Translations under genes and position numbers: made by a program
Assembly (NCBI GenBank): GCA_039934415.1
Contig: JBDTME010000006.1
Location: 17,206 to 81,205, forward strand
DNA: 64,000 bases
Direction of reading: 5' to 3'
DNA from: Patescibacteria group bacterium
Lineage (GTDB): Bacteria; Patescibacteriota; Microgenomatia; UBA1400; PJMF01
The notes under the pieces: model-generated
What the model was told of the DNA's origin: nothing
Database searches by the model: none
Seen by the model: the letters and a program-made list of their open reading frames with translations, nothing else
In this document: positions 1 through 64,000 of the stretch, piece after piece
How the letters are laid out: every line of letters begins with the position of its first letter
Numbering within the stretch: position 1 is the first letter of the stretch

Positions 1-1332
1 ATCTTGGAAATTGGCGGCGGCGTCTTTGAAGTCAAATCTACCAATGGCGATACGTTTTTAGGTGGTGATGACTTTGATAATAAAATCATCGACTGGATCA
101 TTGCTGAGTTTAAAAAAGAAAACAATGTTGATCTATCGAAAGATCCTCAAGCACTCCAACGTATTAAAGACGCGGCGGAAAAAGCTAAGATTGAACTATC
201 TGCAGCTGCACAAAGTGAGATCAATCAGCCATTTATCACTCAGGGGAGTGAAGGACCGTTGCATTTAACAATGACCTTAACTCGAGCCAAACTTGAAGAG
301 TTAGTTGATGATCTCGTTCAACGCACACTTGAGCCAGTTAAAAAGGCACTCAAAGATGCCGGTAAGACCGCTAAGGATATCAACGAAGTTGTCTTAGTCG
401 GTGGTATGACTCGTATGCCTAAAGTGCAAGAAGTTGTCAAGAAATTCTTTGACAAAGAACCACACAAAGGCGTCAATCCTGACGAAGTCGTAGCAGTTGG
501 TGCTGCAGTTCAAGCTGGGGTCATCGGTGGAGATGTCAAAGACGTGGTGCTGTTAGACGTTACGCCGCTCACCCTTGGTTTGGAAACACTTGGTGGTGTT
601 CGCACCGCGTTGATCGATCGTAATACGACAGTTCCAACGAGTAAGTCTCAGGTCTTTTCAACCGCTGCCGATAATCAGACACAGGTGGAGATCAATGTCT
701 TGCAAGGTGAGCGTGAGATGGCTGCCGACAATAAATCATTGGGTCGATTTATTCTGGATGGAATTCCGCCAGCACGTCGCGGTATGCCACAAGTCGAAGT
801 TACTTTTGACATCGATTCCAACGGAATTTTAAATGTGACTGCCAAAGATAAAACTTCTGGTAAAGAACAGAAAATTTCAATTCAAAACTCGACCAATCTT
901 TCTGAAGAAGAAGTTGAACGCATGAAAGCCGATGCTGAGCAACACGCTGAAGAAGATAAGTTGAAGAAAGAAACTGTTGAAGCCAGAAACCATGCTTCAC
1001 AAGTTATCTTTGAACTAGAGAAACAACTCAAAGAGTACGGCGACAAAGTCGACAAAGAAACAGTTGAGACCATTCAGAAGAATGTCGATGAACTGAAAAA
1101 ATTGGCTGAAGATCAGTCCAGTACGAAAGAACAGCTCGACAAAGCCACTGAAGAGACGTTGAACTCCGCTCAAAAAATTGGTGAGGCGATGGCCAAAGCC
1201 CAACAGGCCGCCCCATCACCAGAAGGAGCAGAAGCCACTTCACCTAATGAAAGTGCTGACGCCAATGAAGCGGAACCAAAAGAAGAGAAGAAAGACAAAG
1301 GCGATGCCGAAGAAGGCGAAGTCGTGAATTAA
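1..1332 (+). CDS. dnaK: Molecular chaperone DnaK (Hsp70), C-terminal part; 5' end lies outside the window
   Basis: Translation has the Hsp70 substrate-binding domain and lid (DLGGGTFD-like context, [14 protein letters not shown], acidic EEV-type tail). The ORF runs to the window edge. Confidence 0.95.
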
Positions 1333-1357
1333 AAGAAAAATAATTATTAAATAAAAA

Positions 1358-1387
1358 GGAGCTCAATGAACTGGGCTCCTTTTTTTA
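1358..1387 (+). terminator. Rho-independent terminator after dnaK
   Basis: Hairpin GGAGCTC-N8-GGGCTCC followed by a T7 run. Confidence 0.6.
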
Positions 1388-1428
1388 AACTTCTTACATT
1401 CTTCAGGATTTGTTTGCTATACTCTGTG

Positions 1429-1610
1429 TATTCTTTCGGGGTTTTGTGTAAGTCAAAATCGGCGGTACACTCCGCGAGCTCCATTAGGGGCACGAGTCGG
1501 TGAAACTCCGGCAGCGACCGTATAGTCGGGATAAAAGAAAGAACAGACGAGCCATCTCAAATGGCTTTGTTTGGTATTATTAACACCCCCGAAAAAGAAG
1601 GGGTTTTTTT
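1429..1610 (+). ncRNA. FMN riboswitch (RFN element) with terminator/RBS-sequestering expression platform
   Basis: Conserved RFN blocks are present: UUCGGGG...CGGCGGUA...CCGCGAGC...GGUGAAACUCCGGCAGCGACCGUAUAGUCGGGAU...AGAAAG, with a P1 closing helix UCUUUC/GAAAGA. Two downstream hairpins follow, the second (CCCCC-N9-GGGG-T7) ending 1 nt before the ATG and sequestering the AGAAGGGG RBS. Confidence 0.8.
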
Positions 1611-2525
1611 ATGCAAAAAATGAAAAAATTTGGATCACTGTTCATAGTGATTGCGTCTTTATTGTGGAGTTTTGACGGGATCTTGCGTCGGAGTTTGTAC
1701 TCGTTGCCACCGGCGGTGGTCGTGTTTTACGAACATGTTCTTGGTGCAATTGTGTTGCTGCCGTTTATGTATTCGCATCGAAAAGAAGTGGCTCAAATGA
1801 CTCGCAAAGAGTGGTTAGCGATTGCAGTTGTGGGTCTTTTCTCTGGAGCTTTAGGCACTATTTTTTATACTGCGGCATTGGGCAAAGTGAACTATATTCA
1901 ATTTTCAGTCGTAGTGTTGTTACAACAGCTGCAGCCGATCTGGGCTATTTTGACTGCTTCATTGCTTCTGAAAGAAAAATTGTCGCCCAAATTTTTATTT
2001 TTTGCAGTCTTGGCAATCGTGGGATCGTACTTTGTGACCTTCAAAGATTTACGTGTCGAGATTTCGCCAAATAATGCGACGTTGATCGCTGCTCTATTGG
2101 CGTTGGGAGCGGGAATGATGTGGGCGACTTCCACTTCTTTTTCCAAAATTGTTTTGAACAAAGTTTCATTTATTACGGCTACCTTTTTGCGATTCCTGTT
2201 GGCACCCATTTTTGCATTCATGTTCATCGTGGTTTTCAATCAAACAGGTGCGTTGACCCAAATTAATACGAGTCAATGGATGACATTGATCACGATCATG
2301 CTTTCAACTGGCATGGTGGCGTTACTCATTTATTATTATGGTCTTAAAAAAACACCCGCGCGGGTCAGTGCAATTTGCGAGTTGGTCTGGCCAATTTCTG
2401 CTATTTTTCTCGATTATTTTTATTTTAAAAACGGATTATCGTTTACTCAGATGATTGGGGTAGCGGTAGTGTTGTTCTCAATTTATAAAATTTCAACGCA
2501 AAAGGAACAGCATGAAATGGTATAG
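1611..2525 (+). CDS. DMT-superfamily (EamA-like) 10-TM transporter; putative riboflavin importer (ImpX/RibN-like)
   Basis: 304 aa, about 10 hydrophobic helices with a duplicated EamA-like architecture. It lies directly under FMN riboswitch control and overlaps the downstream riboflavin kinase gene. Confidence 0.5.
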   Translation: MQKMKKFGSLFIVIASLLWSFDGILRRSLYSLPPAVVVFYEHVLGAIVLLPFMYSHRKEVAQMTRKEWLAIAVVGLFSGALGTIFYTAALGKVNYIQFSVVVLLQQLQPIWAILTASLLLKEKLSPKFLFFAVLAIVGSYFVTFKDLRVEISPNNATLIAALLALGAGMMWATSTSFSKIVLNKVSFITATFLRFLLAPIFAFMFIVVFNQTGALTQINTSQWMTLITIMLSTGMVALLIYYYGLKKTPARVSAICELVWPISAIFLDYFYFKNGLSFTQMIGVAVVLFSIYKISTQKEQHEMV

Positions 2526-2889
2526 CGGGAGTGTTTTACGAGGCAAGCAAGATGGCAGAACGATTGGATTTCCGACTGTTAACTTGGACCCGTCAATTTT
2601 GAATGAAGACATTTCTGAAATCCAGCCAGGTATTTACGCTTCTCAAGTAAGAGTTCATGATGAAGTATGTTTAGGTGCTTTATACATCGGTCCACGATTA
2701 GTAAAAAATGAGACGCATACCGTGCTAGAAATTTTTATCCTTGACTTTGATCAAGAGATTTACGATGAATCGATTGAGTTTACTGTGGAAAAGTTTATTC
2801 GTGGAGTTGAGAATTTCACATCAATGGATGAGATGATGATTCGAATCAAGCAGGATGTGAAGGAAGTGAGGGAGTTTTTTAAAGCTTGA
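2512..2889 (+). CDS. ribF: Monofunctional riboflavin kinase (flavokinase domain only)
   Basis: 125 aa with the GRTIGFPTVNL motif typical of the RibF C-terminal flavokinase domain. No FAD synthetase domain. Overlaps the transporter gene. Confidence 0.85.
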   Translation: MKWYSGSVLRGKQDGRTIGFPTVNLDPSILNEDISEIQPGIYASQVRVHDEVCLGALYIGPRLVKNETHTVLEIFILDFDQEIYDESIEFTVEKFIRGVENFTSMDEMMIRIKQDVKEVREFFKA

Positions 2890-2984
2890 CGTCTCTTATA
2901 TTGTAGTAAGAACAATAAAATTACCGCATAAAATCCGAATCTTTGTGATATAAATAAGTTAGTATTTTTCTCATAGGAGCAGCC

Positions 2985-3803
2985 ATGGGAGACAGAGTTT
3001 TATCCAAATTAGAGCTTACTGATTTTGAATCAATTAAAAGAATTGATGAGGAAGATAATGAATACTGGTTTGCACGAGAACTGATGCCACTGCTCGAGTA
3101 TACGAAGTGGCAGAATTTCCATGAAACGGTTATTCAAAATGCAATTGAATCGTGTAAAAAATCTGGTCAATCAGTCCAAAACCATTTTACTGACATCAGT
3201 AAAATGGTTGATATAGGTTCCAACACTCAGAGGTCGCAACTTGATTACAAACTTTCTCGCTATGCTTGTTATTTAATTGCTCAAAATGGTGATCCACGGA
3301 AAAAGGCAATTGCGTTAGCTCAGACTTATTTTGCGATACAAGCTCGGAGGCAAGAACTTCTTGAAAAATTGAGTGAAGATGAAAAAAGACTTTTCATTCG
3401 CAATGAAGTTACTGTCCAGAATAAACAATTGTTTAACACCGCCAAAAAAGCTGGGGTCAAAAATTTTGCACACTTTAATGAGGCTGGTTATCAAGGACTT
3501 TATGGTATGACTTCAGAAAAAGTCAAAGAGAAGAAACAGATAGGGAAAGATCGTATCATTGATCGGGCAGGGGCGACTGAATTAGCAGCAAATCTATTTC
3601 GAATAACTCAAACTGATGAGAAAATAAATAGAGAGAATACGAATGGAGAAGGAAAAGCCACATTTGCACATCGTTTTGTTGGGAGGCAGGTTCGAGATAC
3701 GATGAAAAAAATTAGTGGAGTTTATCCAGAAGATCTTCCCTCAGAACAACATATTAAAAAAATAAATCCTGGTCAACAAGATCTTCTGAACGACCCAGAC
3801 TAG
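2985..3803 (+). CDS. dinD: DNA damage-inducible protein D family (DinD-like)
   Basis: 272 aa. Blocks WFxARELxPLLxYxxWxNF, LSRYACYL(I/V)xQNGDP, QTYFAIQxRRQEL, EDEKRLFxRNE and TELAANLFRxTQT match the DinD family as I recall it. Confidence 0.65.
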   Translation: MGDRVLSKLELTDFESIKRIDEEDNEYWFARELMPLLEYTKWQNFHETVIQNAIESCKKSGQSVQNHFTDISKMVDIGSNTQRSQLDYKLSRYACYLIAQNGDPRKKAIALAQTYFAIQARRQELLEKLSEDEKRLFIRNEVTVQNKQLFNTAKKAGVKNFAHFNEAGYQGLYGMTSEKVKEKKQIGKDRIIDRAGATELAANLFRITQTDEKINRENTNGEGKATFAHRFVGRQVRDTMKKISGVYPEDLPSEQHIKKINPGQQDLLNDPD

Positions 3804-3888
3804 AGGAAGTAAGCTAAGTAATTTTACTTAAACCACTCTTCTTTTTCCCCTTTCAAATTTAGCACTATTTTTGATATACTGCTAGATC

Positions 3889-4770
3889 ATGGCTTCCAAA
3901 CGTGATTACTATGAAATTTTAGGTGTAGATAAAAAGGCTTCAGAGGCTGATATTAAGGCTGCCTATCGGAAGATGGCTCTGAAGTGGCATCCAGATCGCA
4001 ATGCAGATAATAAGAAGGGTGCCGAGGAAAAATTTAAAGAGATTAACGAAGCCTACCAAGTTCTCTCAGATAAACAGAAAAAGCAGTCATACGACCAGTT
4101 TGGCCACGCTGCCTTTGAGAATGGTGGTGGAGGAGGAGCGGCTGGGAATCCATTTGCTGGCGGTTTCCGGACGGGTCCGTTTCAGTGGTCGTATCAATCA
4201 AGTAGTGACGGAAATCCTTTTGAAGGTTTTGGTGGTGATGCAGGTTTTGGCGATCCTTTTGACATCTTCGAGCAATTCTTTGGTGGAAGTGCGGGAGGAT
4301 TTAACCGACAACGCAAACCTCGATACTCACTTCGTATAGAGTTCATGGAAGCAGTTAAAGGTGTTGAAAAAACGGTGGTAATTCAGGGTAAAGAACATAA
4401 GATTAAAATCCCAGCTGGAGCTTCAGAAGGGGTCCGGATTCAGTTTGATGATTTTGAAGTGACGATTGATGTCAAACCTGATGCCCGATTCACTCGAGAA
4501 GGCAATGATTTATTTATTGAAGAGGACGTGCCTTTAGTTACTGCCATCATCGGTGGTGAGATTGAGGTTCCCACTGTCAATAATCCTATCAAAATGAAGG
4601 TCAAAGCGGGTACCCAACCGAACTCATTAGTTCGCTTGCGCGGCGAAGGAGTTCCTCATCTTCGAGGTCATGGCAAAGGTGACCTCTACATTCGTCTCAA
4701 AGTCAAAATTCCCGAGCGTCTAACCGGTCGCCAACGAGAATTACTTCGCCAGTTTGACCAAGCATCCTGA
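3889..4770 (+). CDS. J-domain co-chaperone (DnaJ/CbpA-like, no Zn-finger domain)
   Basis: N-terminal J domain (DYYEILGV...HPDRN), a G/F-rich linker and C-terminal substrate-binding domains. CxxCxGxG repeats are absent. Confidence 0.85.
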
Positions 4771-4815
4771 GAGTGGTAGAATACAGCCTATAATTTTTTA
4801 CTATACTAACTGCCC

Positions 4816-5088
4816 ATGCCTGCCGAATCTTGTCCTCATTTAGTACCCCCCAATCTAAGTAACATTGAAAAAAGAATGCATGAGTTGCAAAAGGCGTTTA
4901 ACGACGGTCAGCTGTTGGAGTATCTTTTAAACTTCACTAAATTTCATCGTTCTCTTGAGGTGTACCTACTCAGAGATGAAGTAAAAAAAAGAATTAAGAA
5001 TATTCGAGCAGAAGAACTCACTGAATTAATGGTAGAAATCTCAAAACTAATGAATGAAGAAGCTGCTTCAGATCGCAATATTCAATAA
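4816..5088 (+). CDS. Hypothetical protein (90 aa)
   Basis: ORF only; no recognisable motif. Confidence 0.3.
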   Translation: MPAESCPHLVPPNLSNIEKRMHELQKAFNDGQLLEYLLNFTKFHRSLEVYLLRDEVKKRIKNIRAEELTELMVEISKLMNEEAASDRNIQ

Positions 5089-5091
5089 AGT

Positions 5092-5745
5092 CTACTGCGT
5101 TTGGTCGGTGTCCACTTGAGGGGTTTCTGGATTAATCGCAGTATTTTGTTGATTCTCCAAATGTTGAGTGAGTCTTACAATACCAGAGGTTTCAATAGCT
5201 TTTTTGCGCTTCTTAATCTGTTCAGTGTCAAAATCCGGGTCAGCGTCATGTTTTATTTCATCAACAATTCTTTGCACACGAACCAACTCCGTAGGATTGA
5301 GTGCATCGAAACTTTTTTTCATTACGCCCTGTGCAACCCGTTCTAACAATGCGTCCGTCTGGTTTTTAGCATTAAACAAATCAAGTAAAGTCTGAGTACC
5401 TTCATCTACTTGTGGAACTTTGTTGACTTGTTTATCAGTTTCTACGATTGGATTTGGTTCAGTAGGTGATTCACTAGTGCTTGTAGCAGTACTAATAGGA
5501 ATATTCTCCTGGTTTGCTCTTGCGATTGCATTATCGACAATGGCGTTATATTCCTCAATTAAAGCGCTGACTGGTTTTTTTTCAGGCACGTCTGCTTTAC
5601 CTTCTTTTGCTCTTTGCGCTGCATTTAGATCTCTTGCTTTCATGACTTGTTCGTCAATAGCAATATCAAAACGTGTTCTGAGATTAGTCTTTTTGTCTTG
5701 GGTTACTCCATTATTAACTGGAGTTTCTAGGGTGGTTGTTGCCAT
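5092..5745 (-). CDS. Hypothetical protein, low-complexity and acidic (217 aa)
   Basis: ORF only; T/S/Q/E-rich with no motif. Confidence 0.3.
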   Translation of the reverse strand: MATTTLETPVNNGVTQDKKTNLRTRFDIAIDEQVMKARDLNAAQRAKEGKADVPEKKPVSALIEEYNAIVDNAIARANQENIPISTATSTSESPTEPNPIVETDKQVNKVPQVDEGTQTLLDLFNAKNQTDALLERVAQGVMKKSFDALNPTELVRVQRIVDEIKHDADPDFDTEQIKKRKKAIETSGIVRLTQHLENQQNTAINPETPQVDTDQTQ

Positions 5746-5995
5746 ATGTCCCCAATATAGGAGTAGTTGCGCAGATTGTCAATGCAATGGCGCTTAGCAT
5801 GGTCTTTTGCCTTGATCTTTTGACGGATCTTGCTATAATGTATCTGGTAGATGAAGAGGTGGGGTGACCCATCTTTTTTTATAGTTATTTAAAATTTGAT
5901 CTTGTTTATTCTGGCTCATCACATTCGCCAGAGATTCACGATCTGACTTGATCGATTTGAAAAGTATCTCAATCGAGTCAACCATCCGGAGTCGT

Positions 5996-7285
5996 ATGCC
6001 AAAAACTAAGAAACAAATCCAACAGCAGATGGTTCGCACTGAGTTCGCCGCTGCTATTAGTCAGATTGCCAAAGAGCGCAAGATCGAGCCAGAGAAAATC
6101 GTGAGTTCGATTGAAGAGGCGTTGGTTGCTGCGTATCGCAAAGATCAAAATATCATTGTTGAGAGAGACGAAGAAGGCAATGAACTGTATCCAAAGCACA
6201 CTGCCAAAGTTGATCAAAATTCTGGTGAATCTAGAATCTTCTTGATGGATAGTGAAAGTGCCGAACCAAAGGATGTAACTCCTCCAGGTTTTGGTCGTAT
6301 TGCAGCTCAAACTGCCAAACAAGTCATTCTCCAAAAAATTCGAGAAGCTGAAAAAGATTCAATCATTCAAGATTACTCAGGTCGTTTGGGTGAGATCGTT
6401 TCTGGTATGGTGCTGCGCATGGACGGCAAGAATGTCATCATCGACATCGGTCGTGGTCAAGGTGTCATGCCTCCTGAAGAACAGATGCGTGGTGAGTTCT
6501 ATAAGATGAATAGTCGAATCACTGTTTTTATTAAAGATATTCGAGAGACGTACAAAGGCCAGGCCATTATCGTTTCTCGCAGTGACAAGCAAGTTGTTTC
6601 CAAATTATTTGAGCGCGAAGTTCCAGAAGTAGCTTCTGGTGTGGTCAAAGTCAAAGCCGTTGCTCGTGAGGCGGGTGTTCGTTCCAAAATTGCCGTGTTC
6701 ACTGATCAATCAGGTGTTGATCCAGTTGGTGCATGTGTCGGTCAAAAAGGCGTTCGTGTCCAAGAAGTCATCAAAGAGTTAAATAACGAAAAAGTTGACA
6801 TCATCCCTTATTCCGAAGATATTAAAATGTACTTGGCCGCTGCCTTAGCACCAGCCGAGAGTCTTTCGATTGATTGGAATGAAGCTGAAAAAACCGCTGT
6901 CGTAACTGCTCCAGATGACCAACTCTCTTTAGCGATTGGTCGAGGTGGCCAAAATGTTCGATTAGCTGCGAAATTAACTGGGTATAAAATTTCTATCAAA
7001 TCCAAATCAGGTGAAGAAAAAGTGAACGTTACTGGTCAAGAAGAGTATGAAATTGACCAACAAATTGATGGCATTACCCCTGAAGTTCGGGCAGTATTGA
7101 TCCAAAATCGCTTGACGACTCTAGAGGATTTGCGCTACCGTAAGGAGAAGTGGATGCTTTTTGATCAAATTCCAGAAGATCAGAAAGAATTATTGAGCAA
7201 CGCAGTTGAAAAATACGAAGGTGAACTTGTGAAACGCGAAAGTGAGCGAGCAGCAGCCGCTGTAGTCGAGCCAAAAGCAGAGTAA
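5996..7285 (+). CDS. nusA: Transcription termination/antitermination factor NusA
   Basis: N-terminal RNAP-binding domain, S1 domain and two KH domains (GxGG, IGRGGQNVRLA). Start chosen at MPKTKK, with GGAG 7 nt upstream. Confidence 0.95.
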   Translation: MPKTKKQIQQQMVRTEFAAAISQIAKERKIEPEKIVSSIEEALVAAYRKDQNIIVERDEEGNELYPKHTAKVDQNSGESRIFLMDSESAEPKDVTPPGFGRIAAQTAKQVILQKIREAEKDSIIQDYSGRLGEIVSGMVLRMDGKNVIIDIGRGQGVMPPEEQMRGEFYKMNSRITVFIKDIRETYKGQAIIVSRSDKQVVSKLFEREVPEVASGVVKVKAVAREAGVRSKIAVFTDQSGVDPVGACVGQKGVRVQEVIKELNNEKVDIIPYSEDIKMYLAAALAPAESLSIDWNEAEKTAVVTAPDDQLSLAIGRGGQNVRLAAKLTGYKISIKSKSGEEKVNVTGQEEYEIDQQIDGITPEVRAVLIQNRLTTLEDLRYRKEKWMLFDQIPEDQKELLSNAVEKYEGELVKRESERAAAAVVEPKAE

Positions 7286-7319
7286 AAACTGTACACGTTT
7301 TCAATTTAGAAAATACATT

Positions 7320-8756
7320 ATGTCATTACAATCTCGACCACCAGTCGTTACCATCATGGGGCATGTCGATCACGGCAAGACCTCTTTGTTGGATTACATC
7401 CGCAAGACGAAAGTCGCTGCAGGTGAGGCCGGTGGAATCACACAGCACGTTGGTGCGTATCAAGCCGAGCACAAAGGCAAGAAAATCACTTTTATCGATA
7501 CCCCAGGTCATGCCGCGTTTTCTAAAATGCGTTCTCGTGGAGCAGCCGTTACCGATATCGTAATCTTGGTTGTTGCAGCTGATGATGGCGTCAAACCACA
7601 AACAGTCGAGTCAATTCAACATATCCAAGCAGCCAATGTGCCAGTTATAGTGGCTATTACTAAAGTTGATTTACCTACTGCCTCAGCTGAGATGGTCAAA
7701 GCCCAACTCACTGAACATGGGATTAGCGTCAATGGGTATGGTGGTGACGTCGACGCAGTTGAGATTAGTGTCAAAACTGGTAAAGGAGTTGACGATTTAC
7801 TGGAAACCATTCAAGTTATGGCTGAGTTAAATGAGATTACAGCCGATCCCGCAGCGCCACTCAATGCCATTGTGATCGAGTCAGTTCGCGATGCAGCGTC
7901 TGGTGCTCAAGCCACAGTGTTAGTTAAAGAAGGCACCTTGAATGCTCGTGATATGGTTTATACCTTAACAGCATCAGGCAAAGTGAAACGCATGACTGAC
8001 GCACTTGGTAAAACAATCAGTTCAGCCACGCCTTCAATGCCTGCCGTTATTTTAGGTTTTGAATCGACACCGATGGTGGGTGAAGTCGTAACGACGACTC
8101 CCTCGACTGAAGTTGCTGAAGACATTGCAGTCCCTACCGATAATTTTTCACTCGAAAGTATTTTGAATCAAAATAATCCTAAGTTAAATTTGATCATAAA
8201 GTCCGATACTGTTGGTACTTTACAAGCACTTCAACAACAGCTGACTGAAGAGGTCTTGCTCGTTTCCAGTGGAGTAGGGGCGATTACTGAAACAGACGTG
8301 TTGTTAGCTGAAACCACTCACTCTCAGATCATGGGTTTCAATGTTAAATATACAAAGACTTTACAGAAACTAGCGGAAGAACGCGACGTTCGAGTCAAAG
8401 TATTCAAAATCATTTACGAATTGCTCGAAAATTTACAGAAACAGGTGTTGAAAATCATGGAGCCTACGATTGATGAAGAAGTTGTAGGTGAAGCAACTAT
8501 TAGTCAGATTTTTGATATGAAAGGTGAACGTATCGCTGGAGTAAAAATCACTAAAGGCAAAATCAAGAAAACCGACCTCGTCCATCTGAAACGCGCTGAT
8601 ATCATCATCGCTGATCCAAAAATAAAAACCATGCAGCACGGCAAAGACCAGATCGAAAAAGCCGAAGTCGGTGAAGAGTGCGGAATCGTCTTTACTCGCT
8701 TTTCAAATCTCCAAGTTGGCGACGTAGTCTCCGCCTACATCAAAAAAGACGACTAA
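7320..8756 (+). CDS. infB: Translation initiation factor IF-2 (short form, G domain to C2)
   Basis: RPPVVTIMGHVDHGKTSLLD and DTPGH GTPase motifs plus a C-terminal beta-barrel. Only 478 aa, so the N-terminal extension is absent. Confidence 0.95.
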   Translation: MSLQSRPPVVTIMGHVDHGKTSLLDYIRKTKVAAGEAGGITQHVGAYQAEHKGKKITFIDTPGHAAFSKMRSRGAAVTDIVILVVAADDGVKPQTVESIQHIQAANVPVIVAITKVDLPTASAEMVKAQLTEHGISVNGYGGDVDAVEISVKTGKGVDDLLETIQVMAELNEITADPAAPLNAIVIESVRDAASGAQATVLVKEGTLNARDMVYTLTASGKVKRMTDALGKTISSATPSMPAVILGFESTPMVGEVVTTTPSTEVAEDIAVPTDNFSLESILNQNNPKLNLIIKSDTVGTLQALQQQLTEEVLLVSSGVGAITETDVLLAETTHSQIMGFNVKYTKTLQKLAEERDVRVKVFKIIYELLENLQKQVLKIMEPTIDEEVVGEATISQIFDMKGERIAGVKITKGKIKKTDLVHLKRADIIIADPKIKTMQHGKDQIEKAEVGEECGIVFTRFSNLQVGDVVSAYIKKDD

Positions 8757-8822
8757 GTTTTCCGACTACATCAACCTTCAGCCCTTCCTCTTGCATTTTC
8801 GCTGATTGATCAGTACACTTTT

Positions 8823-8857
8823 GATTATCTTGATAGACTTTTAAAATCAAGATAATC
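8823..8857. promoter_or_regulatory. Perfect 12-bp inverted repeat GATTATCTTGAT-N11-ATCAAGATAATC
   Basis: Seen directly in the infB-to-downstream intergenic region. No T-run follows, so it looks more like an operator or processing site than a terminator. Confidence 0.35.
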
Positions 8858-8925
8858 AGTTCGCGAGGATCAAGTGAATGTCATGAACTTGACCAAGTCG
8901 AACAATAACTAATTAAGGTACTTTA

Positions 8926-9792
8926 ATGTTTTCAGCCGAAGATCAAGCGTCACTTCAAAAAACTTTACAAACTGCTCAATCTTATCTTATTATTCTTCGT
9001 TCCAATCCTTCTTTTGATCAAGCCGCAGCGGCGTTTGCTTTGACCACGTTGCTTCAGTCAGCCAAAAAACAGTGTCATTTGGCTTGCGAAAGAAAGTTGC
9101 CAGATGCATTTAATACATTGTCCGGTTTTGATTTGGTAAATGAAAACGTTGGTAATCAGAGTTTGGATATTACGTTTGATTACAATGAAGATATGGTCGA
9201 GAACGTCAGTTACAACATCGACCAGGCAACGCAAAAATTTCATTTGATCGTCAAACCCAAGCGAGGCCACCATGGCCTTGATCCCACGACAGTAGAGTAT
9301 TCTCAAGTTGGCATCGACGCAGATGCCATTTTTTTAATTGGAGTTTCGTCCTTTGACCAGATTAAGAACTTTTACGAACAAGATGAAACAGCTTTTACTC
9401 AAGCCCATACCATTGCGGTAAATCGTCAAGTCACTACCTATGCCCAAACCAACGTCGATACCTCCGAATATACTTCCAATTCTGAGTGGCTCATCACTCT
9501 AGTTGGCTTGTGGCAACTCCCACTAACCTCGGAATTGGCTACCAATATTTTGGCTGGCATCGAGTCTGCCACTGATTCATTCCGTCAGGCTTCTGTCACT
9601 GCCGACACCTTTCAAATCGTCGCTGATCTGATGCGAGCTGGTGCACATCGTTTGAAACTTGCACCAACGCAACAATCATCCACCTCGAGTTTAGCGGCAG
9701 CGTTTGCCAAAAAACCCAATACCTCAGTCATCTCACAATCGGTCAAATCTCAGGTACAAATGCCGTCCCAGTACAACCCTCCAACTCGTTAA
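8926..9792 (+). CDS. DHH-family phosphoesterase-like protein (NrnA-like, catalytic motifs degenerate)
   Basis: Size, position downstream of infB (as in actinobacterial infB-rbfA-nrnA) and overall architecture resemble NrnA. The DHH and GGGH motifs are not conserved (IILRSNPSFDQAAAAF in place of HxNPDGDAxGS). Confidence 0.4.
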   Translation: MFSAEDQASLQKTLQTAQSYLIILRSNPSFDQAAAAFALTTLLQSAKKQCHLACERKLPDAFNTLSGFDLVNENVGNQSLDITFDYNEDMVENVSYNIDQATQKFHLIVKPKRGHHGLDPTTVEYSQVGIDADAIFLIGVSSFDQIKNFYEQDETAFTQAHTIAVNRQVTTYAQTNVDTSEYTSNSEWLITLVGLWQLPLTSELATNILAGIESATDSFRQASVTADTFQIVADLMRAGAHRLKLAPTQQSSTSSLAAAFAKKPNTSVISQSVKSQVQMPSQYNPPTR

Positions 9793-9916
9793 GTTGGCCT
9801 ATTGGCCTTTTCCCAGACTATCTGATATAATTCGATCATCTTTTATAAAGTACTTTGCCAAGAGGGTTTAATACTCTCTGGCTAAGGGGCCTCCACTAAA
9901 GGTGGAGTGAACATAT

Positions 9917-10186
9917 ATGGCACTCGATACAACGGTTAAACAAACAATCATCAAACAGTTTGCTCAAGGTGATGGCGACACAGGTTCTCCAGAAGTGCAA
10001 GTCGCGCTTTTAACCCACTCGATCAACGACCTCACTGATCATCTCAAAAAACACAAAAAAGACAATCACTCCCGCAAAGGTCTCTTAAAACAGGTAGCTA
10101 AACGCCGCAGATTACTTAATTTCTTAAAGCGCAAAGATGACAAACGCTTTGAAAAATTGATTGCAGAGCTTAAGATTAAAGGGTAA
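9917..10186 (+). CDS. rpsO: 30S ribosomal protein S15
   Basis: 89 aa; family match on [44 protein letters not shown]. Confidence 0.95.
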
Positions 10187-10490
10187 TAATTACTTATCTA
10201 TAAGAGTGCTATACCACTACTTTTGATAAAGATCCCAACCAACCTGGAACAACGTTAGAATACACCAACTTAAAAGGTGATAAGGTTGATTACTACTTGA
10301 GTAAATATTCTCTAACAGTTCACGGATCTGCTTTTACAGATTGCATGAGTAACAATAAATATATTTAAAAGAAAGGAATGGGGTTATTAAAAATGTTAGT
10401 TTTTCAGGTGTTAGTTTTGAGTCATGAGGCGGAATATTGTTCTAATGATTGAAAACTGATAACTGATAGCTAACTTCCCCAAAAATTTTT

Positions 10491-12899
10491 ATGGCGAAAA
10501 AACAACGCCCAAGTTTAACAAACCTCTACACCAAAGAGGTAAAAGTTGGTGAAAAGGTAATTACCCTCGAAGTGGGTCGCTTTAGCGAACAGGTCGAGGC
10601 TGCTGTCATGGCCAAATGTGGTGACACATGGGTGCACGTGACCTTAGCACTCGGTAAAGAAACTGCTTTGGGTTATTTCCCATTGCAAGTTGAGTATGTC
10701 GAAAAACTCTATGCTGCTGGAATGATTAAGGGATCTCGCTGGGTAAAGCGTGACGGTCGTCCAACTGAGGATGCAGTCCTTCGTGGTCGTGTCATCGATC
10801 GTACCCTTCGACCATTATTTGCTGAAGGTTTAACACGAGAAGTTCAAGTTATCTGTACCGTTTTATCCGCTGATGGAATCAACGATCCAGATATGGTTGC
10901 ACTTGTCGGAGCAGCCGCAGCAGTTGAAATTTCTTCTATCCCATTTGATGGTCCAGTCGCAGGTTTGCGTATTGGCTACAACATTGCCGAAAAGAAATTC
11001 GTTTACAATCCAACTTTCACTGAAAAAGAAACCAGTGATATGGATTTGATTTTATGTGGAAATGCAGATGCCATCGTGATGGTTGAAGCAGGTGCCAAAG
11101 AAATTTCAGAAGAAGTCATGATCGAGGCTTTTGATAAAGGTCAGGCTCAACTGTCAGAAATGGCAAAATCCATTAAAGAGATGGGTGAGGAAATTGGTAA
11201 AGAAAAATTCACCTTTATCCCAGAAGAAGAGCACGTAGAACTGCAAGCAGCGTTGAACAAGAAGTACGCCAAAAAAATTGCAGAGATGGTTGTGTTAGAA
11301 GGCAAACTTTTACCATTTGACCTCGATGTACTCGTCGCTGAAGTGAAAGTTGAGCGCGAAGATCTCGAAGAAAACGATATCAAGCACGCCTTTTACAACT
11401 TAATGAGAACCGAAGGTCGTCGCATGATCATTGAAGACGGGATCCGTCCAGATGACCGCAAGACAACTGAGATTCGTCCAATCACCGTTGCTGTTGACGT
11501 TCTTCCAATGACCCATGGTAGTGCTATGTTCAAACGAGGAGCAACTCAAGCACTCACGATCACTACTTTAGGTTCTCCATCTCTTGGTCAATTGATCGAA
11601 GACATGGAAGGTGAGCAAGTTCGTCACTATATTCATCACTACAACATGCCTCCATATGCTTCTGGTGAAGCTGGACGCATTGGCTATCCAAAACGCCGAG
11701 AAATCGGACACGGTGCTCTTGCAGAACGTGCATTGTTCCCAATGCTGCCAACTCAGGAAGAGTTTCCATATACCATTCAGGTTGTTTCTGAAATCATGAG
11801 TTCCAATGGCTCGACTTCCCAAGCTTCTGTTTGTGGATCGACAATGTCACTCATGGCTGCCGGTGTCCCAATCAAACGACCAGTTGCAGGTATTGCAATG
11901 GGTCTGATGACTGATGGTAAAGGCAAGTACGTTGTCTTGTCTGACATCCAAGGTTTGGAAGATCACGTTGGAGACATGGACTTCAAAGTTGCTGGAACCA
12001 CGGTTGGTATCACTGCCATGCAGATGGATATCAAGATCAAAGGGATCCCAATGGACGTGATGAAAAAAGCACTTGGTCAGGCCCGAGAAGGTCGACTCTT
12101 CATCTTGGATAAGATGTTGGCTTGTATCGCTGAACCACGTAAAACTGTTTCAACCTTGGCGCCTAAAGTTCAACAATTGTCCATCCCGGGTGACCGAATT
12201 GGAGAATTGATTGGTCCAGGAGGAAAGGTCATTAAAAATATCATTGCTGTTACCGGTGCTCAAGTTGACGTCGATGAAGCAGATGGTAAAGGAATTGTAA
12301 ATATTTCTTCCGATGACCAAGCCAAAATCGATCAAGCGTTTAAGTGGATTTCGGACATGATGCGTGTGTTGACCGTTGGTGAAGAGTTCGATGGATTAGT
12401 GACTCGGGTCGAAGGATACGGAGCTTTTGTCGAGTTCCTTCCAGGACGTGAAGGATTAGTCCACGTTTCAACGATGGCAACTGAGTTCGTTCGAGATGCC
12501 CATGATATGGTCAACCTCGGGGACAATGTTCACGTTAGAATTGCCGGTATCGATGAAGAAGGCAAGATCAAACTATCGATGTTAACTCCAGAACAAGAAG
12601 AGCAGGCTCGTCAAAACCGACCTCCTCGTCCAGAAGGTGGAGATCGAGGTGGATTTAGCGGTGGCAGTCGCGGAGGTTTCAGTGGAGGCGATCGAGGTGG
12701 AAGTAGAGGCGGATTTGGTGGAAACCGAGGTGGCAGTGGCCGCAGTTTTGGTGGCGGTGATCGCGGAGGCAGCCGAGGCGGCTTCAGCGGTGGTGACCGA
12801 GGTGGCAGTCGTGGAGGTAGTACCGGCCGCAGTTTCACTCCCCGAAATGATCGTGCACCAGCATCAAAAGATAGCTTTTCACAAAAATCATTTGAGTGA
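10491..12899 (+). CDS. pnp: Polynucleotide phosphorylase (PNPase) with a C-terminal Gly/Arg-rich (RGG) tail
   Basis: Two RNase PH domains, KH and S1, then about 95 aa of GGDRGG/SRGGFSGG repeats. A roughly 300-nt 5' leader precedes it. Confidence 0.95.
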   Translation: MAKKQRPSLTNLYTKEVKVGEKVITLEVGRFSEQVEAAVMAKCGDTWVHVTLALGKETALGYFPLQVEYVEKLYAAGMIKGSRWVKRDGRPTEDAVLRGRVIDRTLRPLFAEGLTREVQVICTVLSADGINDPDMVALVGAAAAVEISSIPFDGPVAGLRIGYNIAEKKFVYNPTFTEKETSDMDLILCGNADAIVMVEAGAKEISEEVMIEAFDKGQAQLSEMAKSIKEMGEEIGKEKFTFIPEEEHVELQAALNKKYAKKIAEMVVLEGKLLPFDLDVLVAEVKVEREDLEENDIKHAFYNLMRTEGRRMIIEDGIRPDDRKTTEIRPITVAVDVLPMTHGSAMFKRGATQALTITTLGSPSLGQLIEDMEGEQVRHYIHHYNMPPYASGEAGRIGYPKRREIGHGALAERALFPMLPTQEEFPYTIQVVSEIMSSNGSTSQASVCGSTMSLMAAGVPIKRPVAGIAMGLMTDGKGKYVVLSDIQGLEDHVGDMDFKVAGTTVGITAMQMDIKIKGIPMDVMKKALGQAREGRLFILDKMLACIAEPRKTVSTLAPKVQQLSIPGDRIGELIGPGGKVIKNIIAVTGAQVDVDEADGKGIVNISSDDQAKIDQAFKWISDMMRVLTVGEEFDGLVTRVEGYGAFVEFLPGREGLVHVSTMATEFVRDAHDMVNLGDNVHVRIAGIDEEGKIKLSMLTPEQEEQARQNRPPRPEGGDRGGFSGGSRGGFSGGDRGGSRGGFGGNRGGSGRSFGGGDRGGSRGGFSGGDRGGSRGGSTGRSFTPRNDRAPASKDSFSQKSFE

Positions 12900-12923
12900 G
12901 CTTTAAAATAAAAACTTAAATAA

Positions 12924-12956
12924 AGACCTTTCCAAACTTGTTTGGAAGGGTCTTTT
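12924..12956 (+). terminator. Rho-independent terminator after pnp
   Basis: AGACCTTTCCAAA-loop-TTTGGAAGGGTCT hairpin followed by TTTT. Confidence 0.65.
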
Positions 12957-13015
12957 AGTATTCTGTTCCAATTTTTCAGCTTGCTAATACAAGCTAAATT
13001 GATCACAATGGATTA

Positions 13016-13894
13016 ATGAAACTTTCCACTTTGCAAACCAAAAATAATCACTTTACGATCAGTGCTTTTGATCATCGTTCCAGTCTCGTGAAATTACTAG
13101 GATTAGATGAAACAGATGAAGAGCGATTAAAACAGCAGATGATCGAAGTAAAGTCATTGTTCATGAAGATTTTCTCTCCGATAAGTAGTGGGGTGTTGAC
13201 CGATCCCATTTATGGATTGGATACGCTAGAAGACAAGGCGAAATCGTGTGGATTACTGATGTCGTTGGAAGAGTCAGGATATGATGCTGACAAAACAGAG
13301 TTGCCAAAATTACTACCGAATTGGGGCATCAAAGGCATTAAAGAGCATGGCTCTTCTGCCAAAATGTTGTTATATTTTAATCCAAAAGAGAAAGCTGCAA
13401 TGTTGAAAAAAGAGTTGATTGTTCAACTCTATGCATTGGCCAAAAAGGAAGATATCCCTTTCTTACTGGAACTCGTGTTATTTCCACTTGAAGATGAAGC
13501 TGAGTTTAAAAAAGACTGGCACACCTTGCAACTGGAGTCGGTTGGTATTTTTCAAGGTTTGTGTGACGTGCTGAAGATTGAATACCCAGGTTTACATGCA
13601 TCATCAGAAGAACATGCGAGTTTGTTTTGCGAAATGATTTCCAAAGCCACAGCTGTGCCATGGATTATTCTCTCCAGGGGGATGAAGTACGAGTTATTTT
13701 TCCAAGCATTGAAAATCTCAATGGATAAAGGGGCTGCTGGTTTTGCTGTGGGTCGTGCAGTTTGGCAAGAGATTGACAATTACTCTCTGGAAAAAACAGG
13801 TAGCTGGCAAGAAAGTCTGACACAGATGCAAGATTTTTTGGAAAATATTGCTGTTGGGAGATTAGAAGGACTCATTGAGCTAGTCGAGAAATAA
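13016..13894 (+). CDS. Class I aldolase of the LacD/tagatose-1,6-bisphosphate aldolase family (possible FBP aldolase)
   Basis: Blocks AFDHRSSL, DPIYGL, CGLLMSLEESGYD, DIPFLLELV, DVLKIEYPG and GFAVGRAVW align with LacD motifs AFDQRGAL/DPEYGL/CGLLLAYEKTGYD/DIPFFLEVL/DVLKVEVP/GVLCGRATW. Confidence 0.7.
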   Translation: MKLSTLQTKNNHFTISAFDHRSSLVKLLGLDETDEERLKQQMIEVKSLFMKIFSPISSGVLTDPIYGLDTLEDKAKSCGLLMSLEESGYDADKTELPKLLPNWGIKGIKEHGSSAKMLLYFNPKEKAAMLKKELIVQLYALAKKEDIPFLLELVLFPLEDEAEFKKDWHTLQLESVGIFQGLCDVLKIEYPGLHASSEEHASLFCEMISKATAVPWIILSRGMKYELFFQALKISMDKGAAGFAVGRAVWQEIDNYSLEKTGSWQESLTQMQDFLENIAVGRLEGLIELVEK

Positions 13895-13951
13895 AGAATT
13901 TGTTATACTGTCTTCATCACTTATTAGGTGTTATTCACATTTGGAGTCACT

Positions 13952-14254
13952 ATGTCAGGCAAAGCAACGCAATGGATTCAAATCGCACAAACATTATTAG
14001 CGTTGGTGATTGGTTTGATCGAAATCATTTTAATTTTCCGATTCATCTTGCGGTTGCTCAATGCGAGTCCATCAGCAGAGATTGTGAGTTGGGTGCTGGT
14101 GAACTCTGCGCCATTTTTGCGACCATTCGCATTCGCCTTTACTCCATTTATTTTGCCTGGAGGATTTGCAATTGAGTTCACTACTTTGTTTGCAATTTTT
14201 GCCTATGCTGTAATTGGCTATGTAATTCGTGAAGCGTTGAATATGATGAAGTGA
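13952..14254 (+). CDS. YggT-family small membrane protein
   Basis: Two TM helices with a YggT-like SW(V/I)...P...P(G)G pattern. GGAG RBS 7 nt upstream of the chosen ATG. Confidence 0.55.
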   Translation: MSGKATQWIQIAQTLLALVIGLIEIILIFRFILRLLNASPSAEIVSWVLVNSAPFLRPFAFAFTPFILPGGFAIEFTTLFAIFAYAVIGYVIREALNMMK

Positions 14255-14839
14255 TCAAATCAGCGTCATCTGCATGCCTTCTTCTTTTTCTGATTTAAAT
14301 GAAAAGTCGACGGGTGTTTCGATAAGGCGATTCCATTTATTCTTATATTTTAGTTTTCCAAACTTCATTCCGTAATCATAGATATCTCGGGTAATTGCTA
14401 CATCCATCAGACAATACTCTTTGAGTTTATCAAGTTGGCCGGATTCGTAGTATTTGATGGCATCAAGCCCATCCCCACTTTTGCCTTTTCCCAGAGTCTC
14501 TTTGGCGATAATATCAAGTTTAATGCGGTGTCCGGTAGCATCCTTAAACCTTGCCAGAAGATCAAGCGATGGGAATTTCAAAATCGCTTCAGAATAATAT
14601 GGAACGAGTGCTGGAATGTCGAAGTGATCACTGTTAAAACCAATTAACATATCTGCTTGTTCAAACAGAGGAAACATTTGTTCGAGTTCATGCTCAAAAA
14701 ATCCCAACATCTCACCGTCACCGTGCATCGAATCACGGACACAAACTCCCACAAAAGAAACTCCTAATTTTTCAGGAAAATTCCCGTCCACTTGATTGAA
14801 TGTCCGCTTGGTTTCGATGTCAAAAATAATTTGTTTCAT
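14255..14839 (-). CDS. RNase H-fold DEDDy-type 3'-5' exonuclease (PolB-exo/YprB-like)
   Basis: Exo I FDIET, Exo II FNSDHFDIP and Exo III YCLMD motifs in the right order and spacing. Confidence 0.6.
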   Translation of the reverse strand: MKQIIFDIETKRTFNQVDGNFPEKLGVSFVGVCVRDSMHGDGEMLGFFEHELEQMFPLFEQADMLIGFNSDHFDIPALVPYYSEAILKFPSLDLLARFKDATGHRIKLDIIAKETLGKGKSGDGLDAIKYYESGQLDKLKEYCLMDVAITRDIYDYGMKFGKLKYKNKWNRLIETPVDFSFKSEKEEGMQMTLI

Positions 14840-14883
14840 GATAATAGATGTTTATTATATCGAATTCAATCAAAAAAAAAGAA

Positions 14884-14915
14884 ATGCCCCAGAAAGAGGG
14901 GCAATCTCACCTGCC
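14884..14915 (-). terminator. Intrinsic terminator oriented on the minus strand, lying in the divergent intergenic region
   Basis: GCCCCTCTTTCTGGGGC hairpin followed by a U-rich run (ATTTCTTTTTTTTT) when read on the minus strand. There is no U-run on the plus strand. Confidence 0.55.
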
Positions 14916-15177
14916 AATTAGGGCAGGTCGGACGTTGGAAGGCTTTACTTACTATAGAAGCTTTAGTGAAGGTGACGCAACACAAAGAAGAGGCGAAGAG
15001 AATCTAGATATACGAGAATTATTACGCTCAGTCGTATGGAGATGCTATATTTATAGCCTAGTTTTAGCCTATATATTAGGCTAATTCTAGTCCAATCCTA
15101 GTACATTTTTATAGTGACATCATCCCAGGTGGCGGGGCATCCTTCACTAGTTCCTGCTGAGAGCTTATAATCCTTTC

Positions 15178-15711
15178 ATGTCCGATCTTCAGAACTTCCA
15201 TGCCAAGATTTGTTTCACGGCTGCTGCCTGGTTACTACACGATGAGAAAGTGCTATTAGTACATCATAAAAAATTAGATATTTGGTTGGCGCCAGGTGGA
15301 CACGTCGAAGAACAAGAACTACCCCATCAAACGGCTGAACGTGAATTTTGGGAGGAAACTGGCATTCGAGCAAAAGCGATTTCACAGCAAGAATTTGGAG
15401 TTGATGAAGCGACTGAATTTTTACCCAATCCAATTGCTTCCAATCTGCATTGGGTGTGTAAAGAGAACTATTGGTTGCGACAAGGAATTGGAAAATCAGA
15501 AGATGTACCAGAAGGTTGGCGCAAACGGAAGTGTGAGCAACATTTAGGATTGTCATATCTAGTGTATCCAACAAATGGAGTGGAGTTCCGACAGGATGTT
15601 GAAGAAACTTTGGGAATTGGCTGGTTTGGTCCAGAAGAGTTGGCAGATTTGCAAACACTTGATAACATCCGAGCGGAAGCGAAGTTTGTATTTGAACACT
15701 ATCCGCGATAA
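15178..15711 (+). CDS. NUDIX hydrolase
   Basis: Nudix box GGHVEEQELPHQTAEREFWEETGI. Confidence 0.8.
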   Translation: MSDLQNFHAKICFTAAAWLLHDEKVLLVHHKKLDIWLAPGGHVEEQELPHQTAEREFWEETGIRAKAISQQEFGVDEATEFLPNPIASNLHWVCKENYWLRQGIGKSEDVPEGWRKRKCEQHLGLSYLVYPTNGVEFRQDVEETLGIGWFGPEELADLQTLDNIRAEAKFVFEHYPR

Positions 15712-15774
15712 AAAAAACACTCGAAATGGTACAATACTACCTCTGGGTTATACATTACTATTAGGACAGTCAAC

Positions 15775-16518
15775 ATGTTGTCAATTTCAAATCTCCAAGT
15801 TTCAGTTAACGAAAAACCAATTTTGATGGGTGTTGATTTAGACGTCAAGCCAGGTGAAGTTCACGCAATCATGGGACCAAATGGATCTGGTAAATCAACT
15901 TTAGCCTACTCCCTTGCTGGTCATCCATTTTATGAAATTACGAAAGGGAAGGTAACCCTTGATGGTGATGATGTGTTAGTCAAAGCTCCTGATGAACGCG
16001 CGAATGCAGGTTTATTTCTCGCTTTCCAATATCCAGTCGAAGTTGCTGGCGTCAAAGTGAATCATTTTTTGCGTCTGGCGTATGAGGCACGTTTTGCCGG
16101 ACAGCCTGAGAAAAAATTCCCAACAGTTTTAGCTTTTCGGAAGCATCTAGAGAGTTTGGCCGATGAATTACAAGTCAATAAAGATTTATTAAAACGTGGA
16201 CTGAACGAGGGCTTCAGTGGTGGTGAAAAAAAACGCGTTGAGATTTTGCAGATGGCTGTATTAGAGCCTAAGTATGCTATTTTGGATGAAACTGATTCAG
16301 GATTAGACGTTGACGCGATTAAGGCAGTGTCTGCCGGAGTTAAAAAAATTATTGAAAAATATAACACCGGGATTATCGTCATCACACATTATCAGCGCAT
16401 CTTGAAATATCTCGAGCCAGAATTCGTGCACGTCATGGTCAAAGGAAAAATTGTGAAATCTGGCGGACGCGATTTCGCACAAGAATTGGAAAGTGAAGGA
16501 TACAAGAAGTTTGTTTGA
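15775..16518 (+). CDS. sufC: Fe-S cluster assembly ATPase SufC
   Basis: ABC ATPase with Walker A GPNGSGKST, signature FSGGEKKR and a SufC-like C-terminus. Confidence 0.9.
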   Translation: MLSISNLQVSVNEKPILMGVDLDVKPGEVHAIMGPNGSGKSTLAYSLAGHPFYEITKGKVTLDGDDVLVKAPDERANAGLFLAFQYPVEVAGVKVNHFLRLAYEARFAGQPEKKFPTVLAFRKHLESLADELQVNKDLLKRGLNEGFSGGEKKRVEILQMAVLEPKYAILDETDSGLDVDAIKAVSAGVKKIIEKYNTGIIVITHYQRILKYLEPEFVHVMVKGKIVKSGGRDFAQELESEGYKKFV

Positions 16519-16581
16519 TCAATTAATACATAGGGTGATAGTTGTCTGTGAATTAGAAATTAAAACGTAAAGAATATACAC

Positions 16582-18006
16582 ATGTCTCGTTTTGCAGCAA
16601 AAAAAACTACAGGATTTGATACTACTACCGAAAACTACTCGGCGGGTTTCTCATACTCTACAAAAGGTTACTCACACATCATCAAACCTGGTTTGAATGA
16701 GCATGTGGTCAAAGAAATTTCAGGGATTAAGAATGAGCCAGAGTGGATGTTAAAACTACGTCTCAAAGCATATGAGCAATTTGTATCTAAACCTACTCCA
16801 CAATGGGGAGGCGATTTAAACTCGATTAATTATGACAAGATTCGGTATTACATGAGTGCCTCAGATGGCCAAAAAAAATCTTGGGATGACGTGCCCAAAG
16901 AAGTAAAAGCGACCTTTGAAAAATTGGGAATTCCTGAAGCAGAACGAACGGTTCTCGCTGGCGTTAAAGCACAGTATGATTCTGAAGTCGTTTATGGATC
17001 ATTGCTCGATGTATGGGCAAAGGATGGGGTCGTTTTCTTGTCTATGGATGAAGGATTGGCCAAGTACCCAGAACTAGTAAAAGAATATTTTGGTAAAGTA
17101 ATTCCAAGTGGTGACAATAAATTTTCAGCTTTGAATACTGCGACATGGTCTGGCGGTTCCTTTGTGTACATCCCAAAGGGAGTAGAAGTCAAAATGCCGT
17201 TGCAGACCTACTTTCGGATCAACGCCCCCAATGCTGGTCAATTTGAGCGAACACTAATCATTGTGGATGAAGGGGCAAAAGTTCATTACATTGAAGGTTG
17301 CACCGCACCGAGTTTTTCTTCAGGCTCTTTGCATTCAGCAGTCGTGGAAATTTTTGTCAAAAAAGGTGCGCGGTGTCAGTACACTACTGTTCAGAACTGG
17401 TACAAAAATGTCTATAACTTAGTGACGAAGCGTGCTTGGGTAGAAGAAGAAGGTGAGATGATCTGGACCGATTTTAATATGGGTTCAAAATTAACAATGA
17501 AATATCCCGGATTCATTTTAGCTGGCAAAGGTGCCAAAGGTGAAACATTGTCGATGGCGATGGCAGGAGCAGGTCAGCACCAAGATACCGGGTCGAAAGC
17601 AACACATCTTGCTCCATACACAAGTTCAACTATCATCTCAAAATCGATCAGTAAGGATGGTGGACGCACGAGTTATCGTGGCATGATCAATGTGGGCCCA
17701 CTCGCTCATGGTTCCAAAAACACAGTGATCTGTGATGCGCTCTTACTTGACCCGCTTTCTCGTTCGGATACATATCCGACCGATCGCATTTTCAACTCTG
17801 ACGTAGAAATTCAACACGAAGCTACTGTGTCCAGAATTGGTGACGAGCAACTGTTTTACTTAATGAGTCGTGGCATGAAAGAAGAAGATAGTCGCAAGAT
17901 GATTGTGAATGGTTTCGTTGATGATTTAGTCAAAAAATTACCGATGGAGTACGCTGTTGAAATGAATCGACTAATTGATCATGAGATGGAAGGAAGTATC
18001 GGATAG
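16582..18006 (+). CDS. sufB: Fe-S cluster assembly protein SufB
   Basis: 474 aa; SufB/SufD beta-helix core with a SufB-type N-terminus. Confidence 0.9.
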   Translation: MSRFAAKKTTGFDTTTENYSAGFSYSTKGYSHIIKPGLNEHVVKEISGIKNEPEWMLKLRLKAYEQFVSKPTPQWGGDLNSINYDKIRYYMSASDGQKKSWDDVPKEVKATFEKLGIPEAERTVLAGVKAQYDSEVVYGSLLDVWAKDGVVFLSMDEGLAKYPELVKEYFGKVIPSGDNKFSALNTATWSGGSFVYIPKGVEVKMPLQTYFRINAPNAGQFERTLIIVDEGAKVHYIEGCTAPSFSSGSLHSAVVEIFVKKGARCQYTTVQNWYKNVYNLVTKRAWVEEEGEMIWTDFNMGSKLTMKYPGFILAGKGAKGETLSMAMAGAGQHQDTGSKATHLAPYTSSTIISKSISKDGGRTSYRGMINVGPLAHGSKNTVICDALLLDPLSRSDTYPTDRIFNSDVEIQHEATVSRIGDEQLFYLMSRGMKEEDSRKMIVNGFVDDLVKKLPMEYAVEMNRLIDHEMEGSIG

Positions 18007-18009
18007 AGT

Positions 18010-18906
18010 ATGTCAGAACAAAAAGAAGATAGAAATCTAGGCAAAAAAGAAGGTAGTCATAGATTGTCTTGGTTACATGATTTGTCAGAAAAACTGGGAG
18101 GCAATGAGTCTGAAGATTTTCAAGCTGTACTAGTTTTTTTTAAGGAGCTTGAAAAACCTACCTTTGATATAGACAAGCAGAATGAGAGTCGTCAAAAGGT
18201 AATGGTGCTAAAGGGTATTCTTTTGGCTGCCGATGCACGAGGTACCGATGTGAATTTAGGTGGTTTTGAAGGGGAGACGAGGGAGTTTCTAGCAGCTGAT
18301 GTCAATCAGGAAGTTTGGCTTGATTTTTTAAAGATTCTATTAAGACATAAAGAAAATTTTCAATATCAGATAGCGGTATTCGCATCGTTAATGAAAGATC
18401 CCCAAGTTGCCCAAGAATTATTTCCAGAGGCGACTTTACTAAAGAGCGAATACCAAATCGTTTTGTCCCACAAACATTGGGATCTTTGTGATAAGTCTGA
18501 AAGAAGACTGGATTTATCATTGACGCACGGGGCAGTTTTAAATGTTGACGGATTTCTGTTGATTAAATTTTTTGGCAGATTTACTGCATTATGCTTAAAA
18601 GATAGTATTAGCTCAAACGGAAATGTTTTTATAAAAGGGTGTTTTTACACACCCGTAGACTCTAATATTAGAGAAGATATTAAAAATAGATTTTATACTA
18701 ATTCAAGTCGAGATATCAAATTAAATAATCCAGAACAATGGTTGCTTATGAGACCATTGGAATTGTCAGATCAGTCAACTGATTCTTACTTAGATGAAAT
18801 TGAGAAAAAATTGCAGAAATTATCCCAGACCTTACCAGCTAGAATAATGGGAAAGTCAAGAAAAGATGCTGCAAGTGAATTTTACGAAGACGAAATAGGT
18901 AATTAA
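18010..18906 (+). CDS. Hypothetical protein, possibly a diverged N-terminal portion of a split SufD
   Basis: It occupies the sufD position right after sufB and has weak VFVDG-like similarity (AVLNVDGFLL). It is in a different frame from the next ORF. Confidence 0.3.
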   Translation: MSEQKEDRNLGKKEGSHRLSWLHDLSEKLGGNESEDFQAVLVFFKELEKPTFDIDKQNESRQKVMVLKGILLAADARGTDVNLGGFEGETREFLAADVNQEVWLDFLKILLRHKENFQYQIAVFASLMKDPQVAQELFPEATLLKSEYQIVLSHKHWDLCDKSERRLDLSLTHGAVLNVDGFLLIKFFGRFTALCLKDSISSNGNVFIKGCFYTPVDSNIREDIKNRFYTNSSRDIKLNNPEQWLLMRPLELSDQSTDSYLDEIEKKLQKLSQTLPARIMGKSRKDAASEFYEDEIGN

Positions 18907-18920
18907 TAAATAATGTAATT

Positions 18921-19445
18921 ATGAAGTCACTAAAAGAAGAACAAGCCAAAGTATTTAAAATAAAGAGTGTTTCTCCTACACCAATCATCATCAGTGGAAC
19001 CGGGAAGTATTTGGTGGAGATTCTCAAAGAAGGCGCACACGCCGAGATTCAAGGCTCTTTTTTAACTACAGGAAGTGAAGAGGTAGATATTGAAATTTTG
19101 ATAGTGCACAAAGTTCCCCACACGACAGCAAAAACGACGCTGAAAGGTGTGGCTCGAGATAAAAGCAAGATTCGTTTCTTGGGGAGGATTATTATCGAGG
19201 AAGGGTGTGGTGATACTAACTCATTTTTAGAAGAGCGAATTTTATTGCTCTCTGATCAAGCCAAAGCCGAAGCTGTGCCAGAGTTGGAGATCTTAGCTGA
19301 CGATGTAAAATGTTCACACGCAGCCACAATTAGTAATATTCCAAAAGAACATTTATTTTACCTGCAAAGCCGTGGCCTTTCTAAGACGGTTGCAGAAGAT
19401 GCAATTGTTGAAGGTTTTTTAAAATTGCCTGAAGCTAAGAATTAA
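18921..19445 (+). CDS. sufD: SufD C-terminal (SufBD-family) domain protein
   Basis: LEILADDVKCSHAATISNIPKEHLFYLQSRGL matches the SufD C-terminal signature (EIYADDVKCSHGATVG..EQLFYLRSRGI). At 174 aa it is too short for a complete SufD. Confidence 0.65.
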   Translation: MKSLKEEQAKVFKIKSVSPTPIIISGTGKYLVEILKEGAHAEIQGSFLTTGSEEVDIEILIVHKVPHTTAKTTLKGVARDKSKIRFLGRIIIEEGCGDTNSFLEERILLLSDQAKAEAVPELEILADDVKCSHAATISNIPKEHLFYLQSRGLSKTVAEDAIVEGFLKLPEAKN

Positions 19446-19520
19446 AGTTTTGTCCTAAAATTTGATCTTCTTATTAAGAAATTATAACATTTTTAACGAG
19501 ACTATATTTGCATTCATCGT

Positions 19521-20729
19521 TTGCTTGGATGTTACAATACCTGTATGTTTCAAGGTAGATATATTTTAGGGTTAGTGGCATGTATTGTGCTAGGTTTGGG
19601 TGCGGCTTCATTTTTCTTGCGATTTTTTCCTTCATTGCTTTTACCGGAGAGTCCAGTTCTTCACACGCTAGGGGTGAGAAAACCAATTGTGAATGGATTC
19701 TTGCCCTACTGGTTATTAACAAAAGCAACACCTGAGTCACTTCGCCAGCTCAATAAAATTACGTACTTTGGTTTAGAGATCGATTCTGATGGGACTTTAG
19801 TTGACAAAAGTACTCCGCAAGAAGCGGAACCTGGTTGGCACAAATTAGCGAATGGTGATTTTACTCAAATAGTCTCTCCGCTGAAGGGAAACTCTGATTA
19901 TTCATTACTGTTGCATCAAAGTAATGAAGCAAGTATTAGTGCTTTGCTCAGTGAACCTGTGGTGCATGCTGGTAACTTAGTGAGCGCCGTTGAACCGCTC
20001 ATGAAACAGCATGGATTTACAGACTTAAATATTGATATTGAGAGTTTTCGCACAGCATCCCCAGAAGCTCAAGTCAGAATGAGCACTTTTTTAAGAGAAG
20101 TAAAAGCCCAGTTGAATATACGAAAGTTGGGAACATTAACTACTGAGCTGACAGTTGCCTCACTGGTCAAACAGGCTTTGATGAATCCAACTGAGATTGG
20201 AGAAATTTCTGATCATGTTGTTTTAATGGCGTATGATTTTCGATACACTGGCTCCTTCACATCTGGTGCAGTTGCTCCCATTGGAGGAGCAGGTGAAAAA
20301 ATAGAGTACGATATTGTGAAAAGTGTGCAGCTGGCTTCCCAAGTCATACCAAGTGAGAAGTTACAGTTGGGCATTCCACTCTATGGATATGAGTGGGAAA
20401 CATTGAGCTATGATCCAGAAAGTCCGGTGGTACCTGGGACTGGCAAAACGGCTACTTCTAATCGCATATCAGAGCTCTTGAAAACTTGTACTGACTGTAT
20501 TACTGGTCGTGACGAATTGACCGGTTCACCTTATCTAATACTCCCTCCAAATGAAGACAGTGCTGTCCAGCAAATTTATTACGAAGATCAAGAATCTATT
20601 CAAAAAAAGTTAGATTTAGCAAAGCAGTATAAATTAGGTGGCGTTGCGTTTTGGGCAATCGGCTACGAGACTCCCGAGTTACTTACTCCAATCAGAAAAT
20701 ATGTTAACGAGTACGAACTACTCTTTTAA
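19521..20729 (+). CDS. Membrane-anchored glycoside hydrolase family 18-like protein (chitinase/peptidoglycan hydrolase fold)
   Basis: N-terminal TM helix; GH18 blocks DLNIDIE (DxxDxDxE-like catalytic region), LMAYDFRYTG (MxYD) and GGVAFWAIGYE. Confidence 0.6.
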   Translation: MLGCYNTCMFQGRYILGLVACIVLGLGAASFFLRFFPSLLLPESPVLHTLGVRKPIVNGFLPYWLLTKATPESLRQLNKITYFGLEIDSDGTLVDKSTPQEAEPGWHKLANGDFTQIVSPLKGNSDYSLLLHQSNEASISALLSEPVVHAGNLVSAVEPLMKQHGFTDLNIDIESFRTASPEAQVRMSTFLREVKAQLNIRKLGTLTTELTVASLVKQALMNPTEIGEISDHVVLMAYDFRYTGSFTSGAVAPIGGAGEKIEYDIVKSVQLASQVIPSEKLQLGIPLYGYEWETLSYDPESPVVPGTGKTATSNRISELLKTCTDCITGRDELTGSPYLILPPNEDSAVQQIYYEDQESIQKKLDLAKQYKLGGVAFWAIGYETPELLTPIRKYVNEYELLF

Positions 20730-21366
20730 TGTCGTCATATATTATTTTTTCTCCGCTCTTTATTTCTGAAGTTTGAGTTTGGTTATTTGTGTCGATATAA
20801 CCTACCCGGCCTGTACCCTCTATTACATTGAAGTCAATTAATTTTTCATCTGGATCTACACTAAGTCGTGCTTTTCCTTGCGAAAGTGAGAAGAGGGCAT
20901 GCAAGCTACGCGCGGAAATCGTAGCAACTTGTTCATCAGTTTGGTACTCAACCGTACCTTTGTCTTGTTTCACCAAAAAGTTTTTAGGATTGGTACTAGG
21001 AAAAGCCAAGATTGTATCGGGAAAAATTGAAAATAAATCTTCTTGAGCAAACCGAACATCAAGTGTGCCGCTTTCGCTTGCCGTGATTTGTTCCCCTTCT
21101 AGAACAAAACCGTTGATTTTAATTATGGAGGGATCATCAGCTTTTCGAGTGAGTTGAGTTGCTCCACCCTTAATTCGCATCACTTTTCCGGTCAACGATT
21201 GATGTGGTGGGTCGAGTTTGAAATCAAGAGTGGCTGGAGTGAATATTGGCTTTGTTGGAACAATGGTTTTCACTCTGCTCATTCTAAAACCGATAACCGC
21301 AGCTGCACTGATAACAAAGAACAGAATACAGAAAAAGACATACAGAATTTTTTTCATTTCATTCAT
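20704..21366 (-). CDS. Single-pass membrane protein with FecR-like extracytoplasmic domain (tentative)
   Basis: N-terminal TM helix plus a beta-rich domain. The FecR resemblance is weak. Convergent 26-nt overlap with the GH18 gene. Confidence 0.3.
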   Translation of the reverse strand: MNEMKKILYVFFCILFFVISAAAVIGFRMSRVKTIVPTKPIFTPATLDFKLDPPHQSLTGKVMRIKGGATQLTRKADDPSIIKINGFVLEGEQITASESGTLDVRFAQEDLFSIFPDTILAFPSTNPKNFLVKQDKGTVEYQTDEQVATISARSLHALFSLSQGKARLSVDPDEKLIDFNVIEGTGRVGYIDTNNQTQTSEIKSGEKIIYDDIKRVVRTR

Positions 21367-21420
21367 TTTATCAGAAAGCCAAGGTATTGACGGCTTCTGT
21401 TATAATCGCCTTATTCTCTA

Positions 21421-21924
21421 ATGACCAACTCTCAGATTGAAAAACTAGCTGAAAAGGTTTTTGCCAAACTTGGTGACGTGATTCCTGTCGATATGATTAA
21501 AGCAGCGCGGCTTCATGACATTGATGTTTTTGTCACACACATGGAGAAAACGGTAGGTGCAACTCCGAGTGGAATTTTGGTCGAACAGCAAAAAAAATGG
21601 GCGATTCTACTCAATATTGATGATACTTTGACTCGACAACGATTCACCATTGCTCACGAAATCGGTCATTTTCTAATACACAAAGGAAAGCAGTTTGTTG
21701 ATGAGTTCACTGCTGGCGAAACTTTTTATCGTGACGGTTCGGACAATGAAGAAGAACAAGAAGCGAATTACTTTGCAGCGTGCCTATTAATGCCTGAGGA
21801 AGAAGTAGAGAGAATATGGCCACAGTGCAAGGATCCGAAAGACGCAGCGGTTCGTTTCAAAGTGTCAGAAGTTTCAATGACGTATCGGCTTAAAAAATTA
21901 GGTTTGATAACTGTTGAGGAATAG
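21421..21924 (+). CDS. ImmA/IrrE-family zinc metallopeptidase (DUF955)
   Basis: HEXXH in FTIAHEIGHFLIH with the downstream conserved E/A-rich region typical of ImmA/IrrE. Confidence 0.75.
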   Translation: MTNSQIEKLAEKVFAKLGDVIPVDMIKAARLHDIDVFVTHMEKTVGATPSGILVEQQKKWAILLNIDDTLTRQRFTIAHEIGHFLIHKGKQFVDEFTAGETFYRDGSDNEEEQEANYFAACLLMPEEEVERIWPQCKDPKDAAVRFKVSEVSMTYRLKKLGLITVEE

Positions 21925-21926
21925 CA

Positions 21927-22367
21927 ATGGTTGAACCAAATGACCAACAAATTATTCAGAGTGCTCAAAAACTACTGAGTTCACGTAGAGAGATTGCTAC
22001 TGCTTCTGTTCTGCCAACCCACACTCCTGATTTATCCTTTTCGGCATCCAGTCTCGTTGATGAAAAAGATTTGGAAACACTCAAAAAAAGACAAGAGATC
22101 GCTCAACAAGACAAGCGTTTTGAGGCAGAGATGGAGCAACGACGCATTGATAGAGAACTAAAAAAAGCGATTGCAAATCTAGTTTTTCGTTTTTTGGCAA
22201 CGGAGACAGGGGCTTTATTTATAGTTGTCCTGATTCAAGGTTTTTCTCCTTGGGGGTTTCATTTAGAAGATTCTACAATTAATATTTTTCTCGGGGCAAC
22301 ATTGTTGCAAATTTCTTCTATGGCCGTCATTATTACTCGTCACTTATATCCGACTTCTCCGGCCTAA
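21927..22367 (+). CDS. Hypothetical membrane protein (146 aa)
   Basis: ORF with a charged coiled N-terminus and two C-terminal TM helices. Start lies 3 nt after the ImmA stop. Confidence 0.3.
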   Translation: MVEPNDQQIIQSAQKLLSSRREIATASVLPTHTPDLSFSASSLVDEKDLETLKKRQEIAQQDKRFEAEMEQRRIDRELKKAIANLVFRFLATETGALFIVVLIQGFSPWGFHLEDSTINIFLGATLLQISSMAVIITRHLYPTSPA

Positions 22368-22396
22368 TTTAGCCGCTGAAATGTTACAATAACGAC

Positions 22397-23641
22397 ATGT
22401 TTTCAATAGAACAACTCAAAAGAGATTTTCCTATCCTGTCCAAAAAAATCCACGAAAAGCGATTGGTGTATTTAGATAACGCTGCCACGTCCCAGAAGCC
22501 AAAACAAGTCATCGAGGCAATCGTCAATTACTATGAAAATCATAATGCAAACGTGCATCGTGGCGTTCATCAACTTGCGGAGGAAAGTACCCAAGTGTTT
22601 GAAGACAGTCGAAAAGTTATCTCCCGTTTTTTTGGTGCAGATGATGAAGAGCTCATTTTGGTGCGCAATACCACTGAAGCAATCAATGGCGTGGCGTATG
22701 GTTGGGCACTGGATCACCTGAAAAAAGGTGACGTTGTTGTGACCACCGAGATGGAACATCACAGTAATATTGTTCCATGGCAAGAAATCTGTAAACGAAC
22801 CGGTGCCACACTTCAGTTTGTGAAAGTGGACGAAAATGGCAGATTAGATTGGAAAAGTTTTAATTTTTCTTTACTGGTCAAACTTGTCGTCCTCACTCAT
22901 GTTTCAAATACTTTAGGCACCCTCAATCCAATTGAGAAGATGATTAAAAAGATGAAAAGTCAGAATAAGGACATTAAAATCTTAGTGGACGGAGCTCAAT
23001 CAGCTCCTCACTTGAAGATAGACTTTCATCAACTTGATATTGATTTTTTCATTTTTTCAGGACACAAAATGCTTGGCCCTATGGGTATTGGGGGTTTGCT
23101 CGTTAAGAAAGAGTTGGTGACAACAAACGAGTTGAAACCTTGGTTGTTTGGAGGAGGCATGATCGAGAGCGTCTACGAAGACCACACAAATTTTAATGAG
23201 AGTCCGCAAGATCGATTTACTGCAGGAACTCCAGATGTTGCTTCGACTGTCGGGTTAGCTGCAGCTTGCAATTACCTATCCAAGTTGGACATGCATGAGG
23301 TTGAACTTCACGATCGAGAGCTCGTTGCATACGCTATTAAAAGACTTAGTGAGTTTTCTCAAATCAAAATTGTGGGACCGACTACGAGCAGCACTGATAC
23401 TTTGGATCGGATTGGTTCAGTCGCTTTCCTGTACGAAGGCGTTCATCCACACGATATCGCACAAGTCCTTGATAGTCAGGGAGTAGAAGTGCGAAGTGGC
23501 CATCATTGCACCATGCCGTTACATACTAAGTTTAACTGGCCAGGAACAACCCGAGTTAGCTTTCAAGTTTACAACACGCTTGAAGATGTTGATGTCTTAG
23601 TAGAATCGCTCAAAAAAGTGACAGACGTATTTGGCAAATAA
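22397..23641 (+). CDS. sufS: Cysteine desulfurase SufS
   Basis: Class V aminotransferase fold, PLP lysine region SGHKMLGPMGIG and catalytic Cys loop RSGHHCTMP. Confidence 0.9.
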   Translation: MFSIEQLKRDFPILSKKIHEKRLVYLDNAATSQKPKQVIEAIVNYYENHNANVHRGVHQLAEESTQVFEDSRKVISRFFGADDEELILVRNTTEAINGVAYGWALDHLKKGDVVVTTEMEHHSNIVPWQEICKRTGATLQFVKVDENGRLDWKSFNFSLLVKLVVLTHVSNTLGTLNPIEKMIKKMKSQNKDIKILVDGAQSAPHLKIDFHQLDIDFFIFSGHKMLGPMGIGGLLVKKELVTTNELKPWLFGGGMIESVYEDHTNFNESPQDRFTAGTPDVASTVGLAAACNYLSKLDMHEVELHDRELVAYAIKRLSEFSQIKIVGPTTSSTDTLDRIGSVAFLYEGVHPHDIAQVLDSQGVEVRSGHHCTMPLHTKFNWPGTTRVSFQVYNTLEDVDVLVESLKKVTDVFGK

Positions 23642-24020
23642 TATGGATTTATACCAAGAAATTATTCTTGATCACTATAAATATCCTCGCAATCAAGGTG
23701 AGCTTGCGCAGCATCAGCACGTATTGAGTTGCAGTGAATCAAATGTGGGATGTGGTGATGAGTTTTTGGTCGCGCTTTCTTTGGATAAAGCTGGACAAAA
23801 AATTGAAGACATTAAGTGGCAAGGTCAAGGCTGTGCAATTAGTACCGCGTCAATGAGTCTGTTATCTGAGTACGTAATCGGCAAAACAATTGAAGAAGTA
23901 AAGATAGTAGATAAGAATATTCTTTTAGAATTATTAGGATTGGATGAAATCACACCAGCTCGAGAAAAATGTATGATGCTAGGAGTGCGAGCTGTTCAAA
24001 GAGCTTTAGATCAAAAATAA
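23631..24020 (+). CDS. sufU: SufU/IscU-like Fe-S scaffold and sulfur-transfer protein
   Basis: Conserved Cys triad context (GCGDEF, QGCAIS, EKCMMLG) in a 129-aa IscU fold. Confidence 0.8.
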   Translation: MANNMDLYQEIILDHYKYPRNQGELAQHQHVLSCSESNVGCGDEFLVALSLDKAGQKIEDIKWQGQGCAISTASMSLLSEYVIGKTIEEVKIVDKNILLELLGLDEITPAREKCMMLGVRAVQRALDQK

Positions 24021-24021
24021 T

Positions 24022-24591
24022 ATGTTTTCCAACGACTTACATAAAACAGCAGAAATTATTCAAAATGGTGGTGTTGCTATTTTCCCAACCGATACAGTTT
24101 GGGGAATGGGATGCAGTATCGAAAATATAGATGCTATTGAAAAATTTTATGCGATTAAAAAAAGAGAATCAGATAAACCAACAGCGGTGTTAGTCGGTTC
24201 AGTTGACCAAGCAAAACAATACGGAATGTTCAATGATCAAGCACTTCTGTTAATGAAAGCGCATTGGCCAGGAGCTTTAACAATTGTTGTCCAGGCAACA
24301 GAGCGTGTTCCCCATTCCATCTTGGGACCGCAAAAAACAATTGGATTGCGATTGCCCAATTTTAAAATTGTGGAACAACTCACCCAGCTCACAAAATGCG
24401 GACTCGTTACTGGGAGTGCAAACTTTTCCGGCCAGCCGAGTCCATTTAAGAAAGCAGATCTAGATCCTGATCTTTTACAGTTAGTAGAAGCCGTAGTTGA
24501 AGGCGAATGCGGTGGACAGCCACCTTCGACGGTCGTGGATTGTACACAACAAGAATTAAAAATTCTGAGACAAGGAACAATCCAATTATGA
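24022..24591 (+). CDS. tsaC: L-threonylcarbamoyladenylate synthase (TsaC/YrdC family)
   Basis: YrdC signature GGVAIFPTDTVWGMGC and K/R-rich ATP site. Confidence 0.85.
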   Translation: MFSNDLHKTAEIIQNGGVAIFPTDTVWGMGCSIENIDAIEKFYAIKKRESDKPTAVLVGSVDQAKQYGMFNDQALLLMKAHWPGALTIVVQATERVPHSILGPQKTIGLRLPNFKIVEQLTQLTKCGLVTGSANFSGQPSPFKKADLDPDLLQLVEAVVEGECGGQPPSTVVDCTQQELKILRQGTIQL

Positions 24592-25265
24592 ATCAGGAAA
24601 TTGCAACAGAATTAGAATCAGTCCAATCACCGTTCTGTCGGTTTTATGTAGTTCGTCACGGAGAGAGTAAAGCTAATCTAGAAGGATACATAGCTGGCCA
24701 TCTGGATGCGCGGCTCACCTCTGTTGGAAAACAGCAAGCCAAAGAACGAGCTAAAGACTTATCAGAAATTCATTTTGAAGAAGCCTTTGCATCCGACTTA
24801 CTAAGGGCTCACCAAACAGCCAAAATTTTATCAACTCAACATAAGCTGATCGTCAAAACAACACAAGCAATTCGTGAGCGCTCATACGGAAAGTACGAAG
24901 GAACTCACTACGAAGAATTTAACGGCATCATGAAAGAGTTATTGCAAGAGTACGAGGGATTGCTGGAGGAAGAACAACGAAAACATCGCTTGGGTGGTGA
25001 GATTGAAAGTGATTATGAAATTTTTCAACGGTTAGCGCTATTCCTTCGTGAGTTAGCTGTTACTTATCCAGGAAAAAATATTTTAATTGTTTGCCATGGT
25101 GGCATCATGAGAGAGTTTTTGATTCAAATTGGTTTGGGTAACAGACAAGAATTTGGGCCAGGAGCAGTGTTGAATCTTGGCTACTTCGTAGTAGATTCTG
25201 ATGCTACTGAATTCTTTCTGAAAAAAACAGAAGGCATAGAAAAAGGCCAGCAGCGAGTAAAATAA
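24588..25265 (+). CDS. Histidine phosphatase family protein (PGM/CobC-like)
   Basis: RHGESKANL catalytic motif and downstream LRAHQTA/CHGG. Start moved to the ATG overlapping the tsaC stop (ATGA). Confidence 0.7.
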   Translation: MNQEIATELESVQSPFCRFYVVRHGESKANLEGYIAGHLDARLTSVGKQQAKERAKDLSEIHFEEAFASDLLRAHQTAKILSTQHKLIVKTTQAIRERSYGKYEGTHYEEFNGIMKELLQEYEGLLEEEQRKHRLGGEIESDYEIFQRLALFLRELAVTYPGKNILIVCHGGIMREFLIQIGLGNRQEFGPGAVLNLGYFVVDSDATEFFLKKTEGIEKGQQRVK

Positions 25266-25269
25266 ATGT

Positions 25270-25824
25270 ATGCACATCTTTGTTGGCTCAACGAACCCAG
25301 TCAAACTCAACGCGGTCGTATCAGCGGCTTCTGAAACTTGGCCAGACGTAATCATTGAAGGATTTGATGTCAAAAGTGGTGTGACTGATCAACCTCGTAG
25401 TGATGAAGAAACCAAAAAGGGTGCTGAAAATCGAGCGAAAGAGGCATTGAGAGTTGGACTGGCCAAACATTCAGCGCCAGTTCAGGTGTTGGGAATAGGT
25501 TTAGAGGGTGGTGTTTTTGAAAATGAACAACAAGAAATGTGGAATACAGTCTGGGCATGTGTTGTTGATCAAACTGGCAAAACCGTATTTGCAAACGGCG
25601 AGCGTTTTCATTTACCAGATTCATTAACCACACAAATTCGAGCAGGGAAAGAAATGGGACCAGCGATGGACGAATTGATTGGTTCAACGAATATCAAACA
25701 TCAACAAGGTATGATTGGTGTCATTACCGAGGGGTTTATTGATCGCACAGAGCTCTATGCGAACTTAGCAAAACTAGCCTTAGGGTTGTGGTCAGGTCAG
25801 GATTGGGAAACAAAAATCCGGTGA
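25270..25824 (+). CDS. yjjX: Inosine/xanthosine triphosphatase (YjjX family)
   Basis: MHIFVGSTNPVKLNAV...SGVTDQPRSDEETKKGAENRA aligns with the YjjX N-terminus, and IGVITEGFIDR with its C-terminus. Confidence 0.8.
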   Translation: MHIFVGSTNPVKLNAVVSAASETWPDVIIEGFDVKSGVTDQPRSDEETKKGAENRAKEALRVGLAKHSAPVQVLGIGLEGGVFENEQQEMWNTVWACVVDQTGKTVFANGERFHLPDSLTTQIRAGKEMGPAMDELIGSTNIKHQQGMIGVITEGFIDRTELYANLAKLALGLWSGQDWETKIR

Positions 25825-25895
25825 TATTTTTAGTTGTCTCTTTGAATATGAAGTTCTTTATGATAGAACTGGACAGTTATCAACAAATTTAATTT

Positions 25896-26612
25896 ATGCC
25901 AGTACCTAAAATCACCGCTGCTCTTTCTGACCGTCGTCAACTCACGGAAAAATTCGTGCAACTTTTTTTTGAGTTAAAAGAACCACACACCTTTCAATTT
26001 CAGGCAGGACAATATGCTTCACTAGGTTTTCCTGATAATCCACTGCGACGACCGTACTCTATTGCTTCAACGCCAGTGGAGGAGCATGGCTTCGAACTAC
26101 TGATTGATACAACCCCACAGGGAATTGGTACAAAGTATCTGATGAACTTACCACTGGGTGGTGAGGCGACCTTCCTAGCTCCAATGGGACTCTTCATGTT
26201 GGCAAAAGATGAACAGGCCAAAAAAGAAAAAGCACTAGTTTTTGTGGCAACAGGATCTGGAATTGCTCCATTTCGATCAATGGTAACTTGGCTTCTTCAA
26301 ACTCAAAATGATCAGCGAGAAATTTGGTTGTATTGGGGGCTACGTTACGAACAAGATATGTTCTGGGAAGAAGATTTTCAAGAACTAACACGAGCTTTCC
26401 CGAACTTTCATTTTCATGTCACATTGTCAAAAGCATCAGAAGAATGGCCACTGTGTAAAGGACACGTAACGGATTGTTTATCAATCCATGAGTTACCAGC
26501 AGAAGCCGGATACTATTTATGTGGCAGTAAACCAATGATTGAAGAGACCGTTGCATTGTTAGCCACGAAGGGGATTCCCAAAGAATCTGTACATCACGAA
26601 AAGTTTTATTAA
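25896..26612 (+). CDS. FAD/NAD(P)-binding oxidoreductase (ferredoxin-NADP reductase-like)
   Basis: RPYSIAS FAD-binding motif, GTGIAP-type NAD(P) motif (ATGSGIAP) and C-terminal YLCGSKPM. Confidence 0.75.
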   Translation: MPVPKITAALSDRRQLTEKFVQLFFELKEPHTFQFQAGQYASLGFPDNPLRRPYSIASTPVEEHGFELLIDTTPQGIGTKYLMNLPLGGEATFLAPMGLFMLAKDEQAKKEKALVFVATGSGIAPFRSMVTWLLQTQNDQREIWLYWGLRYEQDMFWEEDFQELTRAFPNFHFHVTLSKASEEWPLCKGHVTDCLSIHELPAEAGYYLCGSKPMIEETVALLATKGIPKESVHHEKFY

Positions 26613-26635
26613 AGCTTTCGTGAGAGGAGAACACT

Positions 26636-26899
26636 ATGACAGACCAACAGACACCAGCTGTTGTGCAAACTCAACAAATCGGTAAGTATCAAGTTAAAGT
26701 CATAAATGATAAGTGTATTGGAGCTGCATCATGTATCGCAATTGCTGACGCTGTTTTCAAGTTGAATGAACAAAATATCGCTGAAGTAATTTCACAGAAT
26801 GACACTGATGATAATAAATTGCTTGCAGCACAGAGTTGTCCTACCGCTGCGATTGAGGTAATAGATACTACGACAGGAGAACTTGTTTGGCCAAAGTGA
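26636..26899 (+). CDS. Small single-cluster ferredoxin
   Basis: CIGAASC ... SCPTAAI: a Cys-x5-Cys...Cys-Pro pattern with the middle Cys replaced by Ala, as in [3Fe-4S]/[4Fe-4S] monocluster ferredoxins. It follows the FNR-like gene. Confidence 0.55.
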   Translation: MTDQQTPAVVQTQQIGKYQVKVINDKCIGAASCIAIADAVFKLNEQNIAEVISQNDTDDNKLLAAQSCPTAAIEVIDTTTGELVWPK

Positions 26900-26952
26900 C
26901 GTTTATCTGCTTGATAAGCACCTGAAGCCATGTTATTCTCCCCAATAATAAA

Positions 26953-27669
26953 ATGAAAAATATTCCGCTTCTCATCGGCACCCTCGTAGGGACACTCGCA
27001 TTAGTCTTTGGTATTGCTTTTTTCTTTGGTCGTGCTGAAACTCCTGAAAGCGTTGATCCAACAAAATTTCGTACAGGTACGAATCATGTCTTAAGTGCTG
27101 AGCAAACGAGCTTTTCAGATATGGCAACACCTAGTGCTACTCCTGAAGCTTCCTCGAGTGATAACCAAGCCTCTCCATCCGCAGAAAAAAAGATCGTAAC
27201 AGTTGTGGAGTTTAGTGACCTCCAATGTCCGGCCTGCAAAATTGCGGCTCCCATTAGAGATCAGATTCGAGCTGCACATCCTGGTCAAGTGGAGTTTGTT
27301 TTCCATTACTATCCGCTCACCCAGATTCATGCCAATGCTTTATTAGCTGCACAAGCGGTCGAAGCAGCGAGTAAGTTTAATGAATTTTGGCAGTATCATG
27401 ATGTTTTATTTGAAAAACAGGAAGAATGGGCAGAGTTATCTTCAAATCAAGCAAAAGAGAAGCTGATACAATATGCTGTAGATCTCAAAATTGATAAAGA
27501 TGGCTTTACTCAAGAGCTGAATAGTGTTACAGTAAAATCCGCTGTTCAATCGGACATTAATTTAGGCAACGAAATTAATATATCAGCAACGCCGACTTTC
27601 TTTGTTGACGGCAAACAAGTCTCTGCTCCCGATGTTGCAAAAACCGTTTCCGATATTCTCGGAAGTTAA
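26953..27669 (+). CDS. DsbA-family thiol:disulfide oxidoreductase, membrane-anchored
   Basis: N-terminal TM helix and a thioredoxin fold with active site CPAC. Confidence 0.75.
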   Translation: MKNIPLLIGTLVGTLALVFGIAFFFGRAETPESVDPTKFRTGTNHVLSAEQTSFSDMATPSATPEASSSDNQASPSAEKKIVTVVEFSDLQCPACKIAAPIRDQIRAAHPGQVEFVFHYYPLTQIHANALLAAQAVEAASKFNEFWQYHDVLFEKQEEWAELSSNQAKEKLIQYAVDLKIDKDGFTQELNSVTVKSAVQSDINLGNEINISATPTFFVDGKQVSAPDVAKTVSDILGS

Positions 27670-27704
27670 CAAACCTCTATCTGCCCGGATTGGAAGTAAA
27701 TGTT

Positions 27705-28226
27705 ATGAAAAAATCAATGTCGTACGTGCTGCCCCTCGCAGCGTTAGCTATCTTAGGTTTTTTGGCCTTTCGTTGGTTAAGAAGTGAGCCAGGAAATCCC
27801 GGGAGTATCTCACCAACTGCAGAGTCAGCAGAAGGCATTGAGATCAGTGATCTCACCGGAAATGAATCAAAACCAACGGGTATGGTTGACACACAACGTG
27901 TTAAGTTAACCCAAACCACACCATCTGAAACTCCTGAGCAAGGTGAAGTTCGTTATAGTAAAACCGATGACAACGCGACTCGATTTACTGTGTCAGCAGA
28001 TTTACCAGAGCTCAAAGATAACAGTAGTTTTTATCAACTCTGGATGGAAGGTGACAAAGGTCGCAAGAAAGCCATGAAGCTGAGTTTTGAAAAAGGCGGT
28101 TATGTAAGTGAAGGCGTTTTATCTTCTAACTTTGATGAAGTTAAAATCATCATCTCTAAAGAAACAAAAGATGATGATCAAATGGAAGAAGTTCAGTTAG
28201 AGGGAACAATCAACTTAAAAAAGTAA
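27705..28226 (+). CDS. Secreted or membrane-anchored hypothetical protein
   Basis: Signal-peptide-like N-terminus (MKKSMSYVLPLAALAILGFLAF). No motif. Confidence 0.3.
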   Translation: MKKSMSYVLPLAALAILGFLAFRWLRSEPGNPGSISPTAESAEGIEISDLTGNESKPTGMVDTQRVKLTQTTPSETPEQGEVRYSKTDDNATRFTVSADLPELKDNSSFYQLWMEGDKGRKKAMKLSFEKGGYVSEGVLSSNFDEVKIIISKETKDDDQMEEVQLEGTINLKK

Positions 28227-28344
28227 GCGTTAAAAGGAACGTGAATGAGAATCCACTCTTGAAGAGTTTCTCGAGTGTGATACCATTAATAAATCGCGTT
28301 CAAGATTATATTCACTCTCCCAATTCGGAGAAAAAGGAGGATCT

Positions 28345-28569
28345 ATGGCAGCACAAGTAAACGCATTCGCGTATACTAACTCCAAAGGCCAGACATATTA
28401 TCTTCACACTCGTGAAGTGACCTTAAAGAACGGTCGAGTACAACGAATCTACTTTTTTGCCCGAGACGTTAGAGATGGTGCGCTTGAAGAAGTTCCAGAA
28501 GGTTATCAAGTTGTTGAAACACAACGTACTGGTATGCCTGTCTTGAAGAGAAATACACCAAAAGCATAA
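28345..28569 (+). CDS. Hypothetical small protein (74 aa)
   Basis: ORF with an AAGGAGG RBS upstream. Confidence 0.4.
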   Translation: MAAQVNAFAYTNSKGQTYYLHTREVTLKNGRVQRIYFFARDVRDGALEEVPEGYQVVETQRTGMPVLKRNTPKA

Positions 28570-28592
28570 TTGAGCTTTTTATAGCAATTCGA

Positions 28593-28619
28593 AAAATCCT
28601 CCTTTCAAGGGGGATTTTT
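28593..28619 (+). terminator. Putative intrinsic terminator
   Basis: AAAATCCTCC-loop-GGGGGATTTTT hairpin followed by a T-run. Confidence 0.45.
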
Positions 28620-28633
28620 GGTACAATACGCAT

Positions 28634-28954
28634 ATGATCACTAAACAACAGGTACTCGATTTAGTAAAAAAAGTGGAAGATCCTGAGTTGTATGTGAGTA
28701 TTGTAGATCTAGGATTGATCTATAATGTTGACGTTACCGAAGTGGATGGCCACCCTAAAGTAAAGATCACCATGACATTGACGACGCCTGGGTGTCCATT
28801 GGGTAGTACTATCAATATGATGATTAAGGATGCGCTGTTTCCACTCAAAGAACTGAACGTTGATAAAGATATTGAGATAGTAGTGACATTTGATCCACCT
28901 TGGACTGTCGAGATGATGAATGAAGAGTCTAGAGCAGAGTTAGGGTTCGATTAA
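28634..28954 (+). CDS. DUF59/MIP18-family Fe-S assembly protein (SufT-like)
   Basis: 106 aa with the PGCPL conserved Cys motif typical of DUF59/SufT. Confidence 0.7.
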   Translation: MITKQQVLDLVKKVEDPELYVSIVDLGLIYNVDVTEVDGHPKVKITMTLTTPGCPLGSTINMMIKDALFPLKELNVDKDIEIVVTFDPPWTVEMMNEESRAELGFD

Positions 28955-29114
28955 ACAGGAATTACCAATAAGAGTATCCTGCTTAATAAGAAGTGAGTAA
29001 CTTATATTGTTATGAACAATGTTCGTTTCAGTCTGGCTTTTGACTCTCGCCAGATCATTACGAACTGAATTTTTCGATTTGTAAAGTCTATCAAAAAATT
29101 CAAAAAGGGATGAT

Positions 29115-29567
29115 ATGAAAATTTTTCTAGGAGCTGATCACGGTGGATTTAAAATGAAAGAAGACATCAAAGATTGGTTGATCGAAGAGGGACATGAAGT
29201 CGAAGATTGTGGAAATACAGTATTAGATCCTGATGATGATTATCCGAAATACGCAATCACAGTTGCCGAGAAGGTAGCAGCTTCTTCTGGTAAAAATTAC
29301 GGCATTTTGTTTTGTCGGTCTGGTGCAGGTATGATAATTGCTGCGAATAAGGTAAAAGGTATCCGAGCTGTCGATGTATTTGACCTGACTAGTGCAATCC
29401 ATGCGCGTACGAATAACGATGCCAATGTGATGTCGATTGGTGCAGATTGGATGGATCCCGGCGAAGCACGTCTTGTCATCAAAAACTTTTTGGAAACAGA
29501 GTTCATGGGTGAAGAACGACACGAGCGCAGAATTCGAGACATTGCCCAATTAGAAAGTGAAAATTAA
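29115..29567 (+). CDS. rpiB: Ribose-5-phosphate isomerase B
   Basis: GADHGGF and CRSGAGM(S)IAANK motifs of RpiB/LacAB. Confidence 0.9.
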   Translation: MKIFLGADHGGFKMKEDIKDWLIEEGHEVEDCGNTVLDPDDDYPKYAITVAEKVAASSGKNYGILFCRSGAGMIIAANKVKGIRAVDVFDLTSAIHARTNNDANVMSIGADWMDPGEARLVIKNFLETEFMGEERHERRIRDIAQLESEN

Positions 29568-29603
29568 TTTTCAAACAACATTATTTACTAGTACTTAATT
29601 ATC

Positions 29604-30266
29604 ATGCATATTTATCCCGCTATTTTAACCGAATCTGTACCATTGGCTGAAGAACAGCTCGCCAGGGTGGTGGGTATTCCAGAGATTGAAGCAGTTCAAA
29701 TTGATATCATTGACGGTGAGTACGCTGATAATCTAACAATATCCCCAATTGACCTGATTGGTACAAACTTTGGTGAGCTGAGAGTAGATTTTCATTTAAT
29801 GACTATAGAGCCTGTGAATTTCATCTATGAGTGCAAACAAGTCGAAAATGTTCGAGCTGTTATCGCACAGATCGAACGCATGACTTCGCAAAAAGAGTTC
29901 ATTCGAGAAGCGCTTCAGTTCAGTGTTCAGCCTGGTTTATCACTGGATTTATACACCCCTGTTGAGTCTATCCACGAAGAAAGTTGGGAAGAGTTGCGAG
30001 TGATCTGTTTAATGGGGAATTTGGCTGGTCATCAAGGTGAGCCATTTAAAGGCAAAGTAGTGCTCGATAAGATTAGAGAAGTGAATGAGATCAAAAAGAA
30101 GTTAGATCTACAGCAATTGGAAGTTATTGTTGATATTGGTGTTAATGAAGACACGATTAGTCAGATTGCGAAAGCGGGAGCTGACGGAGTTGCTGTTGGT
30201 AGTCTATTATGGAAGAGCGAAGATATTGAAGCACAGCTACAACGACTCGAAGAAAACGCACATTAA
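29604..30266 (+). CDS. Ribulose-phosphate 3-epimerase-like TIM-barrel protein (metal ligands partly substituted)
   Basis: Collinear with Rpe: DIIDGEYADNLTISP vs DVMDNHYVPNLTFGP; FHLM; LMGNLAGHQGEPF; AGADGVAVGS. The first His of the HxD ligand pair is Gln, so the function is uncertain. Confidence 0.55.
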   Translation: MHIYPAILTESVPLAEEQLARVVGIPEIEAVQIDIIDGEYADNLTISPIDLIGTNFGELRVDFHLMTIEPVNFIYECKQVENVRAVIAQIERMTSQKEFIREALQFSVQPGLSLDLYTPVESIHEESWEELRVICLMGNLAGHQGEPFKGKVVLDKIREVNEIKKKLDLQQLEVIVDIGVNEDTISQIAKAGADGVAVGSLLWKSEDIEAQLQRLEENAH

Positions 30267-30310
30267 TTTCAAGATTAAAAACTATCAACCACTGAGCAAG
30301 TATATTTTTC

Positions 30311-30937
30311 ATGCGTACACAACTTCACATTCCATCACCAAAAACAAATCCAGGCATCCGTAATGTTGCGGTGTTTGGTTCGGCTGATGTGGATTCAAAA
30401 GATCCAGTCTATGAAGAAGCATTCAACGTTGCTCGTTACTTGGCGTATCATGATAAAGTGATTGTGAATGGTGGGGGTCCAGGTGTGATGCAGGCTGCAA
30501 CAACAGGTGCGCAGTCAGTTGGTGGCCAGACACTCGTTGTGACTTTTGCTCCCGATCCTAAAGAAGCACCAGATTTTGAAGGAAAATTTGAGAATAATAA
30601 AGCTGATGTTGAAATCAAAACCAAAAACTACGTTGAAAGAATGTTTAGTTTAATGGAACACGCCGACATTTTTATCGTGTTTAAAGGTGGTACAGGAACG
30701 CTCAGTGAGTGGGCTACGGCTTGGTTGATGGCGCATATTTACTATGGACATCATAAACCACTGATTTTATACGGTGAATTTTGGACTGAAGTTATTAAAT
30801 GTATGACCAACAATTTTTTTATTGGTAAACATGAGATGGAAGTGTTCAAAATAGTCAAAGACGAAGCTGAATTGATCCCGGCCTTTGAGTACTTCGAGCA
30901 TGAATTAGAGAAGCGGATGTCAGCTACTTGGAAGTAA
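30311..30937 (+). CDS. LOG-family nucleotide 5'-monophosphate phosphoribohydrolase (TIGR00730)
   Basis: VAVFGSA ... GGGPGVMQA ... KGGTGTLSEW motifs of the LOG/YvdD family. Confidence 0.8.
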   Translation: MRTQLHIPSPKTNPGIRNVAVFGSADVDSKDPVYEEAFNVARYLAYHDKVIVNGGGPGVMQAATTGAQSVGGQTLVVTFAPDPKEAPDFEGKFENNKADVEIKTKNYVERMFSLMEHADIFIVFKGGTGTLSEWATAWLMAHIYYGHHKPLILYGEFWTEVIKCMTNNFFIGKHEMEVFKIVKDEAELIPAFEYFEHELEKRMSATWK

Positions 30938-30981
30938 GCCCCTCGCTTGTTTGTCCCCCCAAAGACATCTAGAATGAACAT

Positions 30982-31905
30982 ATGTACGATTTACTTTCCA
31001 TTGGTTCTGCTACGTTGGATGTTGTTGCAAAGTCGAAAGATTTTGTGATTAAAGAAGAAGGGGGCAATAAAATTTTGTGTGAAAGTTATGGCGAAAAGAT
31101 GGATGTAGAGGAAATCAAATTTATTAGTGGTGGCGGTGCCACGAATGTGGCAGTGGGATGTAGTCGTTTGGGCCTGAAATCAGCAGTCGTTTGTGAAGTG
31201 GGTAAAGATTTGGCTGCCCAGGTCATTTTTGATGATTTAAAAAAAGATAAAGTTGAAACGCAATATATTATCAAAGAAAGATTGGAAGAAACGGCAGTAT
31301 CTATTCTATTGTCGGCAGGTGATGGTGGGCGCAGTGCCTTAACCCATCGAGGAGCTGCCTATCAACTGGAAAGTCGCGACATCCCTTGGAATGAGCTGGA
31401 TAAGACGAGGTGGCTTCACTTCGGAACGCTAGGGGGTGATAAGCAGTTACTGTTTGATCTGTTTGATTTTGCTCGGCAGCACCAACTAAATGTGTCCTGG
31501 ACACCTTCTTTAAAAGATCTCGAGCGGTGTGAGTGTGGCGACTTATTACCGTCTGTTATTTATTGTCATGTCCTCATTTTAAATTTAACGGAATGGACAA
31601 CGATCAAAAAGATTCAGGAAGATTTGTTGAAGCATATAGAGTTGATCATTGTAACGGAGGGCAAAGATGGTGGTGTTGTGTATCAAAACGGCAAGAAATT
31701 ACTTACGTATGAATCGCTAGAAGTTAAAACTGTTGAAGAGACTGGAGCTGGCGACGCCTTTGCTACAGGATTTATTGCTGGTCAGCTCAACAGTAAGACT
31801 GTTATAGAAGCAGTCGAGTGGGGTAGCCGAAACGCTGCTTCAGTTGTGCAATTTCTCGGAGCCAAAGAAGGTTTACTTACCAAGTCTCAAATTCAGGGCA
31901 AGTGA
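30982..31905 (+). CDS. PfkB-family sugar/nucleoside kinase (ribokinase-like)
   Basis: GGGATNVAVG N-terminal motif and C-terminal anion hole ETGAGDAFATGF. Confidence 0.8.
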   Translation: MYDLLSIGSATLDVVAKSKDFVIKEEGGNKILCESYGEKMDVEEIKFISGGGATNVAVGCSRLGLKSAVVCEVGKDLAAQVIFDDLKKDKVETQYIIKERLEETAVSILLSAGDGGRSALTHRGAAYQLESRDIPWNELDKTRWLHFGTLGGDKQLLFDLFDFARQHQLNVSWTPSLKDLERCECGDLLPSVIYCHVLILNLTEWTTIKKIQEDLLKHIELIIVTEGKDGGVVYQNGKKLLTYESLEVKTVEETGAGDAFATGFIAGQLNSKTVIEAVEWGSRNAASVVQFLGAKEGLLTKSQIQGK

Positions 31906-31963
31906 ATAGAGTAAGAATTTGGTATAGTAACGTTAGTGTTTTTCATCAAACAAAAAGGAACAA

Positions 31964-33085
31964 GTGATCCCGACCTTAGAACCAAATACACCAGTTTCAA
32001 CTACAGCTGCTCCATCTTCAGCGCAGTCCAATGTCCCTGCGACACTTGAATCTGAGTTACTAGAACTGCGTCAAAAACTGGTTTCGGCGGAAGTACCCGA
32101 TGAATTGAAGCTGCAGGTCGAAAAAGATCTTAATCGGCTGGAAAGAACCGGGCAGAGTACAGGGTACGATGAAAAATACGAACGATTGTCAAAGTATTTA
32201 GATTGGGTAGTCAACTTACCTTGGAATAAGAAAAGTAATGATATTTTAGATCTAGAAAAAACGAAAGAAATTTTCGAAAAGCATCACTACGGTATGCAAG
32301 AAGTGAAAGATCGGTTTTTGGAGTACGTGTCTGTCTTGAAAATGCGTAGTCAGACGCAAAAAAACCCCTATGTCAAAGCGCCTATTTTATTATTAGTTGG
32401 TTTGGTTGGTACTGGAAAGACGACATTTGCTTACTCGTTGGCAGAGGCGTTGGGTCGCCAGTTGATTCGTATTCCATTTGGTGGAATGGGATCGGCACGC
32501 GATTTGCGAGGTCAGTCACGGTTGCATCTGGAAGCTGAGCCAGGATATGTCATTAAAGGGTTGCGTCAAGCCGGAACGCGTAATCCGGTTATTTTGCTGG
32601 ATGAAATTGATCGTGTGGCAGATGATGCGCGAAACGACATCATGGGTGTACTAGTTGAGCTGCTAGATCCAGGGCAGAATTTTGCTTTTACTGATCACTA
32701 TATTGATTATCCTTTCGACTTATCAGAAGTGATTTTCCTGGCTACTGCCAACAATACTCGTAACATCGCGACTGCAGTCTTCGATCGTCTTGAACAAATT
32801 TCGATGCCGTCTTACACAGATGAGCAAAAAATTGTGATCGCACAAAAATATATTCTCCCGCAATTGTTGGAAGAGGCCGGCCTCACTGCTCAGCAGTTTG
32901 TCCTTCAAGATCCCAATTTGTGGACGAGAATGGTACGACCATTGGGATACGATGCTGGTATTCGTACCTTACAGCGCACACTACAAGGTGCCGTTCGGAA
33001 AGCCGCACGAGAAATAGTAGAAAAACACGTGCCGCAAGTTGTGATCACTGAACAGAATATTAATCAATTCCTGCCGCAGTATTGA
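31964..33085 (+). CDS. Lon-like AAA+ ATPase lacking both the N-terminal LAN domain and the S16 protease domain
   Basis: Collinear with the Lon central region: YLDWVVNLPWNKKSNDILDLEKTKEIFEKHHYGMQEVKDRFLEY, Walker A GLVGTGKT, Walker B ILLDEID, sensor ATANN. The ORF ends 9 nt before the UDG gene with no protease module. GTG start. Confidence 0.8.
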   Translation: MIPTLEPNTPVSTTAAPSSAQSNVPATLESELLELRQKLVSAEVPDELKLQVEKDLNRLERTGQSTGYDEKYERLSKYLDWVVNLPWNKKSNDILDLEKTKEIFEKHHYGMQEVKDRFLEYVSVLKMRSQTQKNPYVKAPILLLVGLVGTGKTTFAYSLAEALGRQLIRIPFGGMGSARDLRGQSRLHLEAEPGYVIKGLRQAGTRNPVILLDEIDRVADDARNDIMGVLVELLDPGQNFAFTDHYIDYPFDLSEVIFLATANNTRNIATAVFDRLEQISMPSYTDEQKIVIAQKYILPQLLEEAGLTAQQFVLQDPNLWTRMVRPLGYDAGIRTLQRTLQGAVRKAAREIVEKHVPQVVITEQNINQFLPQY

Positions 33086-33094
33086 TAAGCAGCC

Positions 33095-33724
33095 ATGACT
33101 CCTTCTGACAAGCAAAAAAAACTGGATGAGATCGCCAAACAGATGGAGGTCGAGATCCAGTACGAACTAGCCAAACATGCGAATTTAGTTCCAGGAGAAG
33201 GCAGTGCTAATGCAGAGGTCATGTTCATTGGTGAAGCACCAGGGGCAGATGAAGATCATTTGAAGCGGCCATTTGTGGGCAGGTCTGGGCAATTGTTGAG
33301 ATTGAATATCCGCAGCATTGGTTGGAAGGAAGCTGATGTGTATATCACGAATGTGGTCAAACATCGTCCGCCCGCTAATCGGGATCCGTTTCCAGATGAA
33401 ATTCTGCAAAACAAAGTTTTTTTAGATCAGCAGATTGAGACGATTGACCCGTTATTGATTGTGACACTGGGGCGCTTTAGCATGGGGAAGTTCTTTGCGG
33501 ACACGAAAATTTCACAGATTCATGGCAAAGTTTTTAAGATCAATTTCCAAAGAAAGAAGCGTTTTGTTTTCCCGTTATATCATCCAGCAGCCGCGTTGCG
33601 GAGCACTGCTATGAAAGAGCAGTTTGAGCTTGATTTTAAAAAACTGCCCAAAATTTTAGAGTGGGTGAGAAAGCAAAAACCAGATCTGGAGTTGCAGGCA
33701 ACTGTAGAAGAGTTTTTACTCTAG
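33095..33724 (+). CDS. Uracil-DNA glycosylase, family 4
   Basis: GEGSANAEVMFIGEAPGADED...PFVGRSGQLL motif A and HPAAALR motif B. Confidence 0.85.
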   Translation: MTPSDKQKKLDEIAKQMEVEIQYELAKHANLVPGEGSANAEVMFIGEAPGADEDHLKRPFVGRSGQLLRLNIRSIGWKEADVYITNVVKHRPPANRDPFPDEILQNKVFLDQQIETIDPLLIVTLGRFSMGKFFADTKISQIHGKVFKINFQRKKRFVFPLYHPAAALRSTAMKEQFELDFKKLPKILEWVRKQKPDLELQATVEEFLL

Positions 33725-33767
33725 TGAGCAACACGAGTATTGAGTACTAAAATTACTCAATATGTAA

Positions 33768-34616
33768 GTGAACTCAAGTCTACTTCTTGAAAACTGCTAT
33801 AATGAACACATGTATCTGTTTATTATTTGTTTTTCGCTGCTCGTTCCACTACTTGCCTTGTCAATTTATCAACACAACGGAAAAAGACAGATCTTTCAAC
33901 TCGATTTTGTGCAGTTCATGTACTTATTTGTGTTTATGCCAGTCTTGTTCATTTGGGCGAAAGCGTTCTTGTTTTATCTGTTGAATACCGAAGTGAGCAA
34001 CAGCCTGAGTTCAAGAGACATTTTCACGATTGATACAACATTTAGTATTGTTGCGTTGTATCTATTCTCTGCAACAGCGATCCATACATTGACCAAAACC
34101 TTCTGGCTGAGAAAACAAGATGATCCAGATTTCGACATCTTTCACTTGTCAGAGTACTTTCATCTGTGGTGGTCTCACATTTTTATGGATGTGGGTGGGA
34201 TGATTGCGTTTTGTTTTTTGTCGACGATTAATGCTTTTATTGCATTTAACTTAGTTGAAAGTCAGTTTAAATTATTGTTTACAATGGCGTTGGGAATCGT
34301 TCTCGGTATTTTTGTTTTCTTCATGATATGGAGTCAAGATCCCAAGCAAGAACGCAAAAGGTTTTTGCGTTTGATGAAAGTTTGTCTTATTATTGTTTCG
34401 GTGTATCATGTCTTTCTGTATCTGTTGATTGAACCGCAATTTTCGATGAATTACTTTCTTTTTTGGTTCATCTTTAGCGTTGTAGTGAGTGCAACAATTT
34501 CAAGTTTCAGTTTCGTATACTCTAAAAAAGCCAGAAGACTTCATGAGCGAATGTTGCACCAAGGTTGGGGTGACAATATTCAAATTTTTAAACCAAGAGA
34601 GTCTCTGAAGAAATGA
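33768..34616 (+). CDS. Hypothetical polytopic membrane protein
   Basis: 282 aa, about 7 TM helices, no motif. Confidence 0.3.
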   Translation: MNSSLLLENCYNEHMYLFIICFSLLVPLLALSIYQHNGKRQIFQLDFVQFMYLFVFMPVLFIWAKAFLFYLLNTEVSNSLSSRDIFTIDTTFSIVALYLFSATAIHTLTKTFWLRKQDDPDFDIFHLSEYFHLWWSHIFMDVGGMIAFCFLSTINAFIAFNLVESQFKLLFTMALGIVLGIFVFFMIWSQDPKQERKRFLRLMKVCLIIVSVYHVFLYLLIEPQFSMNYFLFWFIFSVVVSATISSFSFVYSKKARRLHERMLHQGWGDNIQIFKPRESLKK

Positions 34617-34695
34617 AGTGGTGCGTGATTGTTGTTATTAATATATTAAATATTTTTTAAGTAATAGAAAATTACTTGGGTTGTGAAAGGTTTTT

Positions 34696-36357
34696 ATGAG
34701 TAAGTTACGAATTATCCCGCTTGGTGGAATTGGGAGTGTAACCAAGAATATGTTTGTCTATGAATATGAAGACGAAATGTTGATCGTGGATTGTGGAATT
34801 GGTTTCCCCGCGCTCAACATGCAAGGAATTGATCTGCTGATTCCTGATGCCAGTTATTTATTTGAGCAAATTGAAGCAGGAAAGAAAATTGTCGGGATGT
34901 TCTTTAGTCACGGTCATGATGATCACATCGCAGCGGCTGGATATATTCTATCTCAATTGCCTGAGTTCCCAATTTACGCGGCCCCATTGACCGCTGCTTT
35001 CGCCGAGCAACGGATGAGAGATCATCATGTCGAGCGACCGATCACAGTGGTACGGGATCGCGAGCCGGTGACGTTGGGATACTTTACCGTTGAGACCATT
35101 GCCATGACACACTCAGTTCCAGATACGAAGCATTTAATCATCAGAACTCCAGAAGGAATTATTTATCATGGTTCTGACTTCAAACTGGATACAAATCCAG
35201 TTGATGGTGTTGTGCCTGATTACGAAGCAATTACTGAGGTGGCCAAAGAAGGCATCTTATGCATGTTGATCGATTGTTTGCGTATTGAGAATACGACTAT
35301 GACTCAGTCTGAGTCGACTGTCCGATCTGCGATAGAGCGTGAAATGATGCACGTACAAGGGAAAGTCGTTGTTACCTTGATGAGTTCACACATTCACCGT
35401 ATTCAACAGGTCGCTGACGCAGCGATTGCGGTTGGTCGAAAGCTGGTGTTTATTGGTCGCTCTGTTGAGCAGAATGTTGATTCAGCAATCAATTTGAAAA
35501 AATTACGTTTACTACCGAAAGACATCGTAGATAAAAGAAAAATTGACACCGTTCCAGATGAGCAACTGTGTCTAATTGTTGCTGGTAGCCAAGGTCAAGA
35601 AGGTTCTTCGTTGATGCGAGCGGTCTTTGGTGAACATCCGATGTTCCAGATTTCTAAACAAGATAAAGTCATCTTTTCAGCTGATGTGATCCCAGGTAAT
35701 GAACTACCGTTTTATGGCGCGATCGACGAGTTAGCAAAAAATGGTATCGATGTCACCTATCCGGATATCCGACATGATCTTCACGTTTCTGGGCACGCCT
35801 CAGCGGTTGAGCAACAGCAGTTGATCGAGTTGGGGAAAGCCAAGTATTTATTCCCAATTGGCGGTGCATACCGACACCAGAAGTTGTTCTCAGATTTGGC
35901 AAGGGAAGTGGGGTACGACGAACAACATATTTTGTTACCAAAAGATGGTCAAGTTCTCGAGTTTTCAAATGGTTTGGAAAATTGGGGCGAAACAATCTTA
36001 CTGAAAGACTTGATGGTCGATGGTAAAGGTATTGGTGATGTGGGAACCATGGTATTATCTGATCGAAAAATTATGTCCCAAGATGGCATGTTGATATTGG
36101 TCATTCCTCGGGAAAACAACAGTTATCGGTTGAGGGAAATGCAAGTCGTTTCTCGCGGTTTTATCTACATGCGCGACTCGGAAGAGTTCATTCAAGAAAT
36201 TAAAATGGCAGTTACTGAAATGATGAATGAGATGATTCGAGATGGAGAAAAACCGAATGAAATGAAACGTCGTATCGAGAAACGATTAACCAGAAAGCTC
36301 GACAAGATGATTGGACGAACACCGTTGATTATGACCGTGTTTGTAGAGTTGGGTTGA
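34696..36357 (+). CDS. rnj: Ribonuclease J (beta-CASP metallo-beta-lactamase)
   Basis: HGHDDH motif, beta-CASP region and conserved C-terminal domain; 553 aa. Confidence 0.9.
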   Translation: MSKLRIIPLGGIGSVTKNMFVYEYEDEMLIVDCGIGFPALNMQGIDLLIPDASYLFEQIEAGKKIVGMFFSHGHDDHIAAAGYILSQLPEFPIYAAPLTAAFAEQRMRDHHVERPITVVRDREPVTLGYFTVETIAMTHSVPDTKHLIIRTPEGIIYHGSDFKLDTNPVDGVVPDYEAITEVAKEGILCMLIDCLRIENTTMTQSESTVRSAIEREMMHVQGKVVVTLMSSHIHRIQQVADAAIAVGRKLVFIGRSVEQNVDSAINLKKLRLLPKDIVDKRKIDTVPDEQLCLIVAGSQGQEGSSLMRAVFGEHPMFQISKQDKVIFSADVIPGNELPFYGAIDELAKNGIDVTYPDIRHDLHVSGHASAVEQQQLIELGKAKYLFPIGGAYRHQKLFSDLAREVGYDEQHILLPKDGQVLEFSNGLENWGETILLKDLMVDGKGIGDVGTMVLSDRKIMSQDGMLILVIPRENNSYRLREMQVVSRGFIYMRDSEEFIQEIKMAVTEMMNEMIRDGEKPNEMKRRIEKRLTRKLDKMIGRTPLIMTVFVELG

Positions 36358-36440
36358 GCGTAGAAAAGATTTGCTTTTTAGTTTGCATTACTCTTTACAG
36401 AGTCTTTCTACTTTGTACTTGATGAAGTATACTTTTTGAT

Positions 36441-38633
36441 ATGGGTTTATTTGGTAAAAAGTCCAAGCGTGGGCGCAAGAAGTCGCCGTTAAAGTTGTCC
36501 CTGCGAAAAGAGACGATGTTGTCGTTGGTTTCGGTGTTCTTTTTTGCAGCAGGTGGACTGATTTTTCTGTCTTTCTCTGGTCAAGGTGATATCTTGCAGC
36601 AGTTTAATAGATTTGTCGTCGCAAAGTTGGGTCTGGCCACTTTTCTGTTGCCCTTTATATTCTTTTCGGCTGGTTTAACGTTGACCCAGATGAAATGGGC
36701 GTTTGCGCGACCCCATACCTTTTTAGGTGCTTGTCTGATCTTTATTGGTATCTTAGGTCTTTTTCAATCAGGTGAAGTTGGTTCTCAAACATTTTTAAAT
36801 GTGGCTAACTCTGTTCAAGAAGCGGGTGCGTATTTGTTATTTTTCTTGATTACTTTTGCTGGCTATCTGATCATTACTCAAACATCAATTCGTGAACTAG
36901 TCGATATTTTTGTTGATCTCTTGCCGAAAAAATCAGACAAACCAGCGATAAAAGCTGACGAGTCTGGAAAACCAGAAGAACGGAAGGGATTACTCTCTGG
37001 ATTTTCACTAGGAGGAATCAAGATGAATACGGGTGATCCCAAAGATCCTAACCGAGATAAGCCAACGAGTGAACCGGAATTTGCTTTGGATAAGAAAAAG
37101 CCAGAAGTCTTGGCTCCAAAAACTGATGATAAAGAGATGTCAGATCAAGTTTTGGCGAATCAGCCAGGCCAAGAGTTTGTTTGGGAGTATCCACCAATTT
37201 CTTTGTTATCTGTGAAATCTGGTGCCAAAGCAGATCGTGGTGATGTCAAAAAGAACGCTGATATCATCGAACAGACTTTAGACTCATTTGGCATCAAAGC
37301 AAAAGTAGTCGAAGTTAATGGTGGACCGGCGGTAACGCAGTATGCAATGGAAATTAGTTTAGGCACGAAGTTGACTAAAATCACTGCTCTTGCAAATGAC
37401 TTGGCATTGGCACTAGCAGCCCCAACTGGCCAGATTCGTATCGAAGCGCCAATTCCAGGGAGATCTTTAGTCGGTGTGGAAATTCCAAACCGATCTTCAG
37501 AAACAATCGGATTGAAAGCAATTCTGGCGAGTGAAAAAATGCGTAAGCACAAATCAAAGTTGGCGGTGGCCTTGGGGTTGGATGTATCTGGTCAACCAGT
37601 GATTATCGATATCGCTCGGATGCCGCACTGTTTGATTGCTGGAGCCACAGGTTCTGGAAAGTCCGTCTGTGTGAACGTCTTTATTAGTAGTATTTTGTTC
37701 CGCTCGACGCCTCAGGAAGTCAAATTTATTTTGGTTGATCCGAAACGCGTGGAGTTGACTGGTTATAATGGCATCCCTCATTTGTTAACTCCAGTCATTG
37801 TTGAACCAGACAAAGTTGTTTCCGCTCTGAAATGGGCTACCGCAGAAATGGATCGTCGCTATAAGACATTGGCTGAGGTTGGTGTCAAAAATATCGAAGG
37901 CTACAACGAGCTGGCTGGTTTCCAAGCGATGCCATATATCGTCATCATTATCGATGAGTTAGCAGATATCATGTTGTTTGCTCCAGCTGAGGTTGAAGAG
38001 TGCATCACTCGTATTGCCCAAATGGCGCGCGCAGTTGGTATGCACTTGGTACTTGCTACACAGCGACCTTCTGTGGATGTCATTACTGGCTTGATCAAAG
38101 CCAACATCCCAACTCGTATTGCGTTTAACGTTTCATCAATGACTGACTCTCGTGTAGTTTTAGACTCTCCAGGTGCAGAAAAATTGTTAGGTCGGGGAGA
38201 CATGTTGTACACGCCGCCAGAGCAATCTAAACCGACTCGTATCCAGGGTGCATTTGTATCCGAACAAGAAACACGTAATCTGATCGACTTTATCAAGGCG
38301 CAGGGTCAAGAAGTTACGTATGAAGCTGATATCACTACGAAATTCAAGTCAAACAAAACTGGTGGTAAAACCAGTGGTGGGATGGGTAACAATGAAATGG
38401 GTGACAAAGATCAGTTCTTTGATGAAGCGGTTAAGATATTTTCACAGTACGACAAAGGCTCGGCTTCTTTGATTCAACGTCGCTTAAAAGTCGGTTACGC
38501 TCGTGCGGCTCGTATCCTGGATGAACTCCATGAGTATGGTATTGTCGGCGAAGCCGAAGGTAGCAAACCTCGCGAAGTGAACCTTGAAGCAGCTCAGAAA
38601 TATCTACAAAGTTTAGAAAGTATTGGAGAATGA
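36441..38633 (+). CDS. ftsK: DNA translocase FtsK/SpoIIIE
   Basis: N-terminal TM segments, Walker A GATGSGKS, DELAD Walker B and a C-terminal gamma wHTH. Confidence 0.9.
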   Translation: MGLFGKKSKRGRKKSPLKLSLRKETMLSLVSVFFFAAGGLIFLSFSGQGDILQQFNRFVVAKLGLATFLLPFIFFSAGLTLTQMKWAFARPHTFLGACLIFIGILGLFQSGEVGSQTFLNVANSVQEAGAYLLFFLITFAGYLIITQTSIRELVDIFVDLLPKKSDKPAIKADESGKPEERKGLLSGFSLGGIKMNTGDPKDPNRDKPTSEPEFALDKKKPEVLAPKTDDKEMSDQVLANQPGQEFVWEYPPISLLSVKSGAKADRGDVKKNADIIEQTLDSFGIKAKVVEVNGGPAVTQYAMEISLGTKLTKITALANDLALALAAPTGQIRIEAPIPGRSLVGVEIPNRSSETIGLKAILASEKMRKHKSKLAVALGLDVSGQPVIIDIARMPHCLIAGATGSGKSVCVNVFISSILFRSTPQEVKFILVDPKRVELTGYNGIPHLLTPVIVEPDKVVSALKWATAEMDRRYKTLAEVGVKNIEGYNELAGFQAMPYIVIIIDELADIMLFAPAEVEECITRIAQMARAVGMHLVLATQRPSVDVITGLIKANIPTRIAFNVSSMTDSRVVLDSPGAEKLLGRGDMLYTPPEQSKPTRIQGAFVSEQETRNLIDFIKAQGQEVTYEADITTKFKSNKTGGKTSGGMGNNEMGDKDQFFDEAVKIFSQYDKGSASLIQRRLKVGYARAARILDELHEYGIVGEAEGSKPREVNLEAAQKYLQSLESIGE

Positions 38634-38643
38634 AAGGAAACTT

Positions 38644-39525
38644 ATGCGAAAAATTACCCCTCATCTTTGGTTTGATAAAGAAGCGCAAGAAGCAGCACAG
38701 TTATATACTTCTCTTTTTGAAAATTCAAAAGTCCTCAATGCTGTAAAGATCCATAACACTCCGTCAGGTGACGCCGATATTTTGACAGTCATGTTGGCTG
38801 GTCAAGAGTTCATGCTGTTAAATGCCGGTCCGATTTTTAAATTTAATCCCTCTATTTCTTTTTTGATAGCGTGCAAAACGAAAGAAGAAGTCGAAAACCT
38901 TTGGCAGAAATTAATTCCAGGTGGTTCTGCTCTAATGGAACTGGGTGAGTATCCATTTAGTCAAAAATATGGTTGGCTTGCTGATAAGTTTGGTTTGTCA
39001 TGGCAAATTATGTATATGGGTGATCTGCCGATAACTCAAAAAATTACCCCGACCCTCATGTTTGTAGGGGACCAGTGTGGCAAGACTGAAGAAGCAATCA
39101 ATATGTACGCGTCAATTTTTCACAACTCAAATATTGGCGATATTATGCGCTACAACAAAGGTGAAGAGCCTGACAAAGAAGGTACCATCAGGCACGTTTC
39201 TTTCCAGTTAGCGGGGCAAGATTTTGCTGCTATGGATAGTGCTCATAAACATGAGTTTAGCTTTAATGAGGCGGTTTCATTTGTTGTTCACTGCGAGAGT
39301 CAAGAAGAAATTGATTACTATTGGGAACGACTTTCAGCTGATCCGAAGGCAGAACAGTGTGGCTGGCTCAAAGATAAATATACTGTATCGTGGCAGATTG
39401 TACCGACCTTGATGGATGAGATGTTTAAAGACAAGGATGAGAAGAAAATAGCAAGAGTTACTGAAGCATTTTTGAAAATGAAAAAATTTGATATCGCTCA
39501 ACTGCAACAAGCAGCCGAAGGATAG
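38644..39525 (+). CDS. VOC/glyoxalase-fold protein (PhnB-like, tandem '3-demethylubiquinone-9 3-methyltransferase' domains)
   Basis: Two repeats of the HLWF...(V/I)xFQL/VM(L/A)AGQ(E/D)F...KYG(W/V)SWQI pattern typical of the COG3865/PhnB family. Confidence 0.65.
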   Translation: MRKITPHLWFDKEAQEAAQLYTSLFENSKVLNAVKIHNTPSGDADILTVMLAGQEFMLLNAGPIFKFNPSISFLIACKTKEEVENLWQKLIPGGSALMELGEYPFSQKYGWLADKFGLSWQIMYMGDLPITQKITPTLMFVGDQCGKTEEAINMYASIFHNSNIGDIMRYNKGEEPDKEGTIRHVSFQLAGQDFAAMDSAHKHEFSFNEAVSFVVHCESQEEIDYYWERLSADPKAEQCGWLKDKYTVSWQIVPTLMDEMFKDKDEKKIARVTEAFLKMKKFDIAQLQQAAEG

Positions 39526-39539
39526 TTACAACTTACTGC

Positions 39540-42500
39540 TTACTTCTTCGCGGATAACTTCTCTTTTTTCAACAATTCTTTGCCGAATACTTCGACATAG
39601 AGTGAAGGGATCAAGAACAAGACGAGTATTCCTGAAACAGATAACCCCGCTACGATTGCTCCACCTAAGCCGCGCCACAGCGGATCGGAAATGGTAATTG
39701 GCAAGAGACCTAAGATACCTGTGACTGCTGTCAGAAAGATCGGCTCGATACGTGAAGCACAAGCGTCTGCAATTCCTTGGTAGACTGGGAAGTTTTCATG
39801 CATGTTCTGGTTGATTTTATCCATCAACATCAACGCGTTATTCACGACGATCCCAAACAGTGCCAAGACTCCAATCAGTGACGGGAAGGACAAAGGAATA
39901 CCGAAAATAGTGAAGTTGATAAACACTCCGGCGATTGATAAAGGAATCACGACTAATACAATCAGCGCTTGTCGGAACGAATTCAACAACAGAACCATCG
40001 TAATCAAGATTAAAGTGAACGAGATGATCATGGCTTGTAAAATCGAGTTAACTGATTTTTGATTCTCCTCATTTGCCCCTCCAACGTCCCATGTGTATCC
40101 TTCAGGCAATTCATACCCTTTCACTTTTTCATTAAAAGCTTTTAACATTTCAGGTGCAGTTTGTTTACCGGTAGCGCTGGCATTGACGCGTACGACACGT
40201 TTGCCATCTTCACGAGTGATTGAAGTGGGACTTTGTTCTAATCTAAATCGCGCCACATCGTTCAACGTATATTGACCTTGTGGTGAAGGGAGTACCAGAT
40301 TTTGTAAGTAGCTCACCGTGCGATCCTGTTTATCAATTGTTAGAATGATGTCCGAATCAGAATCATTGATCACAATATTGCCAGATTCTTGGCCACTGAT
40401 TGCGGTGCGTAACCACTCACCAACTTGAGCGGTAGACAAGTTTCTTTTGGCTAATTCTGCTGGTATTAAATCAACATGGATCTGGCCTGCCGATAATTTC
40501 AATGAACTTTCGATATTAGTGACACCATCGATTTCATGCAACTTGTCCATAAACGTTCGACTAATTTCTTCTAGTGTATCGAGGTCGTCGCCTTTGATGT
40601 TGGCTTGGAAATCAGATCCCGCTGGAGGACCACCACTTTCTTCTTGTACTGTTACTTTTGCTTCCAGAATCTGTTTGAACTCTTCTCGTAGAGATTCAGA
40701 AATTTCAGAAGAAGTCCGTTGACGCTTTTCTTTATCTTCTAAAATCAAAGTAACTGAAGCGGTATTATTTCCACCACTGGCTGCATCAAAGCCACCACCA
40801 CTTGATTGTGAACCGAGCTGAATAAATGAGTGTTGAATCTCAGGAATTTGATCAAGTTTCAGTTCTACGAGCTGCATGACTTGATCAGTTTTTTCTTTGG
40901 TCCAGCCGGCTGGACCTTCGACGTTTACAAATAGCAAGTTTGAGTCTGTCTTTGGAAAAAATTCATTTTTGAGTAAGCCTGTTCCCATGAAGATACCACT
41001 CAATACCAATAACAGAATTAAGACGCCGTAGACGATAAATCGGGAGCGACGTTTTTTAATGATGGGTTCGATGACTTTCAAGTAACGCGCAGCTAAAGGA
41101 TTGAGGTCCAATAATGGTTTTGATAACAATTCTTTTTTACGAATCCAGTTTAAAGGTTTTTGAATACGAGGGAATTTTTGGCTAAACATTTGGCCAGATT
41201 TCTTAAAAGATTCAGCGATAAAACTTCTATTAAAAAAGGCCAGAATTAATAAGAGAACATAGACGATGAGTGCGACCATTGCGAGTGGTGAGCGTTGAAC
41301 GATGACATACAACAGTCCTAAAGTAGCAGCCGTTCCGAGTAAGACAAAAAGTATTCTCAGGCGTTTGGGCACTTTCATCTCGGCTAATAAAATATTGAGT
41401 GGTAAGTTGATTAAAGTAGCGATAGCGGTGGATGAGAGTAAGGTTGCGGAAACCACGATTGGAATTGGCCGGATAAATTTACCAATGATTCCAGAAGCCA
41501 GGAGTAATGGCACGAATGACCACACGACAGTCAGTGTTCCTGTCCAGATTGGAATAAAGAAATCTCGCCAAACTAATAGCCCTGCTTCAAATGGTGAAAA
41601 TTTTTCTTGGTACTCTTTGTTTGACTGAACAATAACGATAGCATCATCACCAATCAAACTAATGGCAAGCAAGAGTGAGAAGATGGCTAAGAAACTGAGA
41701 GTGACGCCAGATACACCCATAATGATAAATGTACACATCAGGGTTAGTGGTAATGAGATAGCAGCAATCACGGCTTGTCTCACACCCAGGAATAGTGACA
41801 GTGCAACTAGTACAAACAGGATTGAGTTGATGAAGTTGCCTTGTAAATCATCGAATGATTGATTGGTTTCCTTGGCAGAGTTGATTACGTCATAACTGTG
41901 AATTTGAGGATAGAACTTCAGCTCGTCATCGATCACTTTCTTGGCTTTTTGGTAGGCGCCGTCGATAGTTTCAGTGTCAGTTTTAAAAATAGATAATTCT
42001 ACGGCAGTTGTTCGTTTGCCGTTGACACGAAATAAGATAGGAGTGGCTGTTTCTTTTGAGCGCTGGTAAATGTTGGCAATCTGCCCGAGCGGAATACTAT
42101 TCTTATTGATAGTCAGTGGTAAGTTGCGCAGTTGCTGAATTGAAGTTAGTTCATTGTCTATTGTCAGCGTATATTGCGTGTTGTGCACTGTTACTCGACC
42201 GGCGGGGAAACTCAAGTCGTTACTTTTTAATGCTTGGATGATTGAGGAACTGTTTACGTTCAGCTCATTGAGTGAAGCACGATTGAGCTCGATGACGATT
42301 TCTTCTGCTTCTTTGCCAACGATATCAACCTTGCGGATACCTGACACGTCTTCAATTTTTTCTTCTAAAGTGGTGGCAATTTTAGATAAAGATAAAGGAT
42401 CTGTGTCAGCTGTCAAAGCGACGAGCCAAACTGGTTGGTCATTGAAATCAAGTTTTTGAACGACAGGATCACCAGCGTTTTCTGGTAAATCAGAAACGAG

Positions 42501-42899
42501 ATCCATTTTTTGCCGAACTTCGTCTAAAGCCTTATTAGAGTCTTGATTACCCAAGAATTGGATAGTGATGACCGATACTGATTCTTGGGATTGAGAGGTG
42601 ATCAGGTCAACGTTGGTCAAATTGCTGAGTGATTTTTCGATTTTCTTGGTGACCAGGTTTTCAACGTCTAGCGGAGCTGCTCCTGGTAGCGTCGTCACGA
42701 CATTGACGATGGCGAGATCCACATCAGGATTGAGTTGCCGAGGAAGACTGGCGAACGAGAGTGATCCAGCGATGACTAAACAAATGATGATGAGAAAGAT
42801 CAATCGTGTATTGGCCAAGTATTTTGCCACAAACGAGTTCTTCAACCGTTGGTCAAAGTGAAGATTTTTGAGATAGAGTGATTCGTGTATTTCAGCCAT
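39540..42899 (-). CDS. RND-family efflux transporter permease (AcrB/HAE-like)
   Basis: 1119 aa with a 12-TM, two-large-loop architecture and RND conserved TM4/TM10 regions. Confidence 0.9.
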   Translation of the reverse strand: MAEIHESLYLKNLHFDQRLKNSFVAKYLANTRLIFLIIICLVIAGSLSFASLPRQLNPDVDLAIVNVVTTLPGAAPLDVENLVTKKIEKSLSNLTNVDLITSQSQESVSVITIQFLGNQDSNKALDEVRQKMDLVSDLPENAGDPVVQKLDFNDQPVWLVALTADTDPLSLSKIATTLEEKIEDVSGIRKVDIVGKEAEEIVIELNRASLNELNVNSSSIIQALKSNDLSFPAGRVTVHNTQYTLTIDNELTSIQQLRNLPLTINKNSIPLGQIANIYQRSKETATPILFRVNGKRTTAVELSIFKTDTETIDGAYQKAKKVIDDELKFYPQIHSYDVINSAKETNQSFDDLQGNFINSILFVLVALSLFLGVRQAVIAAISLPLTLMCTFIIMGVSGVTLSFLAIFSLLLAISLIGDDAIVIVQSNKEYQEKFSPFEAGLLVWRDFFIPIWTGTLTVVWSFVPLLLASGIIGKFIRPIPIVVSATLLSSTAIATLINLPLNILLAEMKVPKRLRILFVLLGTAATLGLLYVIVQRSPLAMVALIVYVLLLILAFFNRSFIAESFKKSGQMFSQKFPRIQKPLNWIRKKELLSKPLLDLNPLAARYLKVIEPIIKKRRSRFIVYGVLILLLVLSGIFMGTGLLKNEFFPKTDSNLLFVNVEGPAGWTKEKTDQVMQLVELKLDQIPEIQHSFIQLGSQSSGGGFDAASGGNNTASVTLILEDKEKRQRTSSEISESLREEFKQILEAKVTVQEESGGPPAGSDFQANIKGDDLDTLEEISRTFMDKLHEIDGVTNIESSLKLSAGQIHVDLIPAELAKRNLSTAQVGEWLRTAISGQESGNIVINDSDSDIILTIDKQDRTVSYLQNLVLPSPQGQYTLNDVARFRLEQSPTSITREDGKRVVRVNASATGKQTAPEMLKAFNEKVKGYELPEGYTWDVGGANEENQKSVNSILQAMIISFTLILITMVLLLNSFRQALIVLVVIPLSIAGVFINFTIFGIPLSFPSLIGVLALFGIVVNNALMLMDKINQNMHENFPVYQGIADACASRIEPIFLTAVTGILGLLPITISDPLWRGLGGAIVAGLSVSGILVLFLIPSLYVEVFGKELLKKEKLSAKK

Positions 42900-42932
42900 G
42901 TAGTGAGACGAGTGTAAAAATTTGGGAGTTCC

Positions 42933-44438
42933 TTATCCTCTTTCCTGGATCTCATCTTCTTGCAATGTTGGTTCAACGGTTTGAGAATCGATGACTCGAC
43001 GATCCAAGATTAATTGGTCACCATCATTAAGACCTGATTTGATTTCAATTTGATCACCAATGACGTCACCTGTTTCGACGACCTTGCGAACGGCTTTACC
43101 ATCTTGGTAAATGAATACGTAGCGTTCCAAGTTGGTCACAAAGACTGACTCTAGTGGGACTCGATGGGTGTTGGTAGAGTTACTGGTTTTTTTAGCGATA
43201 GTTGGTAAGGTTACACTGATGGATTGCCCCTCATAGACTTCAGTTTTATATGATTCTGGAATGACGGCTAACACTTCATATAATTGACCCGAAGTTGGAG
43301 TTGAAGGGACGTGGGTGATTGGAACTTGGAGTGTCTGTGTACCAAGTTGGACATCGATTAAACCGCTGTCCAGAATTTGAGAGGCGGTAAAACCAGAAAC
43401 TGGAACGACTAGACTCAATTGAGTTTTTCCGGTTATTTTGGCAACTGGAGTTCCAGGGTTTAAATACTGACCTTGAGTGACGTAGATGCGTTCGATGCTA
43501 CCGGCAAAGGGAGCGCGAACGGTGTTTAAAGAAGCCATGATTCGAGCAGATTTCAAACTCAACTCAGAGATTTCAGCACCAATTCGAGCCGCGTCGAGCT
43601 GCATTTGAGTAGCTGTATACACCGAGTCTTTGGAGTAATCAGCGAGTTTTGTTGGTGATTTACCTGTATCTACCGAATACTGCAAATTTCTCAAAGCTGA
43701 GTTGTTCCCTGCCAGGATACTTTGATACTGGACGAGCTGCTGGCGTAAACCTTGAATAATGTTGGGATCAGTATTGGCCGAGATATCTGTTTGGATTTTT
43801 TTGATGACTTCTTGAGTTGTGTTCAGTAGATTTTGAGTATCACTAATGGATTGCTCACTGATCTTTCGTAATTCTTCAGTATTGGTTCTACTTTCATCAG
43901 CAATTTGACGAGCCTTGCCGACACTGTCTTGAGTGTTTTTGTAACTTGTTTGAGCCATTTCCAGACTTTTTTGGGCAATTTGAACACCGACTCCAGCTGC
44001 ATTGCCTGTACCGTATCCAGTTTCCTGAGAAACAAGTGATGTGCCTTTTTTTACTTGTTTGCCTTCCGTAGTTGAAATGGTTCGTACTGGTCCAGCAGTT
44101 TGGGCAACGAGAGTGACTGAGCCGAGGTTCTGGATGGTTCCAGTGGTGCTCACTCCTGCAGTCTCACCATTCACGATCATGGTTTCAACCATGAGTGGTT
44201 TTGGAGCAATAATTTGAGGAGTTTCTACTGGTTTTTTGGTTAATTGAGTGGCGATCATGATTAAAACAAACAATATCGCAACCAGTATGAGTAAGCGTTT
44301 GAGGTTTCTTTTCACAAAGTCGAGTGCTCGACTTAAAAAAAACTTCCCTTTTTGTACAAAAGAGGGCTTCTGATCAAGGATTTTTGTGGACGAAGTGGTT
44401 TTAGGCATAAGTTGTATATTATAACAGTTATAGGACAC
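42933..44438 (-). CDS. Efflux RND periplasmic adaptor (HlyD/membrane-fusion protein) with long coiled-coil
   Basis: N-terminal TM anchor, extended coiled coil and C-terminal beta-barrel, placed immediately upstream of the RND permease. Confidence 0.7.
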   Translation of the reverse strand: MSYNCYNIQLMPKTTSSTKILDQKPSFVQKGKFFLSRALDFVKRNLKRLLILVAILFVLIMIATQLTKKPVETPQIIAPKPLMVETMIVNGETAGVSTTGTIQNLGSVTLVAQTAGPVRTISTTEGKQVKKGTSLVSQETGYGTGNAAGVGVQIAQKSLEMAQTSYKNTQDSVGKARQIADESRTNTEELRKISEQSISDTQNLLNTTQEVIKKIQTDISANTDPNIIQGLRQQLVQYQSILAGNNSALRNLQYSVDTGKSPTKLADYSKDSVYTATQMQLDAARIGAEISELSLKSARIMASLNTVRAPFAGSIERIYVTQGQYLNPGTPVAKITGKTQLSLVVPVSGFTASQILDSGLIDVQLGTQTLQVPITHVPSTPTSGQLYEVLAVIPESYKTEVYEGQSISVTLPTIAKKTSNSTNTHRVPLESVFVTNLERYVFIYQDGKAVRKVVETGDVIGDQIEIKSGLNDGDQLILDRRVIDSQTVEPTLQEDEIQERG

Positions 44439-44495
44439 TTTTTCAACACCCAGCCGTGATTAGTCAAACTGTGTTTTGTTCTGTAAAATGGTGGA

Positions 44496-45326
44496 ATGAA
44501 ACGTTTTTTCCTGACTATTTTCGTTGTGCTCTGCCTGTTTCTACTCTTTATTATTGGAAACGATGTCATTAGGACTCATCAGATTACTGAAAATCTGGAT
44601 ACTTCGCCGATTGCACCCTTCGTCCAACCATCCAAATCTATTCAGCTTAGCCAAGATTGGCAAACGCTGTCATCTGGTGTTGAGGTGAGAAGTTTGCAGT
44701 ATGCATATAATGGTCAGTCATATCAAATTCAGGTGATTCGTCTAGATCCGAACCAAGGCACACTTTCTCTTCAGTACGACCAAAGAGGCAAAACAGTTAG
44801 TCAGTGGGCAAAAGGTACTGATCATCTGGTTGTTTCAAATGCCGGTTTTTTCAAAGAAAAGAATGAGCCTGTTGGCTTGCTTTACGTTAATGGGGAACGC
44901 TTAGATAGCCATCGAGTCAAACCAGCAGATTCAGGTTTGCTCGTGATTCATGAAAACGGCATAGAGATTTTAAACCTGGCTAATGCGCCAATTCCAGCAG
45001 AACTTCAAAATGCCGTGCAAACATATCCGGTGCTCATCGATCAGGGGAAATTGATTGCTAATAAAAACATGACCAAGCAAGATCGCAGAACCGCGATAGG
45101 TACGGATAGGGATAGAAGAATCTACCTGTTTACCGCAGGCTACCAACACTTAGGGCTTTATGATTTTGCTAAAGTAATTAGTGAATCTGGACTTCAGTTA
45201 ACTGAAGTGCTCAATCTGGATGGAGGCGGATCGACTGGTGTCGCAGTAGACGCAGGAACTTTTCAGAAAATAATAGAAAGCGAAACAGCAGTCCCAACGG
45301 TGTTAGTCTTCAGTGAGAGAAAGTAG
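44496..45326 (+). CDS. Phosphodiester glycosidase family protein (NAGPA/DUF2233)
   Basis: Signal anchor and the VSNAGFF ... LNLDGGGST motifs. Confidence 0.6.
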   Translation: MKRFFLTIFVVLCLFLLFIIGNDVIRTHQITENLDTSPIAPFVQPSKSIQLSQDWQTLSSGVEVRSLQYAYNGQSYQIQVIRLDPNQGTLSLQYDQRGKTVSQWAKGTDHLVVSNAGFFKEKNEPVGLLYVNGERLDSHRVKPADSGLLVIHENGIEILNLANAPIPAELQNAVQTYPVLIDQGKLIANKNMTKQDRRTAIGTDRDRRIYLFTAGYQHLGLYDFAKVISESGLQLTEVLNLDGGGSTGVAVDAGTFQKIIESETAVPTVLVFSERK

Positions 45327-45333
45327 TGGCTTG

Positions 45334-45399
45334 GTGGAGAGCTCGTATCTGAGATGGAACTCTATCATAGATTGGGTGATGAAATGGGGAAAAGAATTG
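45334..45399 (+). repeat. 66-bp direct repeat, copy A
   Basis: GTGGAGAGCTCGTATCTGAGATGGAAC-N16-TGATGAAATGGGGAAAAGAATTG; the 27-bp and 23-bp blocks are identical to copy B. Confidence 0.85.
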
Positions 45400-45425
45400 G
45401 GGCAAAGTGGTCTACAATATGACCT

Positions 45426-46661
45426 ATGATAGAAACAACTCATGAACCTTCACCCGCTAACGAAGAAAAGAAAGACGTTGATCACCCTTTTTCTACACAA
45501 GCAATTCAAAAACGATTTGATCAATATAGATCATTACCTCCACAACACATAAGAGAAAAAATAAGAGTTCGTTATTTAGGTAAAGCAGGCGAAGAACTTC
45601 AAGAGTATTTAGAAAGCAAGGTGGAGAGTGACAAGTTAATTATAGTAAAGCCTCTATTGCATTTTGAGGATTTTTTAGAGCGATATGAATTGAATGGAAA
45701 AAATTTTCCTGAAGATCTACTTCGGGAGGCTTACATTGATCTATCTAAAGATCTCAAAAGAGTACAAAGGTTTGTCTATTGGTCTTTTACCTTAAAAGAG
45801 TCGATAAATCTTCTTTTAGAAGAATTACCAGAAATGAGAGAGCTCTGCAGACAATTGGAACCAACAGTATCTTTTCTAGATGCAGATGAATTAAATGAAG
45901 ACGATTTTGACGAATATCCTTATGCTGGAGGAGCGATTGGTTCGGGGAACATTAATTTAATTGTTGTGCCTAAGTTTAAAAATTATGAGGAAATAAATAC
46001 TTATCAGATGCTCAGAACTTTTGTTTTTGTTCATGAGTTCTTTCATATTATTAACAGCTTTTATGCCAAGGAAAATTTCGGTTTTTCTCATAGCGAAGAT
46101 TCAATTACTGAAAAACATCGTATATTTACAACTTTACTTGAAGGAACAAGTATCAGTTTGGAATATTTGCTTTTAAAGAGGTTGGCACGTTTACCTGATA
46201 ATGATCAGTTAGAAAATGTTAAAAAATATGGAATATGGAGATTAAATAATGTGCTAAAACTGGCAAAGTATAGAGGTGAGAAGGCTCGTACTACTGTTAC
46301 TGAGTATTGGAATGGTGAAGAAGGTGCAGGTGAAAATTATTATGAAGATAAAAAGACTGAACCTGTTTACAATTTCCCGCATCTAAATTATTCAGAAGGA
46401 GCAAAGTTAGGTATTCAACTACAAAGAAATGGATGGACTGCCCATGACATTCCTGAACTTTGGAAGAAAATCAAAATGATTATTGATGAACTTATAAGTG
46501 AGAAAAAAATATCACCTGCCTTTTCTGGATCTAAACCTTTTGATATATATACTGAACTTGCTCAATATGGAAAGTTTGCAACATGGAGTAATCTAAAAGA
46601 GCGACTACTTCAACTTCGACCTGAGAGGAGTAATGAAACTATCGAAAATAAATTCGAGTAA
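45426..46661 (+). CDS. Hypothetical cytoplasmic protein with an HExxH (VHEFFH) putative metallopeptidase motif
   Basis: 411 aa with no signal peptide. HEFFH plus a downstream Glu fits a gluzincin-like layout. No family recognised. Flanked by the direct repeats. Confidence 0.35.
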   Translation: MIETTHEPSPANEEKKDVDHPFSTQAIQKRFDQYRSLPPQHIREKIRVRYLGKAGEELQEYLESKVESDKLIIVKPLLHFEDFLERYELNGKNFPEDLLREAYIDLSKDLKRVQRFVYWSFTLKESINLLLEELPEMRELCRQLEPTVSFLDADELNEDDFDEYPYAGGAIGSGNINLIVVPKFKNYEEINTYQMLRTFVFVHEFFHIINSFYAKENFGFSHSEDSITEKHRIFTTLLEGTSISLEYLLLKRLARLPDNDQLENVKKYGIWRLNNVLKLAKYRGEKARTTVTEYWNGEEGAGENYYEDKKTEPVYNFPHLNYSEGAKLGIQLQRNGWTAHDIPELWKKIKMIIDELISEKKISPAFSGSKPFDIYTELAQYGKFATWSNLKERLLQLRPERSNETIENKFE

Positions 46662-46667
46662 TTTTAG

Positions 46668-46733
46668 TGGAGAGCTCGTATCTGAGATGGAACACGATTG
46701 TTGAATGGCTGATGAAATGGGGAAAAGAATTGA
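46668..46733 (+). repeat. 66-bp direct repeat, copy B
   Basis: Same sequence blocks as copy A, in the same orientation, 1334 bp away. Confidence 0.85.
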
Positions 46734-46746
46734 GAGAGAGCACCAG

Positions 46747-47568
46747 TTAGAAATTTCTAAATGAGTTTCTTTCCACATCGTAGTTTTCTGAAGGAATTAA
46801 TTGAAATGACCACATATCAGCAGACCAAAAGAAATAGTAAATAGGGTCATTTATTGGATTTATAACTAGACTAGCTCTCCCGCTGTTCATACAAGATAAA
46901 CCTCTTCTTTGCATAGCCTTAACTTCATTATTGTCATTTACTGTAACTCTGTATCCCAAACATTTAGTGGATTGAATCGGCAGAAAGGGAGTTGGACAGT
47001 AAAAATAGGTTATGTCATTTTCTGAGTACCGAATATTAAAAAAGTTTTTTTCAGAATGCATTGGTCGTCCGTATTTTTCTTCAAGCTGCTGAAAAGAGCT
47101 AGCTTTCTGTGTAACTACTATTCTGGTATTACCTTTTTCGTCAAAGATGGGAGCTTGTTGCTCTAAGAATTCATTTCTTGATATATCTAAAACACAGTCA
47201 AAGGTAACTTCTCTACTTCTGTAAAGAAAAGAAACCACCCATACAATGCTCCACAGAAAGACGAATGCAGCTGCAAACTTACCCCATTTTTTTCTTGATA
47301 CTGAAGTGAATAAACTTTGATTTTTGAAAGCCTTACTAGCTTTGTAGCCTACAAAGACAACTCCAGCGATAACCATTATTGGGAGAATCGCAAACAGATC
47401 CAAGAATTTAATATAATACCAGCTCAAAAAGATGGTATTGAATACAGTCAAACTTTTCCAAATAACCGAAGTTTTCGATTTACTAAAAGAGTAATAAGAG
47501 GAGATGAATAAAAAAAGAAAATGTACGAGGTAAATGATCGGTAGTGACGATTTAAAACTGTCAAGCAT
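46747..47568 (-). CDS. Hypothetical membrane protein (273 aa)
   Basis: Multiple N-terminal TM helices and a Cys-containing C-terminal domain. No motif. Confidence 0.3.
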   Translation of the reverse strand: MLDSFKSSLPIIYLVHFLFLFISSYYSFSKSKTSVIWKSLTVFNTIFLSWYYIKFLDLFAILPIMVIAGVVFVGYKASKAFKNQSLFTSVSRKKWGKFAAAFVFLWSIVWVVSFLYRSREVTFDCVLDISRNEFLEQQAPIFDEKGNTRIVVTQKASSFQQLEEKYGRPMHSEKNFFNIRYSENDITYFYCPTPFLPIQSTKCLGYRVTVNDNNEVKAMQRRGLSCMNSGRASLVINPINDPIYYFFWSADMWSFQLIPSENYDVERNSFRNF

Positions 47569-47580
47569 GTCTTGGCCTCC

Positions 47581-47733
47581 TCAGAACATGCTTTGAGGTG
47601 CAACAAAGATGTTTAACAAGGTAAAGAACCAAAGGATACTTAATCCAGAATAGAAGAAAGCCGAACTGAAAGATTTTCTGAAACGAATGAAGTTAAAGAT
47701 ATAAACGGAAACAAAAATCCCCGCCCACAACAT
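47581..47733 (-). CDS. Small hydrophobic protein; start uncertain
   Basis: The longer ORF in the track (to 47838) would overlap the tmRNA 3' end, so an internal Met start is chosen. Confidence 0.2.
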   Translation of the reverse strand: MLWAGIFVSVYIFNFIRFRKSFSSAFFYSGLSILWFFTLLNIFVAPQSMF

Positions 47734-47784
47734 AAAATGTAGGTTTGCGATATTCGATGCTGATTGAACCAGTATCATAATATT

Positions 47785-48210
47785 TGGTGGAGATGAGGGG
47801 TTATGAACCCCTGTCCGCATACGGCAGACTAGCATCATCTACAGATATAGTTCACTTTTCGTAAAGAGTCGTAGGTGAGTGAACGAACCTGACAACCCTT
47901 CGCTGTTCAAAGTCTTATGTCTTTACGGAACAGTACGTATCGACAGTCACACGAACTTGGTTTTCACCCAATCGTTTCCGCTCGTGAAAGATCTCGATTG
48001 AATGTCTATTTAAGCAGCGTAAGCTAAATTAGCAGCAGCTGGTGTGATAGAAGCAATTGCTGAGTCGACTACTCCGAAGAGTGAGGCAACAGCAGTTTTT
48101 GCTTTACTGACAATTGAATTGACAGTTAGTTTTTTAACTATGTTTAGCCTCAGTAGTAAAGGAGGATCTGCAGATGTTAATGTGCGTACACGTCGAGTCA
48201 ATACATCCCC
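47785..48210 (-). ncRNA. ssrA: tmRNA (SsrA)
   Basis: Minus-strand 5' end GGGGATGTATTGACTCGACG resembles the tmRNA 5' consensus GGGGnUGAUUCUGGAUUCGACG. The 3' end GGACAGGGGTTCATAACCCCTCATCTCCACCA has a T-arm-like hairpin, and the acceptor strand CATCTCC pairs with the 5' GGGGATG (one G-U) before a terminal ACCA. An internal tag reading frame ends ...AANLAYAA-TAA. Confidence 0.8.
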
Positions 48211-48222
48211 GTGTAGGGCTGA

Positions 48223-48251
48223 ATTATACCAAATTTTGACGTAAATATCAA
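48223..48251 (-). promoter_or_regulatory. Sigma70-type promoter for ssrA
   Basis: Read on the minus strand: TTGATA, a 17-bp spacer, then TATAAT, about 12 nt upstream of the GGGG 5' end. Confidence 0.5.
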
Positions 48252-48277
48252 TAAATTCCTGGTTTTTACATAATGCC

Positions 48278-48907
48278 TTAATCGCCATGGGCAAATACCA
48301 AACCAATGACTTTTTTCGCCTGGTGGTTTTTTAAGATTCTGGCACACTCGTTGAGCGTGGTTCCAGTGGTGGTGACGTCGTCGATGAGCGCTATGGTTTT
48401 CCCGGTTATTGAGGAATTTGGTGAAATATTGAACGCATCGGTTAAGTGGGTGAGTCGTTTGGCTCGATCTAACTGGGCTTGGGGAGTAGTCGCTTTTGGT
48501 CGGTGAAGTGCGTTCACTATGGGAATTTCCCAGCGTTTTGACAAATGTTTGGCCAACAGTTCTGCTTGGTTAAAGCCTCTTTCTCGTTGTCGGGATCTAT
48601 GCAATGGCACCGGAACTAAAAAATCGACAGTAGGTCTGGCCATTTTCTCAAACATGATTTCGCCGATCGTAGGTGCGAGTGCGTATGAGCAGCCAAACTT
48701 ATACATATGGATAAAATCGCTGCCGGTTTTCGCATATTTTGTACAGGCTTGGAGTTCGTCTAAAGTAGGAGTGGGCAGATCAATCACTAGAGGTTGGTCA
48801 AAGAACGACATTTTTTCGTAACAGTTTAAACAAATATATCCACCTATCGAACCACAAGTGACACAGAGTGGCGGAAAGAGTAAGTCCAAGAAGAATTCGA
48901 GTACCAT
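48278..48907 (-). CDS. comFC: ComF/ComFC-family phosphoribosyltransferase-like protein
   Basis: N-terminal Zn-ribbon (CVTCGS...CLNCY), FNQAELLA motif and PRTase-type LIDDVTTTGTTL. Confidence 0.8.
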   Translation of the reverse strand: MVLEFFLDLLFPPLCVTCGSIGGYICLNCYEKMSFFDQPLVIDLPTPTLDELQACTKYAKTGSDFIHMYKFGCSYALAPTIGEIMFEKMARPTVDFLVPVPLHRSRQRERGFNQAELLAKHLSKRWEIPIVNALHRPKATTPQAQLDRAKRLTHLTDAFNISPNSSITGKTIALIDDVTTTGTTLNECARILKNHQAKKVIGLVFAHGD

Positions 48908-49000
48908 GCCGGAATTATGAGGTTTGATTCTGACAGCGATATGACATCGACAAATGGAGTTTTTTTTCTGATATACTATGGCCTGTTTGATCTTTTATTT

Positions 49001-49077
49001 GGCCGTTTAGCTCAGCTGGTTAGAGCGCTTCATTCACATTGAAGAGGTCTGGGGTTCGAGTCCCTAAACGGCCACCA
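49001..49077 (+). tRNA. tRNA-Val (anticodon CAC)
   Basis: Cloverleaf folded manually: acceptor GGCCGTT/AACGGCC, D-arm GCTC/GAGC, anticodon stem CTTCA/TGAAG with loop TTCACAT, T-arm TGGGG-TTCGAGT-CCCTA, then discriminator A and CCA. Confidence 0.9.
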
Positions 49078-50101
49078 GCATTTCTTTGAGTTCTTCACTT
49101 GAATTTGTTCTCATGGCTTTCATGCGAACTTCAGCCGCTCCCGGAAAATTGGATAAATACCATGCTATGTGTTTTCTCATAGGCAGAAAATTATAACGTT
49201 CTGTATCTTGAAATGTCTGTTCGTATAACTGTGCGTGTTCAATAGCGACGGCGAATCGTTCTGCCACCGTTGCTTCATGTTCTTGGAAAATCCAAGGATT
49301 TCCCCAGGTGGCTCGCCCGATGAGCACGCCATCTAAACCATATTTAGCAATCTTTTCTCTGGCTTCTGGCACATTTTTAATATCGCCATTTCCCATAATT
49401 AAGGTAGGAGTTTGATGAACCAACTCAGCTGCTTTGCCGATTTCATCCCAATCCGCCAATCCTGCATAGCGTTGATTGAGCGTTCGTCCGTGCAGAGCAA
49501 TTGCTGCAAGGTTCATTTCTAATAAAGTGGAAATCCACTCTTTGATGACAGGTTTCTCAAACCCGATACGTGTCTTAACACTGACAGGTAAACGTTGGCG
49601 ATCTTTTAAAATATGTCCTGCTGACCGTTTATTAATCTCTGCTTTGATCTCGTCACTCAATTGGGTATCGTCTACTGTTTTTCCATTGAACCAGTCTTCA
49701 ACGCCATCTTGGACATTTTTGATAATTTCTTGAGCAAGTTGAGGAGTTCTGATCAGAGCGGCACCGCTGCCCAAGTGTGTAACGTTTTTGGCAGGACAAC
49801 CCATGTTGATATCAACGCCGTCAAAACCTAACTGACAGACAATTAAAGCAACGGTTCGAAAATCGGCTGGTGTGTGTCCGTAAATTTGAGCGAGGATTGG
49901 GCGTTGCGTCTCATCAAACAAAAAATCTTTGAGCAAGCGAGTCGCGCCATGCGTAATGCCTTCAACGCAAGTGAACTCAGTATATGTGAGAGCGTGCTTG
50001 CCATATTTTTTTTGAATAAATCGGCACGGATGATCAGTCACTCCATCCATAGGGGAGAGACCAATAAAACCAGTTGGTAGGGTAGACCAGCAGTTGTCCA
50101 T
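49064..50101 (-). CDS. tRNA-dihydrouridine synthase (Dus family)
   Basis: TIM-barrel Dus motifs (LSPMDGVTD, DINMGCPAKNV, catalytic Cys, KTRIG). Start set at the internal MDNCW because the longer ORF overlaps the upstream gene. The 3' end overlaps tRNA-Val by 14 nt on the opposite strand. Confidence 0.85.
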   Translation of the reverse strand: MDNCWSTLPTGFIGLSPMDGVTDHPCRFIQKKYGKHALTYTEFTCVEGITHGATRLLKDFLFDETQRPILAQIYGHTPADFRTVALIVCQLGFDGVDINMGCPAKNVTHLGSGAALIRTPQLAQEIIKNVQDGVEDWFNGKTVDDTQLSDEIKAEINKRSAGHILKDRQRLPVSVKTRIGFEKPVIKEWISTLLEMNLAAIALHGRTLNQRYAGLADWDEIGKAAELVHQTPTLIMGNGDIKNVPEAREKIAKYGLDGVLIGRATWGNPWIFQEHEATVAERFAVAIEHAQLYEQTFQDTERYNFLPMRKHIAWYLSNFPGAAEVRMKAMRTNSSEELKEMLVAV

Positions 50102-50135
50102 CTGGGAATTATACAATAAGTTGTGAAAAGTAGCT

Positions 50136-50744
50136 TTAAAAGCCGAGTTTTTCCTTAACGAAGAGCACCGTAATTCGGCCAGGAGTTCCTTCTTTGTTGA
50201 AAATGAGCAATTTGTTAATGCTACTCCCCATCTTATAGAGTTGTTGCATATGTTCATCTTCGAGTGGGAAGATGTATTCTTCGAGTCTTTTCATCGCTTG
50301 ATCAAGATGTGGTACGATTTTTTGTGTACCAACAACCCAGATGACGTGTTGAGATCCGTAGGCATAGCCAGGTAATTGGCTACCGGTATTCGAGGCGATT
50401 AATACTTTACCGTCTTCTGTGATTGCATGCACGCTACCAATTGACCATTCTGGAGCTGCTCCAAGTTTCTGCATTTCTCCGGTTTGGGTGTTGCGATCCA
50501 TGGACATTAATTTTTTCTTTACTGAATCGTACTTTCCAGATTCGTTAATAGCTTCGACAACACCGATGGTCTCAAGTGTTACTGAAGACATTGTCATGAC
50601 CTCTGCCTGTTCAGGAATTGTTTTTAAAATCCATTCTTTGGCTTCTGCGCCGGTGTTCACTGTTTGTGACTCAATGCCGTTTGCTTTCAATGCTGCAATG
50701 GTTGTTTGTAATGAAGTGTCGTTTGCGAGTGTGTCGAATGACAT
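50136..50744 (-). CDS. LUD-domain protein (LutC/YkgG-like, DUF162)
   Basis: About 200 aa matching the LutC-family layout; start chosen at MSFDTLANDTS. Confidence 0.6.
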   Translation of the reverse strand: MSFDTLANDTSLQTTIAALKANGIESQTVNTGAEAKEWILKTIPEQAEVMTMSSVTLETIGVVEAINESGKYDSVKKKLMSMDRNTQTGEMQKLGAAPEWSIGSVHAITEDGKVLIASNTGSQLPGYAYGSQHVIWVVGTQKIVPHLDQAMKRLEEYIFPLEDEHMQQLYKMGSSINKLLIFNKEGTPGRITVLFVKEKLGF

Positions 50745-50848
50745 ATGAATCCTTTTTGGAGTATTTATTGATGTTTGTCTATAATAGTCTACTTTCCATG
50801 GATTCACAAGCCATAGTTTTGTTTTCGATGCAGCTGTGACAAAATAGG

Positions 50849-51631
50849 GTGAATTATCCAGAGAAAGATAGCCGAATGGTAACAAGTTCAAATCGTTTTT
50901 ACGATACATATCATAAGAAAAATCGTAACTCGCTGTATCACGCCATTATTACTGATAGTAACTTTACGTACTTTTACACGCTCAAGTACTTAAAAAAAGT
51001 ATTGGAAATGTTTGGACTAAAAAAATTGGAGATCTTGGACTTAGGATGTGGAGTAGGCACGATTGATTTTTATCTCGCGAAAAAAGGACATGAGTTGACA
51101 GGGATTGATATTTCTCAAGATGCTATCGATATTTGTAATCAGGTCAAAAAAGAATTGGAATTTCTGAACGCAACCTTTGTACAAGGTGACGTTCAAAAAA
51201 CTCATTTTAAAAAAAAGTTTGACTTTGTCATTTGTTCAGAAGTGATCGAACATGTTGAGGATGACGTAGGGTTACTGAAAACCATCGGCAACTTATTGAC
51301 TGATTCAGGTGTGTTGTTATTAACGACTCCCTCTGTCAATGCTCCGTTATATCGTCTGGGCTTTTTGAAAAGTTTTGAGCGACGTGTTGGTCACCTTCGA
51401 CGATATCAGATGAAGAAATTAATTGAGTTGATCGAACAAGCTGGTTTTGAAATCGTGGAAACGGCAAAAACAGAAAGTGTCGTACGTAATGCTTTGTACA
51501 CCTTTCCAATTCTAGGTTATTTGATCAAAGGTCTTCGAGGGCCACTCGTACCTGTCTTTCATTTTTTTGATCAAATGGGTACTACTTTAGTTGGAGAAAG
51601 TGATTTAGTTATCATCGCGAGAAAGTTATGA
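50849..51631 (+). CDS. Class I SAM-dependent methyltransferase
   Basis: Motif I ILDLGCGVGTI, motif post-I DISQDAI and motif II FDFVICSEVIEH. Confidence 0.8.
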   Translation: MNYPEKDSRMVTSSNRFYDTYHKKNRNSLYHAIITDSNFTYFYTLKYLKKVLEMFGLKKLEILDLGCGVGTIDFYLAKKGHELTGIDISQDAIDICNQVKKELEFLNATFVQGDVQKTHFKKKFDFVICSEVIEHVEDDVGLLKTIGNLLTDSGVLLLTTPSVNAPLYRLGFLKSFERRVGHLRRYQMKKLIELIEQAGFEIVETAKTESVVRNALYTFPILGYLIKGLRGPLVPVFHFFDQMGTTLVGESDLVIIARKL

Positions 51632-52710
51632 CACAGGTTCTTTTCTTAACTCGTTTGTACTCACCTTATATCGGAGGTGTAGAGACTCACGTATTGAATG
51701 TAACAAAAGAGTTGCAGCAAAAGGGTTATCAAGTAAGTATTTTAACCGAGCAGTTTGAGTCGGATCTGCTCGAGCATGAGCAACTCAATGGCATAGATAT
51801 CATTCGAATTCCAGAAAATGCGATACTAAGTAAGGTTACTTTGTGGAAGTGGATCTGGTCTCACCGTGAGTTGTTCATCAAAGCAGACATTGTTCATGTT
51901 CATGATGTGTTTTGGTGGGTGGTACCCGTTTTACCTTTAATGAAGTCAAAGTACTTCGTCACCTTTCATGGTTGGGAAGGCCAATTTCCGATTAAAAAAA
52001 CTGCGATTTTACAACGTCAAGCCGCTGCTAAACTAGCGAAAGGTGTCATCCAAGTTGGGGAGTATATAGAAAAATGGTATAAGACAAAACCAGACATTGT
52101 TACATATGGTGGTAGTGATTCAGTTCAACCAGGGTCAAACTTGGCTCAAAATATTTTAAAGAAAGTCTTTTCTGCAGCGAAACAAGGTCGATTTATTTCG
52201 CAAGAAAAACAGACCTATGAAGCTGTTTTCGTCGGTAGATTGTCAGAAGATAATGACATAAGTACCGTTTGTGAGTTTTTTTCATTACTAAAAAACGAAC
52301 ATCCAAATGCACATTTTTTGTTCATTGGAGATGGTCCGCTTGCGGAACTGTGTAAATCTATTGGAACGGTGACCGGTTTTGTGCCAGATGTTGACAAGTA
52401 TCTTGTTGAATCAAAAATGGTTTGTGCCAACTCATATTTATCAATCCTTAATGCTCAGTCGTTGGGGAAGTTGGTATGTTCTTTTTATTCAAACCAGTTA
52501 AAAAAAGACTACTTAACAGAGTATCCCCAGGCAAAAAATATGATCATTGTCGGAACAGCAAAAGAAGGTGTGCAGAAATTAACAAATATGAAGAAGAATC
52601 CTCCGCTGTTGAAAGCAAAAATAAAGCAGGCGAGTGAGTGGGCAAAGCTGCAAACTTGGCAAAAAGTGTCACAACACTATGAATATCTTTGGAAGAAAGT
52701 AAGAGTATGA
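51628..52710 (+). CDS. Glycosyltransferase family 4-like (GT-B)
   Basis: N-terminal GT4-like domain (LFLTRLYSPYIGGVETHV) and C-terminal EX7E-like region. Overlaps neighbours at both ends, so it sits in an operon. Confidence 0.65.
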   Translation: MTQVLFLTRLYSPYIGGVETHVLNVTKELQQKGYQVSILTEQFESDLLEHEQLNGIDIIRIPENAILSKVTLWKWIWSHRELFIKADIVHVHDVFWWVVPVLPLMKSKYFVTFHGWEGQFPIKKTAILQRQAAAKLAKGVIQVGEYIEKWYKTKPDIVTYGGSDSVQPGSNLAQNILKKVFSAAKQGRFISQEKQTYEAVFVGRLSEDNDISTVCEFFSLLKNEHPNAHFLFIGDGPLAELCKSIGTVTGFVPDVDKYLVESKMVCANSYLSILNAQSLGKLVCSFYSNQLKKDYLTEYPQAKNMIIVGTAKEGVQKLTNMKKNPPLLKAKIKQASEWAKLQTWQKVSQHYEYLWKKVRV

Positions 52711-53654
52711 AAGTTACCGTGGTGATACCACTTTTAAATGAAGTACTCAGTCTTGATGCTTTACTACATGCATTGATGAAGCAGACTCTTTCTCCAACTG
52801 AAGTGATTTTAGTTGATGGTGGGTCAAAAGATGGATCGATAGAAAAAATCCAAGAATGGCAACAAAAAAAATTATCGTTCAATTTGGTGCTTCTTGAGAA
52901 ACTGGGTGCGAATCGATCGGTCGCTCGCAATTTTGGAATCAAGGAAGCAAGAACCGAAGTGATTGCTCTGACCGATGCGGGATGCAAACCAAAAGCCGAC
53001 TGGCTGGAAAAGTTGACGACACCATTTATTGACGAAGAACGGACTGAAGTTGTGGCAGGTTTCTATGACCCAGCTCCGCAAAACTGGTGGGAGGATGTGC
53101 TTGCTGATTATACGTGTACTCGTGACTGGAATTTCCAACCTAATACTTTTCTACCATCGTCTCGTTCATTAGCTATCACTAAGACAATTTGGCATAAAGT
53201 CGGCGGATACCCAGAGCATCTCAATACGTGTGAGGATCTCATTTTTGCGGAAAAATTAAAAAACAAGTCAAAACACTGGCAAGTGGTTAAAGAGGCCCAA
53301 GTGATCTGGAACCAACCTCACAATTTATCTGAACTCAGTCAAAAAATTTTCGGATACGCCACAGGGGATTTACAGGCCAAGTATGAACGACACGTCAACA
53401 AGATTTATTCAGCGATGTGGAGAATTATTGTTCTGATTTGTGTGGCAGTTCCAGCAGCGTTTATTGGTCAGCCGATAATTCGAGTATTTGGGTTATCCTT
53501 TTTTGCCCTCTATATCGTAGGTAGCCTGGGCAAACATCCTAGAATGCTCAAGTATCCCTTGGCGATTTTCGCCATCCCAGTCATTCAGCTCACCGTTGAT
53601 GCCTCGCTCGTTCAAGCTCTGATCTATCACAAGCTATCCTCTCAATATAAGTAG
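52707..53654 (+). CDS. Glycosyltransferase family 2 with C-terminal TM helices
   Basis: VVIPLLNE ... VILVDGGSKDGS ... DAG(C) DxD-like motifs of GT2. Confidence 0.8.
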   Translation: MKVTVVIPLLNEVLSLDALLHALMKQTLSPTEVILVDGGSKDGSIEKIQEWQQKKLSFNLVLLEKLGANRSVARNFGIKEARTEVIALTDAGCKPKADWLEKLTTPFIDEERTEVVAGFYDPAPQNWWEDVLADYTCTRDWNFQPNTFLPSSRSLAITKTIWHKVGGYPEHLNTCEDLIFAEKLKNKSKHWQVVKEAQVIWNQPHNLSELSQKIFGYATGDLQAKYERHVNKIYSAMWRIIVLICVAVPAAFIGQPIIRVFGLSFFALYIVGSLGKHPRMLKYPLAIFAIPVIQLTVDASLVQALIYHKLSSQYK

Positions 53655-55360
53655 CTTTTTTTCTGGTAAAATAGGTCACAATCTGGAGAGGTCGCATAGT
53701 GGCCTAGTGCATCGGTCTTGAAAACCGACATCCGAAAGGATCGAGGGTTCGAATCCCTCCCTCTCCGCCATCGTGTACGAATGGCTAAAAGAGCTTCCGA
53801 TTGTTCGGGTGAATAGGGCTTTTCTGTGAGTTCTAACGAAAGGTATTTCTGTTCTAGAGCAGGATAGGCTTTTTTGATCTCTGCGAAGTGTTCTGTGAGC
53901 TCTATATAGAGCTTTCCTGCCTTGATTTTAGGACCATATCCCAATGCCATAAGGATTTCTTTCTTCAGTTCTAACCCTCCATGAAGGAATGCTTCGTGAG
54001 CGTAGGTGGCGAAGTGAAAAGTTCTCTCTGTAAGCTCGAGCCACTCAACGGCTCGCTGCTCAGTTCTTCTGAGTTTCTCCTTTAGTTCGGTAATTTTGGT
54101 TTGAAGTTCGTTCCTTTGTTTCACAAACATGTCATCGTCAATGAGTTCTCTAAACCTCATCTTGGTTAAGTTGTCGAGCTCTGTTTGTGTAGTGACTAAC
54201 GTTTTATGTTGCATGTCATAAATTTTGCTGCGGTCTTCAATTTCTCGGTCGTTGTTTTCATTGAGGACTTCTAGTGCCCAATCTTTAAACTCGGGGAGGA
54301 TGGTAATAGCATCCAGTTCTGTTTCGATTTGCTCTTCGAGTTTTTCGAGTGGGACCACTTTCCTTTGAGTACATTTTATGGTCGTTTTCTTCCTGGTACA
54401 GTGATAATAGGTGTACTCTTTAATCTCACCAGTTTTCTTAATGAATTTTTTCTTCGTTTCGGCGGTATATAGACAGCCACATTCTCCACACCGAACAAAA
54501 CCAGTAAAGGCAAACTCATGCTTCTTGGGGCGTGGTTTACCTTTTCTTCCCATCAATACTTGCACTCGGTCAAACTCTTCCAAGGTGATCATGGGATCAT
54601 GTTTGCCTTCATAGTGTGTGCCTTTATGATTAAGAATGCCTGCATAGAAGACACTATTGAAAATCTTGTAGATCCCGCTTCGAGAAAGCGGTTTTCCTCC
54701 TAAGCGTTTCGTTTTTCTGGTGAGGTAACCCCATTCTTCATTGGCGACTTTCAAAATTTGTGGTGGAGTATACGCTCCAGTCAGCATTAAGTCCCACATC
54801 TTACTAATCAGGTTAAATCGATCTGTATCTTTGGCAATGGTGTTTTCAGTTCTGTCATTGAGATATCCAGCTGGAGCCATGTTGGGGAGCCAGCCTTTTT
54901 GTAACTTTGTCTCTATACCACGTTTCACATTCTTGCTTAGGTCCAGAATGTATTGATTGGAACTAGCGGCTTCAACACTGAAGATAATAACGTTATCACC
55001 TGGTAAATATTCACGATCATAGGTTTGAATTGACTTGAGCACACTTTGTTGGAGTAACCAACTGACACGACCACTGTCAATCGGGTTCCTGGAAAGGCGG
55101 TTAATTTGCCAACAAAGAAGCCCATCAGCCTCACCATTCTCTAATTTATCCATAACCTCTTCAAAGATTGGGCGATTCCCAGGTTTTTTGGCGGATTTTG
55201 CCTCGGTAAAGATTTTTACGATGTGAAGATTATTTTCTTTGGCTAACTGGTTGAGCTTGTTAATTTGGCTCTCAATGGACTGAACTTGCCTGTCTTCGCT
55301 GTCGGAAGACTTGCGTGCGTAGAGAAAGTAGCGGATGTGTTGTCTGTCTTTTGTGATCAT
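53642..55360 (-). CDS. Large serine recombinase (resolvase/invertase catalytic domain + recombinase domain + zinc ribbon)
   Basis: N-terminal YARKSSDSEDRQVQSIESQ catalytic Ser context, a central recombinase domain, a CGECGC...C Zn-ribbon and a coiled coil. The last ~40 codons of the ORF are antisense to tRNA-Ser, so the true C-terminus is uncertain. Confidence 0.85.
   Translation of the reverse strand: MITKDRQHIRYFLYARKSSDSEDRQVQSIESQINKLNQLAKENNLHIVKIFTEAKSAKKPGNRPIFEEVMDKLENGEADGLLCWQINRLSRNPIDSGRVSWLLQQSVLKSIQTYDREYLPGDNVIIFSVEAASSNQYILDLSKNVKRGIETKLQKGWLPNMAPAGYLNDRTENTIAKDTDRFNLISKMWDLMLTGAYTPPQILKVANEEWGYLTRKTKRLGGKPLSRSGIYKIFNSVFYAGILNHKGTHYEGKHDPMITLEEFDRVQVLMGRKGKPRPKKHEFAFTGFVRCGECGCLYTAETKKKFIKKTGEIKEYTYYHCTRKKTTIKCTQRKVVPLEKLEEQIETELDAITILPEFKDWALEVLNENNDREIEDRSKIYDMQHKTLVTTQTELDNLTKMRFRELIDDDMFVKQRNELQTKITELKEKLRRTEQRAVEWLELTERTFHFATYAHEAFLHGGLELKKEILMALGYGPKIKAGKLYIELTEHFAEIKKAYPALEQKYLSLELTEKPYSPEQSEALLAIRTRWRRGRDSNPRSFRMSVFKTDALGHYATSPDCDLFYQKKSYLY
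53685..53770 (+). tRNA. tRNA-Ser (anticodon TGA)
   Basis: Cloverleaf folded manually: acceptor GGAGAGG/CCTCTCC, 3-bp D-stem, anticodon stem TCGGT/ACCGA with loop CTTGAAA, long variable arm, T-arm GAGGG-TTCGAAT-CCCTC, discriminator G and CCA. Confidence 0.9.
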
Positions 55361-55408
55361 GTTCTGTTTTGTATATGATGACTAAAGTACATCATTAGTA
55401 TATACCAC

Positions 55409-56089
55409 TTAGCTTGCTTTATCCAAGAACTCTTTGAATTGAACTAAGCTCTTTTCCATACGCAGATACTTTTTAGTAAATTTGTGGTTGTGTTTTACTC
55501 TTTTCACCTCGTGCAAATGTCGTTCATATCTATGCATCAAAGCTGTTGCATGAAACCAAGAATACATTGAGTGACGATCATTTCTCTTTCGACAGGTATA
55601 GGTCAGTTCAAAGCAATGCCGACAACCAAAAAAGTTTCTGACTTTGTACAATACTCCCACTCTCTTGCCACAAATTAGTCCGTTTTTAGGAACCGGACAG
55701 AGGAACCAATATCGCCACCCACCATAGGTACACGGTGTCCTGGTTAAATAAATTTTCAGTGGATATTTTTGACCATCACTCAAGTCATAGAGTAGGTAGA
55801 GGTAGGGGTGATAGTCCTCAACATGGCTCGAGATACTGAAGGTTTGTGTTTCGTCATCGAGTGAGTTGTACCACTCCATAGCGCCTTGTTTGTCCGCACA
55901 CAGGTAGTGATATTTCCTCAGCCAATAGATGTCGAATTTAAGCAGAAAGTTTGATTCTAGTTTCATATGGGTAGCCTGGGACTGTGTCGAAATCATTAAG
56001 GATGTCATCTCATTCTGTCCTGGTTTTGTCCAACTTTTGTATAACCTCTTTTTCAGTCTCGGGTAGCTGATGGGGTTTGTTTTTCCCAT
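55409..56089 (-). CDS. Hypothetical Cys-rich (zinc-ribbon) protein, island-encoded
   Basis: CPVPKNGLICGKRVG...GCRHC metal-binding-like motifs. No family recognised. Confidence 0.3.
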   Translation of the reverse strand: MGKTNPISYPRLKKRLYKSWTKPGQNEMTSLMISTQSQATHMKLESNFLLKFDIYWLRKYHYLCADKQGAMEWYNSLDDETQTFSISSHVEDYHPYLYLLYDLSDGQKYPLKIYLTRTPCTYGGWRYWFLCPVPKNGLICGKRVGVLYKVRNFFGCRHCFELTYTCRKRNDRHSMYSWFHATALMHRYERHLHEVKRVKHNHKFTKKYLRMEKSLVQFKEFLDKAS

Positions 56090-56397
56090 TGTTCTTTTCG
56101 CCCCAGCCTGCCATAGGTCATCTCGATATCTGGGTCAGGAAAGGGTGGAGTTGGTAATGAATCTCCATAAATCAAGGCTTGCCTATTCTGGGCGTGCAGT
56201 TGCCGGAAAGTACTCATGTCACCACTCTTGAGAGCGGTCTTCATTTTCAAGAACCGCTTGCAACATGCTGAATTTCTAACTCTGGCATAATAGGCTCGCC
56301 ATACTTGTCTTCTTCTGTAAAACTCACCGCTGTCGATGAGCTCTGATGGAACCCTCATTTTTATTTGCTCGTCTGGTTTTTCTTTCTTAAATGCCAT
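56053..56397 (-). CDS. Hypothetical basic protein (114 aa)
   Basis: ORF overlapping its neighbours by a few codons in an operon-like arrangement. Confidence 0.3.
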   Translation of the reverse strand: MAFKKEKPDEQIKMRVPSELIDSGEFYRRRQVWRAYYARVRNSACCKRFLKMKTALKSGDMSTFRQLHAQNRQALIYGDSLPTPPFPDPDIEMTYGRLGRKEQWEKQTPSATRD

Positions 56398-57154
56398 ACT
56401 TTTTACCTCCTTTACTCAATGTATTGGCCACATTCATCAGATCCCAACCGTTCTCATTCCAGAACTTATCTTTGTCCATTGCATTCAAACAATGATTAAT
56501 TTGTTCATCGCTGAAACCAGCTTTATAAAGTTTATGCAAAGCACTTATTTGTTTAGGAAAATTCACAAACTTTTTACCAAACTCAGCTTCGACTGAGTGA
56601 ATATTTTCAATGCACTTTTGATGACCTTGAAGGTTTGGACAAATTGTTTTCCGAGAAACTTTAGGTTTTTCGCTAGGACCACTTTCAAGTAGGCTGGTAA
56701 TATTTTCTTCTTTCCCTTGTTCTTCTTTAGTGTCCCTCAGCTGGGACGATGTTTGTCCCCGATTTGAAACGATCTCTTTGTTTTCTGAAGATTGTCCCCC
56801 GTTTGGGACGATCTTTTTGTGACGGTAAAATTCGGCATTCTGCTCCCATAAATCAACAATGGCATACGTCGTTCGAGGTTTGGTTTTGGCGGGAATTGTC
56901 CCTGAAGTTTTAATCCAACCACGATTAATCAAGGACTCTAAAAGACGGTAGACAGTGTTTTTACTGATACCACATTTCTTTCCCAGCTCTCTAGCCGAAT
57001 AGTAAACTCTGCCACGTTCACCAGCGATGCGTTTTAGCGTTAGATAAAAACCTCTTTCTTCTAGAGTTGAATGATTCACAATGTAATTAGGGACAATGGA
57101 GAAGTAGGCTCTATCGCTTGACTCATCTTTGATATTAAATTCTGTTTGTTTCAT
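56387..57154 (-). CDS. Winged-helix/HTH DNA-binding protein, putative replication initiator or organizer, with internal iteron-like repeats
   Basis: N-terminal wHTH (ARELGKKCGISKNTVYRLLESLINRGWI) resembles phage/plasmid Rep or DnaD-like initiators. The central coding region holds three copies of GTCCC-N5/6-GGGAC/GAAAC. Confidence 0.45.
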   Translation of the reverse strand: MKQTEFNIKDESSDRAYFSIVPNYIVNHSTLEERGFYLTLKRIAGERGRVYYSARELGKKCGISKNTVYRLLESLINRGWIKTSGTIPAKTKPRTTYAIVDLWEQNAEFYRHKKIVPNGGQSSENKEIVSNRGQTSSQLRDTKEEQGKEENITSLLESGPSEKPKVSRKTICPNLQGHQKCIENIHSVEAEFGKKFVNFPKQISALHKLYKAGFSDEQINHCLNAMDKDKFWNENGWDLMNVANTLSKGGKKYGI

Positions 57155-57345
57155 AACAACTCGAGTTGTTTCTTCCGCTCCATGACTTGTTGGTACTGAA
57201 CTTTCGTCATTGGTTTGTAAATAATCTGCATGAGTCGAACTAGGGAGAGTCCTTTTTCATACGCGTCTTCATAACTAATCTCTTTGCCGAATCGAGCTTT
57301 ATAGAGCATTTGGTATTTTTCAACTTGAGCCTCTGTAATAAACAT
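57151..57345 (-). CDS. Hypothetical small protein (64 aa)
   Basis: ORF whose stop overlaps the start of the downstream gene. Confidence 0.3.
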   Translation of the reverse strand: MFITEAQVEKYQMLYKARFGKEISYEDAYEKGLSLVRLMQIIYKPMTKVQYQQVMERKKQLELL

Positions 57346-57347
57346 AG

Positions 57348-57644
57348 CTAGACCGCCGTGCTATAAATTCTATTTTTAAGCATCTTCGTGTTTTCAAAGA
57401 AAGAACGCGCTTCAACTATCAAACGGCCAGCAAAATACTCCTGGACCGAATATTCAAGTTCTGGTGTTTTAAGAAAAATGAAACCAATTTTGCGAACATT
57501 GTCGCGATTCAATGAAAGAAGCTCGTAGTGAAGAGTAACGAGTGCTGAAGAGAGTCCAATGTCGTAACTGAGGAAATGGTGGTCACCCTGAAGGTTCCCT
57601 AATATTGTGTTCATAGTATGTTCTGCTAGCTCAAGTCTAGGCAA
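57348..57644 (-). CDS. Hypothetical protein (98 aa)
   Basis: ORF; first structural gene downstream of the XRE regulator. Confidence 0.3.
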   Translation of the reverse strand: MPRLELAEHTMNTILGNLQGDHHFLSYDIGLSSALVTLHYELLSLNRDNVRKIGFIFLKTPELEYSVQEYFAGRLIVEARSFFENTKMLKNRIYSTAV

Positions 57645-57953
57645 AACATACCGACAGATCTAGAAAGTTTGTGGTTGTTTAGGTTTATTTGTGAAGGAGA
57701 GTACCAGCTATTGTTTGGTTTGAGTTGTTTTTGTTACACTCCGATTAATGAAAAGATCATTTTCTGATAAAGAGAAACTCAATAATGTTGTCTAAAAAAT
57801 TAATCGATGAGTACAAACAAATTATTAAGGAAGATTATGGACTTGAGTTGTCAGACGAGGATGCACATGACTGTGCTACCAATCTCGTCGATTACTTCGA
57901 GTTACTAATGAAAATCGATCACCAAACGAAAGTGAAGAAAGAAGAGTAAAGGT

Positions 57954-58181
57954 CTAAAAAGGGAGCAGCTCGCAAGAATCTACTTTTAATGCCTTGGAGA
58001 TTTTGTAAAGTGTTCTGACCGTGGGGTTTCGCTCACCTCGTTCAATAAGTCCAATGTAGGTTCGATCCATCGAAACCATGACAGCAAGTGCTTCTTGTGT
58101 GACACCTTTACTCTTCCTAGTTTGTTGAAGCTTTTGGCCGAATTTCTCTAGTATGTGTTTGTGAGTGATAGGTTTTCCCAT
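57954..58181 (-). CDS. XRE-family helix-turn-helix transcriptional regulator (Cro/CI-type)
   Basis: HTH_XRE signature QEALAVMVSMDRTYIGLIERGERNPTVRTLYKISKAL. Confidence 0.85.
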   Translation of the reverse strand: MGKPITHKHILEKFGQKLQQTRKSKGVTQEALAVMVSMDRTYIGLIERGERNPTVRTLYKISKALKVDSCELLPF

Positions 58182-58330
58182 TCCTCATACTTTAGAGACT
58201 CCCTGTCTTCTTTTCCTCTGACTCCTTGTCATCATTTATGTTATACTTGGCCTGGTAGTAGGAGCAGTTTCGATTTGACTTTCCAGGCTAAAGGAAGGTA
58301 ACATCTCGAAACTTACGGGAGGAAAAGCCT

Positions 58331-59227
58331 ATGACAAGAAAAACGTTAAAAAAACTACCGTTGTTGGTACTTTTTCTAGCAATGAGTCTTTTAGCTGGTG
58401 GGTTTGTGCTGAGATCTAAAGCACAAACACAAGTAATACAGATCTGGGATCAGAATTTAGAACAAATAAAAGCCCTGACAGAAGCTTCTAACAACGATCC
58501 GAAATACCGTGAACACAATTCACAAGCCAGCAAGGATTTATCAGATGAGCTCTGTTCATTCACTACGCGTCCTGCTGAAGAGCGAGAAAAAGCAGTGGGT
58601 GCTATTCGTGATTTCTTGGAAATGCCAACAGCTGAAATAAAGTATGAATGTAACGATGCCTTTTATGACTTAGAAAGTGATCGCTTTATTCAAGCAAAGA
58701 GTGAGACTTATTCCCTAGACAAGACTTACTTCATTGTGAATTTTGTAACAAACCATATCATTCAAGTTGAAGAGACTCCTGGAACCTGGGGATATAAAAC
58801 AGATGGGACTAGGTGGTTTAGTGAACAAAAAACCTATGACTATTCAAGGAACCTCTCTCAGAAAGACGCTGAACAACTTGCGAGAAACTTTATTGCTAGA
58901 CGCCAAATGGCTTTGGGGAGCATCGATCTGAGTAAACTAAAGCTAGAGACTGGCAAAAAAGATGTTGGTAATGGCCAAATAAATTATTTCTTCATTTGGA
59001 AGGGAGAGTCTAAAACAGTTCATCTCGACCCTCCTGCTGAAACTTGTAGTCAAGATTTGGATAAGAAGGCAGAAGGTTTGTACCTTAATGGCAATGGAGT
59101 ACCCTGTATAAAGCGGTACGAGTCTACAGAAACGCCAACGCTGAGCATTGCCTTCACCAACAGTGGTCAGCTGATTAACTTCTCCAATGAACTAGAGGGA
59201 CAAATTGGTAGGGCAAGGATGAGATGA
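58331..59227 (+). CDS. Secreted or membrane-anchored hypothetical protein (298 aa)
   Basis: Signal-peptide-like N-terminus MTRKTLKKLPLLVLFLAMSLLAGG. No motif. Divergent from the XRE gene. Confidence 0.35.
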   Translation: MTRKTLKKLPLLVLFLAMSLLAGGFVLRSKAQTQVIQIWDQNLEQIKALTEASNNDPKYREHNSQASKDLSDELCSFTTRPAEEREKAVGAIRDFLEMPTAEIKYECNDAFYDLESDRFIQAKSETYSLDKTYFIVNFVTNHIIQVEETPGTWGYKTDGTRWFSEQKTYDYSRNLSQKDAEQLARNFIARRQMALGSIDLSKLKLETGKKDVGNGQINYFFIWKGESKTVHLDPPAETCSQDLDKKAEGLYLNGNGVPCIKRYESTETPTLSIAFTNSGQLINFSNELEGQIGRARMR

Positions 59228-59528
59228 CGCTGTTTACCAACACTTTAATCAAAATGTGGGTGAGCTTTTTAGAAGCACAGCTCCAAATTATTAAACAGCT
59301 AATCAAGAAGTGAATGAATTTAGTCACAATTTTCGTACACATTTTGCCCACCCTAAAATTGAGGCCTAATTATTTCGTCAAAAATGTTACAGAAGAAATA
59401 CATCAGAAGCATACATTCTCGGCTTTTTAATCTCATAAATTGGTGATATATTATCCAGATAAAATCGAACAATTCTCCAGAGTAGCTGCGATAGAAGAAT
59501 TTACTCACAGAAATCTGATAAGGAAAAT

Positions 59529-60191
59529 ATGTCCAACATAGAACATTTGGAAGAAAGTATTGAAGCTCATCTAGAACAAGTAAGACAGGCTCTTGCCGAA
59601 TTTAGAGATAAATTTGCCGTTAGTTTTATCGTTAGCATTTCTGGCGGAGCTGAAGAGCATAATACAACTTATGCACATGATGTGATTTCTCAATTGATTG
59701 TTGGTCTGAAAAACTCTTCTTGCGCTATATTGACTGGTGGTACACAAGGAGGGATCCCCGAACTAGGAACCAGGATTGCCAGAGAACATAAGCTATCTAC
59801 AATTGCAGTTTTTCCTCCTAAAGCCAAAAAATATGTGCTCTTTAATGAGCTTGATTTGCCGATTGAGACACTCCCTCCTTCAGTTGGACCAGCTGGCTTT
59901 GGTTCTGAAACGCCTTCGTTTGCTCAATTACCTGATTATGCTGTGTTTATTGGTGGGTCGTATGGAACTTTGGCTGAGGTGAGCACAATGATGAAAGTAA
60001 ACACTAAACGTAAAAAGGATAATGTTGAGCCGATCTATATTGTTCCAATTGCTGGCTCTGAAGGAGTAGCTGCTTTAATCCCTTTGCTCGTACAACTAAA
60101 CCCCAGTCTTGCCTTCTGTTTGCCTGAGTTTGAATTAACAACCGGAGCAGCTGCGGCTGAATTTATTAAGGAGACTCAGAGTAAAAGATAA
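59529..60191 (+). CDS. LOG/SLOG-family Rossmann-fold protein (second, divergent LOG paralog)
   Basis: ILTGGTQGGIPELG and AVFIGGSYGTLAEV motifs parallel the GGGPGVM / KGGTGTLSE motifs of the LOG protein at 30311. Confidence 0.55.
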   Translation: MSNIEHLEESIEAHLEQVRQALAEFRDKFAVSFIVSISGGAEEHNTTYAHDVISQLIVGLKNSSCAILTGGTQGGIPELGTRIAREHKLSTIAVFPPKAKKYVLFNELDLPIETLPPSVGPAGFGSETPSFAQLPDYAVFIGGSYGTLAEVSTMMKVNTKRKKDNVEPIYIVPIAGSEGVAALIPLLVQLNPSLAFCLPEFELTTGAAAAEFIKETQSKR

Positions 60192-60222
60192 ACTGTCTTT
60201 TGCTTATCAGTAGAAATGTACT

Positions 60223-61173
60223 ATGCCGCTTGTTGAAACCCCAAAAAGTTTGCTCTTGGACAAAGGACCGCTTACAAAATTACAAACAAATAAAACTGAT
60301 CTCTCGAATGCTGAAACAGAATACACAAATATTTGCACTGGCTTTGGTGTAGATCATGAGATTCCGGTCAGGATTGCAGTATATGCGCTTCCGGTACTTC
60401 AAATGGGAGAAAAATTTCTGCGAGCTCAAACTGAGTTTTATGTCGCGGAGGCTTTTGCCACAAAACTCAATGGTCTTGATCCCAATAAGGTGCAAGTTAA
60501 TATTGCCTTGATTAAAGAATACATTAAGCTTTTTAAAACGGAGTTATCTGTTGTAAATTCTCCAGTTTGGCTAGATGAGCGCGACCCCTTTGAAGTTCAG
60601 CGACATGCTCTGACAAAAGAATTGGCTAAAATATTAAGAGAGCATGGTTCAGAAAGAATAATTCGTTTTGCTGACAGTCGGAATGGCGATGAATCTCTGG
60701 CATATATAGCATCGCATGCCCTTTATATGTGGGACACTCTTAATGTTGACGAAGATAAATTCATCACTGAGAGAAATGTCTCTCCGCAATCATTATTGAT
60801 GGTTGGAGGACCAGCAGAAAAACTTTTTTTTGAAGCTCGGCAGTTGCTATTGAGTCACTTTCCTACAGTTTCAACTCGCTCTACAGTCCAAGGTTTTACC
60901 GAAATCGGTCGTCGTCCACCATATTATGCTGTTGATAGTGAAATGGTTGTTAATGGCAAGAATAATTTAAGAATTGGCTTTGAAGAAATCATGTCTATTT
61001 CTGATCCTGATGCACTTAGAGATTCGCTTTACCTGATTATCAGTTTGTCAGAAACCTTAACATTTGACGATATTCCTAGGGTGAAAAAGGGTCAAATCAA
61101 ACCTCAAGAGCTTGAAGATCTGACATCAGCTTGCAATAAGCTACAGAAGATTATTGCCCAACTAAGAAGCTGA
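60223..61173 (+). CDS. Hypothetical protein (316 aa), island cargo
   Basis: ORF with AGGAG-like context. Weak HIGH-like stretch (TGFGVDHEIP) but no KMSKS, so no confident family. Confidence 0.3.
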   Translation: MPLVETPKSLLLDKGPLTKLQTNKTDLSNAETEYTNICTGFGVDHEIPVRIAVYALPVLQMGEKFLRAQTEFYVAEAFATKLNGLDPNKVQVNIALIKEYIKLFKTELSVVNSPVWLDERDPFEVQRHALTKELAKILREHGSERIIRFADSRNGDESLAYIASHALYMWDTLNVDEDKFITERNVSPQSLLMVGGPAEKLFFEARQLLLSHFPTVSTRSTVQGFTEIGRRPPYYAVDSEMVVNGKNNLRIGFEEIMSISDPDALRDSLYLIISLSETLTFDDIPRVKKGQIKPQELEDLTSACNKLQKIIAQLRS

Positions 61174-61174
61174 A

Positions 61175-61468
61175 ATGAATGCACGAGTTGTCTGATCTGG
61201 AGTGACCTCACCGGTTATCTTTCAACAGCTGTGCCGTATGGGCAGGATGGCTATTGAATAAGGCTATTGATTTTAGTACAATACTGGTTGTTTACAGTTG
61301 ATATAAAGCATTTGACTGGAGTCACGATCCAGAAGCTGCGAGTCAAAATACTCGACGGAAATTGAGCCGTAAAATACAATAGCCGATGTCGCGTATGCGG
61401 AGCCGGCCTGAGAGCTCAAGAATTAATATTCTTGAGAATAAGGATGGGACCGCGGGAGGTCCTTTTTT
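61175..61468 (+). ncRNA. Candidate T-box-like leader or structured RNA ending in an intrinsic terminator
   Basis: AAGGATGGGACCGCGGGAGGTCCTTTTTT contains a near-consensus T-box sequence (AGGGUGGNACCGCG, here AGGAUGGGACCGCG). A terminator hairpin GGACC-N6-GGTCC-T6 overlaps it. Upstream are internally repetitive G(C/U)CG(C/U)GUAUG(G/C)G(C/G)AG blocks. Stem I and the specifier loop are not resolved. Confidence 0.4.
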
Positions 61469-61554
61469 AATACCTCTCGTTCCTTAGTTATCACTCATTT
61501 GAGTGGTAGTTAATGAACGTGAGGTTTTTTGTTGCAAAAAAAGGAAAAATCTAT

Positions 61555-62337
61555 ATGAATAAAAAAATTGTTTATCAGCAACTTGAAGAAAAGTTTGTTA
61601 AATACAGAGACTTAATCAATATAGCTGTCAAAGAAAATAATGATGGTTTTGTAAGCCTGCGCCAAACAGAACCAAAGACTTATGAGGTTATAGGCAGATA
61701 TGAAACTTTAAGTGACATGAAAGAGAATTTTCCTTTAGTTCCGGTACGACAAGAAGTAAAAGATAAGCTTGATCAAGCAGATAAAGCTTTGAAAGAAATG
61801 AATCCCAATTTACAGCTAGTTGTTGCTTATGGTTATAGAAGTTTGGAAGTCCAACAAAATTATTTTGATATTCAAAAACAAAACTATTTAAAGAACCAAC
61901 CAGAAGATAATGATGAAGAAATTGACGAAATTATTCACCGTTTGATTGCAGTACCAAACGTAGCTGGTCACCCAACAGGAGGGGCAGTAGACGTTTTTAT
62001 TGAAGATACTAGAGATGGTACTAAACTTGATTTTGGAGTTCCAATTTTTACTTTCGACTCTAAAGATGCTTATTCGTTTTCTCCATATATTGGTAAGGAA
62101 GCTCAACAAAATAGATTTTTATTGAGAAAGATAATGACAGGACAAGGGTTTGCCCCCTACGATGGTGAGTGGTGGCACTTTTCTTTTGGTGATAAAGAAT
62201 GGGCTTTTTATTACAAAAAACCGTATGCAGTCTATGAGCAAAAAAGAGAAGAAGTTGTTTTCAAGTTTGCAGAGAATCAAATTCGGGTAAACAAAGAATA
62301 TACCCAGATTGGAGTGCAACAACTGTCTTTCCAATAA
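61555..62337 (+). CDS. D-alanyl-D-alanine dipeptidase (VanX/DdpX, peptidase M15D)
   Basis: YGYRSLEVQ, HPTGGAVDV (HxxGxAxD) and EWWHF motifs. An alternative start at 61513 adds 14 aa. Confidence 0.8.
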   Translation: MNKKIVYQQLEEKFVKYRDLINIAVKENNDGFVSLRQTEPKTYEVIGRYETLSDMKENFPLVPVRQEVKDKLDQADKALKEMNPNLQLVVAYGYRSLEVQQNYFDIQKQNYLKNQPEDNDEEIDEIIHRLIAVPNVAGHPTGGAVDVFIEDTRDGTKLDFGVPIFTFDSKDAYSFSPYIGKEAQQNRFLLRKIMTGQGFAPYDGEWWHFSFGDKEWAFYYKKPYAVYEQKREEVVFKFAENQIRVNKEYTQIGVQQLSFQ

Positions 62338-62399
62338 AAAGACGGGAAGACACGACAATTGACATTGTTTGATACCGATGTAAGATAAAAGGTGTTTAC

Positions 62400-62435
62400 A
62401 GCACCTGCCCATTGCGAGCGAGGTGCTATTTTTTT
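62400..62435 (+). terminator. Rho-independent terminator after the VanX-like gene
   Basis: AGCACCT-N14-AGGTGCT hairpin followed by T8. Confidence 0.65.
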
Positions 62436-62462
62436 AACAAAAGTTTACAATTAAGAGGAAAT

Positions 62463-63311
62463 ATGTCATCGAGAGCAAAAGAAGCTGACAATCCAAGAAG
62501 AAAGGAATCTGAACCAATGCCACTGCAATACTCAGTTTTCCGACCAGGAGGCAATGACACCGCCTTAGTTGTTGGTGTGGAGCGTGATTCTGATAAGCGC
62601 AAGAAAATTAATGACCAAGTGATGAAACAACATTCAAATGTTGAACAAGTTGGTTTTGTGAACCTTGATAGAGATAATCCAGAACTGATGATGGCTGGAG
62701 GTGAATTTTGTGGTAATGCAACTCGTAGCACAGCGTGGCAGATTTTAACTGGAAAACCAGGAGAAGTATTAATGAAAGTCTCTGGAGTAGAGTCAAAGTT
62801 ACGAGCAGGGGTTGATGAAGAAGGAAATGCTTGGGCACAAATGCCTATTTATGCTGATCCTTCCAGAATTACATTTTTGGAAGACGGTAGAGCTGTGGTG
62901 GCTATGGAAGGCATCACTCATGTTGTCATGAACGATATTTATCCAGACGCTTCTCCTGAAGAACTCAAACCAATTGCTCTTAAATTATTGCAACAGCTAG
63001 GTTTAGATAAATCAGTGGCCGCATCAGGCGTTATGTTCTTAACTCCAACTGAGTCAGGTGTGAGCATGAGGCCCGTTGTGCTGGTCAGAGACATAAACAC
63101 ACTTTTTTATGAGACTGCTTGCGGTAGTGGTACGACTGCTGTTGGGCTTCTTGAAGCCCTCAAAAAGGGTGGTTCTATTGAATTGCCCGTCACTCAGCCA
63201 ACCGGTATGCCAATTAATATTAAGGTTTCTTTTGATGGGTCGAAGTTTGAGCAAGCTGTAATTTCTGGTCCAATAGAAGTACTCAATAATAACGAGGAGA
63301 TAACTGTATGA
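62463..63311 (+). CDS. DapF-fold PLP-independent epimerase/racemase-like protein (DapF/PhzF/proline racemase superfamily)
   Basis: FRPGGNDTALV (cf. GNDF), GEFCGNATRS (cf. MCGNGxRC) and ETACGSGTTAV (cf. ACGSGA) place two Cys-containing loops as in DapF. Confidence 0.55.
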   Translation: MSSRAKEADNPRRKESEPMPLQYSVFRPGGNDTALVVGVERDSDKRKKINDQVMKQHSNVEQVGFVNLDRDNPELMMAGGEFCGNATRSTAWQILTGKPGEVLMKVSGVESKLRAGVDEEGNAWAQMPIYADPSRITFLEDGRAVVAMEGITHVVMNDIYPDASPEELKPIALKLLQQLGLDKSVAASGVMFLTPTESGVSMRPVVLVRDINTLFYETACGSGTTAVGLLEALKKGGSIELPVTQPTGMPINIKVSFDGSKFEQAVISGPIEVLNNNEEITV

Positions 63312-63886
63312 CAGATGAAAGAACAGGCAATCATAGTATCGACCGAGTCATGACGGCAGAAGAGCTCAACGAAGCGTTTAATAAAGGACTTATTGAGTTA
63401 TATCAGGCTGTGTTTGCAGATCCTCCTTATGAAGAGAAGTTCACACCAGAGGAAGTAAAAGATGTTTTGCAACTCTACTTTATGCAAGGCGTACTTATGT
63501 TATGTAGAGAAGATGCACAAAGCGTGATTGGTTTTTCAGCATCTGTGCCTTTAGTTTTAGAACAAGAAATTGCTACAATCGCTCAAAATTTTGACATTGA
63601 TCCAGAAACAGTGTGGTACTTTGCTGACTTAGGAGTGAGTAAAGAGCATCGTCGTAAAAAGATTGCTCAAAGCTTAGTTGTGGCTTTACTTGGTGAGACT
63701 CCAGTTGATACATTGCTCATGCGCACTTCAGAAAATAATATTGCTTCTCAAAGAGTTAACCAAAGTGTCGGCTTTGAAATAATTGATGGTATGGAGCAGC
63801 ATGTTCAACAGACCAGACAAAATGGTGAAGTAGAGTCGGATAGAAGAATCTTTCTGAAAAAACAAAAATCAGTCGTGCAAAGTTAA
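63308..63886 (+). CDS. GNAT-family N-acetyltransferase
   Basis: Motif A region LGVSKEHRRKKIAQSLV and an overall GNAT fold. Overlaps the upstream gene by 4 nt. Confidence 0.7.
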   Translation: MTDERTGNHSIDRVMTAEELNEAFNKGLIELYQAVFADPPYEEKFTPEEVKDVLQLYFMQGVLMLCREDAQSVIGFSASVPLVLEQEIATIAQNFDIDPETVWYFADLGVSKEHRRKKIAQSLVVALLGETPVDTLLMRTSENNIASQRVNQSVGFEIIDGMEQHVQQTRQNGEVESDRRIFLKKQKSVVQS

Positions 63887-63937
63887 CATTTTTTGGCATA
63901 ATCCTATAAATACATACAGCAACTAAAAAGGAAATAT

Positions 63938-64000
63938 ATGGCTAATAAAGAACGTAAAACTGGGAATCCTAGTGGTTTTAAGGACACTCTCCCTGGAGAA
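63938..64000 (+). CDS. Hypothetical protein, 5' fragment; continues beyond the window
   Basis: ATG with AAAGGAAAT upstream; only 21 codons visible. Confidence 0.25.
   Translation, partial: MANKERKTGNPSGFKDTLPGE

Follow-up and report, generated by a model that had tools for sequence, protein, structure and literature searches.

Predicted SLOG-fold and class Ic aminoacyl-tRNA synthetase-like proteins open a probably histidine-linked chromosomal cluster beside an integrated island in a Patescibacteria group bacterium

The window analysed here (a contig stretch of 64,000 nucleotides from a Patescibacteria group bacterium) carries three consecutive ORFs on the + strand encoding proteins of 298, 220 and 316 aa, as first annotated. 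They lie at the end of an integrated island whose left junction is a tRNA-Ser(UGA) gene (53685..53770, + strand; ARAGORN and Rfam tRNA). Island homology to locus L070 starts exactly at 53685, and the tRNA gene is overlapped in antisense by the 3' end of the ORF of a large serine recombinase (53642..55360, − strand; Pfam Resolvase, Recombinase and Zn_ribbon_recom). This island gene, which is not part of the SLOG cluster described below, is 74% identical at the DNA level to the recombinase genes of L028 and L070, both of which hold the same island modules. The element is a serine-recombinase island inserted at tRNA-Ser(UGA). It also encodes an XRE-type HTH regulator (57954..58181, − strand; Pfam HTH_3, E=2.8e-15), divergent from the last gene of the island, a cargo gene (58331..59227, + strand) whose 298-aa product has an N-terminal hydrophobic signal or anchor. 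This protein has no Pfam, NCBIfam or PHROG match and only a sub-threshold PADLOC match. Its 50 metagenome relatives share 54-85% identity and many of their loci are linked to XRE, DUF5659, homologues of the 54-aa and 64-aa island ORFs and recombinase genes, the XRE gene adjoining the 298-aa homologue in at least eight of them. The genes downstream of these homologues vary from locus to locus, and SLOG, aminoacyl-tRNA synthetase (aaRS)-like, M15 or racemase genes are linked to them in none of the 50 loci. In function, the 298-aa protein has no relation to the SLOG cluster.

The island ends and the chromosomal cluster begins within the interval 59228..59528, as delimited by blastn: the match to island-bearing loci ends at 59201-59227 and that to L004/L006, on the island-free side, begins at 59528/59550. 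This right end (59228-59528) shows no recognisable att repeat, and searches for a tRNA-Ser fragment or a long direct repeat gave none. Given the homology breakpoints (59227 and 59528) and the 50 loci devoid of cluster genes, the 298-aa gene is the only one of the three that is part of the island. The first-pass annotation had placed all three genes in the island's rightward arm; this holds for the 298-aa gene, whereas the breakpoints and the synteny described below remove the two others. The region as a whole is rather likely to be best explained as two unrelated units: the end gene of the island on one side and, on the other, the genes for SLOG and the 316-aa protein, which open a histidine-centred chromosomal cluster conserved in the ultra-small Patescibacteria. 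That this second unit is a chromosomal histidine-linked metabolic cluster, neither island nor defence cargo, is highly probable.

The order of this cluster is SLOG, 316-aa gene, T-box leader, M15 dipeptidase, HisR/CntK-like racemase and GNAT, with HisRS last in close relatives. It runs past the end of the window; relatives finish with M20 peptidases, or with HAD and nucleoside hydrolase genes, followed by HisRS. The cluster is syntenic in L001, where it lies beside rpoBC without any island, in L004, where it lies beside a transposase, and in L006-8, where it adjoins a different island with a Shedu-like SduA_C gene. The GNAT region of the window is likewise syntenic with L004 and L006. The SLOG gene had been described as borne by a mobile element, which this distribution contradicts.

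The SLOG gene (59529..60191, + strand) encodes a divergent protein of 220 aa, belonging to a small family of Patescibacteria (24 clusters), which carries the motifs LTGGTQGG and GGSYGTLAEV. It matches Pfam PF18306 'SLOG cluster4' with E=6.6e-6 and 26.2 bits, 0.1 bit under the cut-off of 26.3. The best Foldseek matches of its AlphaFold model (pLDDT 91.4) are YgdH/PpnN, TM1055 and plant and bacterial LOG; Moco carrier protein, TRPM SLOG domains and DprA are also among the top matches, with E values down to 1e-8. The SLOG fold proposed from the sequence is thus borne out by the predicted structure. Sequence comparison also indicates, as first annotated, a divergent paralogue clearly distinct from the housekeeping LOG at 30311-30937: the latter matches PF18306 (67.9 bits) and PF03641 Lysine_decarbox (53.7 bits), and profile comparison between the two gives E=0.0044 only. 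Like the LOG, PpnN(YgdH) and TIGR00725 branch (PF03641, PF18306), the protein would combine a Rossmannoid SLOG fold with a Gly-rich loop, LTGGTQGG, its GGSYGTLAE corresponding to the PGGxGTxxE of LOG, and it is stand-alone and about 200 aa long, as LOG is. Unlike that branch, it lacks a PF03641 match, carries an additional helix at the N terminus (residues 3-29) and is encoded among histidine genes, not among genes of cytokinin or nucleotide salvage. The invariant residues of the family are G70, G71, T72, G75, G142, G143, G146, T147 and E150 of the two Gly-rich motifs, E127, K156, N158 and R161, of which K156, N158 and R161 are family-specific. In the catalytic 'ERK' of LOG, the Arg is apparently replaced by Thr128, according to a low-confidence alignment; the SLOG protein may therefore not be a hydrolase.

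Separated from the SLOG ORF by 31 nt, the 316-aa gene (60223..61173, + strand) belongs to an unannotated family of 125 representative clusters. It had been described as unknown, and it has indeed no match in Pfam, PADLOC, NCBIfam or PHROG and none by sequence in the PDB, but its predicted structure (AlphaFold pLDDT 84, pTM 0.83) indicates a class Ic, TyrRS/TrpRS-like fold. The best 50 Foldseek matches in the PDB are all TyrRS or TrpRS (E 6e-6 to 3e-4, probability 1.0), with alignments spanning about 310-375 columns and TM-scores of 0.42-0.59. The order of strands and helices in the model is identical to that of these enzymes (Pfam tRNA-synt_1b), especially minimal archaeal TyrRS, across the 316 aa, including the C-terminal helical domain. 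The likeness is at the fold level only, since no sequence or profile similarity to aaRS was detected. R50, Y54, Y73, F149, H165, G195, E199, G229 and D267 are invariant in the family, and R153, R206 and D171 nearly so. HIGH and KMSKS are degenerate, P-V-R and I-G-R-R-P-P-Y-Y standing in their place, and no nucleophile is conserved after strand 1, C38 being kept only in the closest subfamily. By comparison with M. jannaschii TyrRS, and as a lead only, GGPAEK presumably occupies the class Ic GxDQ/GGMEQRK position and the Y-x3-H-x2-Y helix the amino-acid-binding Y-x3-Q-x2-D position of TyrRS.

The SLOG and 316-aa genes had been regarded as a tightly coupled pair. The pair does recur outside this genome, adjacent in L004/5 and L010/11 as in the window and with one gene between in L001-3, but no 316-aa gene accompanies SLOG in 5 of the 9 SLOG contexts (L006-8, L012, L022, L023, L024), and 13 of the 17 contexts of the 316-aa family lack SLOG, only 4 having both. 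The steady partner of the 316-aa protein is almost always a racemase, not SLOG. In each of the 16 contexts whose flank could be read, from at least six Patescibacteria groups, a racemase gene adjoins or clusters with the 316-aa gene (HisR-like in 15, and in one an unrelated Asp/Glu-type, Asp_Glu_race, at the same position); L075 and L076 are examples of the association. TyrRS and TrpRS genes differ in this respect, as the 316-aa gene is always found by a racemase, in genomes that also have normal aaRS genes.

In the window, the racemase (62412..63311, + strand) is of the cofactor-independent, DapF-fold HisR/CntK type, with its true start probably at the ATG at 62463 or 62514. NCBIfam matches to HisR of Fusobacterium (6.5e-25) and CntK (1.7e-23) are both below cut-offs, and the best PDB sequence matches are HisR 9CR1/9CR6 (8.8e-16) and CntK 6L4L/6JIS. 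The protein retains the two catalytic Cys and every proposed histidine-binding residue of HisR from Fusobacterium nucleatum and CntK from Staphylococcus aureus. Of HisR, N18, E65, C67-G68-N69, E206, C209 and S211 (PMC11602996) are kept without exception, and the histidine-binding residues persist throughout 17 Patescibacteria copies. It is probably a histidine racemase. Unlike in the CntK system, the staphylopine genes cntL and cntM are absent, and the association with an aaRS-like partner is a context not described for HisR and CntK (PMC11602996). The racemase gene is preceded by that of an M15 peptidase of the VanX/DdpX-like D-Ala-D-Ala-dipeptidase family (61513..62337, + strand; Pfam Peptidase_M15 E=2e-18, VanY 1e-7; NCBIfam scores well under equivalog cut-offs), the first gene behind the T-box, and followed by that of a GNAT acetyltransferase-like protein (63308..63886, + strand; Pfam Acetyltransf_1 E=1.7e-4). 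M15 and racemase are fused in L009.

The T-box leader (61302..61487, + strand) matches Rfam RF00230 with 42 bits and E=5e-7; like every T-box match obtained here, it scores below the gathering score (93). A sigma-70-like promoter candidate from a consensus scan, TTGAAT-17-TACAAT (61254..61282, + strand), lies 5' of it and is given no functional weight. Stem I is a 5-bp hairpin whose 7-nt terminal loop, GUCACGA (61321-61327), holds the candidate specifier CAC (His) at 61323-61325, an unusual placement. The T-box bulge UGGGACC lies at 61445-61451 and the terminator GGGACC..GGUCC-U6 at 61446-61468. In L004, L006, L010 and L022 the M15 gene likewise has an orthologous leader in front of it; the alignment of these leaders shows no variation in CAC, which lines up with CGC of the L004 argH leader, and RNAalifold predicts 49 pairs, 9 of them with compensatory changes. 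The terminal-loop position would also allow ACG (Thr) as specifier, against which the argH register speaks. This argH-argG leader serves as an internal control: its CGC and UGGU bulge fit tRNA-Arg(GCG) with A73, taken from a related contig. C73 is the discriminator of bacterial tRNA-His and pairs with the G of a UGGG bulge. The CAC specifier and, by published bulge rules (PMC7583486), the UGGG bulge both point to tRNA-His as the predicted ligand. As in the hisS/his T-boxes of Firmicutes and the short-Stem-I T-boxes of Actinobacteria, the leader has a T-box sequence with a 7-nt UGGNACC bulge, an RRRxG-Stem III-AA motif and a competing terminator (PMC7583486). Unlike these, it has a Stem I cut to a 5-bp hairpin with the codon in the terminal loop, and it is predicted to govern a peptidase-racemase-GNAT operon in Patescibacteria. 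The SLOG and aaRS-like genes both lie upstream of the T-box and are therefore not necessarily regulated by histidine.

Other neighbours also link the cluster to histidine. In L019 and L021, HisRS is encoded directly upstream of the 316-aa gene and shares an operon with it and the racemase; in L001 and L004-8, the HisRS gene is nearby or closes the cluster. The neighbours of the SLOG family comprise hisG, hisS, hisI, hisE and the racemase cluster: hisG adjoins or lies near the SLOG gene in L001, L012, L022, L023 and L024, and hisI, hisE and hisD are also present in L012/L024. Furthermore, a HAL-like lyase is encoded within the operon of L001. The TrpR-family regulator that precedes the 316-aa/racemase pair in many lineages counts against a histidine-centred explanation.

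In the mechanism proposed here, uncharged tRNA-His would stabilise the antiterminator of the leader, allowing production of the M15 peptidase, racemase and GNAT, along with M20 peptidases and HisRS in relatives. These products would free (D-)His from peptides, convert D- and L-His into one another and provide charged tRNA-His. The aaRS-like protein may retain the class Ic pocket for amino acid and adenosine and act on the substrate or product of the racemase (D- or L-His), which it would most likely activate and then ligate to some acceptor; this role is put forward tentatively. The SLOG protein, with the LOG 'GGxxGTxxE' and invariant E127, E150, K156 and R161, would bind or hydrolyse a phosphoribosyl nucleotide tied to HisG chemistry (PRPP, PR-ATP, AMP or AICAR), a conceivable role rather than a probable one. 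Since D-His is not known to be plentiful as a nutrient, an explanation by 'salvage' alone is weakened.

Several other explanations deserve to be weighed. The genes had been proposed to form a nucleotide-centric conflict or anti-phage module, with a mobile-element-borne SLOG sensor or enzyme and an effector. SLOG domains are indeed present in conflict systems, Thoeris ThsA among them, the 220-aa protein gives a weak local NCBIfam match to Thoeris III ThcA (E=0.023, limited to the GGxxGTxxE motif), and the genes lie directly beside an island, in L006-8 beside the Shedu-like gene. However, the island homology ends before the SLOG gene, the cluster is syntenic both with and without islands, neither protein has a PADLOC or PHROG match and no plasmid or phage match was obtained. 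The partner, moreover, has an aaRS-like predicted fold rather than a known effector fold, and what is conserved around the two genes is a set of his genes, peptidases and a racemase along with a tRNA-His T-box. This proposal is largely refuted by the island breakpoint, the island-free synteny and the histidine neighbours, and appears very improbable. A role in the cell wall is less remote, though unlikely: the racemase would make a D-amino acid (D-His, or a D-Asp/Glu-type one where Asp_Glu_race replaces HisR) which the aaRS-like ligase would attach either to a precursor of peptidoglycan or to a D,D-dipeptide, with trimming or recycling of the product by the M15 VanX/VanXY-like enzyme. The racemase, ligase-like and M15 trio, with its racemase::M15 fusion, fits this scheme, as do the displacement of HisR by a non-homologous racemase at the same position, the vicinity of murG-ftsW-mraY-mur ligase to the L075 pair and the wide distribution of the 316-aa/racemase pair among peptidoglycan-bearing Patescibacteria. 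Enterococcus faecium Asl(fm)/Rac(fm) is a D-aspartate ligase-racemase operon, and this system and VanT-VanC-VanXY follow a similar scheme, in which a racemase is encoded together with a ligase-like enzyme and an M15 D,D-peptidase. The likeness is one of analogy only: all three proteins belong to other families than in those systems (DapF-fold versus PLP racemase, aaRS-like versus ATP-grasp ligase), and the cluster has no link to glycopeptide resistance. Against the cell-wall role, histidine supply accounts more naturally for the tRNA-His T-box and for the co-transcription of HisRS, M15 is missing from most 316-aa loci outside the Microgenomates-like group, the 316-aa protein has no evident acceptor-binding domain and D-His is not known to occur in peptidoglycan.

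Other alternatives concern the individual proteins. Like cyclodipeptide synthases (CDPS), HisZ, MshC and GluQRS, the 316-aa protein would be aaRS-derived and recruited to a non-translational role. HisZ, a class II protein, is a HisRS paralogue that acts as regulatory subunit of HisG; MshC and GluQRS keep their ATP motifs, unlike the 316-aa protein. CDPS, which are class Ic aaRS-like, are also devoid of HIGH and KMSKS. With HisZ as precedent, the latter could be a non-catalytic, amino-acid-binding regulatory or scaffold subunit that, for example, controls the racemase or reports histidine status. Its degenerate HIGH and KMSKS, the family-wide lack of a conserved nucleophile after strand 1 and the strict pairing with a single enzyme partner would agree with this. 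Yet R50, Y54, Y73, H165, E199 and D267, with R153, R206 and D171, cluster on elements of the catalytic domain, as residues of an active site would. The gene also stays where another racemase family takes over, and this is easier to reconcile with a small-molecule substrate in common than with a specific protein-protein complex; we consider a non-catalytic subunit improbable. Still more doubtful is a CDPS-like use of His-tRNA-His from the adjacent HisRS, transferring histidine to a peptide or other acceptor. The class Ic fold with loss of HIGH and KMSKS, the HisRS gene immediately upstream in L019 and L021 and the retained C-terminal helical domain, resembling the anticodon-binding domain of minimal TyrRS, argue for it. 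CDPS, by contrast, do not retain this domain and have a catalytic Ser motif, whereas no Ser or Cys is conserved at the corresponding position here (C38 in the closest subfamily only); the best 50 structural neighbours are true TyrRS/TrpRS, and a racemase partner favours a free over a tRNA-bound amino acid. As for the SLOG protein, it could be a nucleotide-binding regulator of short-form HisG, in place of HisZ, or a carrier like Moco carrier protein, instead of a hydrolase. The gene for a short HisG (231-256 aa) directly adjoins SLOG in L022 and L023 and is close to it in L001; Moco carrier protein and TM1055 rank among the top structural matches, and the putative catalytic Arg of LOG has not been kept. 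This remains rather unlikely, as the neighbourhoods of the window, L004 and L006 lack hisG, the motif Glu (E150) and the invariant E127, K156, N158 and R161 are retained and long-form HisG, which needs no HisZ, occurs in the L012/L024 clusters.

A histidine-linked metabolic cluster is thus the preferred reading. What is new here is the predicted fold and gene context of the SLOG and 316-aa genes, whose best reading is a putative module that would take part in the handling of histidine or D-histidine.

The three ORFs delimited by the first-pass annotation were confirmed exactly: a 298-aa ORF (58331-59227, +) with a hydrophobic signal/anchor sequence at its N-terminus, a 220-aa SLOG ORF (59529-60191, +) containing LTGGTQGG and GGSYGTLAEV and, 31 nt downstream of the latter, a 316-aa ORF (60223-61173, +). 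All three had been read as cargo of an integrated island, the last two being assigned to its rightward arm. This island includes a large serine recombinase gene (53642-55360), whose 3' end overlaps in antisense a tRNA-Ser(UGA) gene (53685-53770), then HTH, DUF5659 and XRE genes, two small ORFs of 54 aa (57785-57949) and 64 aa (57151-57345), and the divergent 298-aa gene. A metagenome scan found the 298-aa protein at 50 loci (54-85% identity over the best-matching segment), many of them with homologues of the XRE, DUF5659, recombinase, 54-aa and 64-aa genes. None of the 50 carries the SLOG gene, the 316-aa gene or the M15 dipeptidase, racemase and GNAT genes, and the downstream neighbours of the 298-aa homologues fall into several unrelated groups. 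DNA homology between the window and island-bearing contigs ends at 59201-59227; homology with L004 and L006, two loci of relatives carrying a SLOG-led cluster, begins at 59528/59550. Furthermore, this cluster is found in three other settings: next to rpoB-rpoC without any island (relative L001), behind a transposase and a small HTH gene (L004), and behind a different serine-recombinase island with a Shedu-like SduA_C gene (L006-8). Only the 298-aa gene thus travels with the island backbone elsewhere. It is island cargo, whereas the homology breakpoints (59227 and 59528), the 50-locus scan and the three other settings place the SLOG and 316-aa genes in the chromosomal flank, contrary to the initial assignment.

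Direct repeats and a tRNA-Ser fragment were sought at the right end of the island and none was recognisable, so that its boundary rests on synteny and on the homology breakpoints. The lack of a recognisable att repeat is expected for serine recombinases. The recombinase ORF runs antisense through the entire tRNA-Ser(UGA) (53642-53770), about 40 C-terminal residues being tRNA-encoded. The same layout is seen in a relative (L070), and in another (L028) an additional tRNA-Ser-like fragment lies at a distance of 2.5 kb. These observations suggest a position of attP/attL within the 3' end of the recombinase gene. A further relative (L051, 7191-8819) encodes a homologue with 64% identity to the 298-aa protein, starting 14 nt after hisI-hisE and without an XRE gene, in a setting resembling a full his operon (HisRS, HisD ... 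HisI, HisE); this could single out the same chromosomal neighbourhood as a hot spot for insertions. The other island, in L006, holds a LOOT RNA (6537-6655, -; RF03000, 82.6 bits) just upstream of its Shedu-like SduA_C gene.

The attribution of the 220-aa protein to the LOG/SLOG fold was borne out by structure prediction. Its AlphaFold model is confident (pLDDT 91.4) and has the Rossmann-like fold and Gly-rich nucleotide-binding loops of the SLOG superfamily. The nearest solved structures in Foldseek (E 1e-8 to 4e-6, probability 1.0) are YgdH/PpnN, TM1055, plant and bacterial LOGs, Moco carrier protein, TRPM SLOG domains and DprA. The Pfam model PF18306 "SLOG cluster4" (LDcluster4) matches it with E=6.6e-6 and 26.2 bits, for a gathering cut-off of 26.3, and 22 of the 24 homologue clusters have a precomputed PF18306 match; PF03641 (LOG) gives no match at E<=0.1. 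The protein is also, as initially proposed, distinct from the housekeeping LOG (30311-30937), which matches both models (67.9 bits for PF18306, 53.7 bits for PF03641) and aligns weakly to the SLOG family. This housekeeping paralogue lies between a ribulose-phosphate 3-epimerase and a PfkB sugar kinase (29604-31905), a context that fits ribose-5-phosphate recovery from nucleotides.

Compared with LOG phosphoribohydrolases, the SLOG protein fails the PF03641 model but keeps the PGGxGTxxE motif with its catalytic Glu, as G142-G143-S-Y-G146-T147-L-A-E150, invariant in 24 sequences. The family invariants (G70 G71 T72 G75, E127, GGxxGTxxE with E150, K156, N158 and R161) form an active-site-like pattern. 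An hhalign alignment with the LOG of the window, whose probability is only 7.9%, sets "VERM" opposite "SETP" and the Arg of (H)ERK opposite T128; in this weak alignment the Arg of the ERK motif of LOGs seems to be replaced by Thr. The window belongs to a Patescibacteria (CPR) bacterium: the record ABI425_05390 (Patescibacteria group bacterium) holds an identical SLOG protein, and a Microgenomates genome encodes a homologue at 68%. No paper on the function of PF18306/LDcluster4 was found.

The proposal that the SLOG and 316-aa genes form a candidate defence or conflict module is essentially excluded. Neither protein has a match in PADLOC, PHROGs, plasmid or phage searches, and all the contexts examined place the two genes on the chromosome. 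The Thoeris ThcA model gives the SLOG protein 14 bits (E=0.023) against a cut-off of 110, no SIR2, TIR, TM or nuclease effector is fused or adjacent to it, and its neighbours are metabolic. The 298-aa island protein has a single sub-threshold PADLOC match (MTase_III, E=0.0064, 13.4 bits). A false lead to defence island cargo is thereby removed.

Nine contexts of the SLOG gene were examined (the window and the relatives L001, L004, L006, L010, L012, L022, L023 and L024). It heads a racemase cluster in the window, L004 and L006; the order is SLOG, HAL-like lyase, aaRS-like gene and racemase in L001, next to HisRS and a short HisG, and SLOG, aaRS-like gene and racemase in L010. In L022 and L023, it directly adjoins a short HisG, L023 having in addition HisRS, the same GNAT, a PRTase-like protein and a PfkB kinase. 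In L012 and L024, it lies between hisI and a second SLOG gene followed by hisE and a long hisG, with HisRS present in both and hisD in L012. The PRTase-like protein of L023 (316 aa, weak PF00156 match) and the PfkB kinase (4388-6065, -) are co-oriented with HisRS and the GNAT of the cluster, near SLOG-HisG, which hints at a ribose/PRPP theme around the family. The SLOG family gains a concrete, testable substrate hypothesis linked to hisG and PRPP.

The 316-aa protein has no match in Pfam, NCBIfam, PADLOC or PHROGs and no PDB sequence match, and Pfam is equally silent for 10 distant or sampled members of its family. In the same way, no sequence link to aaRSs emerged from Pfam, from profile searching of the PDB or from an hhalign comparison with a tRNA-synt_1b protein; in particular, the Pfam tRNA-synt_1b model does not recognise it. 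In its AlphaFold model (pLDDT 84, pTM 0.83), strands and helices follow one another as in a minimal TyrRS, and all of the top 50 Foldseek PDB hits are TyrRS or TrpRS (E 6e-6 to 3e-4, probability 1.0; alignments of about 310-375 columns, TM 0.42-0.59). The protein thus has the Rossmann catalytic domain of class Ic with TyrRS/TrpRS topology, followed by a C-terminal helical domain (253-315). The signature motifs are degenerate. At the HIGH site, strand 1 is followed by C-T-G-F-G-V-D-x-x-x-P-V-R without a conserved His (family pattern G-[FY]-G-x(4-7)-P-x-R-x3-Y-x2-P, with R50 and Y54 invariant family-wide). In place of KMSKS, the loop after strand 5 reads I-G-R-R-P-P-Y-Y (I-G-R-x-P-x-Y in the family, G229 being invariant, P232 and Y234 near-invariant), and GGPAEK occupies the GxDQ position. 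The helix Y161-x3-H165-x2-Y168 presumably corresponds to the substrate-holding Y151-x3-Q155-x2-D158 of M. jannaschii TyrRS, which we take as a lead only. Searched exhaustively with a profile, the family comprises 125 representative clusters; the source annotations all read "hypothetical protein". The N-terminal extensions of long members (380-530 aa) have no counterpart among the proteins of the gene cluster. A class-I replacement of HisRS was considered and rejected, a normal class-II HisRS being adjacent and the ATP motifs degenerate.

The 316-aa gene was followed in 17 contexts (window, L001-3, L004/5, L009, L010/11, L013-L021, L075, L076 and the P0155 contig), 16 of which have a readable flank, L013 being cut by the contig end. 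A DapF-fold HisR/CntK-like racemase immediately adjoins it in 13 contexts and lies one or two genes off in the same cluster in two others (window and L004/5); the unrelated racemase Asp_Glu_race (PF01177) takes the same position in the P0155 contig. The SLOG gene is in the neighbourhood in only four of the 17. These counts show that the conserved functional partner of the 316-aa protein is a racemase and not the SLOG protein. The tight coupling initially proposed for the SLOG and 316-aa genes is therefore not supported: the pair does recur elsewhere, but in a minority of the contexts of the 316-aa gene. The hosts range over Microgenomates-like bacteria, Saccharibacteria (L014 and L018), Peribacteria, Gracilibacteria, Magasanikbacteria, Nomurabacteria and other Parcubacteria. 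A TrpR-family regulator is directly upstream in eight contexts (L009, L013, L014, L017, L020, L075, L076 and the P0155 contig), and in L019 and L021 HisRS is immediately upstream in one operon.

Several of these loci deserve mention for their own sake. In the P0155 contig, the order is TrpR-like regulator, Asp_Glu_race (PF01177) racemase and aaRS-like protein, the HisR-like racemase being replaced by a non-homologous one. In L009, which is among the 13, a 482-aa fusion (8942-10390) joins an N-terminal HisR-like racemase to a C-terminal M15 dipeptidase, which speaks for consecutive action of the two enzymes. L075 (5577-5909 and 10656-11941) encodes two TrpR-family paralogues, one preceding the aaRS-like/racemase pair and the other adjoining a tRNA-synt_1b gene (TrpRS/TyrRS-type); the ligand of the former could bear on the amino acid handled by the pair. 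DUF6624 proteins recur within about 4 kb of the pair in Peribacteria and Parcubacteria (L015, 8151-8672; L019, 2532-3074), and L019 also has a RimK/MvdD-type ATP-grasp ligase nearby.

The best PDB sequence matches of the racemase of the window (62412-63311) are Fusobacterium nucleatum HisR (9CR1/9CR6, E=8.8e-16) and Staphylococcus aureus CntK (6L4L/6JIS), and its sole NCBIfam matches are two histidine-racemase models, below their cut-offs. HisR uses C67 and C209 as catalytic residues and contacts its substrate through N18, E65, G68, N69, E206 and S211 (PMC11602996). All these residues are present, in register, in the phmmer alignment to 9CR1/9CR6, which shares the motifs GGEFCGNA and YE(T/N)(A/S)C(G/A)SGTTA; the window racemase reads GGNDTA, GGEFCGNATR and YETACGSGTTA. 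The HisR/CntK motifs are conserved in 17 Patescibacteria copies, and the enzyme is probably of the histidine type. What cofactor-independent histidine racemases do for the cell, other than in staphylopine synthesis, is still to be explained (PMC11602996).

The 340 nt that separate the 316-aa gene from the VanX/DdpX-like M15 gene (61513-62337) contain a T-box leader (61302-61487, +; Rfam RF00230, 42 bits, E=5e-7), with a terminator hairpin and its U6 tail at 61446-61468. All six T-box leaders found score 40-51 bits, under the Rfam gathering score of 93. The hallmarks of a T-box are present: the T-box sequence and its 7-nt UGGNACC bulge, as AAUAAGGA-UGGGACC-GCG, the purine motif of Stem III, as GAGAG-StemIII-AA, a competing terminator with U6 and a Stem I loop that carries the codon. 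The M15 genes of L004, L006, L010 and L022 have orthologous leaders upstream, and the five M15 leaders share a common structure with 9 compensatory or covarying pairs. Their Stem I is a 5-bp hairpin with an invariant 7-nt loop, GUCACGA, carrying CAC as candidate His specifier. An independent T-box upstream of argH-argG in L004 (6315-6518, -) served as control for the codon register; it has CGC (Arg) in the exact register of CAC, and a UGGU bulge. The fourth base of the T-box bulge pairs with the tRNA discriminator (PMC7583486). A related contig encodes a tRNA-Arg(GCG), whose A73 is matched by the UGGU bulge of the argH leader. In the M15 leaders, the fourth-base G of the bulge UGGGACC (61448 in the window) presumably matches the C73 of bacterial tRNA-His. 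No tRNA-His gene was found in the window and relatives examined, and no T-box precedes the pair or the SLOG gene in L001, L009, L012, L014, L015, L017, L019 and L023. Because of the CAC specifier and the discriminator-matching bulge, tRNA-His is the likely ligand, and the M15-racemase-GNAT operon would most likely be switched on by uncharged tRNA-His in this lineage. After the GNAT gene, the operon continues with two M20 peptidases and then HisRS in L004, and with a HAD hydrolase, a nucleoside hydrolase and then HisRS in L006. Between the SLOG/aaRS-like genes and the T-box, L004 (9626-10237) and L006 (8669-9262) encode a multi-pass membrane protein of about 200 aa (203 aa) without Pfam match; no remnant of its gene was found in the gap of the window (61174-61512), which holds the T-box. 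Elsewhere in the window, an FMN riboswitch (1428-1546, +; RF00050) scores 86.6 bits, above its gathering score.

From gene context, we infer that the SLOG-led cluster deals with histidine, and context likewise guides the functions proposed for its proteins. The T-box arm would most plausibly raise the supply of L-His: peptidases would release (D-)His, the racemase would bring its D and L forms to equilibrium, and tRNA-His would be charged by HisRS. The aaRS-like protein would act on the substrate or product of the racemase, most likely as an activating or ligating enzyme, and the SLOG protein would handle a phosphoribosyl nucleotide tied to HisG/PRPP chemistry. These genes could alternatively form a cell-wall D-amino-acid ligase system, a reading to which the VanX/DdpX-like dipeptidase lends itself; set against it are the His-type leader and the recurrent HisRS. 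The SLOG protein might be a regulator of HisG, which it adjoins in some relatives, and its conserved catalytic Glu would rather suit an enzyme.

For the aaRS-like protein, a HisZ-like pseudo-synthetase would agree with an aaRS fold whose HIGH and KMSKS are degenerate and with the strict pairing with a racemase; set against it are the invariant polar and charged residues of the family and its persistence where the racemase is of another family. A CDPS-like tRNA-dependent transferase would have a related fold. Cyclodipeptide synthases have a catalytic Ser after strand 1 (G-x-S) and no C-terminal anticodon-binding-like domain. Unlike them, the 316-aa protein has its C-terminal helical domain and no family-wide Ser or Cys after strand 1, C38 being kept only in the 9 closest sequences. 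The most novel form of the activating-enzyme reading is put forward tentatively, as rather unlikely. In this form, the 316-aa protein would represent an undescribed class-Ic aaRS-like branch (about 125 clusters at 50% identity, no Pfam family) that has lost HIGH/KMSKS and depends obligately on an amino-acid racemase for its work. Conserved across Patescibacteria, it would activate or ligate a D-amino acid, here D-histidine, and direct D-His to a cell-envelope component, a metallophore or another product. The SLOG protein would then be a new hydrolase of phosphoribosyl nucleotides, or a new regulator, linked to HisG.

Proteins with a SLOG fold and aaRS-like paralogues are already known as kinds. 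No description was found in the literature of an unannotated class-Ic-derived family without HIGH/KMSKS locked to a racemase across Patescibacteria, of a SLOG family tied to hisG and hisS, or of a tRNA-His T-box with a short Stem I in control of a peptidase-racemase operon. Patescibacteria, whose metabolism is minimal, account for a large part of bacterial diversity, and the majority of their conserved genes without known function still lack an explanation. With HisRS or a TrpR-type regulator often close by, the pairing of the aaRS-like protein with a histidine-type racemase points either to a use of D-histidine not yet described in these bacteria or to a new route of histidine handling.

Follow-up and report, generated by a model that had tools for sequence, protein, structure and literature searches.

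The window, the whole 64,000-nucleotide stretch of DNA that was analysed, ends in a row of forward-strand genes headed by an M15 (VanX-like) peptidase gene, and a leader of about 230 nt (about 61300-61530) lies before them. The features of this locus are as follows.

61254..61282, + strand: sigma-70-like promoter TTGAAT-17-TACAAT; in relatives a -10-like hexamer is equally spaced before the leader
61308..61336, + strand: ultrashort Stem I, with basal G-C pairs, a K-turn-like GA motif (UGA / GA), a 5-bp helix and a 7-nt apical loop
61323..61325, + strand: proposed specifier CAC (His), the middle three bases of the 7-nt loop, with the purine G61326 next
61339..61354, + strand: Stem II, a short hairpin of 5 bp whose loop CAAAAU is invariant; 5/5 pairs changed on both sides
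61356..61380, + strand: Stem IIA (CGG/CCG) and the IIB pseudoknot, in which the loop AUUG pairs with CAAU downstream; includes the F-box-like CCGUAA
61384..61405, + strand: variable hairpin in the interval from pseudoknot to Stem III, from folding and alignment
61410..61438, + strand: Stem III region, with Stem III proper at 61415-61436 and the flanks GAGAG (RRRxG) and AA
61440..61485, + strand: T-box sequence and antiterminator, with A1 AAGGA/UCCUU (5 bp), the bulge, and A2 GCGGGAGG/CCUCUCGU (8 bp)
61446..61468, + strand: small hairpin T1, GGGACC/GGUCCU and U6, inside the antiterminator element, where it sequesters the T-box bulge
61472..61530, + strand: main intrinsic terminator T2, a 23-bp interrupted hairpin (61472-61525) and then U6 (61525-61530)
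61555..62337, + strand: M15 (VanX-like) zinc peptidase, 260 aa, MEO8581976.1, from Pfam and Foldseek
62359..62435, + strand: promoter-like TTGACA-16-TAAGAT, hairpin GCACCU...AGGUGC (62401-62426) and U7 (62429-62435)
62463..63311, + strand: CntK/HisR-like two-cysteine racemase of the DapF fold, 282 aa, MEO8581977.1
63308..63886, + strand: GNAT N-acetyltransferase, 192 aa, from Pfam and structural search
63940..64000, + strand: first part of hisS (420-aa histidyl-tRNA synthetase), which runs past the window end; in relative L162 a 420-aa tRNA-synt_His protein follows the GNAT

The M15 protein matches the Pfam family PF01427 (Peptidase_M15) at 67.4 bits (cut-off 27; 1.9e-18), and its top Foldseek match is VanX 1R44 (E 2.5e-10, 24% identity, TM 0.46/0.59), with which its zinc/catalytic motifs H-x6-D (AGHPTGGAVD) and E-x-x-H (EWWH) align; it fails the VanX / DdpX equivalog models (NF033115, 40 vs 320; NF007557, 52.2 vs 176). 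Its start is most likely the ATG at 61555, which has an RBS (AAGGA) at 61542; it is less likely the in-frame upstream ATG at 61513, which sits within the terminator. The promoter-like and hairpin element between the M15 and racemase genes is kept in L001, L002 and L083, and in L081/L082 it is deleted and the two proteins are fused.

The racemase-like protein has only HisR (E 8e-16) and CntK (4e-14) as PDB matches and carries the Pfam domain CntK_N. The same two proteins supply its NCBIfam matches, with no third model, and both scores are under the equivalog cut-offs (HisR, 88.6 vs 400; CntK, 83.8 vs 300). Both catalytic cysteines are kept; the segments GGND, GGEFCGNA and YETACGSGT align with HisR; and HisR's proposed histidine-binding residues N18, E65, G68, N69, E206 and S211 are kept, the only change being A210, which is Gly. 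By its sequence, the protein is a probable histidine racemase. PAT/BAR, YncA and ArsN, acetyltransferases by which amino-acid analogues are detoxified, are among the structural neighbours of the GNAT. The original prediction had named a VanX-like, a DapF-fold and a GNAT gene, and at the level of fold or family they are as it described; as targets of a T-box they are indeed unusual.

Identity and extent of the leader

The T-box sequence AGGAUGGGACCGCG lies at 61441-61454 (AGGATGGGACCGCG is the same site) and is the sole match in the window to AGGNTGGNACCGCG when up to 1 mismatch is allowed, with 0.05 matches expected from shuffles. It differs from the conserved 14-nt T-box sequence AGGGUGGNACCGCG at position 4 alone, where A replaces G. 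The 14-nt sequence is invariant in the aligned leaders (10/10), and the bulge core UGGGACCGCG is found in L163 and L164 too.

The Rfam covariance model RF00230 aligns with the leader end to end (model positions 1-219, leaving out 75 positions of the distal Stem I) at 42 bits, corresponding to an E of 1.5e-7 in 1.4 kb and 6.7e-6 over the 64-kb window. This score is less than half of the curated gathering cut-off of 93 bits, a threshold at which the leader is unmatched, and it falls so far under because the distal Stem I is missing; five relatives of the leader score 40-47 bits against the same model. Homologous leaders, 12 of them distinct, occur on CPR contigs, and ten of the twelve form the covariation alignment. 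A hand-drawn structure of these ten has 94.3% of its cells paired, compared with 35-56% in slid controls, and 20 of its 49 pairs are changed on both sides, a degree of covariation reached by 0 of 500 shuffles. Further, RNAalifold independently finds both 3′ hairpins and the stems I, II, IIA and III; compensatory changes occur in 20 of its 64 pairs.

The apical loop of Stem I, GUCACGA (61321-61327), is invariant in all 12 distinct leaders; the helix below it covaries, its closing pair being CG, AU, GC or UA among relatives, and the base, GC / (A)UUUGA...(G/A)A-GC, is by sequence a K-turn-like GA motif. The distal platform of Stem I (AG bulge and distal loop, interdigitated T-loops) is absent, and the stem stops after 5 bp. 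The predicted transcript start is at about 61289-61292, and because the promoter is only ~20 nt upstream of Stem I, there is no space for a longer one. Stem II has no recognisable S-turn motif. Compensatory changes are found in 2 of the 4 pseudoknot pairs, 1 of the 3 IIA pairs and 7 of the 9 Stem III pairs, and the variable hairpin is enlarged through an insertion in L107. The GAGAG...AA flanks of Stem III fit the discriminator signature of purines on either side of this stem (5′-RRRxG and 3′-AA; PMC7583486). Among the T-box features given in PMC7583486, the leader has counterparts of the G.U sensor pair, of these purines and of the F-box.

Within the antiterminator, the 7-nt bulge UGGGACC (61445-61451) is followed by A2, whose base has a G.U pair in 10/10 sequences and in which one pair is changed on both sides and two on one side only. 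The antiterminator 3′ strand (61473-61485) is the 5′ arm of T2; the two structures are mutually exclusive, with computed energies of -14.0 kcal/mol for the antiterminator vs -27.4 kcal/mol for T2, and T2 is present in every homologous leader. The small hairpin GGGACC-GCGGGA-GGTCCT (61446-61463, with T6 at 61463-61468) has a computed energy of -9.7 to -11.5 kcal/mol. It is almost invariant, with conservation in place of covariation (no pair changed on both sides), and the U-run adjacent to GGUCC is kept even in L107, which has a 26-nt insertion.

The leader RNA is a genuine but atypical T-box. That the 14-mer is instead a chance match in an ordinary terminator or intergenic DNA, without any tRNA-sensing leader, is hardly credible: Rfam is silent at its gathering threshold and the small hairpin with its T6, taken alone, resembles a plain, even bidirectional, terminator, but the full-length covariance-model alignment is significant, the expectation for the 14-mer in the window is low, 12 distinct contigs keep the leader, its Stem I, Stem II, IIA/B, Stem III and A2 show compensatory changes, and it has a promoter upstream and a second, mutually exclusive terminator downstream.

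The motif on which the original prediction was built is thus real and unique in the window, and its call of a T-box leader holds up in the RF00230 alignment, although under the curated cut-off. A Stem I with a specifier loop, whose lack was to count against that call, is present, with a K-turn-like base and a covarying helix. The prediction had also placed the motif at the end of the leader, overlapped by a terminator hairpin and T6. The motif and the overlapping hairpin, which a program scores as terminator-like, are there; however, the leader continues for ~70 nt with the antiterminator 3′ strand and a long terminator, and the main terminator is this one (61472-61530) instead.

Specifier and tRNA specificity

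The proposed specifier with its following base, CAC-G, obeys the T-box specifier rules of a third-position C and a following purine (PMC7583486). The variable bulge base, predicted to be G, is G in 12/12 leaders and, on the suggested check against tRNA discriminators, fits C73 of tRNA-His. Bacterial tRNA-His of the G-1 type has C73 as its discriminator, and no other tRNA of E. coli has this base there (PMC3064791). G-1 and C73 are found in the tRNA-His genes of L004, L089 and L155, loci in other genomes (uncultured bacteria) that carry the gene module discussed below and whose M15 proteins have 40-50% identity to that of the window. Because C73 pairs with G-1 in tRNA-His, the discriminator match is a weaker argument here than for other tRNAs, and the TBDB authors dropped discriminator matching for His. 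Judged from these features, from hisS as the last gene of the operon and from a racemase whose solved relatives are HisR and CntK, the specificity of the leader is most likely histidine.

A T-box with the specifier GUC (valine) or ACG (threonine) in place of CAC is very improbable. GUC-A at loop positions 1-4 satisfies both specifier rules, but the bulge G would then oppose the A73 that the window's own tRNA-Val carries; ACG-A fits at loop positions 4-7, but ACG violates the third-position-C rule. Moreover, the context shows no tie to Val or Thr and offers hisS, a histidine-racemase homologue and tRNA-His genes instead, and CAC takes the middle of the loop, just as the anticodon does in a 7-nt anticodon loop.

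Mode of control

Control by the leader is predicted to act on transcription: one arm of T2 is also a strand of the antiterminator, U6 closes T2, and the window's RBS is outside it. In the proposed mechanism, the CAC of the Stem I apical loop would pair with the anticodon GUG of tRNA-His, and the Stem II hairpin, with its invariant A-rich loop, and the IIA/B pseudoknot would back this codon contact in place of an elbow-binding platform; because Stem II is without an S-turn, its stabilisation of the codon-anticodon helix is conjectural. The UGGG of the bulge would base-pair with the 3′-CCCA end of tRNA-His. Uncharged tRNA-His would stabilise the antiterminator A1/A2 (61440-61485), and RNA polymerase would read through. 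When uncharged tRNA is scarce, the small hairpin (61446-61463) would lock the bulge, its own U6 may cause pausing or early termination, and the 61472-61525 hairpin with its U6 would then end transcription. The racemase-like, GNAT and hisS genes would be reached via read-through of the internal terminator, and directly in relatives; because this terminator-like hairpin comes between M15 and the racemase, only M15 is certain to be under direct T-box control here. Overall, it is very likely that 61300-61530 is a T-box, most likely sensing tRNA-His, that gates transcription read-through into the M15 gene. A point against this reading is that transcriptional T-boxes reportedly need a long Stem I for fast tRNA capture (PMC7583486).

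Mainly translational control, with a class II sequestrator like that of actinobacterial ileS and with the hairpin and U-run incidental, is improbable. Descriptions of an ultrashort Stem I to date concern translational T-boxes (PMC7583486; TBDB). In addition, the T2 3′ arm in L092, L101, L107, L119 and L164 contains GGGAGG, which doubles as a Shine-Dalgarno sequence, with an AUG 6-8 nt past the U-run; translational masking is therefore plausible in those five relatives. However, all leaders keep a G+C-rich hairpin with 6-7 U immediately after it, as is typical of intrinsic terminators. The RBS and start codon of the window, L081, L083 and L087 are unsequestered and come 12-25 nt after the U-run; for L001 and L002, the distance to the start codon is about 13-15 nt at most.

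A histidine-linked module and its likeness to known systems

The set of M15, racemase-like, GNAT and hisS genes is a conserved, widespread and uncharacterised module linked to histidine. Across 160 loci of M15 homologues, a racemase gene is adjacent in 117, a GNAT gene in 66 and a HisRS(-like) gene in 79; 20 of the 53 tRNA genes near these loci are tRNA-His genes, spread over 17 loci; and many genomes have pairwise fusions, M15::racemase or racemase::GNAT. The association of the M15 family with His genes and tRNA-His spans several phyla: CPR bacteria, Clostridia and Actinobacteria all have the module linked to HisRS and tRNA-His. Its partner in Actinobacteria is a G-1-less, ‘orthogonal-type’ tRNA-His with A73/G1-U72. 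The module loci of Clostridia and Actinobacteria have no T-box at the Rfam gathering threshold, and as they are nonetheless accompanied by HisRS and tRNA-His, we argue that the link is functional and not merely regulatory.

This context does not bear out the role first suggested for the operon, the salvage of amino acids from peptidoglycan-derived D-Ala-D-Ala, nor a link to alanine. The probable specifier is CAC, the bulge G fits C73, the racemase is a HisR homologue and hisS is the last gene of the operon; the 160 loci show the histidine-related context and not that of van or ddp genes. Identity of the M15 protein as a D-Ala-D-Ala dipeptidase finds no support in gene context or in the equivalog models. 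With low confidence, and from sequence comparison, the M15 enzyme may free D-His from acyl- or peptidyl-D-His and the racemase may convert it to L-His, which would feed HisRS in histidine shortage.

Another view is that the T-box is there essentially for hisS and that M15, racemase and GNAT form a separate activity sharing the operon, for example cell-wall D-amino-acid metabolism or the detoxification of histidine analogues or HisRS inhibitors by acetylation and hydrolysis. This view is rather unlikely. hisS is a canonical kind of T-box target, and a hisS or HisRS-like gene is in, or last in, the operon of the window, L101, L107 and L119; the detoxifying neighbours of the GNAT point the same way, as do MccE and MccF, through which an aminoacyl-adenylate mimic is detoxified by acetylation and hydrolysis. 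However, the T-box is immediately before M15 in the window's clade, hisS comes only after two unrelated genes in L001 and is not found within 4 kb in L002, and the racemase retains HisR's proposed histidine-binding residues.

Taken jointly, a new CPR class of terminating T-box free of the elbow platform and a new pathway module for D-His or acyl-/peptidyl-His form a tentative proposal, to which we give not quite an even chance. If true, there is a transcription-terminating T-box class in which Stem I is ultrashort and one hairpin with a U-run is followed by another; the first of the two would compete directly with the tRNA 3′ end for the UGGG bulge. The module, in turn, would act on D-histidine or acyl-/peptidyl-histidine, and its role would be connected to the charging of tRNA-His.

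With the transcriptional T-boxes of Firmicutes (RF00230; B. subtilis tyrS, glyQS and hisS), the leader shares the K-turn-like base of Stem I, a specifier followed by a purine, a IIA/B pseudoknot that includes an F-box-like sequence, purines on both sides of Stem III, the 14-nt T-box sequence, the 7-nt bulge with UGGN, the G.U pair at the A2 base, and an antiterminator mutually exclusive with an intrinsic terminator and U-run. Unlike them, it is without the distal Stem I (AG bulge, distal loop / interdigitated T-loop platform) and therefore without contact to the tRNA elbow; its specifier is in an apical, not an internal, loop; Stem II has only 5 bp and no S-turn; a conserved extra hairpin with U6 lies within the antiterminator; the host belongs to the CPR; and the first regulated gene encodes an M15 peptidase. 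The translational ileS T-boxes of Actinobacteria (M. tuberculosis, N. farcinica; TBDB ‘class II’) share the short K-turn-based Stem I, the apical-loop specifier, the same discriminator core and, as proposed here, dependence on Stem II and the IIA/B pseudoknot with no elbow platform. However, they sequester the RBS, whereas the leader here has a strong intrinsic terminator with U6 and the window's RBS is free; they have an S-turn purine string, whereas Stem II here is far shorter and without one; and they serve Ile in Actinobacteria, whereas this leader most likely serves His in the CPR.

For the enzymes, HisR (F. nucleatum, PDB 9CR1/9CR6) and CntK (S. aureus, PDB 6JIS/6JIW) are the only solved relatives of the racemase. 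It differs from them in having no staphylopine (cntL/cntM) context and in being coupled, and in relatives fused, to M15 and GNAT and linked to hisS and tRNA-His. The M15 protein shares the LAS-type zinc peptidase fold with VanX / DdpX (PF01427, MEROPS M15D); unlike them, it has extra N- and C-terminal elements, and its loci offer histidine-related context in place of van or ddp genes. As for the set as a whole, the N-succinylamino-acid racemase pathway of Geobacillus kaustophilus, reportedly described by Sakai et al. in 2006, joins a GNAT acyltransferase, a racemase and a metallo-amidohydrolase in irreversible D-to-L conversion. That pathway uses an enolase-superfamily racemase on N-acyl amino acids and an M20 hydrolase, whereas the racemase here is of the two-cysteine DapF-fold kind, with relatives that use free histidine as substrate, and the hydrolase belongs to the M15 family; the two systems share the same three enzyme kinds in one operon, a precedent for amino-acid stereo-inversion or salvage.

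Architecture of the T-box leader

The original prediction of a T-box-like sequence and an overlapping hairpin with T6, ahead of three genes, agrees with what the window contains. In particular, AGGATGGGACCGCG is present at 61441-61454, and nothing else in the window matches AGGNTGGNACCGCG with at most one mismatch (shuffles expect 0.05); the hairpin GGGACC-GCGGGA-GGTCCT, followed by six T, occupies 61446-61463; and, at the family level, the three downstream genes encode an M15/VanX-like peptidase, a DapF-fold racemase and a GNAT. The covariance-model search suggested alongside that prediction was borne out in part. In permissive mode, RF00230 aligned from its first to its last model position to 61302-61487 with a significant E-value (1.5e-7 in a 1.4-kb search and 6.7e-6 in the whole window), but its score of 42 bits fell under the cut-off of 93, because 75 model positions, the entire distal Stem I, are deleted. 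At curated thresholds, Rfam finds no T-box in the whole window, only an FMN riboswitch (RF00050, 86.6 bits; 1428-1546, upstream of an ORF at 1611-2525), a tmRNA gene (47785-48210, - strand, tag peptide AANLAYAA) and two tRNAs, tRNA-Val(CAC) at 49001-49077 and tRNA-Ser(UGA) at 53685-53770; a weak sX4 sRNA match (43.9 bits, under the cut-off) overlapping tRNA-Ser is probably spurious. The leader's structure was read from the RF00230 alignment and an MFE fold (z = -4.4).

Elements of the leader and genes of the operon, in window coordinates
61254-61282: sigma-70-like promoter TTGAAT-17-TACAAT
61308-61336: Stem I; basal GC helix with GA (K-turn-like) motif, 5-bp helix, 7-nt apical loop GUCACGA
61339-61354: Stem II hairpin, 5 bp, loop CAAAAU
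61356-61380: Stem IIA CGG/CCG; loop AUUG pairs with downstream CAAU; F-box-like CCGUAA
61384-61405: variable hairpin
61410-61438: GAGAG-Stem III-AA
61440-61485: antiterminator; helix A1 AAGGA/UCCUU, 7-nt bulge UGGGACC, helix A2 GCGGGAGG/CCUCUCGU, basal G.U pair
61446-61463: small hairpin T1, then U6
61472-61525: main terminator hairpin T2, 23 bp, interrupted, then U6 at 61525-61530
61555-62337: M15/VanX-like peptidase (Pfam PF01427 at 1.9e-18)
62463-63311: DapF-fold two-cysteine racemase
63308-63886: GNAT
from 63940, cut by the window end: hisS, 420-aa histidyl-tRNA synthetase (exact-protein look-up)

The Stem I and specifier that the original prediction left to be located are present as the 5-bp helix and its 7-nt loop. 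Stem I is ultrashort, with the specifier in the apical loop, a placement that a T-box review describes as restricted to short Stem I's; a long Stem I is impossible because the promoter lies about 20 nt upstream. Three features are given as central to how T-boxes decode and discriminate tRNAs, namely the G.U pair, the purines RRRxG...AA and the F-box (PMC7583486); the leader has the first two together with an F-box-like sequence. Its short Stem I is coupled to a textbook intrinsic terminator, T2, which takes the antiterminator's 3' strand as its own 5' arm; the computed energies are -27.4 kcal/mol for the terminator versus -14.0 kcal/mol for the antiterminator.

The ribosome binding site (AAGGA, 61542) and start codon (61555) of the M15 gene both lie outside the terminator, as they do in the related M15 loci L081, L083 and L087, and control in these leaders is therefore transcriptional. 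In five other related loci, the 3' arm of T2, GGGAGG (GGGAG in L119), is itself the Shine-Dalgarno sequence, with an AUG 6-8 nt past the U-run (L092 ~395-412, L101 ~335-352, L107 ~625-640, L119 ~545-563, L164 ~4118-4135); a single hairpin could therefore act at both levels, as a terminator of transcription and a mask on translation.

The smaller hairpin T1 (-9.7 to -11.5 kcal/mol), which had been taken for the terminator, is situated within the antiterminator, and the terminator proper follows downstream. The 5' arm of T1 is the bulge required to pair with the tRNA 3' end. T1 is near-invariant, with zero covarying pairs among the aligned leaders; its U-run is still joined to GGUCC despite a 26-nt insertion in L107, and in L163 the run is U5. 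We infer that T1 acts as an anti-antiterminator that keeps the T-box sequence locked when the switch is OFF; it may also be an early pause or termination site. A histidine leader peptide was rejected, as no short reading frame of the leader is enriched in His codons.

Conservation and covariation of the leader

The leader was compared across 160 loci encoding M15 relatives and five further loci obtained by exact-protein look-up. The 160 were drawn from collections of genomes and metagenomes; many are short contigs, and a few are duplicated between collections. Counting the window, there are 12 distinct leaders, the others being L001 (= L084-086), L002, L081 (= L082), L083, L087, L092, L101, L107, L119, L163 and L164. 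All 12 carry UGGGACCGCG, and all share GGAGUCACGAUCC except L107, whose form GAAGUCACGAUUC differs by a compensated stem pair but not in the loop. Five relatives tested against the Rfam T-box model score 40-47 bits, and the whole leader family is therefore missed by standard annotation.

When 10 distinct leaders were aligned to a hand-drawn structure that included the pseudoknot, 94.3% of cells were paired and 20 of 49 pairs had changes on both sides, which none of 500 shuffles equalled; sliding the partners by 1-3 columns lowered pairing to 35-56%. The compensated pairs include all five of Stem II, seven of nine in Stem III, two in Stem I and two in the pseudoknot. With the hand structure withheld, RNAalifold arrives at Stem I, Stem II, IIA, the variable hairpin, Stem III and both hairpins at the 3' end; 20 of its 64 pairs are compensated. 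A chance match to the motif is therefore excluded by the leader homologues, their compensatory changes and the shuffle and slide controls; together with the full-model RF00230 alignment and the presence of all core elements, these changes support the T-box call.

The racemase, GNAT and M15 peptidase form a conserved, widespread and unannotated module that also occurs without such a leader. No T-box was found at gathering score in 17 clostridial- and actinobacterial-type module loci, nor at E <= 0.05 in 8 other CPR module loci, and an nhmmer profile of the leader matched none of the remaining loci; these results limit T-box control to a single CPR subgroup. A T-box-like match in L026 falls inside the coding hit for a HisRS-like protein and was set aside as accidental. 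A LOOT RNA (RF03000, 82.6 bits, over cut-off) occurs in L001, a Paceibacterota relative, at 992-1110 (- strand), about 2.6 kb upstream of its T-box.

Probable tRNA specificity and the histidine-linked module

The loop GUCACGA holds GUC, CAC and ACG, and the putative specifier CAC (His) is favoured because it is central in the 7-nt loop, ends in C and is followed by a purine; T-box specifiers have C at the third position and a purine after it (PMC7583486). It is also favoured because the bulge G fits C73 and because the surrounding genes consistently relate to histidine. In all leaders the variable bulge base is G, which pairs with C73, the discriminator of bacterial G-1-type tRNA-His, which in E. 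coli is unique to tRNA-His (PMC3064791). Matching the bulge to tRNA discriminators, also proposed originally, gave agreement with the tRNA-His genes of L004, L089 and L155, three related module loci whose sources are uncultured bacteria; these genes have G-1 and C73. The window's tRNA-Val, which has A73, does not agree. A caveat is that mature tRNA-His has its C73 engaged in a pair with G-1, for which reason TBDB omits discriminator matching for His.

The racemase also points to histidine. Its only NCBIfam matches are two histidine-racemase models, both far under their equivalog cut-offs, and its only PDB sequence relatives are HisR (9CR1/9CR6, 8e-16) and CntK (6JIS/6JIW). It keeps both catalytic cysteines and all proposed HisR histidine-binding residues but one (A210 to Gly), including Glu65, where DapF and HypE have Ala or Leu. 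Members of the M15 family cleave the amide bond N-terminal to a D-residue. The M15 model (pLDDT 91) has VanX as its best structural match, a distant one (24% identity, TM 0.46/0.59), and the protein fails the equivalog thresholds of both VanX and DdpX. The GNAT model (pLDDT 94) has only generic GNAT neighbours in a fold search, which do not fix its substrate: RimI, and enzymes that acetylate amino acids or amino-acid analogues, such as PAT/BAR, YncA, ArsN and EctA.

Across the 160 M15 loci, the M15 gene is adjoined by the racemase in 117 and by a GNAT in 66; HisRS, or a HisRS-like protein of about 300 aa without the anticodon-binding domain, is adjacent in 79; tRNA-His accounts for 20 of the 53 tRNA genes, in 17 loci. 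The usual gene order is (tRNA-His)(HisRS) racemase-GNAT-M15 (HisRS-like). The contigs that carry the module have labels such as CPR, Clostridia and Actinobacteria, among others. Clostridial-type loci have one or two canonical tRNA-His genes and HisRS directly upstream of it. Fusions link the three enzymes: dozens of proteins join racemase and GNAT, P0162 and P0095 combine racemase and M15 domains, and the closest relatives of the window, having lost the intergenic spacer, encode M15::racemase proteins of 517-531 aa.

Gene order downstream of the T-box
Window: M15, racemase, GNAT, hisS
L119: racemase::GNAT fusion, M15, HisRS
L107: racemase, two other genes, M15, HisRS-like
L101: M15, HisRS
L092, L163, L164: M15, racemase

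In L001, hisS follows after two unrelated genes, and in L002 there is none within 4 kb. These arrangements indicate that the T-box controls a histidine-centred operon, usually including the canonical target hisS.

The spacer between the M15 and racemase genes (62359-62435) has a promoter-like TTGACA-16-TAAGAT and, within about 15 nt of it, the terminator-like hairpin GCACCU...AGGUGC with U7, both kept in L001, L002 and L083; it has no significant Rfam match. The element would give a transcript of about 45 nt or an attenuator. With this hairpin in between, T-box control of the racemase, GNAT and hisS needs read-through. In the nearest relatives, this barrier is removed by the M15::racemase fusion, for example in L081/L082, where the two form one 517-aa protein. 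An alternative hairpin, AGGUG...CACCU, was rejected as a second attenuator: it is not conserved in L001 or L002, and shuffles fold as well as the region does (z = -1.3).

Further genes accompany the T-box operons and the module. In or after its operon, L107 (1447-3998) has a serine hydrolase of beta-lactamase-like type and a protein of 522 aa whose family is unknown; L002 (6307-8409) has an unknown protein of 289 aa and a metallopeptidase of family M20 (ArgE/DapE/aminoacylase-type), the latter seen also in L003, L012/L108 and L062. Just upstream of the window's T-box promoter (59529-61173) are genes for a 220-aa protein of SLOG cluster 4 and for one of 316 aa (60223-61173) with no Pfam, NCBIfam or PDB sequence match. 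The pair is syntenic in L002 and L087 and present, rearranged, in L083 and L165; L083 has a second racemase copy after both, and L165 has the order SLOG, aromatic/histidine ammonia-lyase-family gene, 310-aa homologue and racemase, with HisRS and HisG on the opposite strand. Both genes may be part of the same histidine-related island.

Loci of actinobacterial type, from Kineosporia mesophila, Nitriliruptoraceae, Pseudonocardiaceae and metagenome contigs like them, have a tRNA(GUG) within ~90-320 nt 3' of the M15 gene (L040 4832-4903, L057 2946-3019, L062 4746-4819, L079 4754-4827, L138 4979-5052, L145 3592-3665, L156 905-977). These tRNAs have G1.U72 and A73, are without G-1, and are followed by full-length HisRS where the contig reaches; the same features mark the alpha-proteobacterial 'orthogonal' HisRS/tRNA-His identity (PMC3064791).

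Proposed mechanism and comparison with known T-boxes

Sequence and comparison show that the leaders lack no core T-box element, that antiterminator and terminator are alternatives, and that neither the CAC loop nor the UGGG bulge varies. Uncharged tRNA-His would bridge the CAC loop and the bulge, stabilizing the antiterminator and letting polymerase enter the M15 gene; when uncharged tRNA-His is absent, T1 and T2 would form and transcription would stop.

What the enzymes do is a matter of ranked guesses. Our first is salvage, in which the M15 peptidase would free D-His from an acyl- or peptidyl-D-His compound and the racemase would turn it into L-His for HisRS, with induction when tRNA-His is uncharged; this leaves the GNAT step unexplained. 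In the second, acetylation and hydrolysis would detoxify an analogue of histidine or an inhibitor of HisRS. The third, tRNA-His-dependent synthesis of a D-His-containing product, fits because Clostridia and Actinobacteria have dedicated tRNA-His/HisRS copies, but agrees poorly with the T-box logic. The salvage of amino acids from peptidoglycan-derived D-Ala-D-Ala, as proposed originally, is rejected, neither the RNA nor the module being tied to alanine or D-Ala-D-Ala.

A literature search found nothing relevant on the combination of HisRS, racemase and D-Ala-D-Ala dipeptidase, nor on SLOG with histidine neighbourhoods. Inferred induction by uncharged tRNA-His, together with the fusions and synteny, offers a testable handle on a very common 'hypothetical / M15 / GNAT' trio, and suggests an overlooked role of D-histidine or histidine conjugates in bacteria unable to make histidine.

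The T-box is a known kind of element; new here are the ultrashort Stem I with a terminator, the internal hairpin and U-run, the CPR host and the target set. No paper in the literature searched links T-boxes with Patescibacteria, CPR or Saccharibacteria; TBDB searched its short-Stem-I model in Actinobacteria only, and curated thresholds miss CPR T-boxes (40-47 bits versus 93). The family extends T-box regulation to a lineage of minimal metabolism. Reviews hold that transcriptional T-boxes need a long Stem I for quick tRNA capture, the ultrashort form going with slower translational control, and a conserved family that pairs an ultrashort Stem I with an intrinsic terminator would test this rule.
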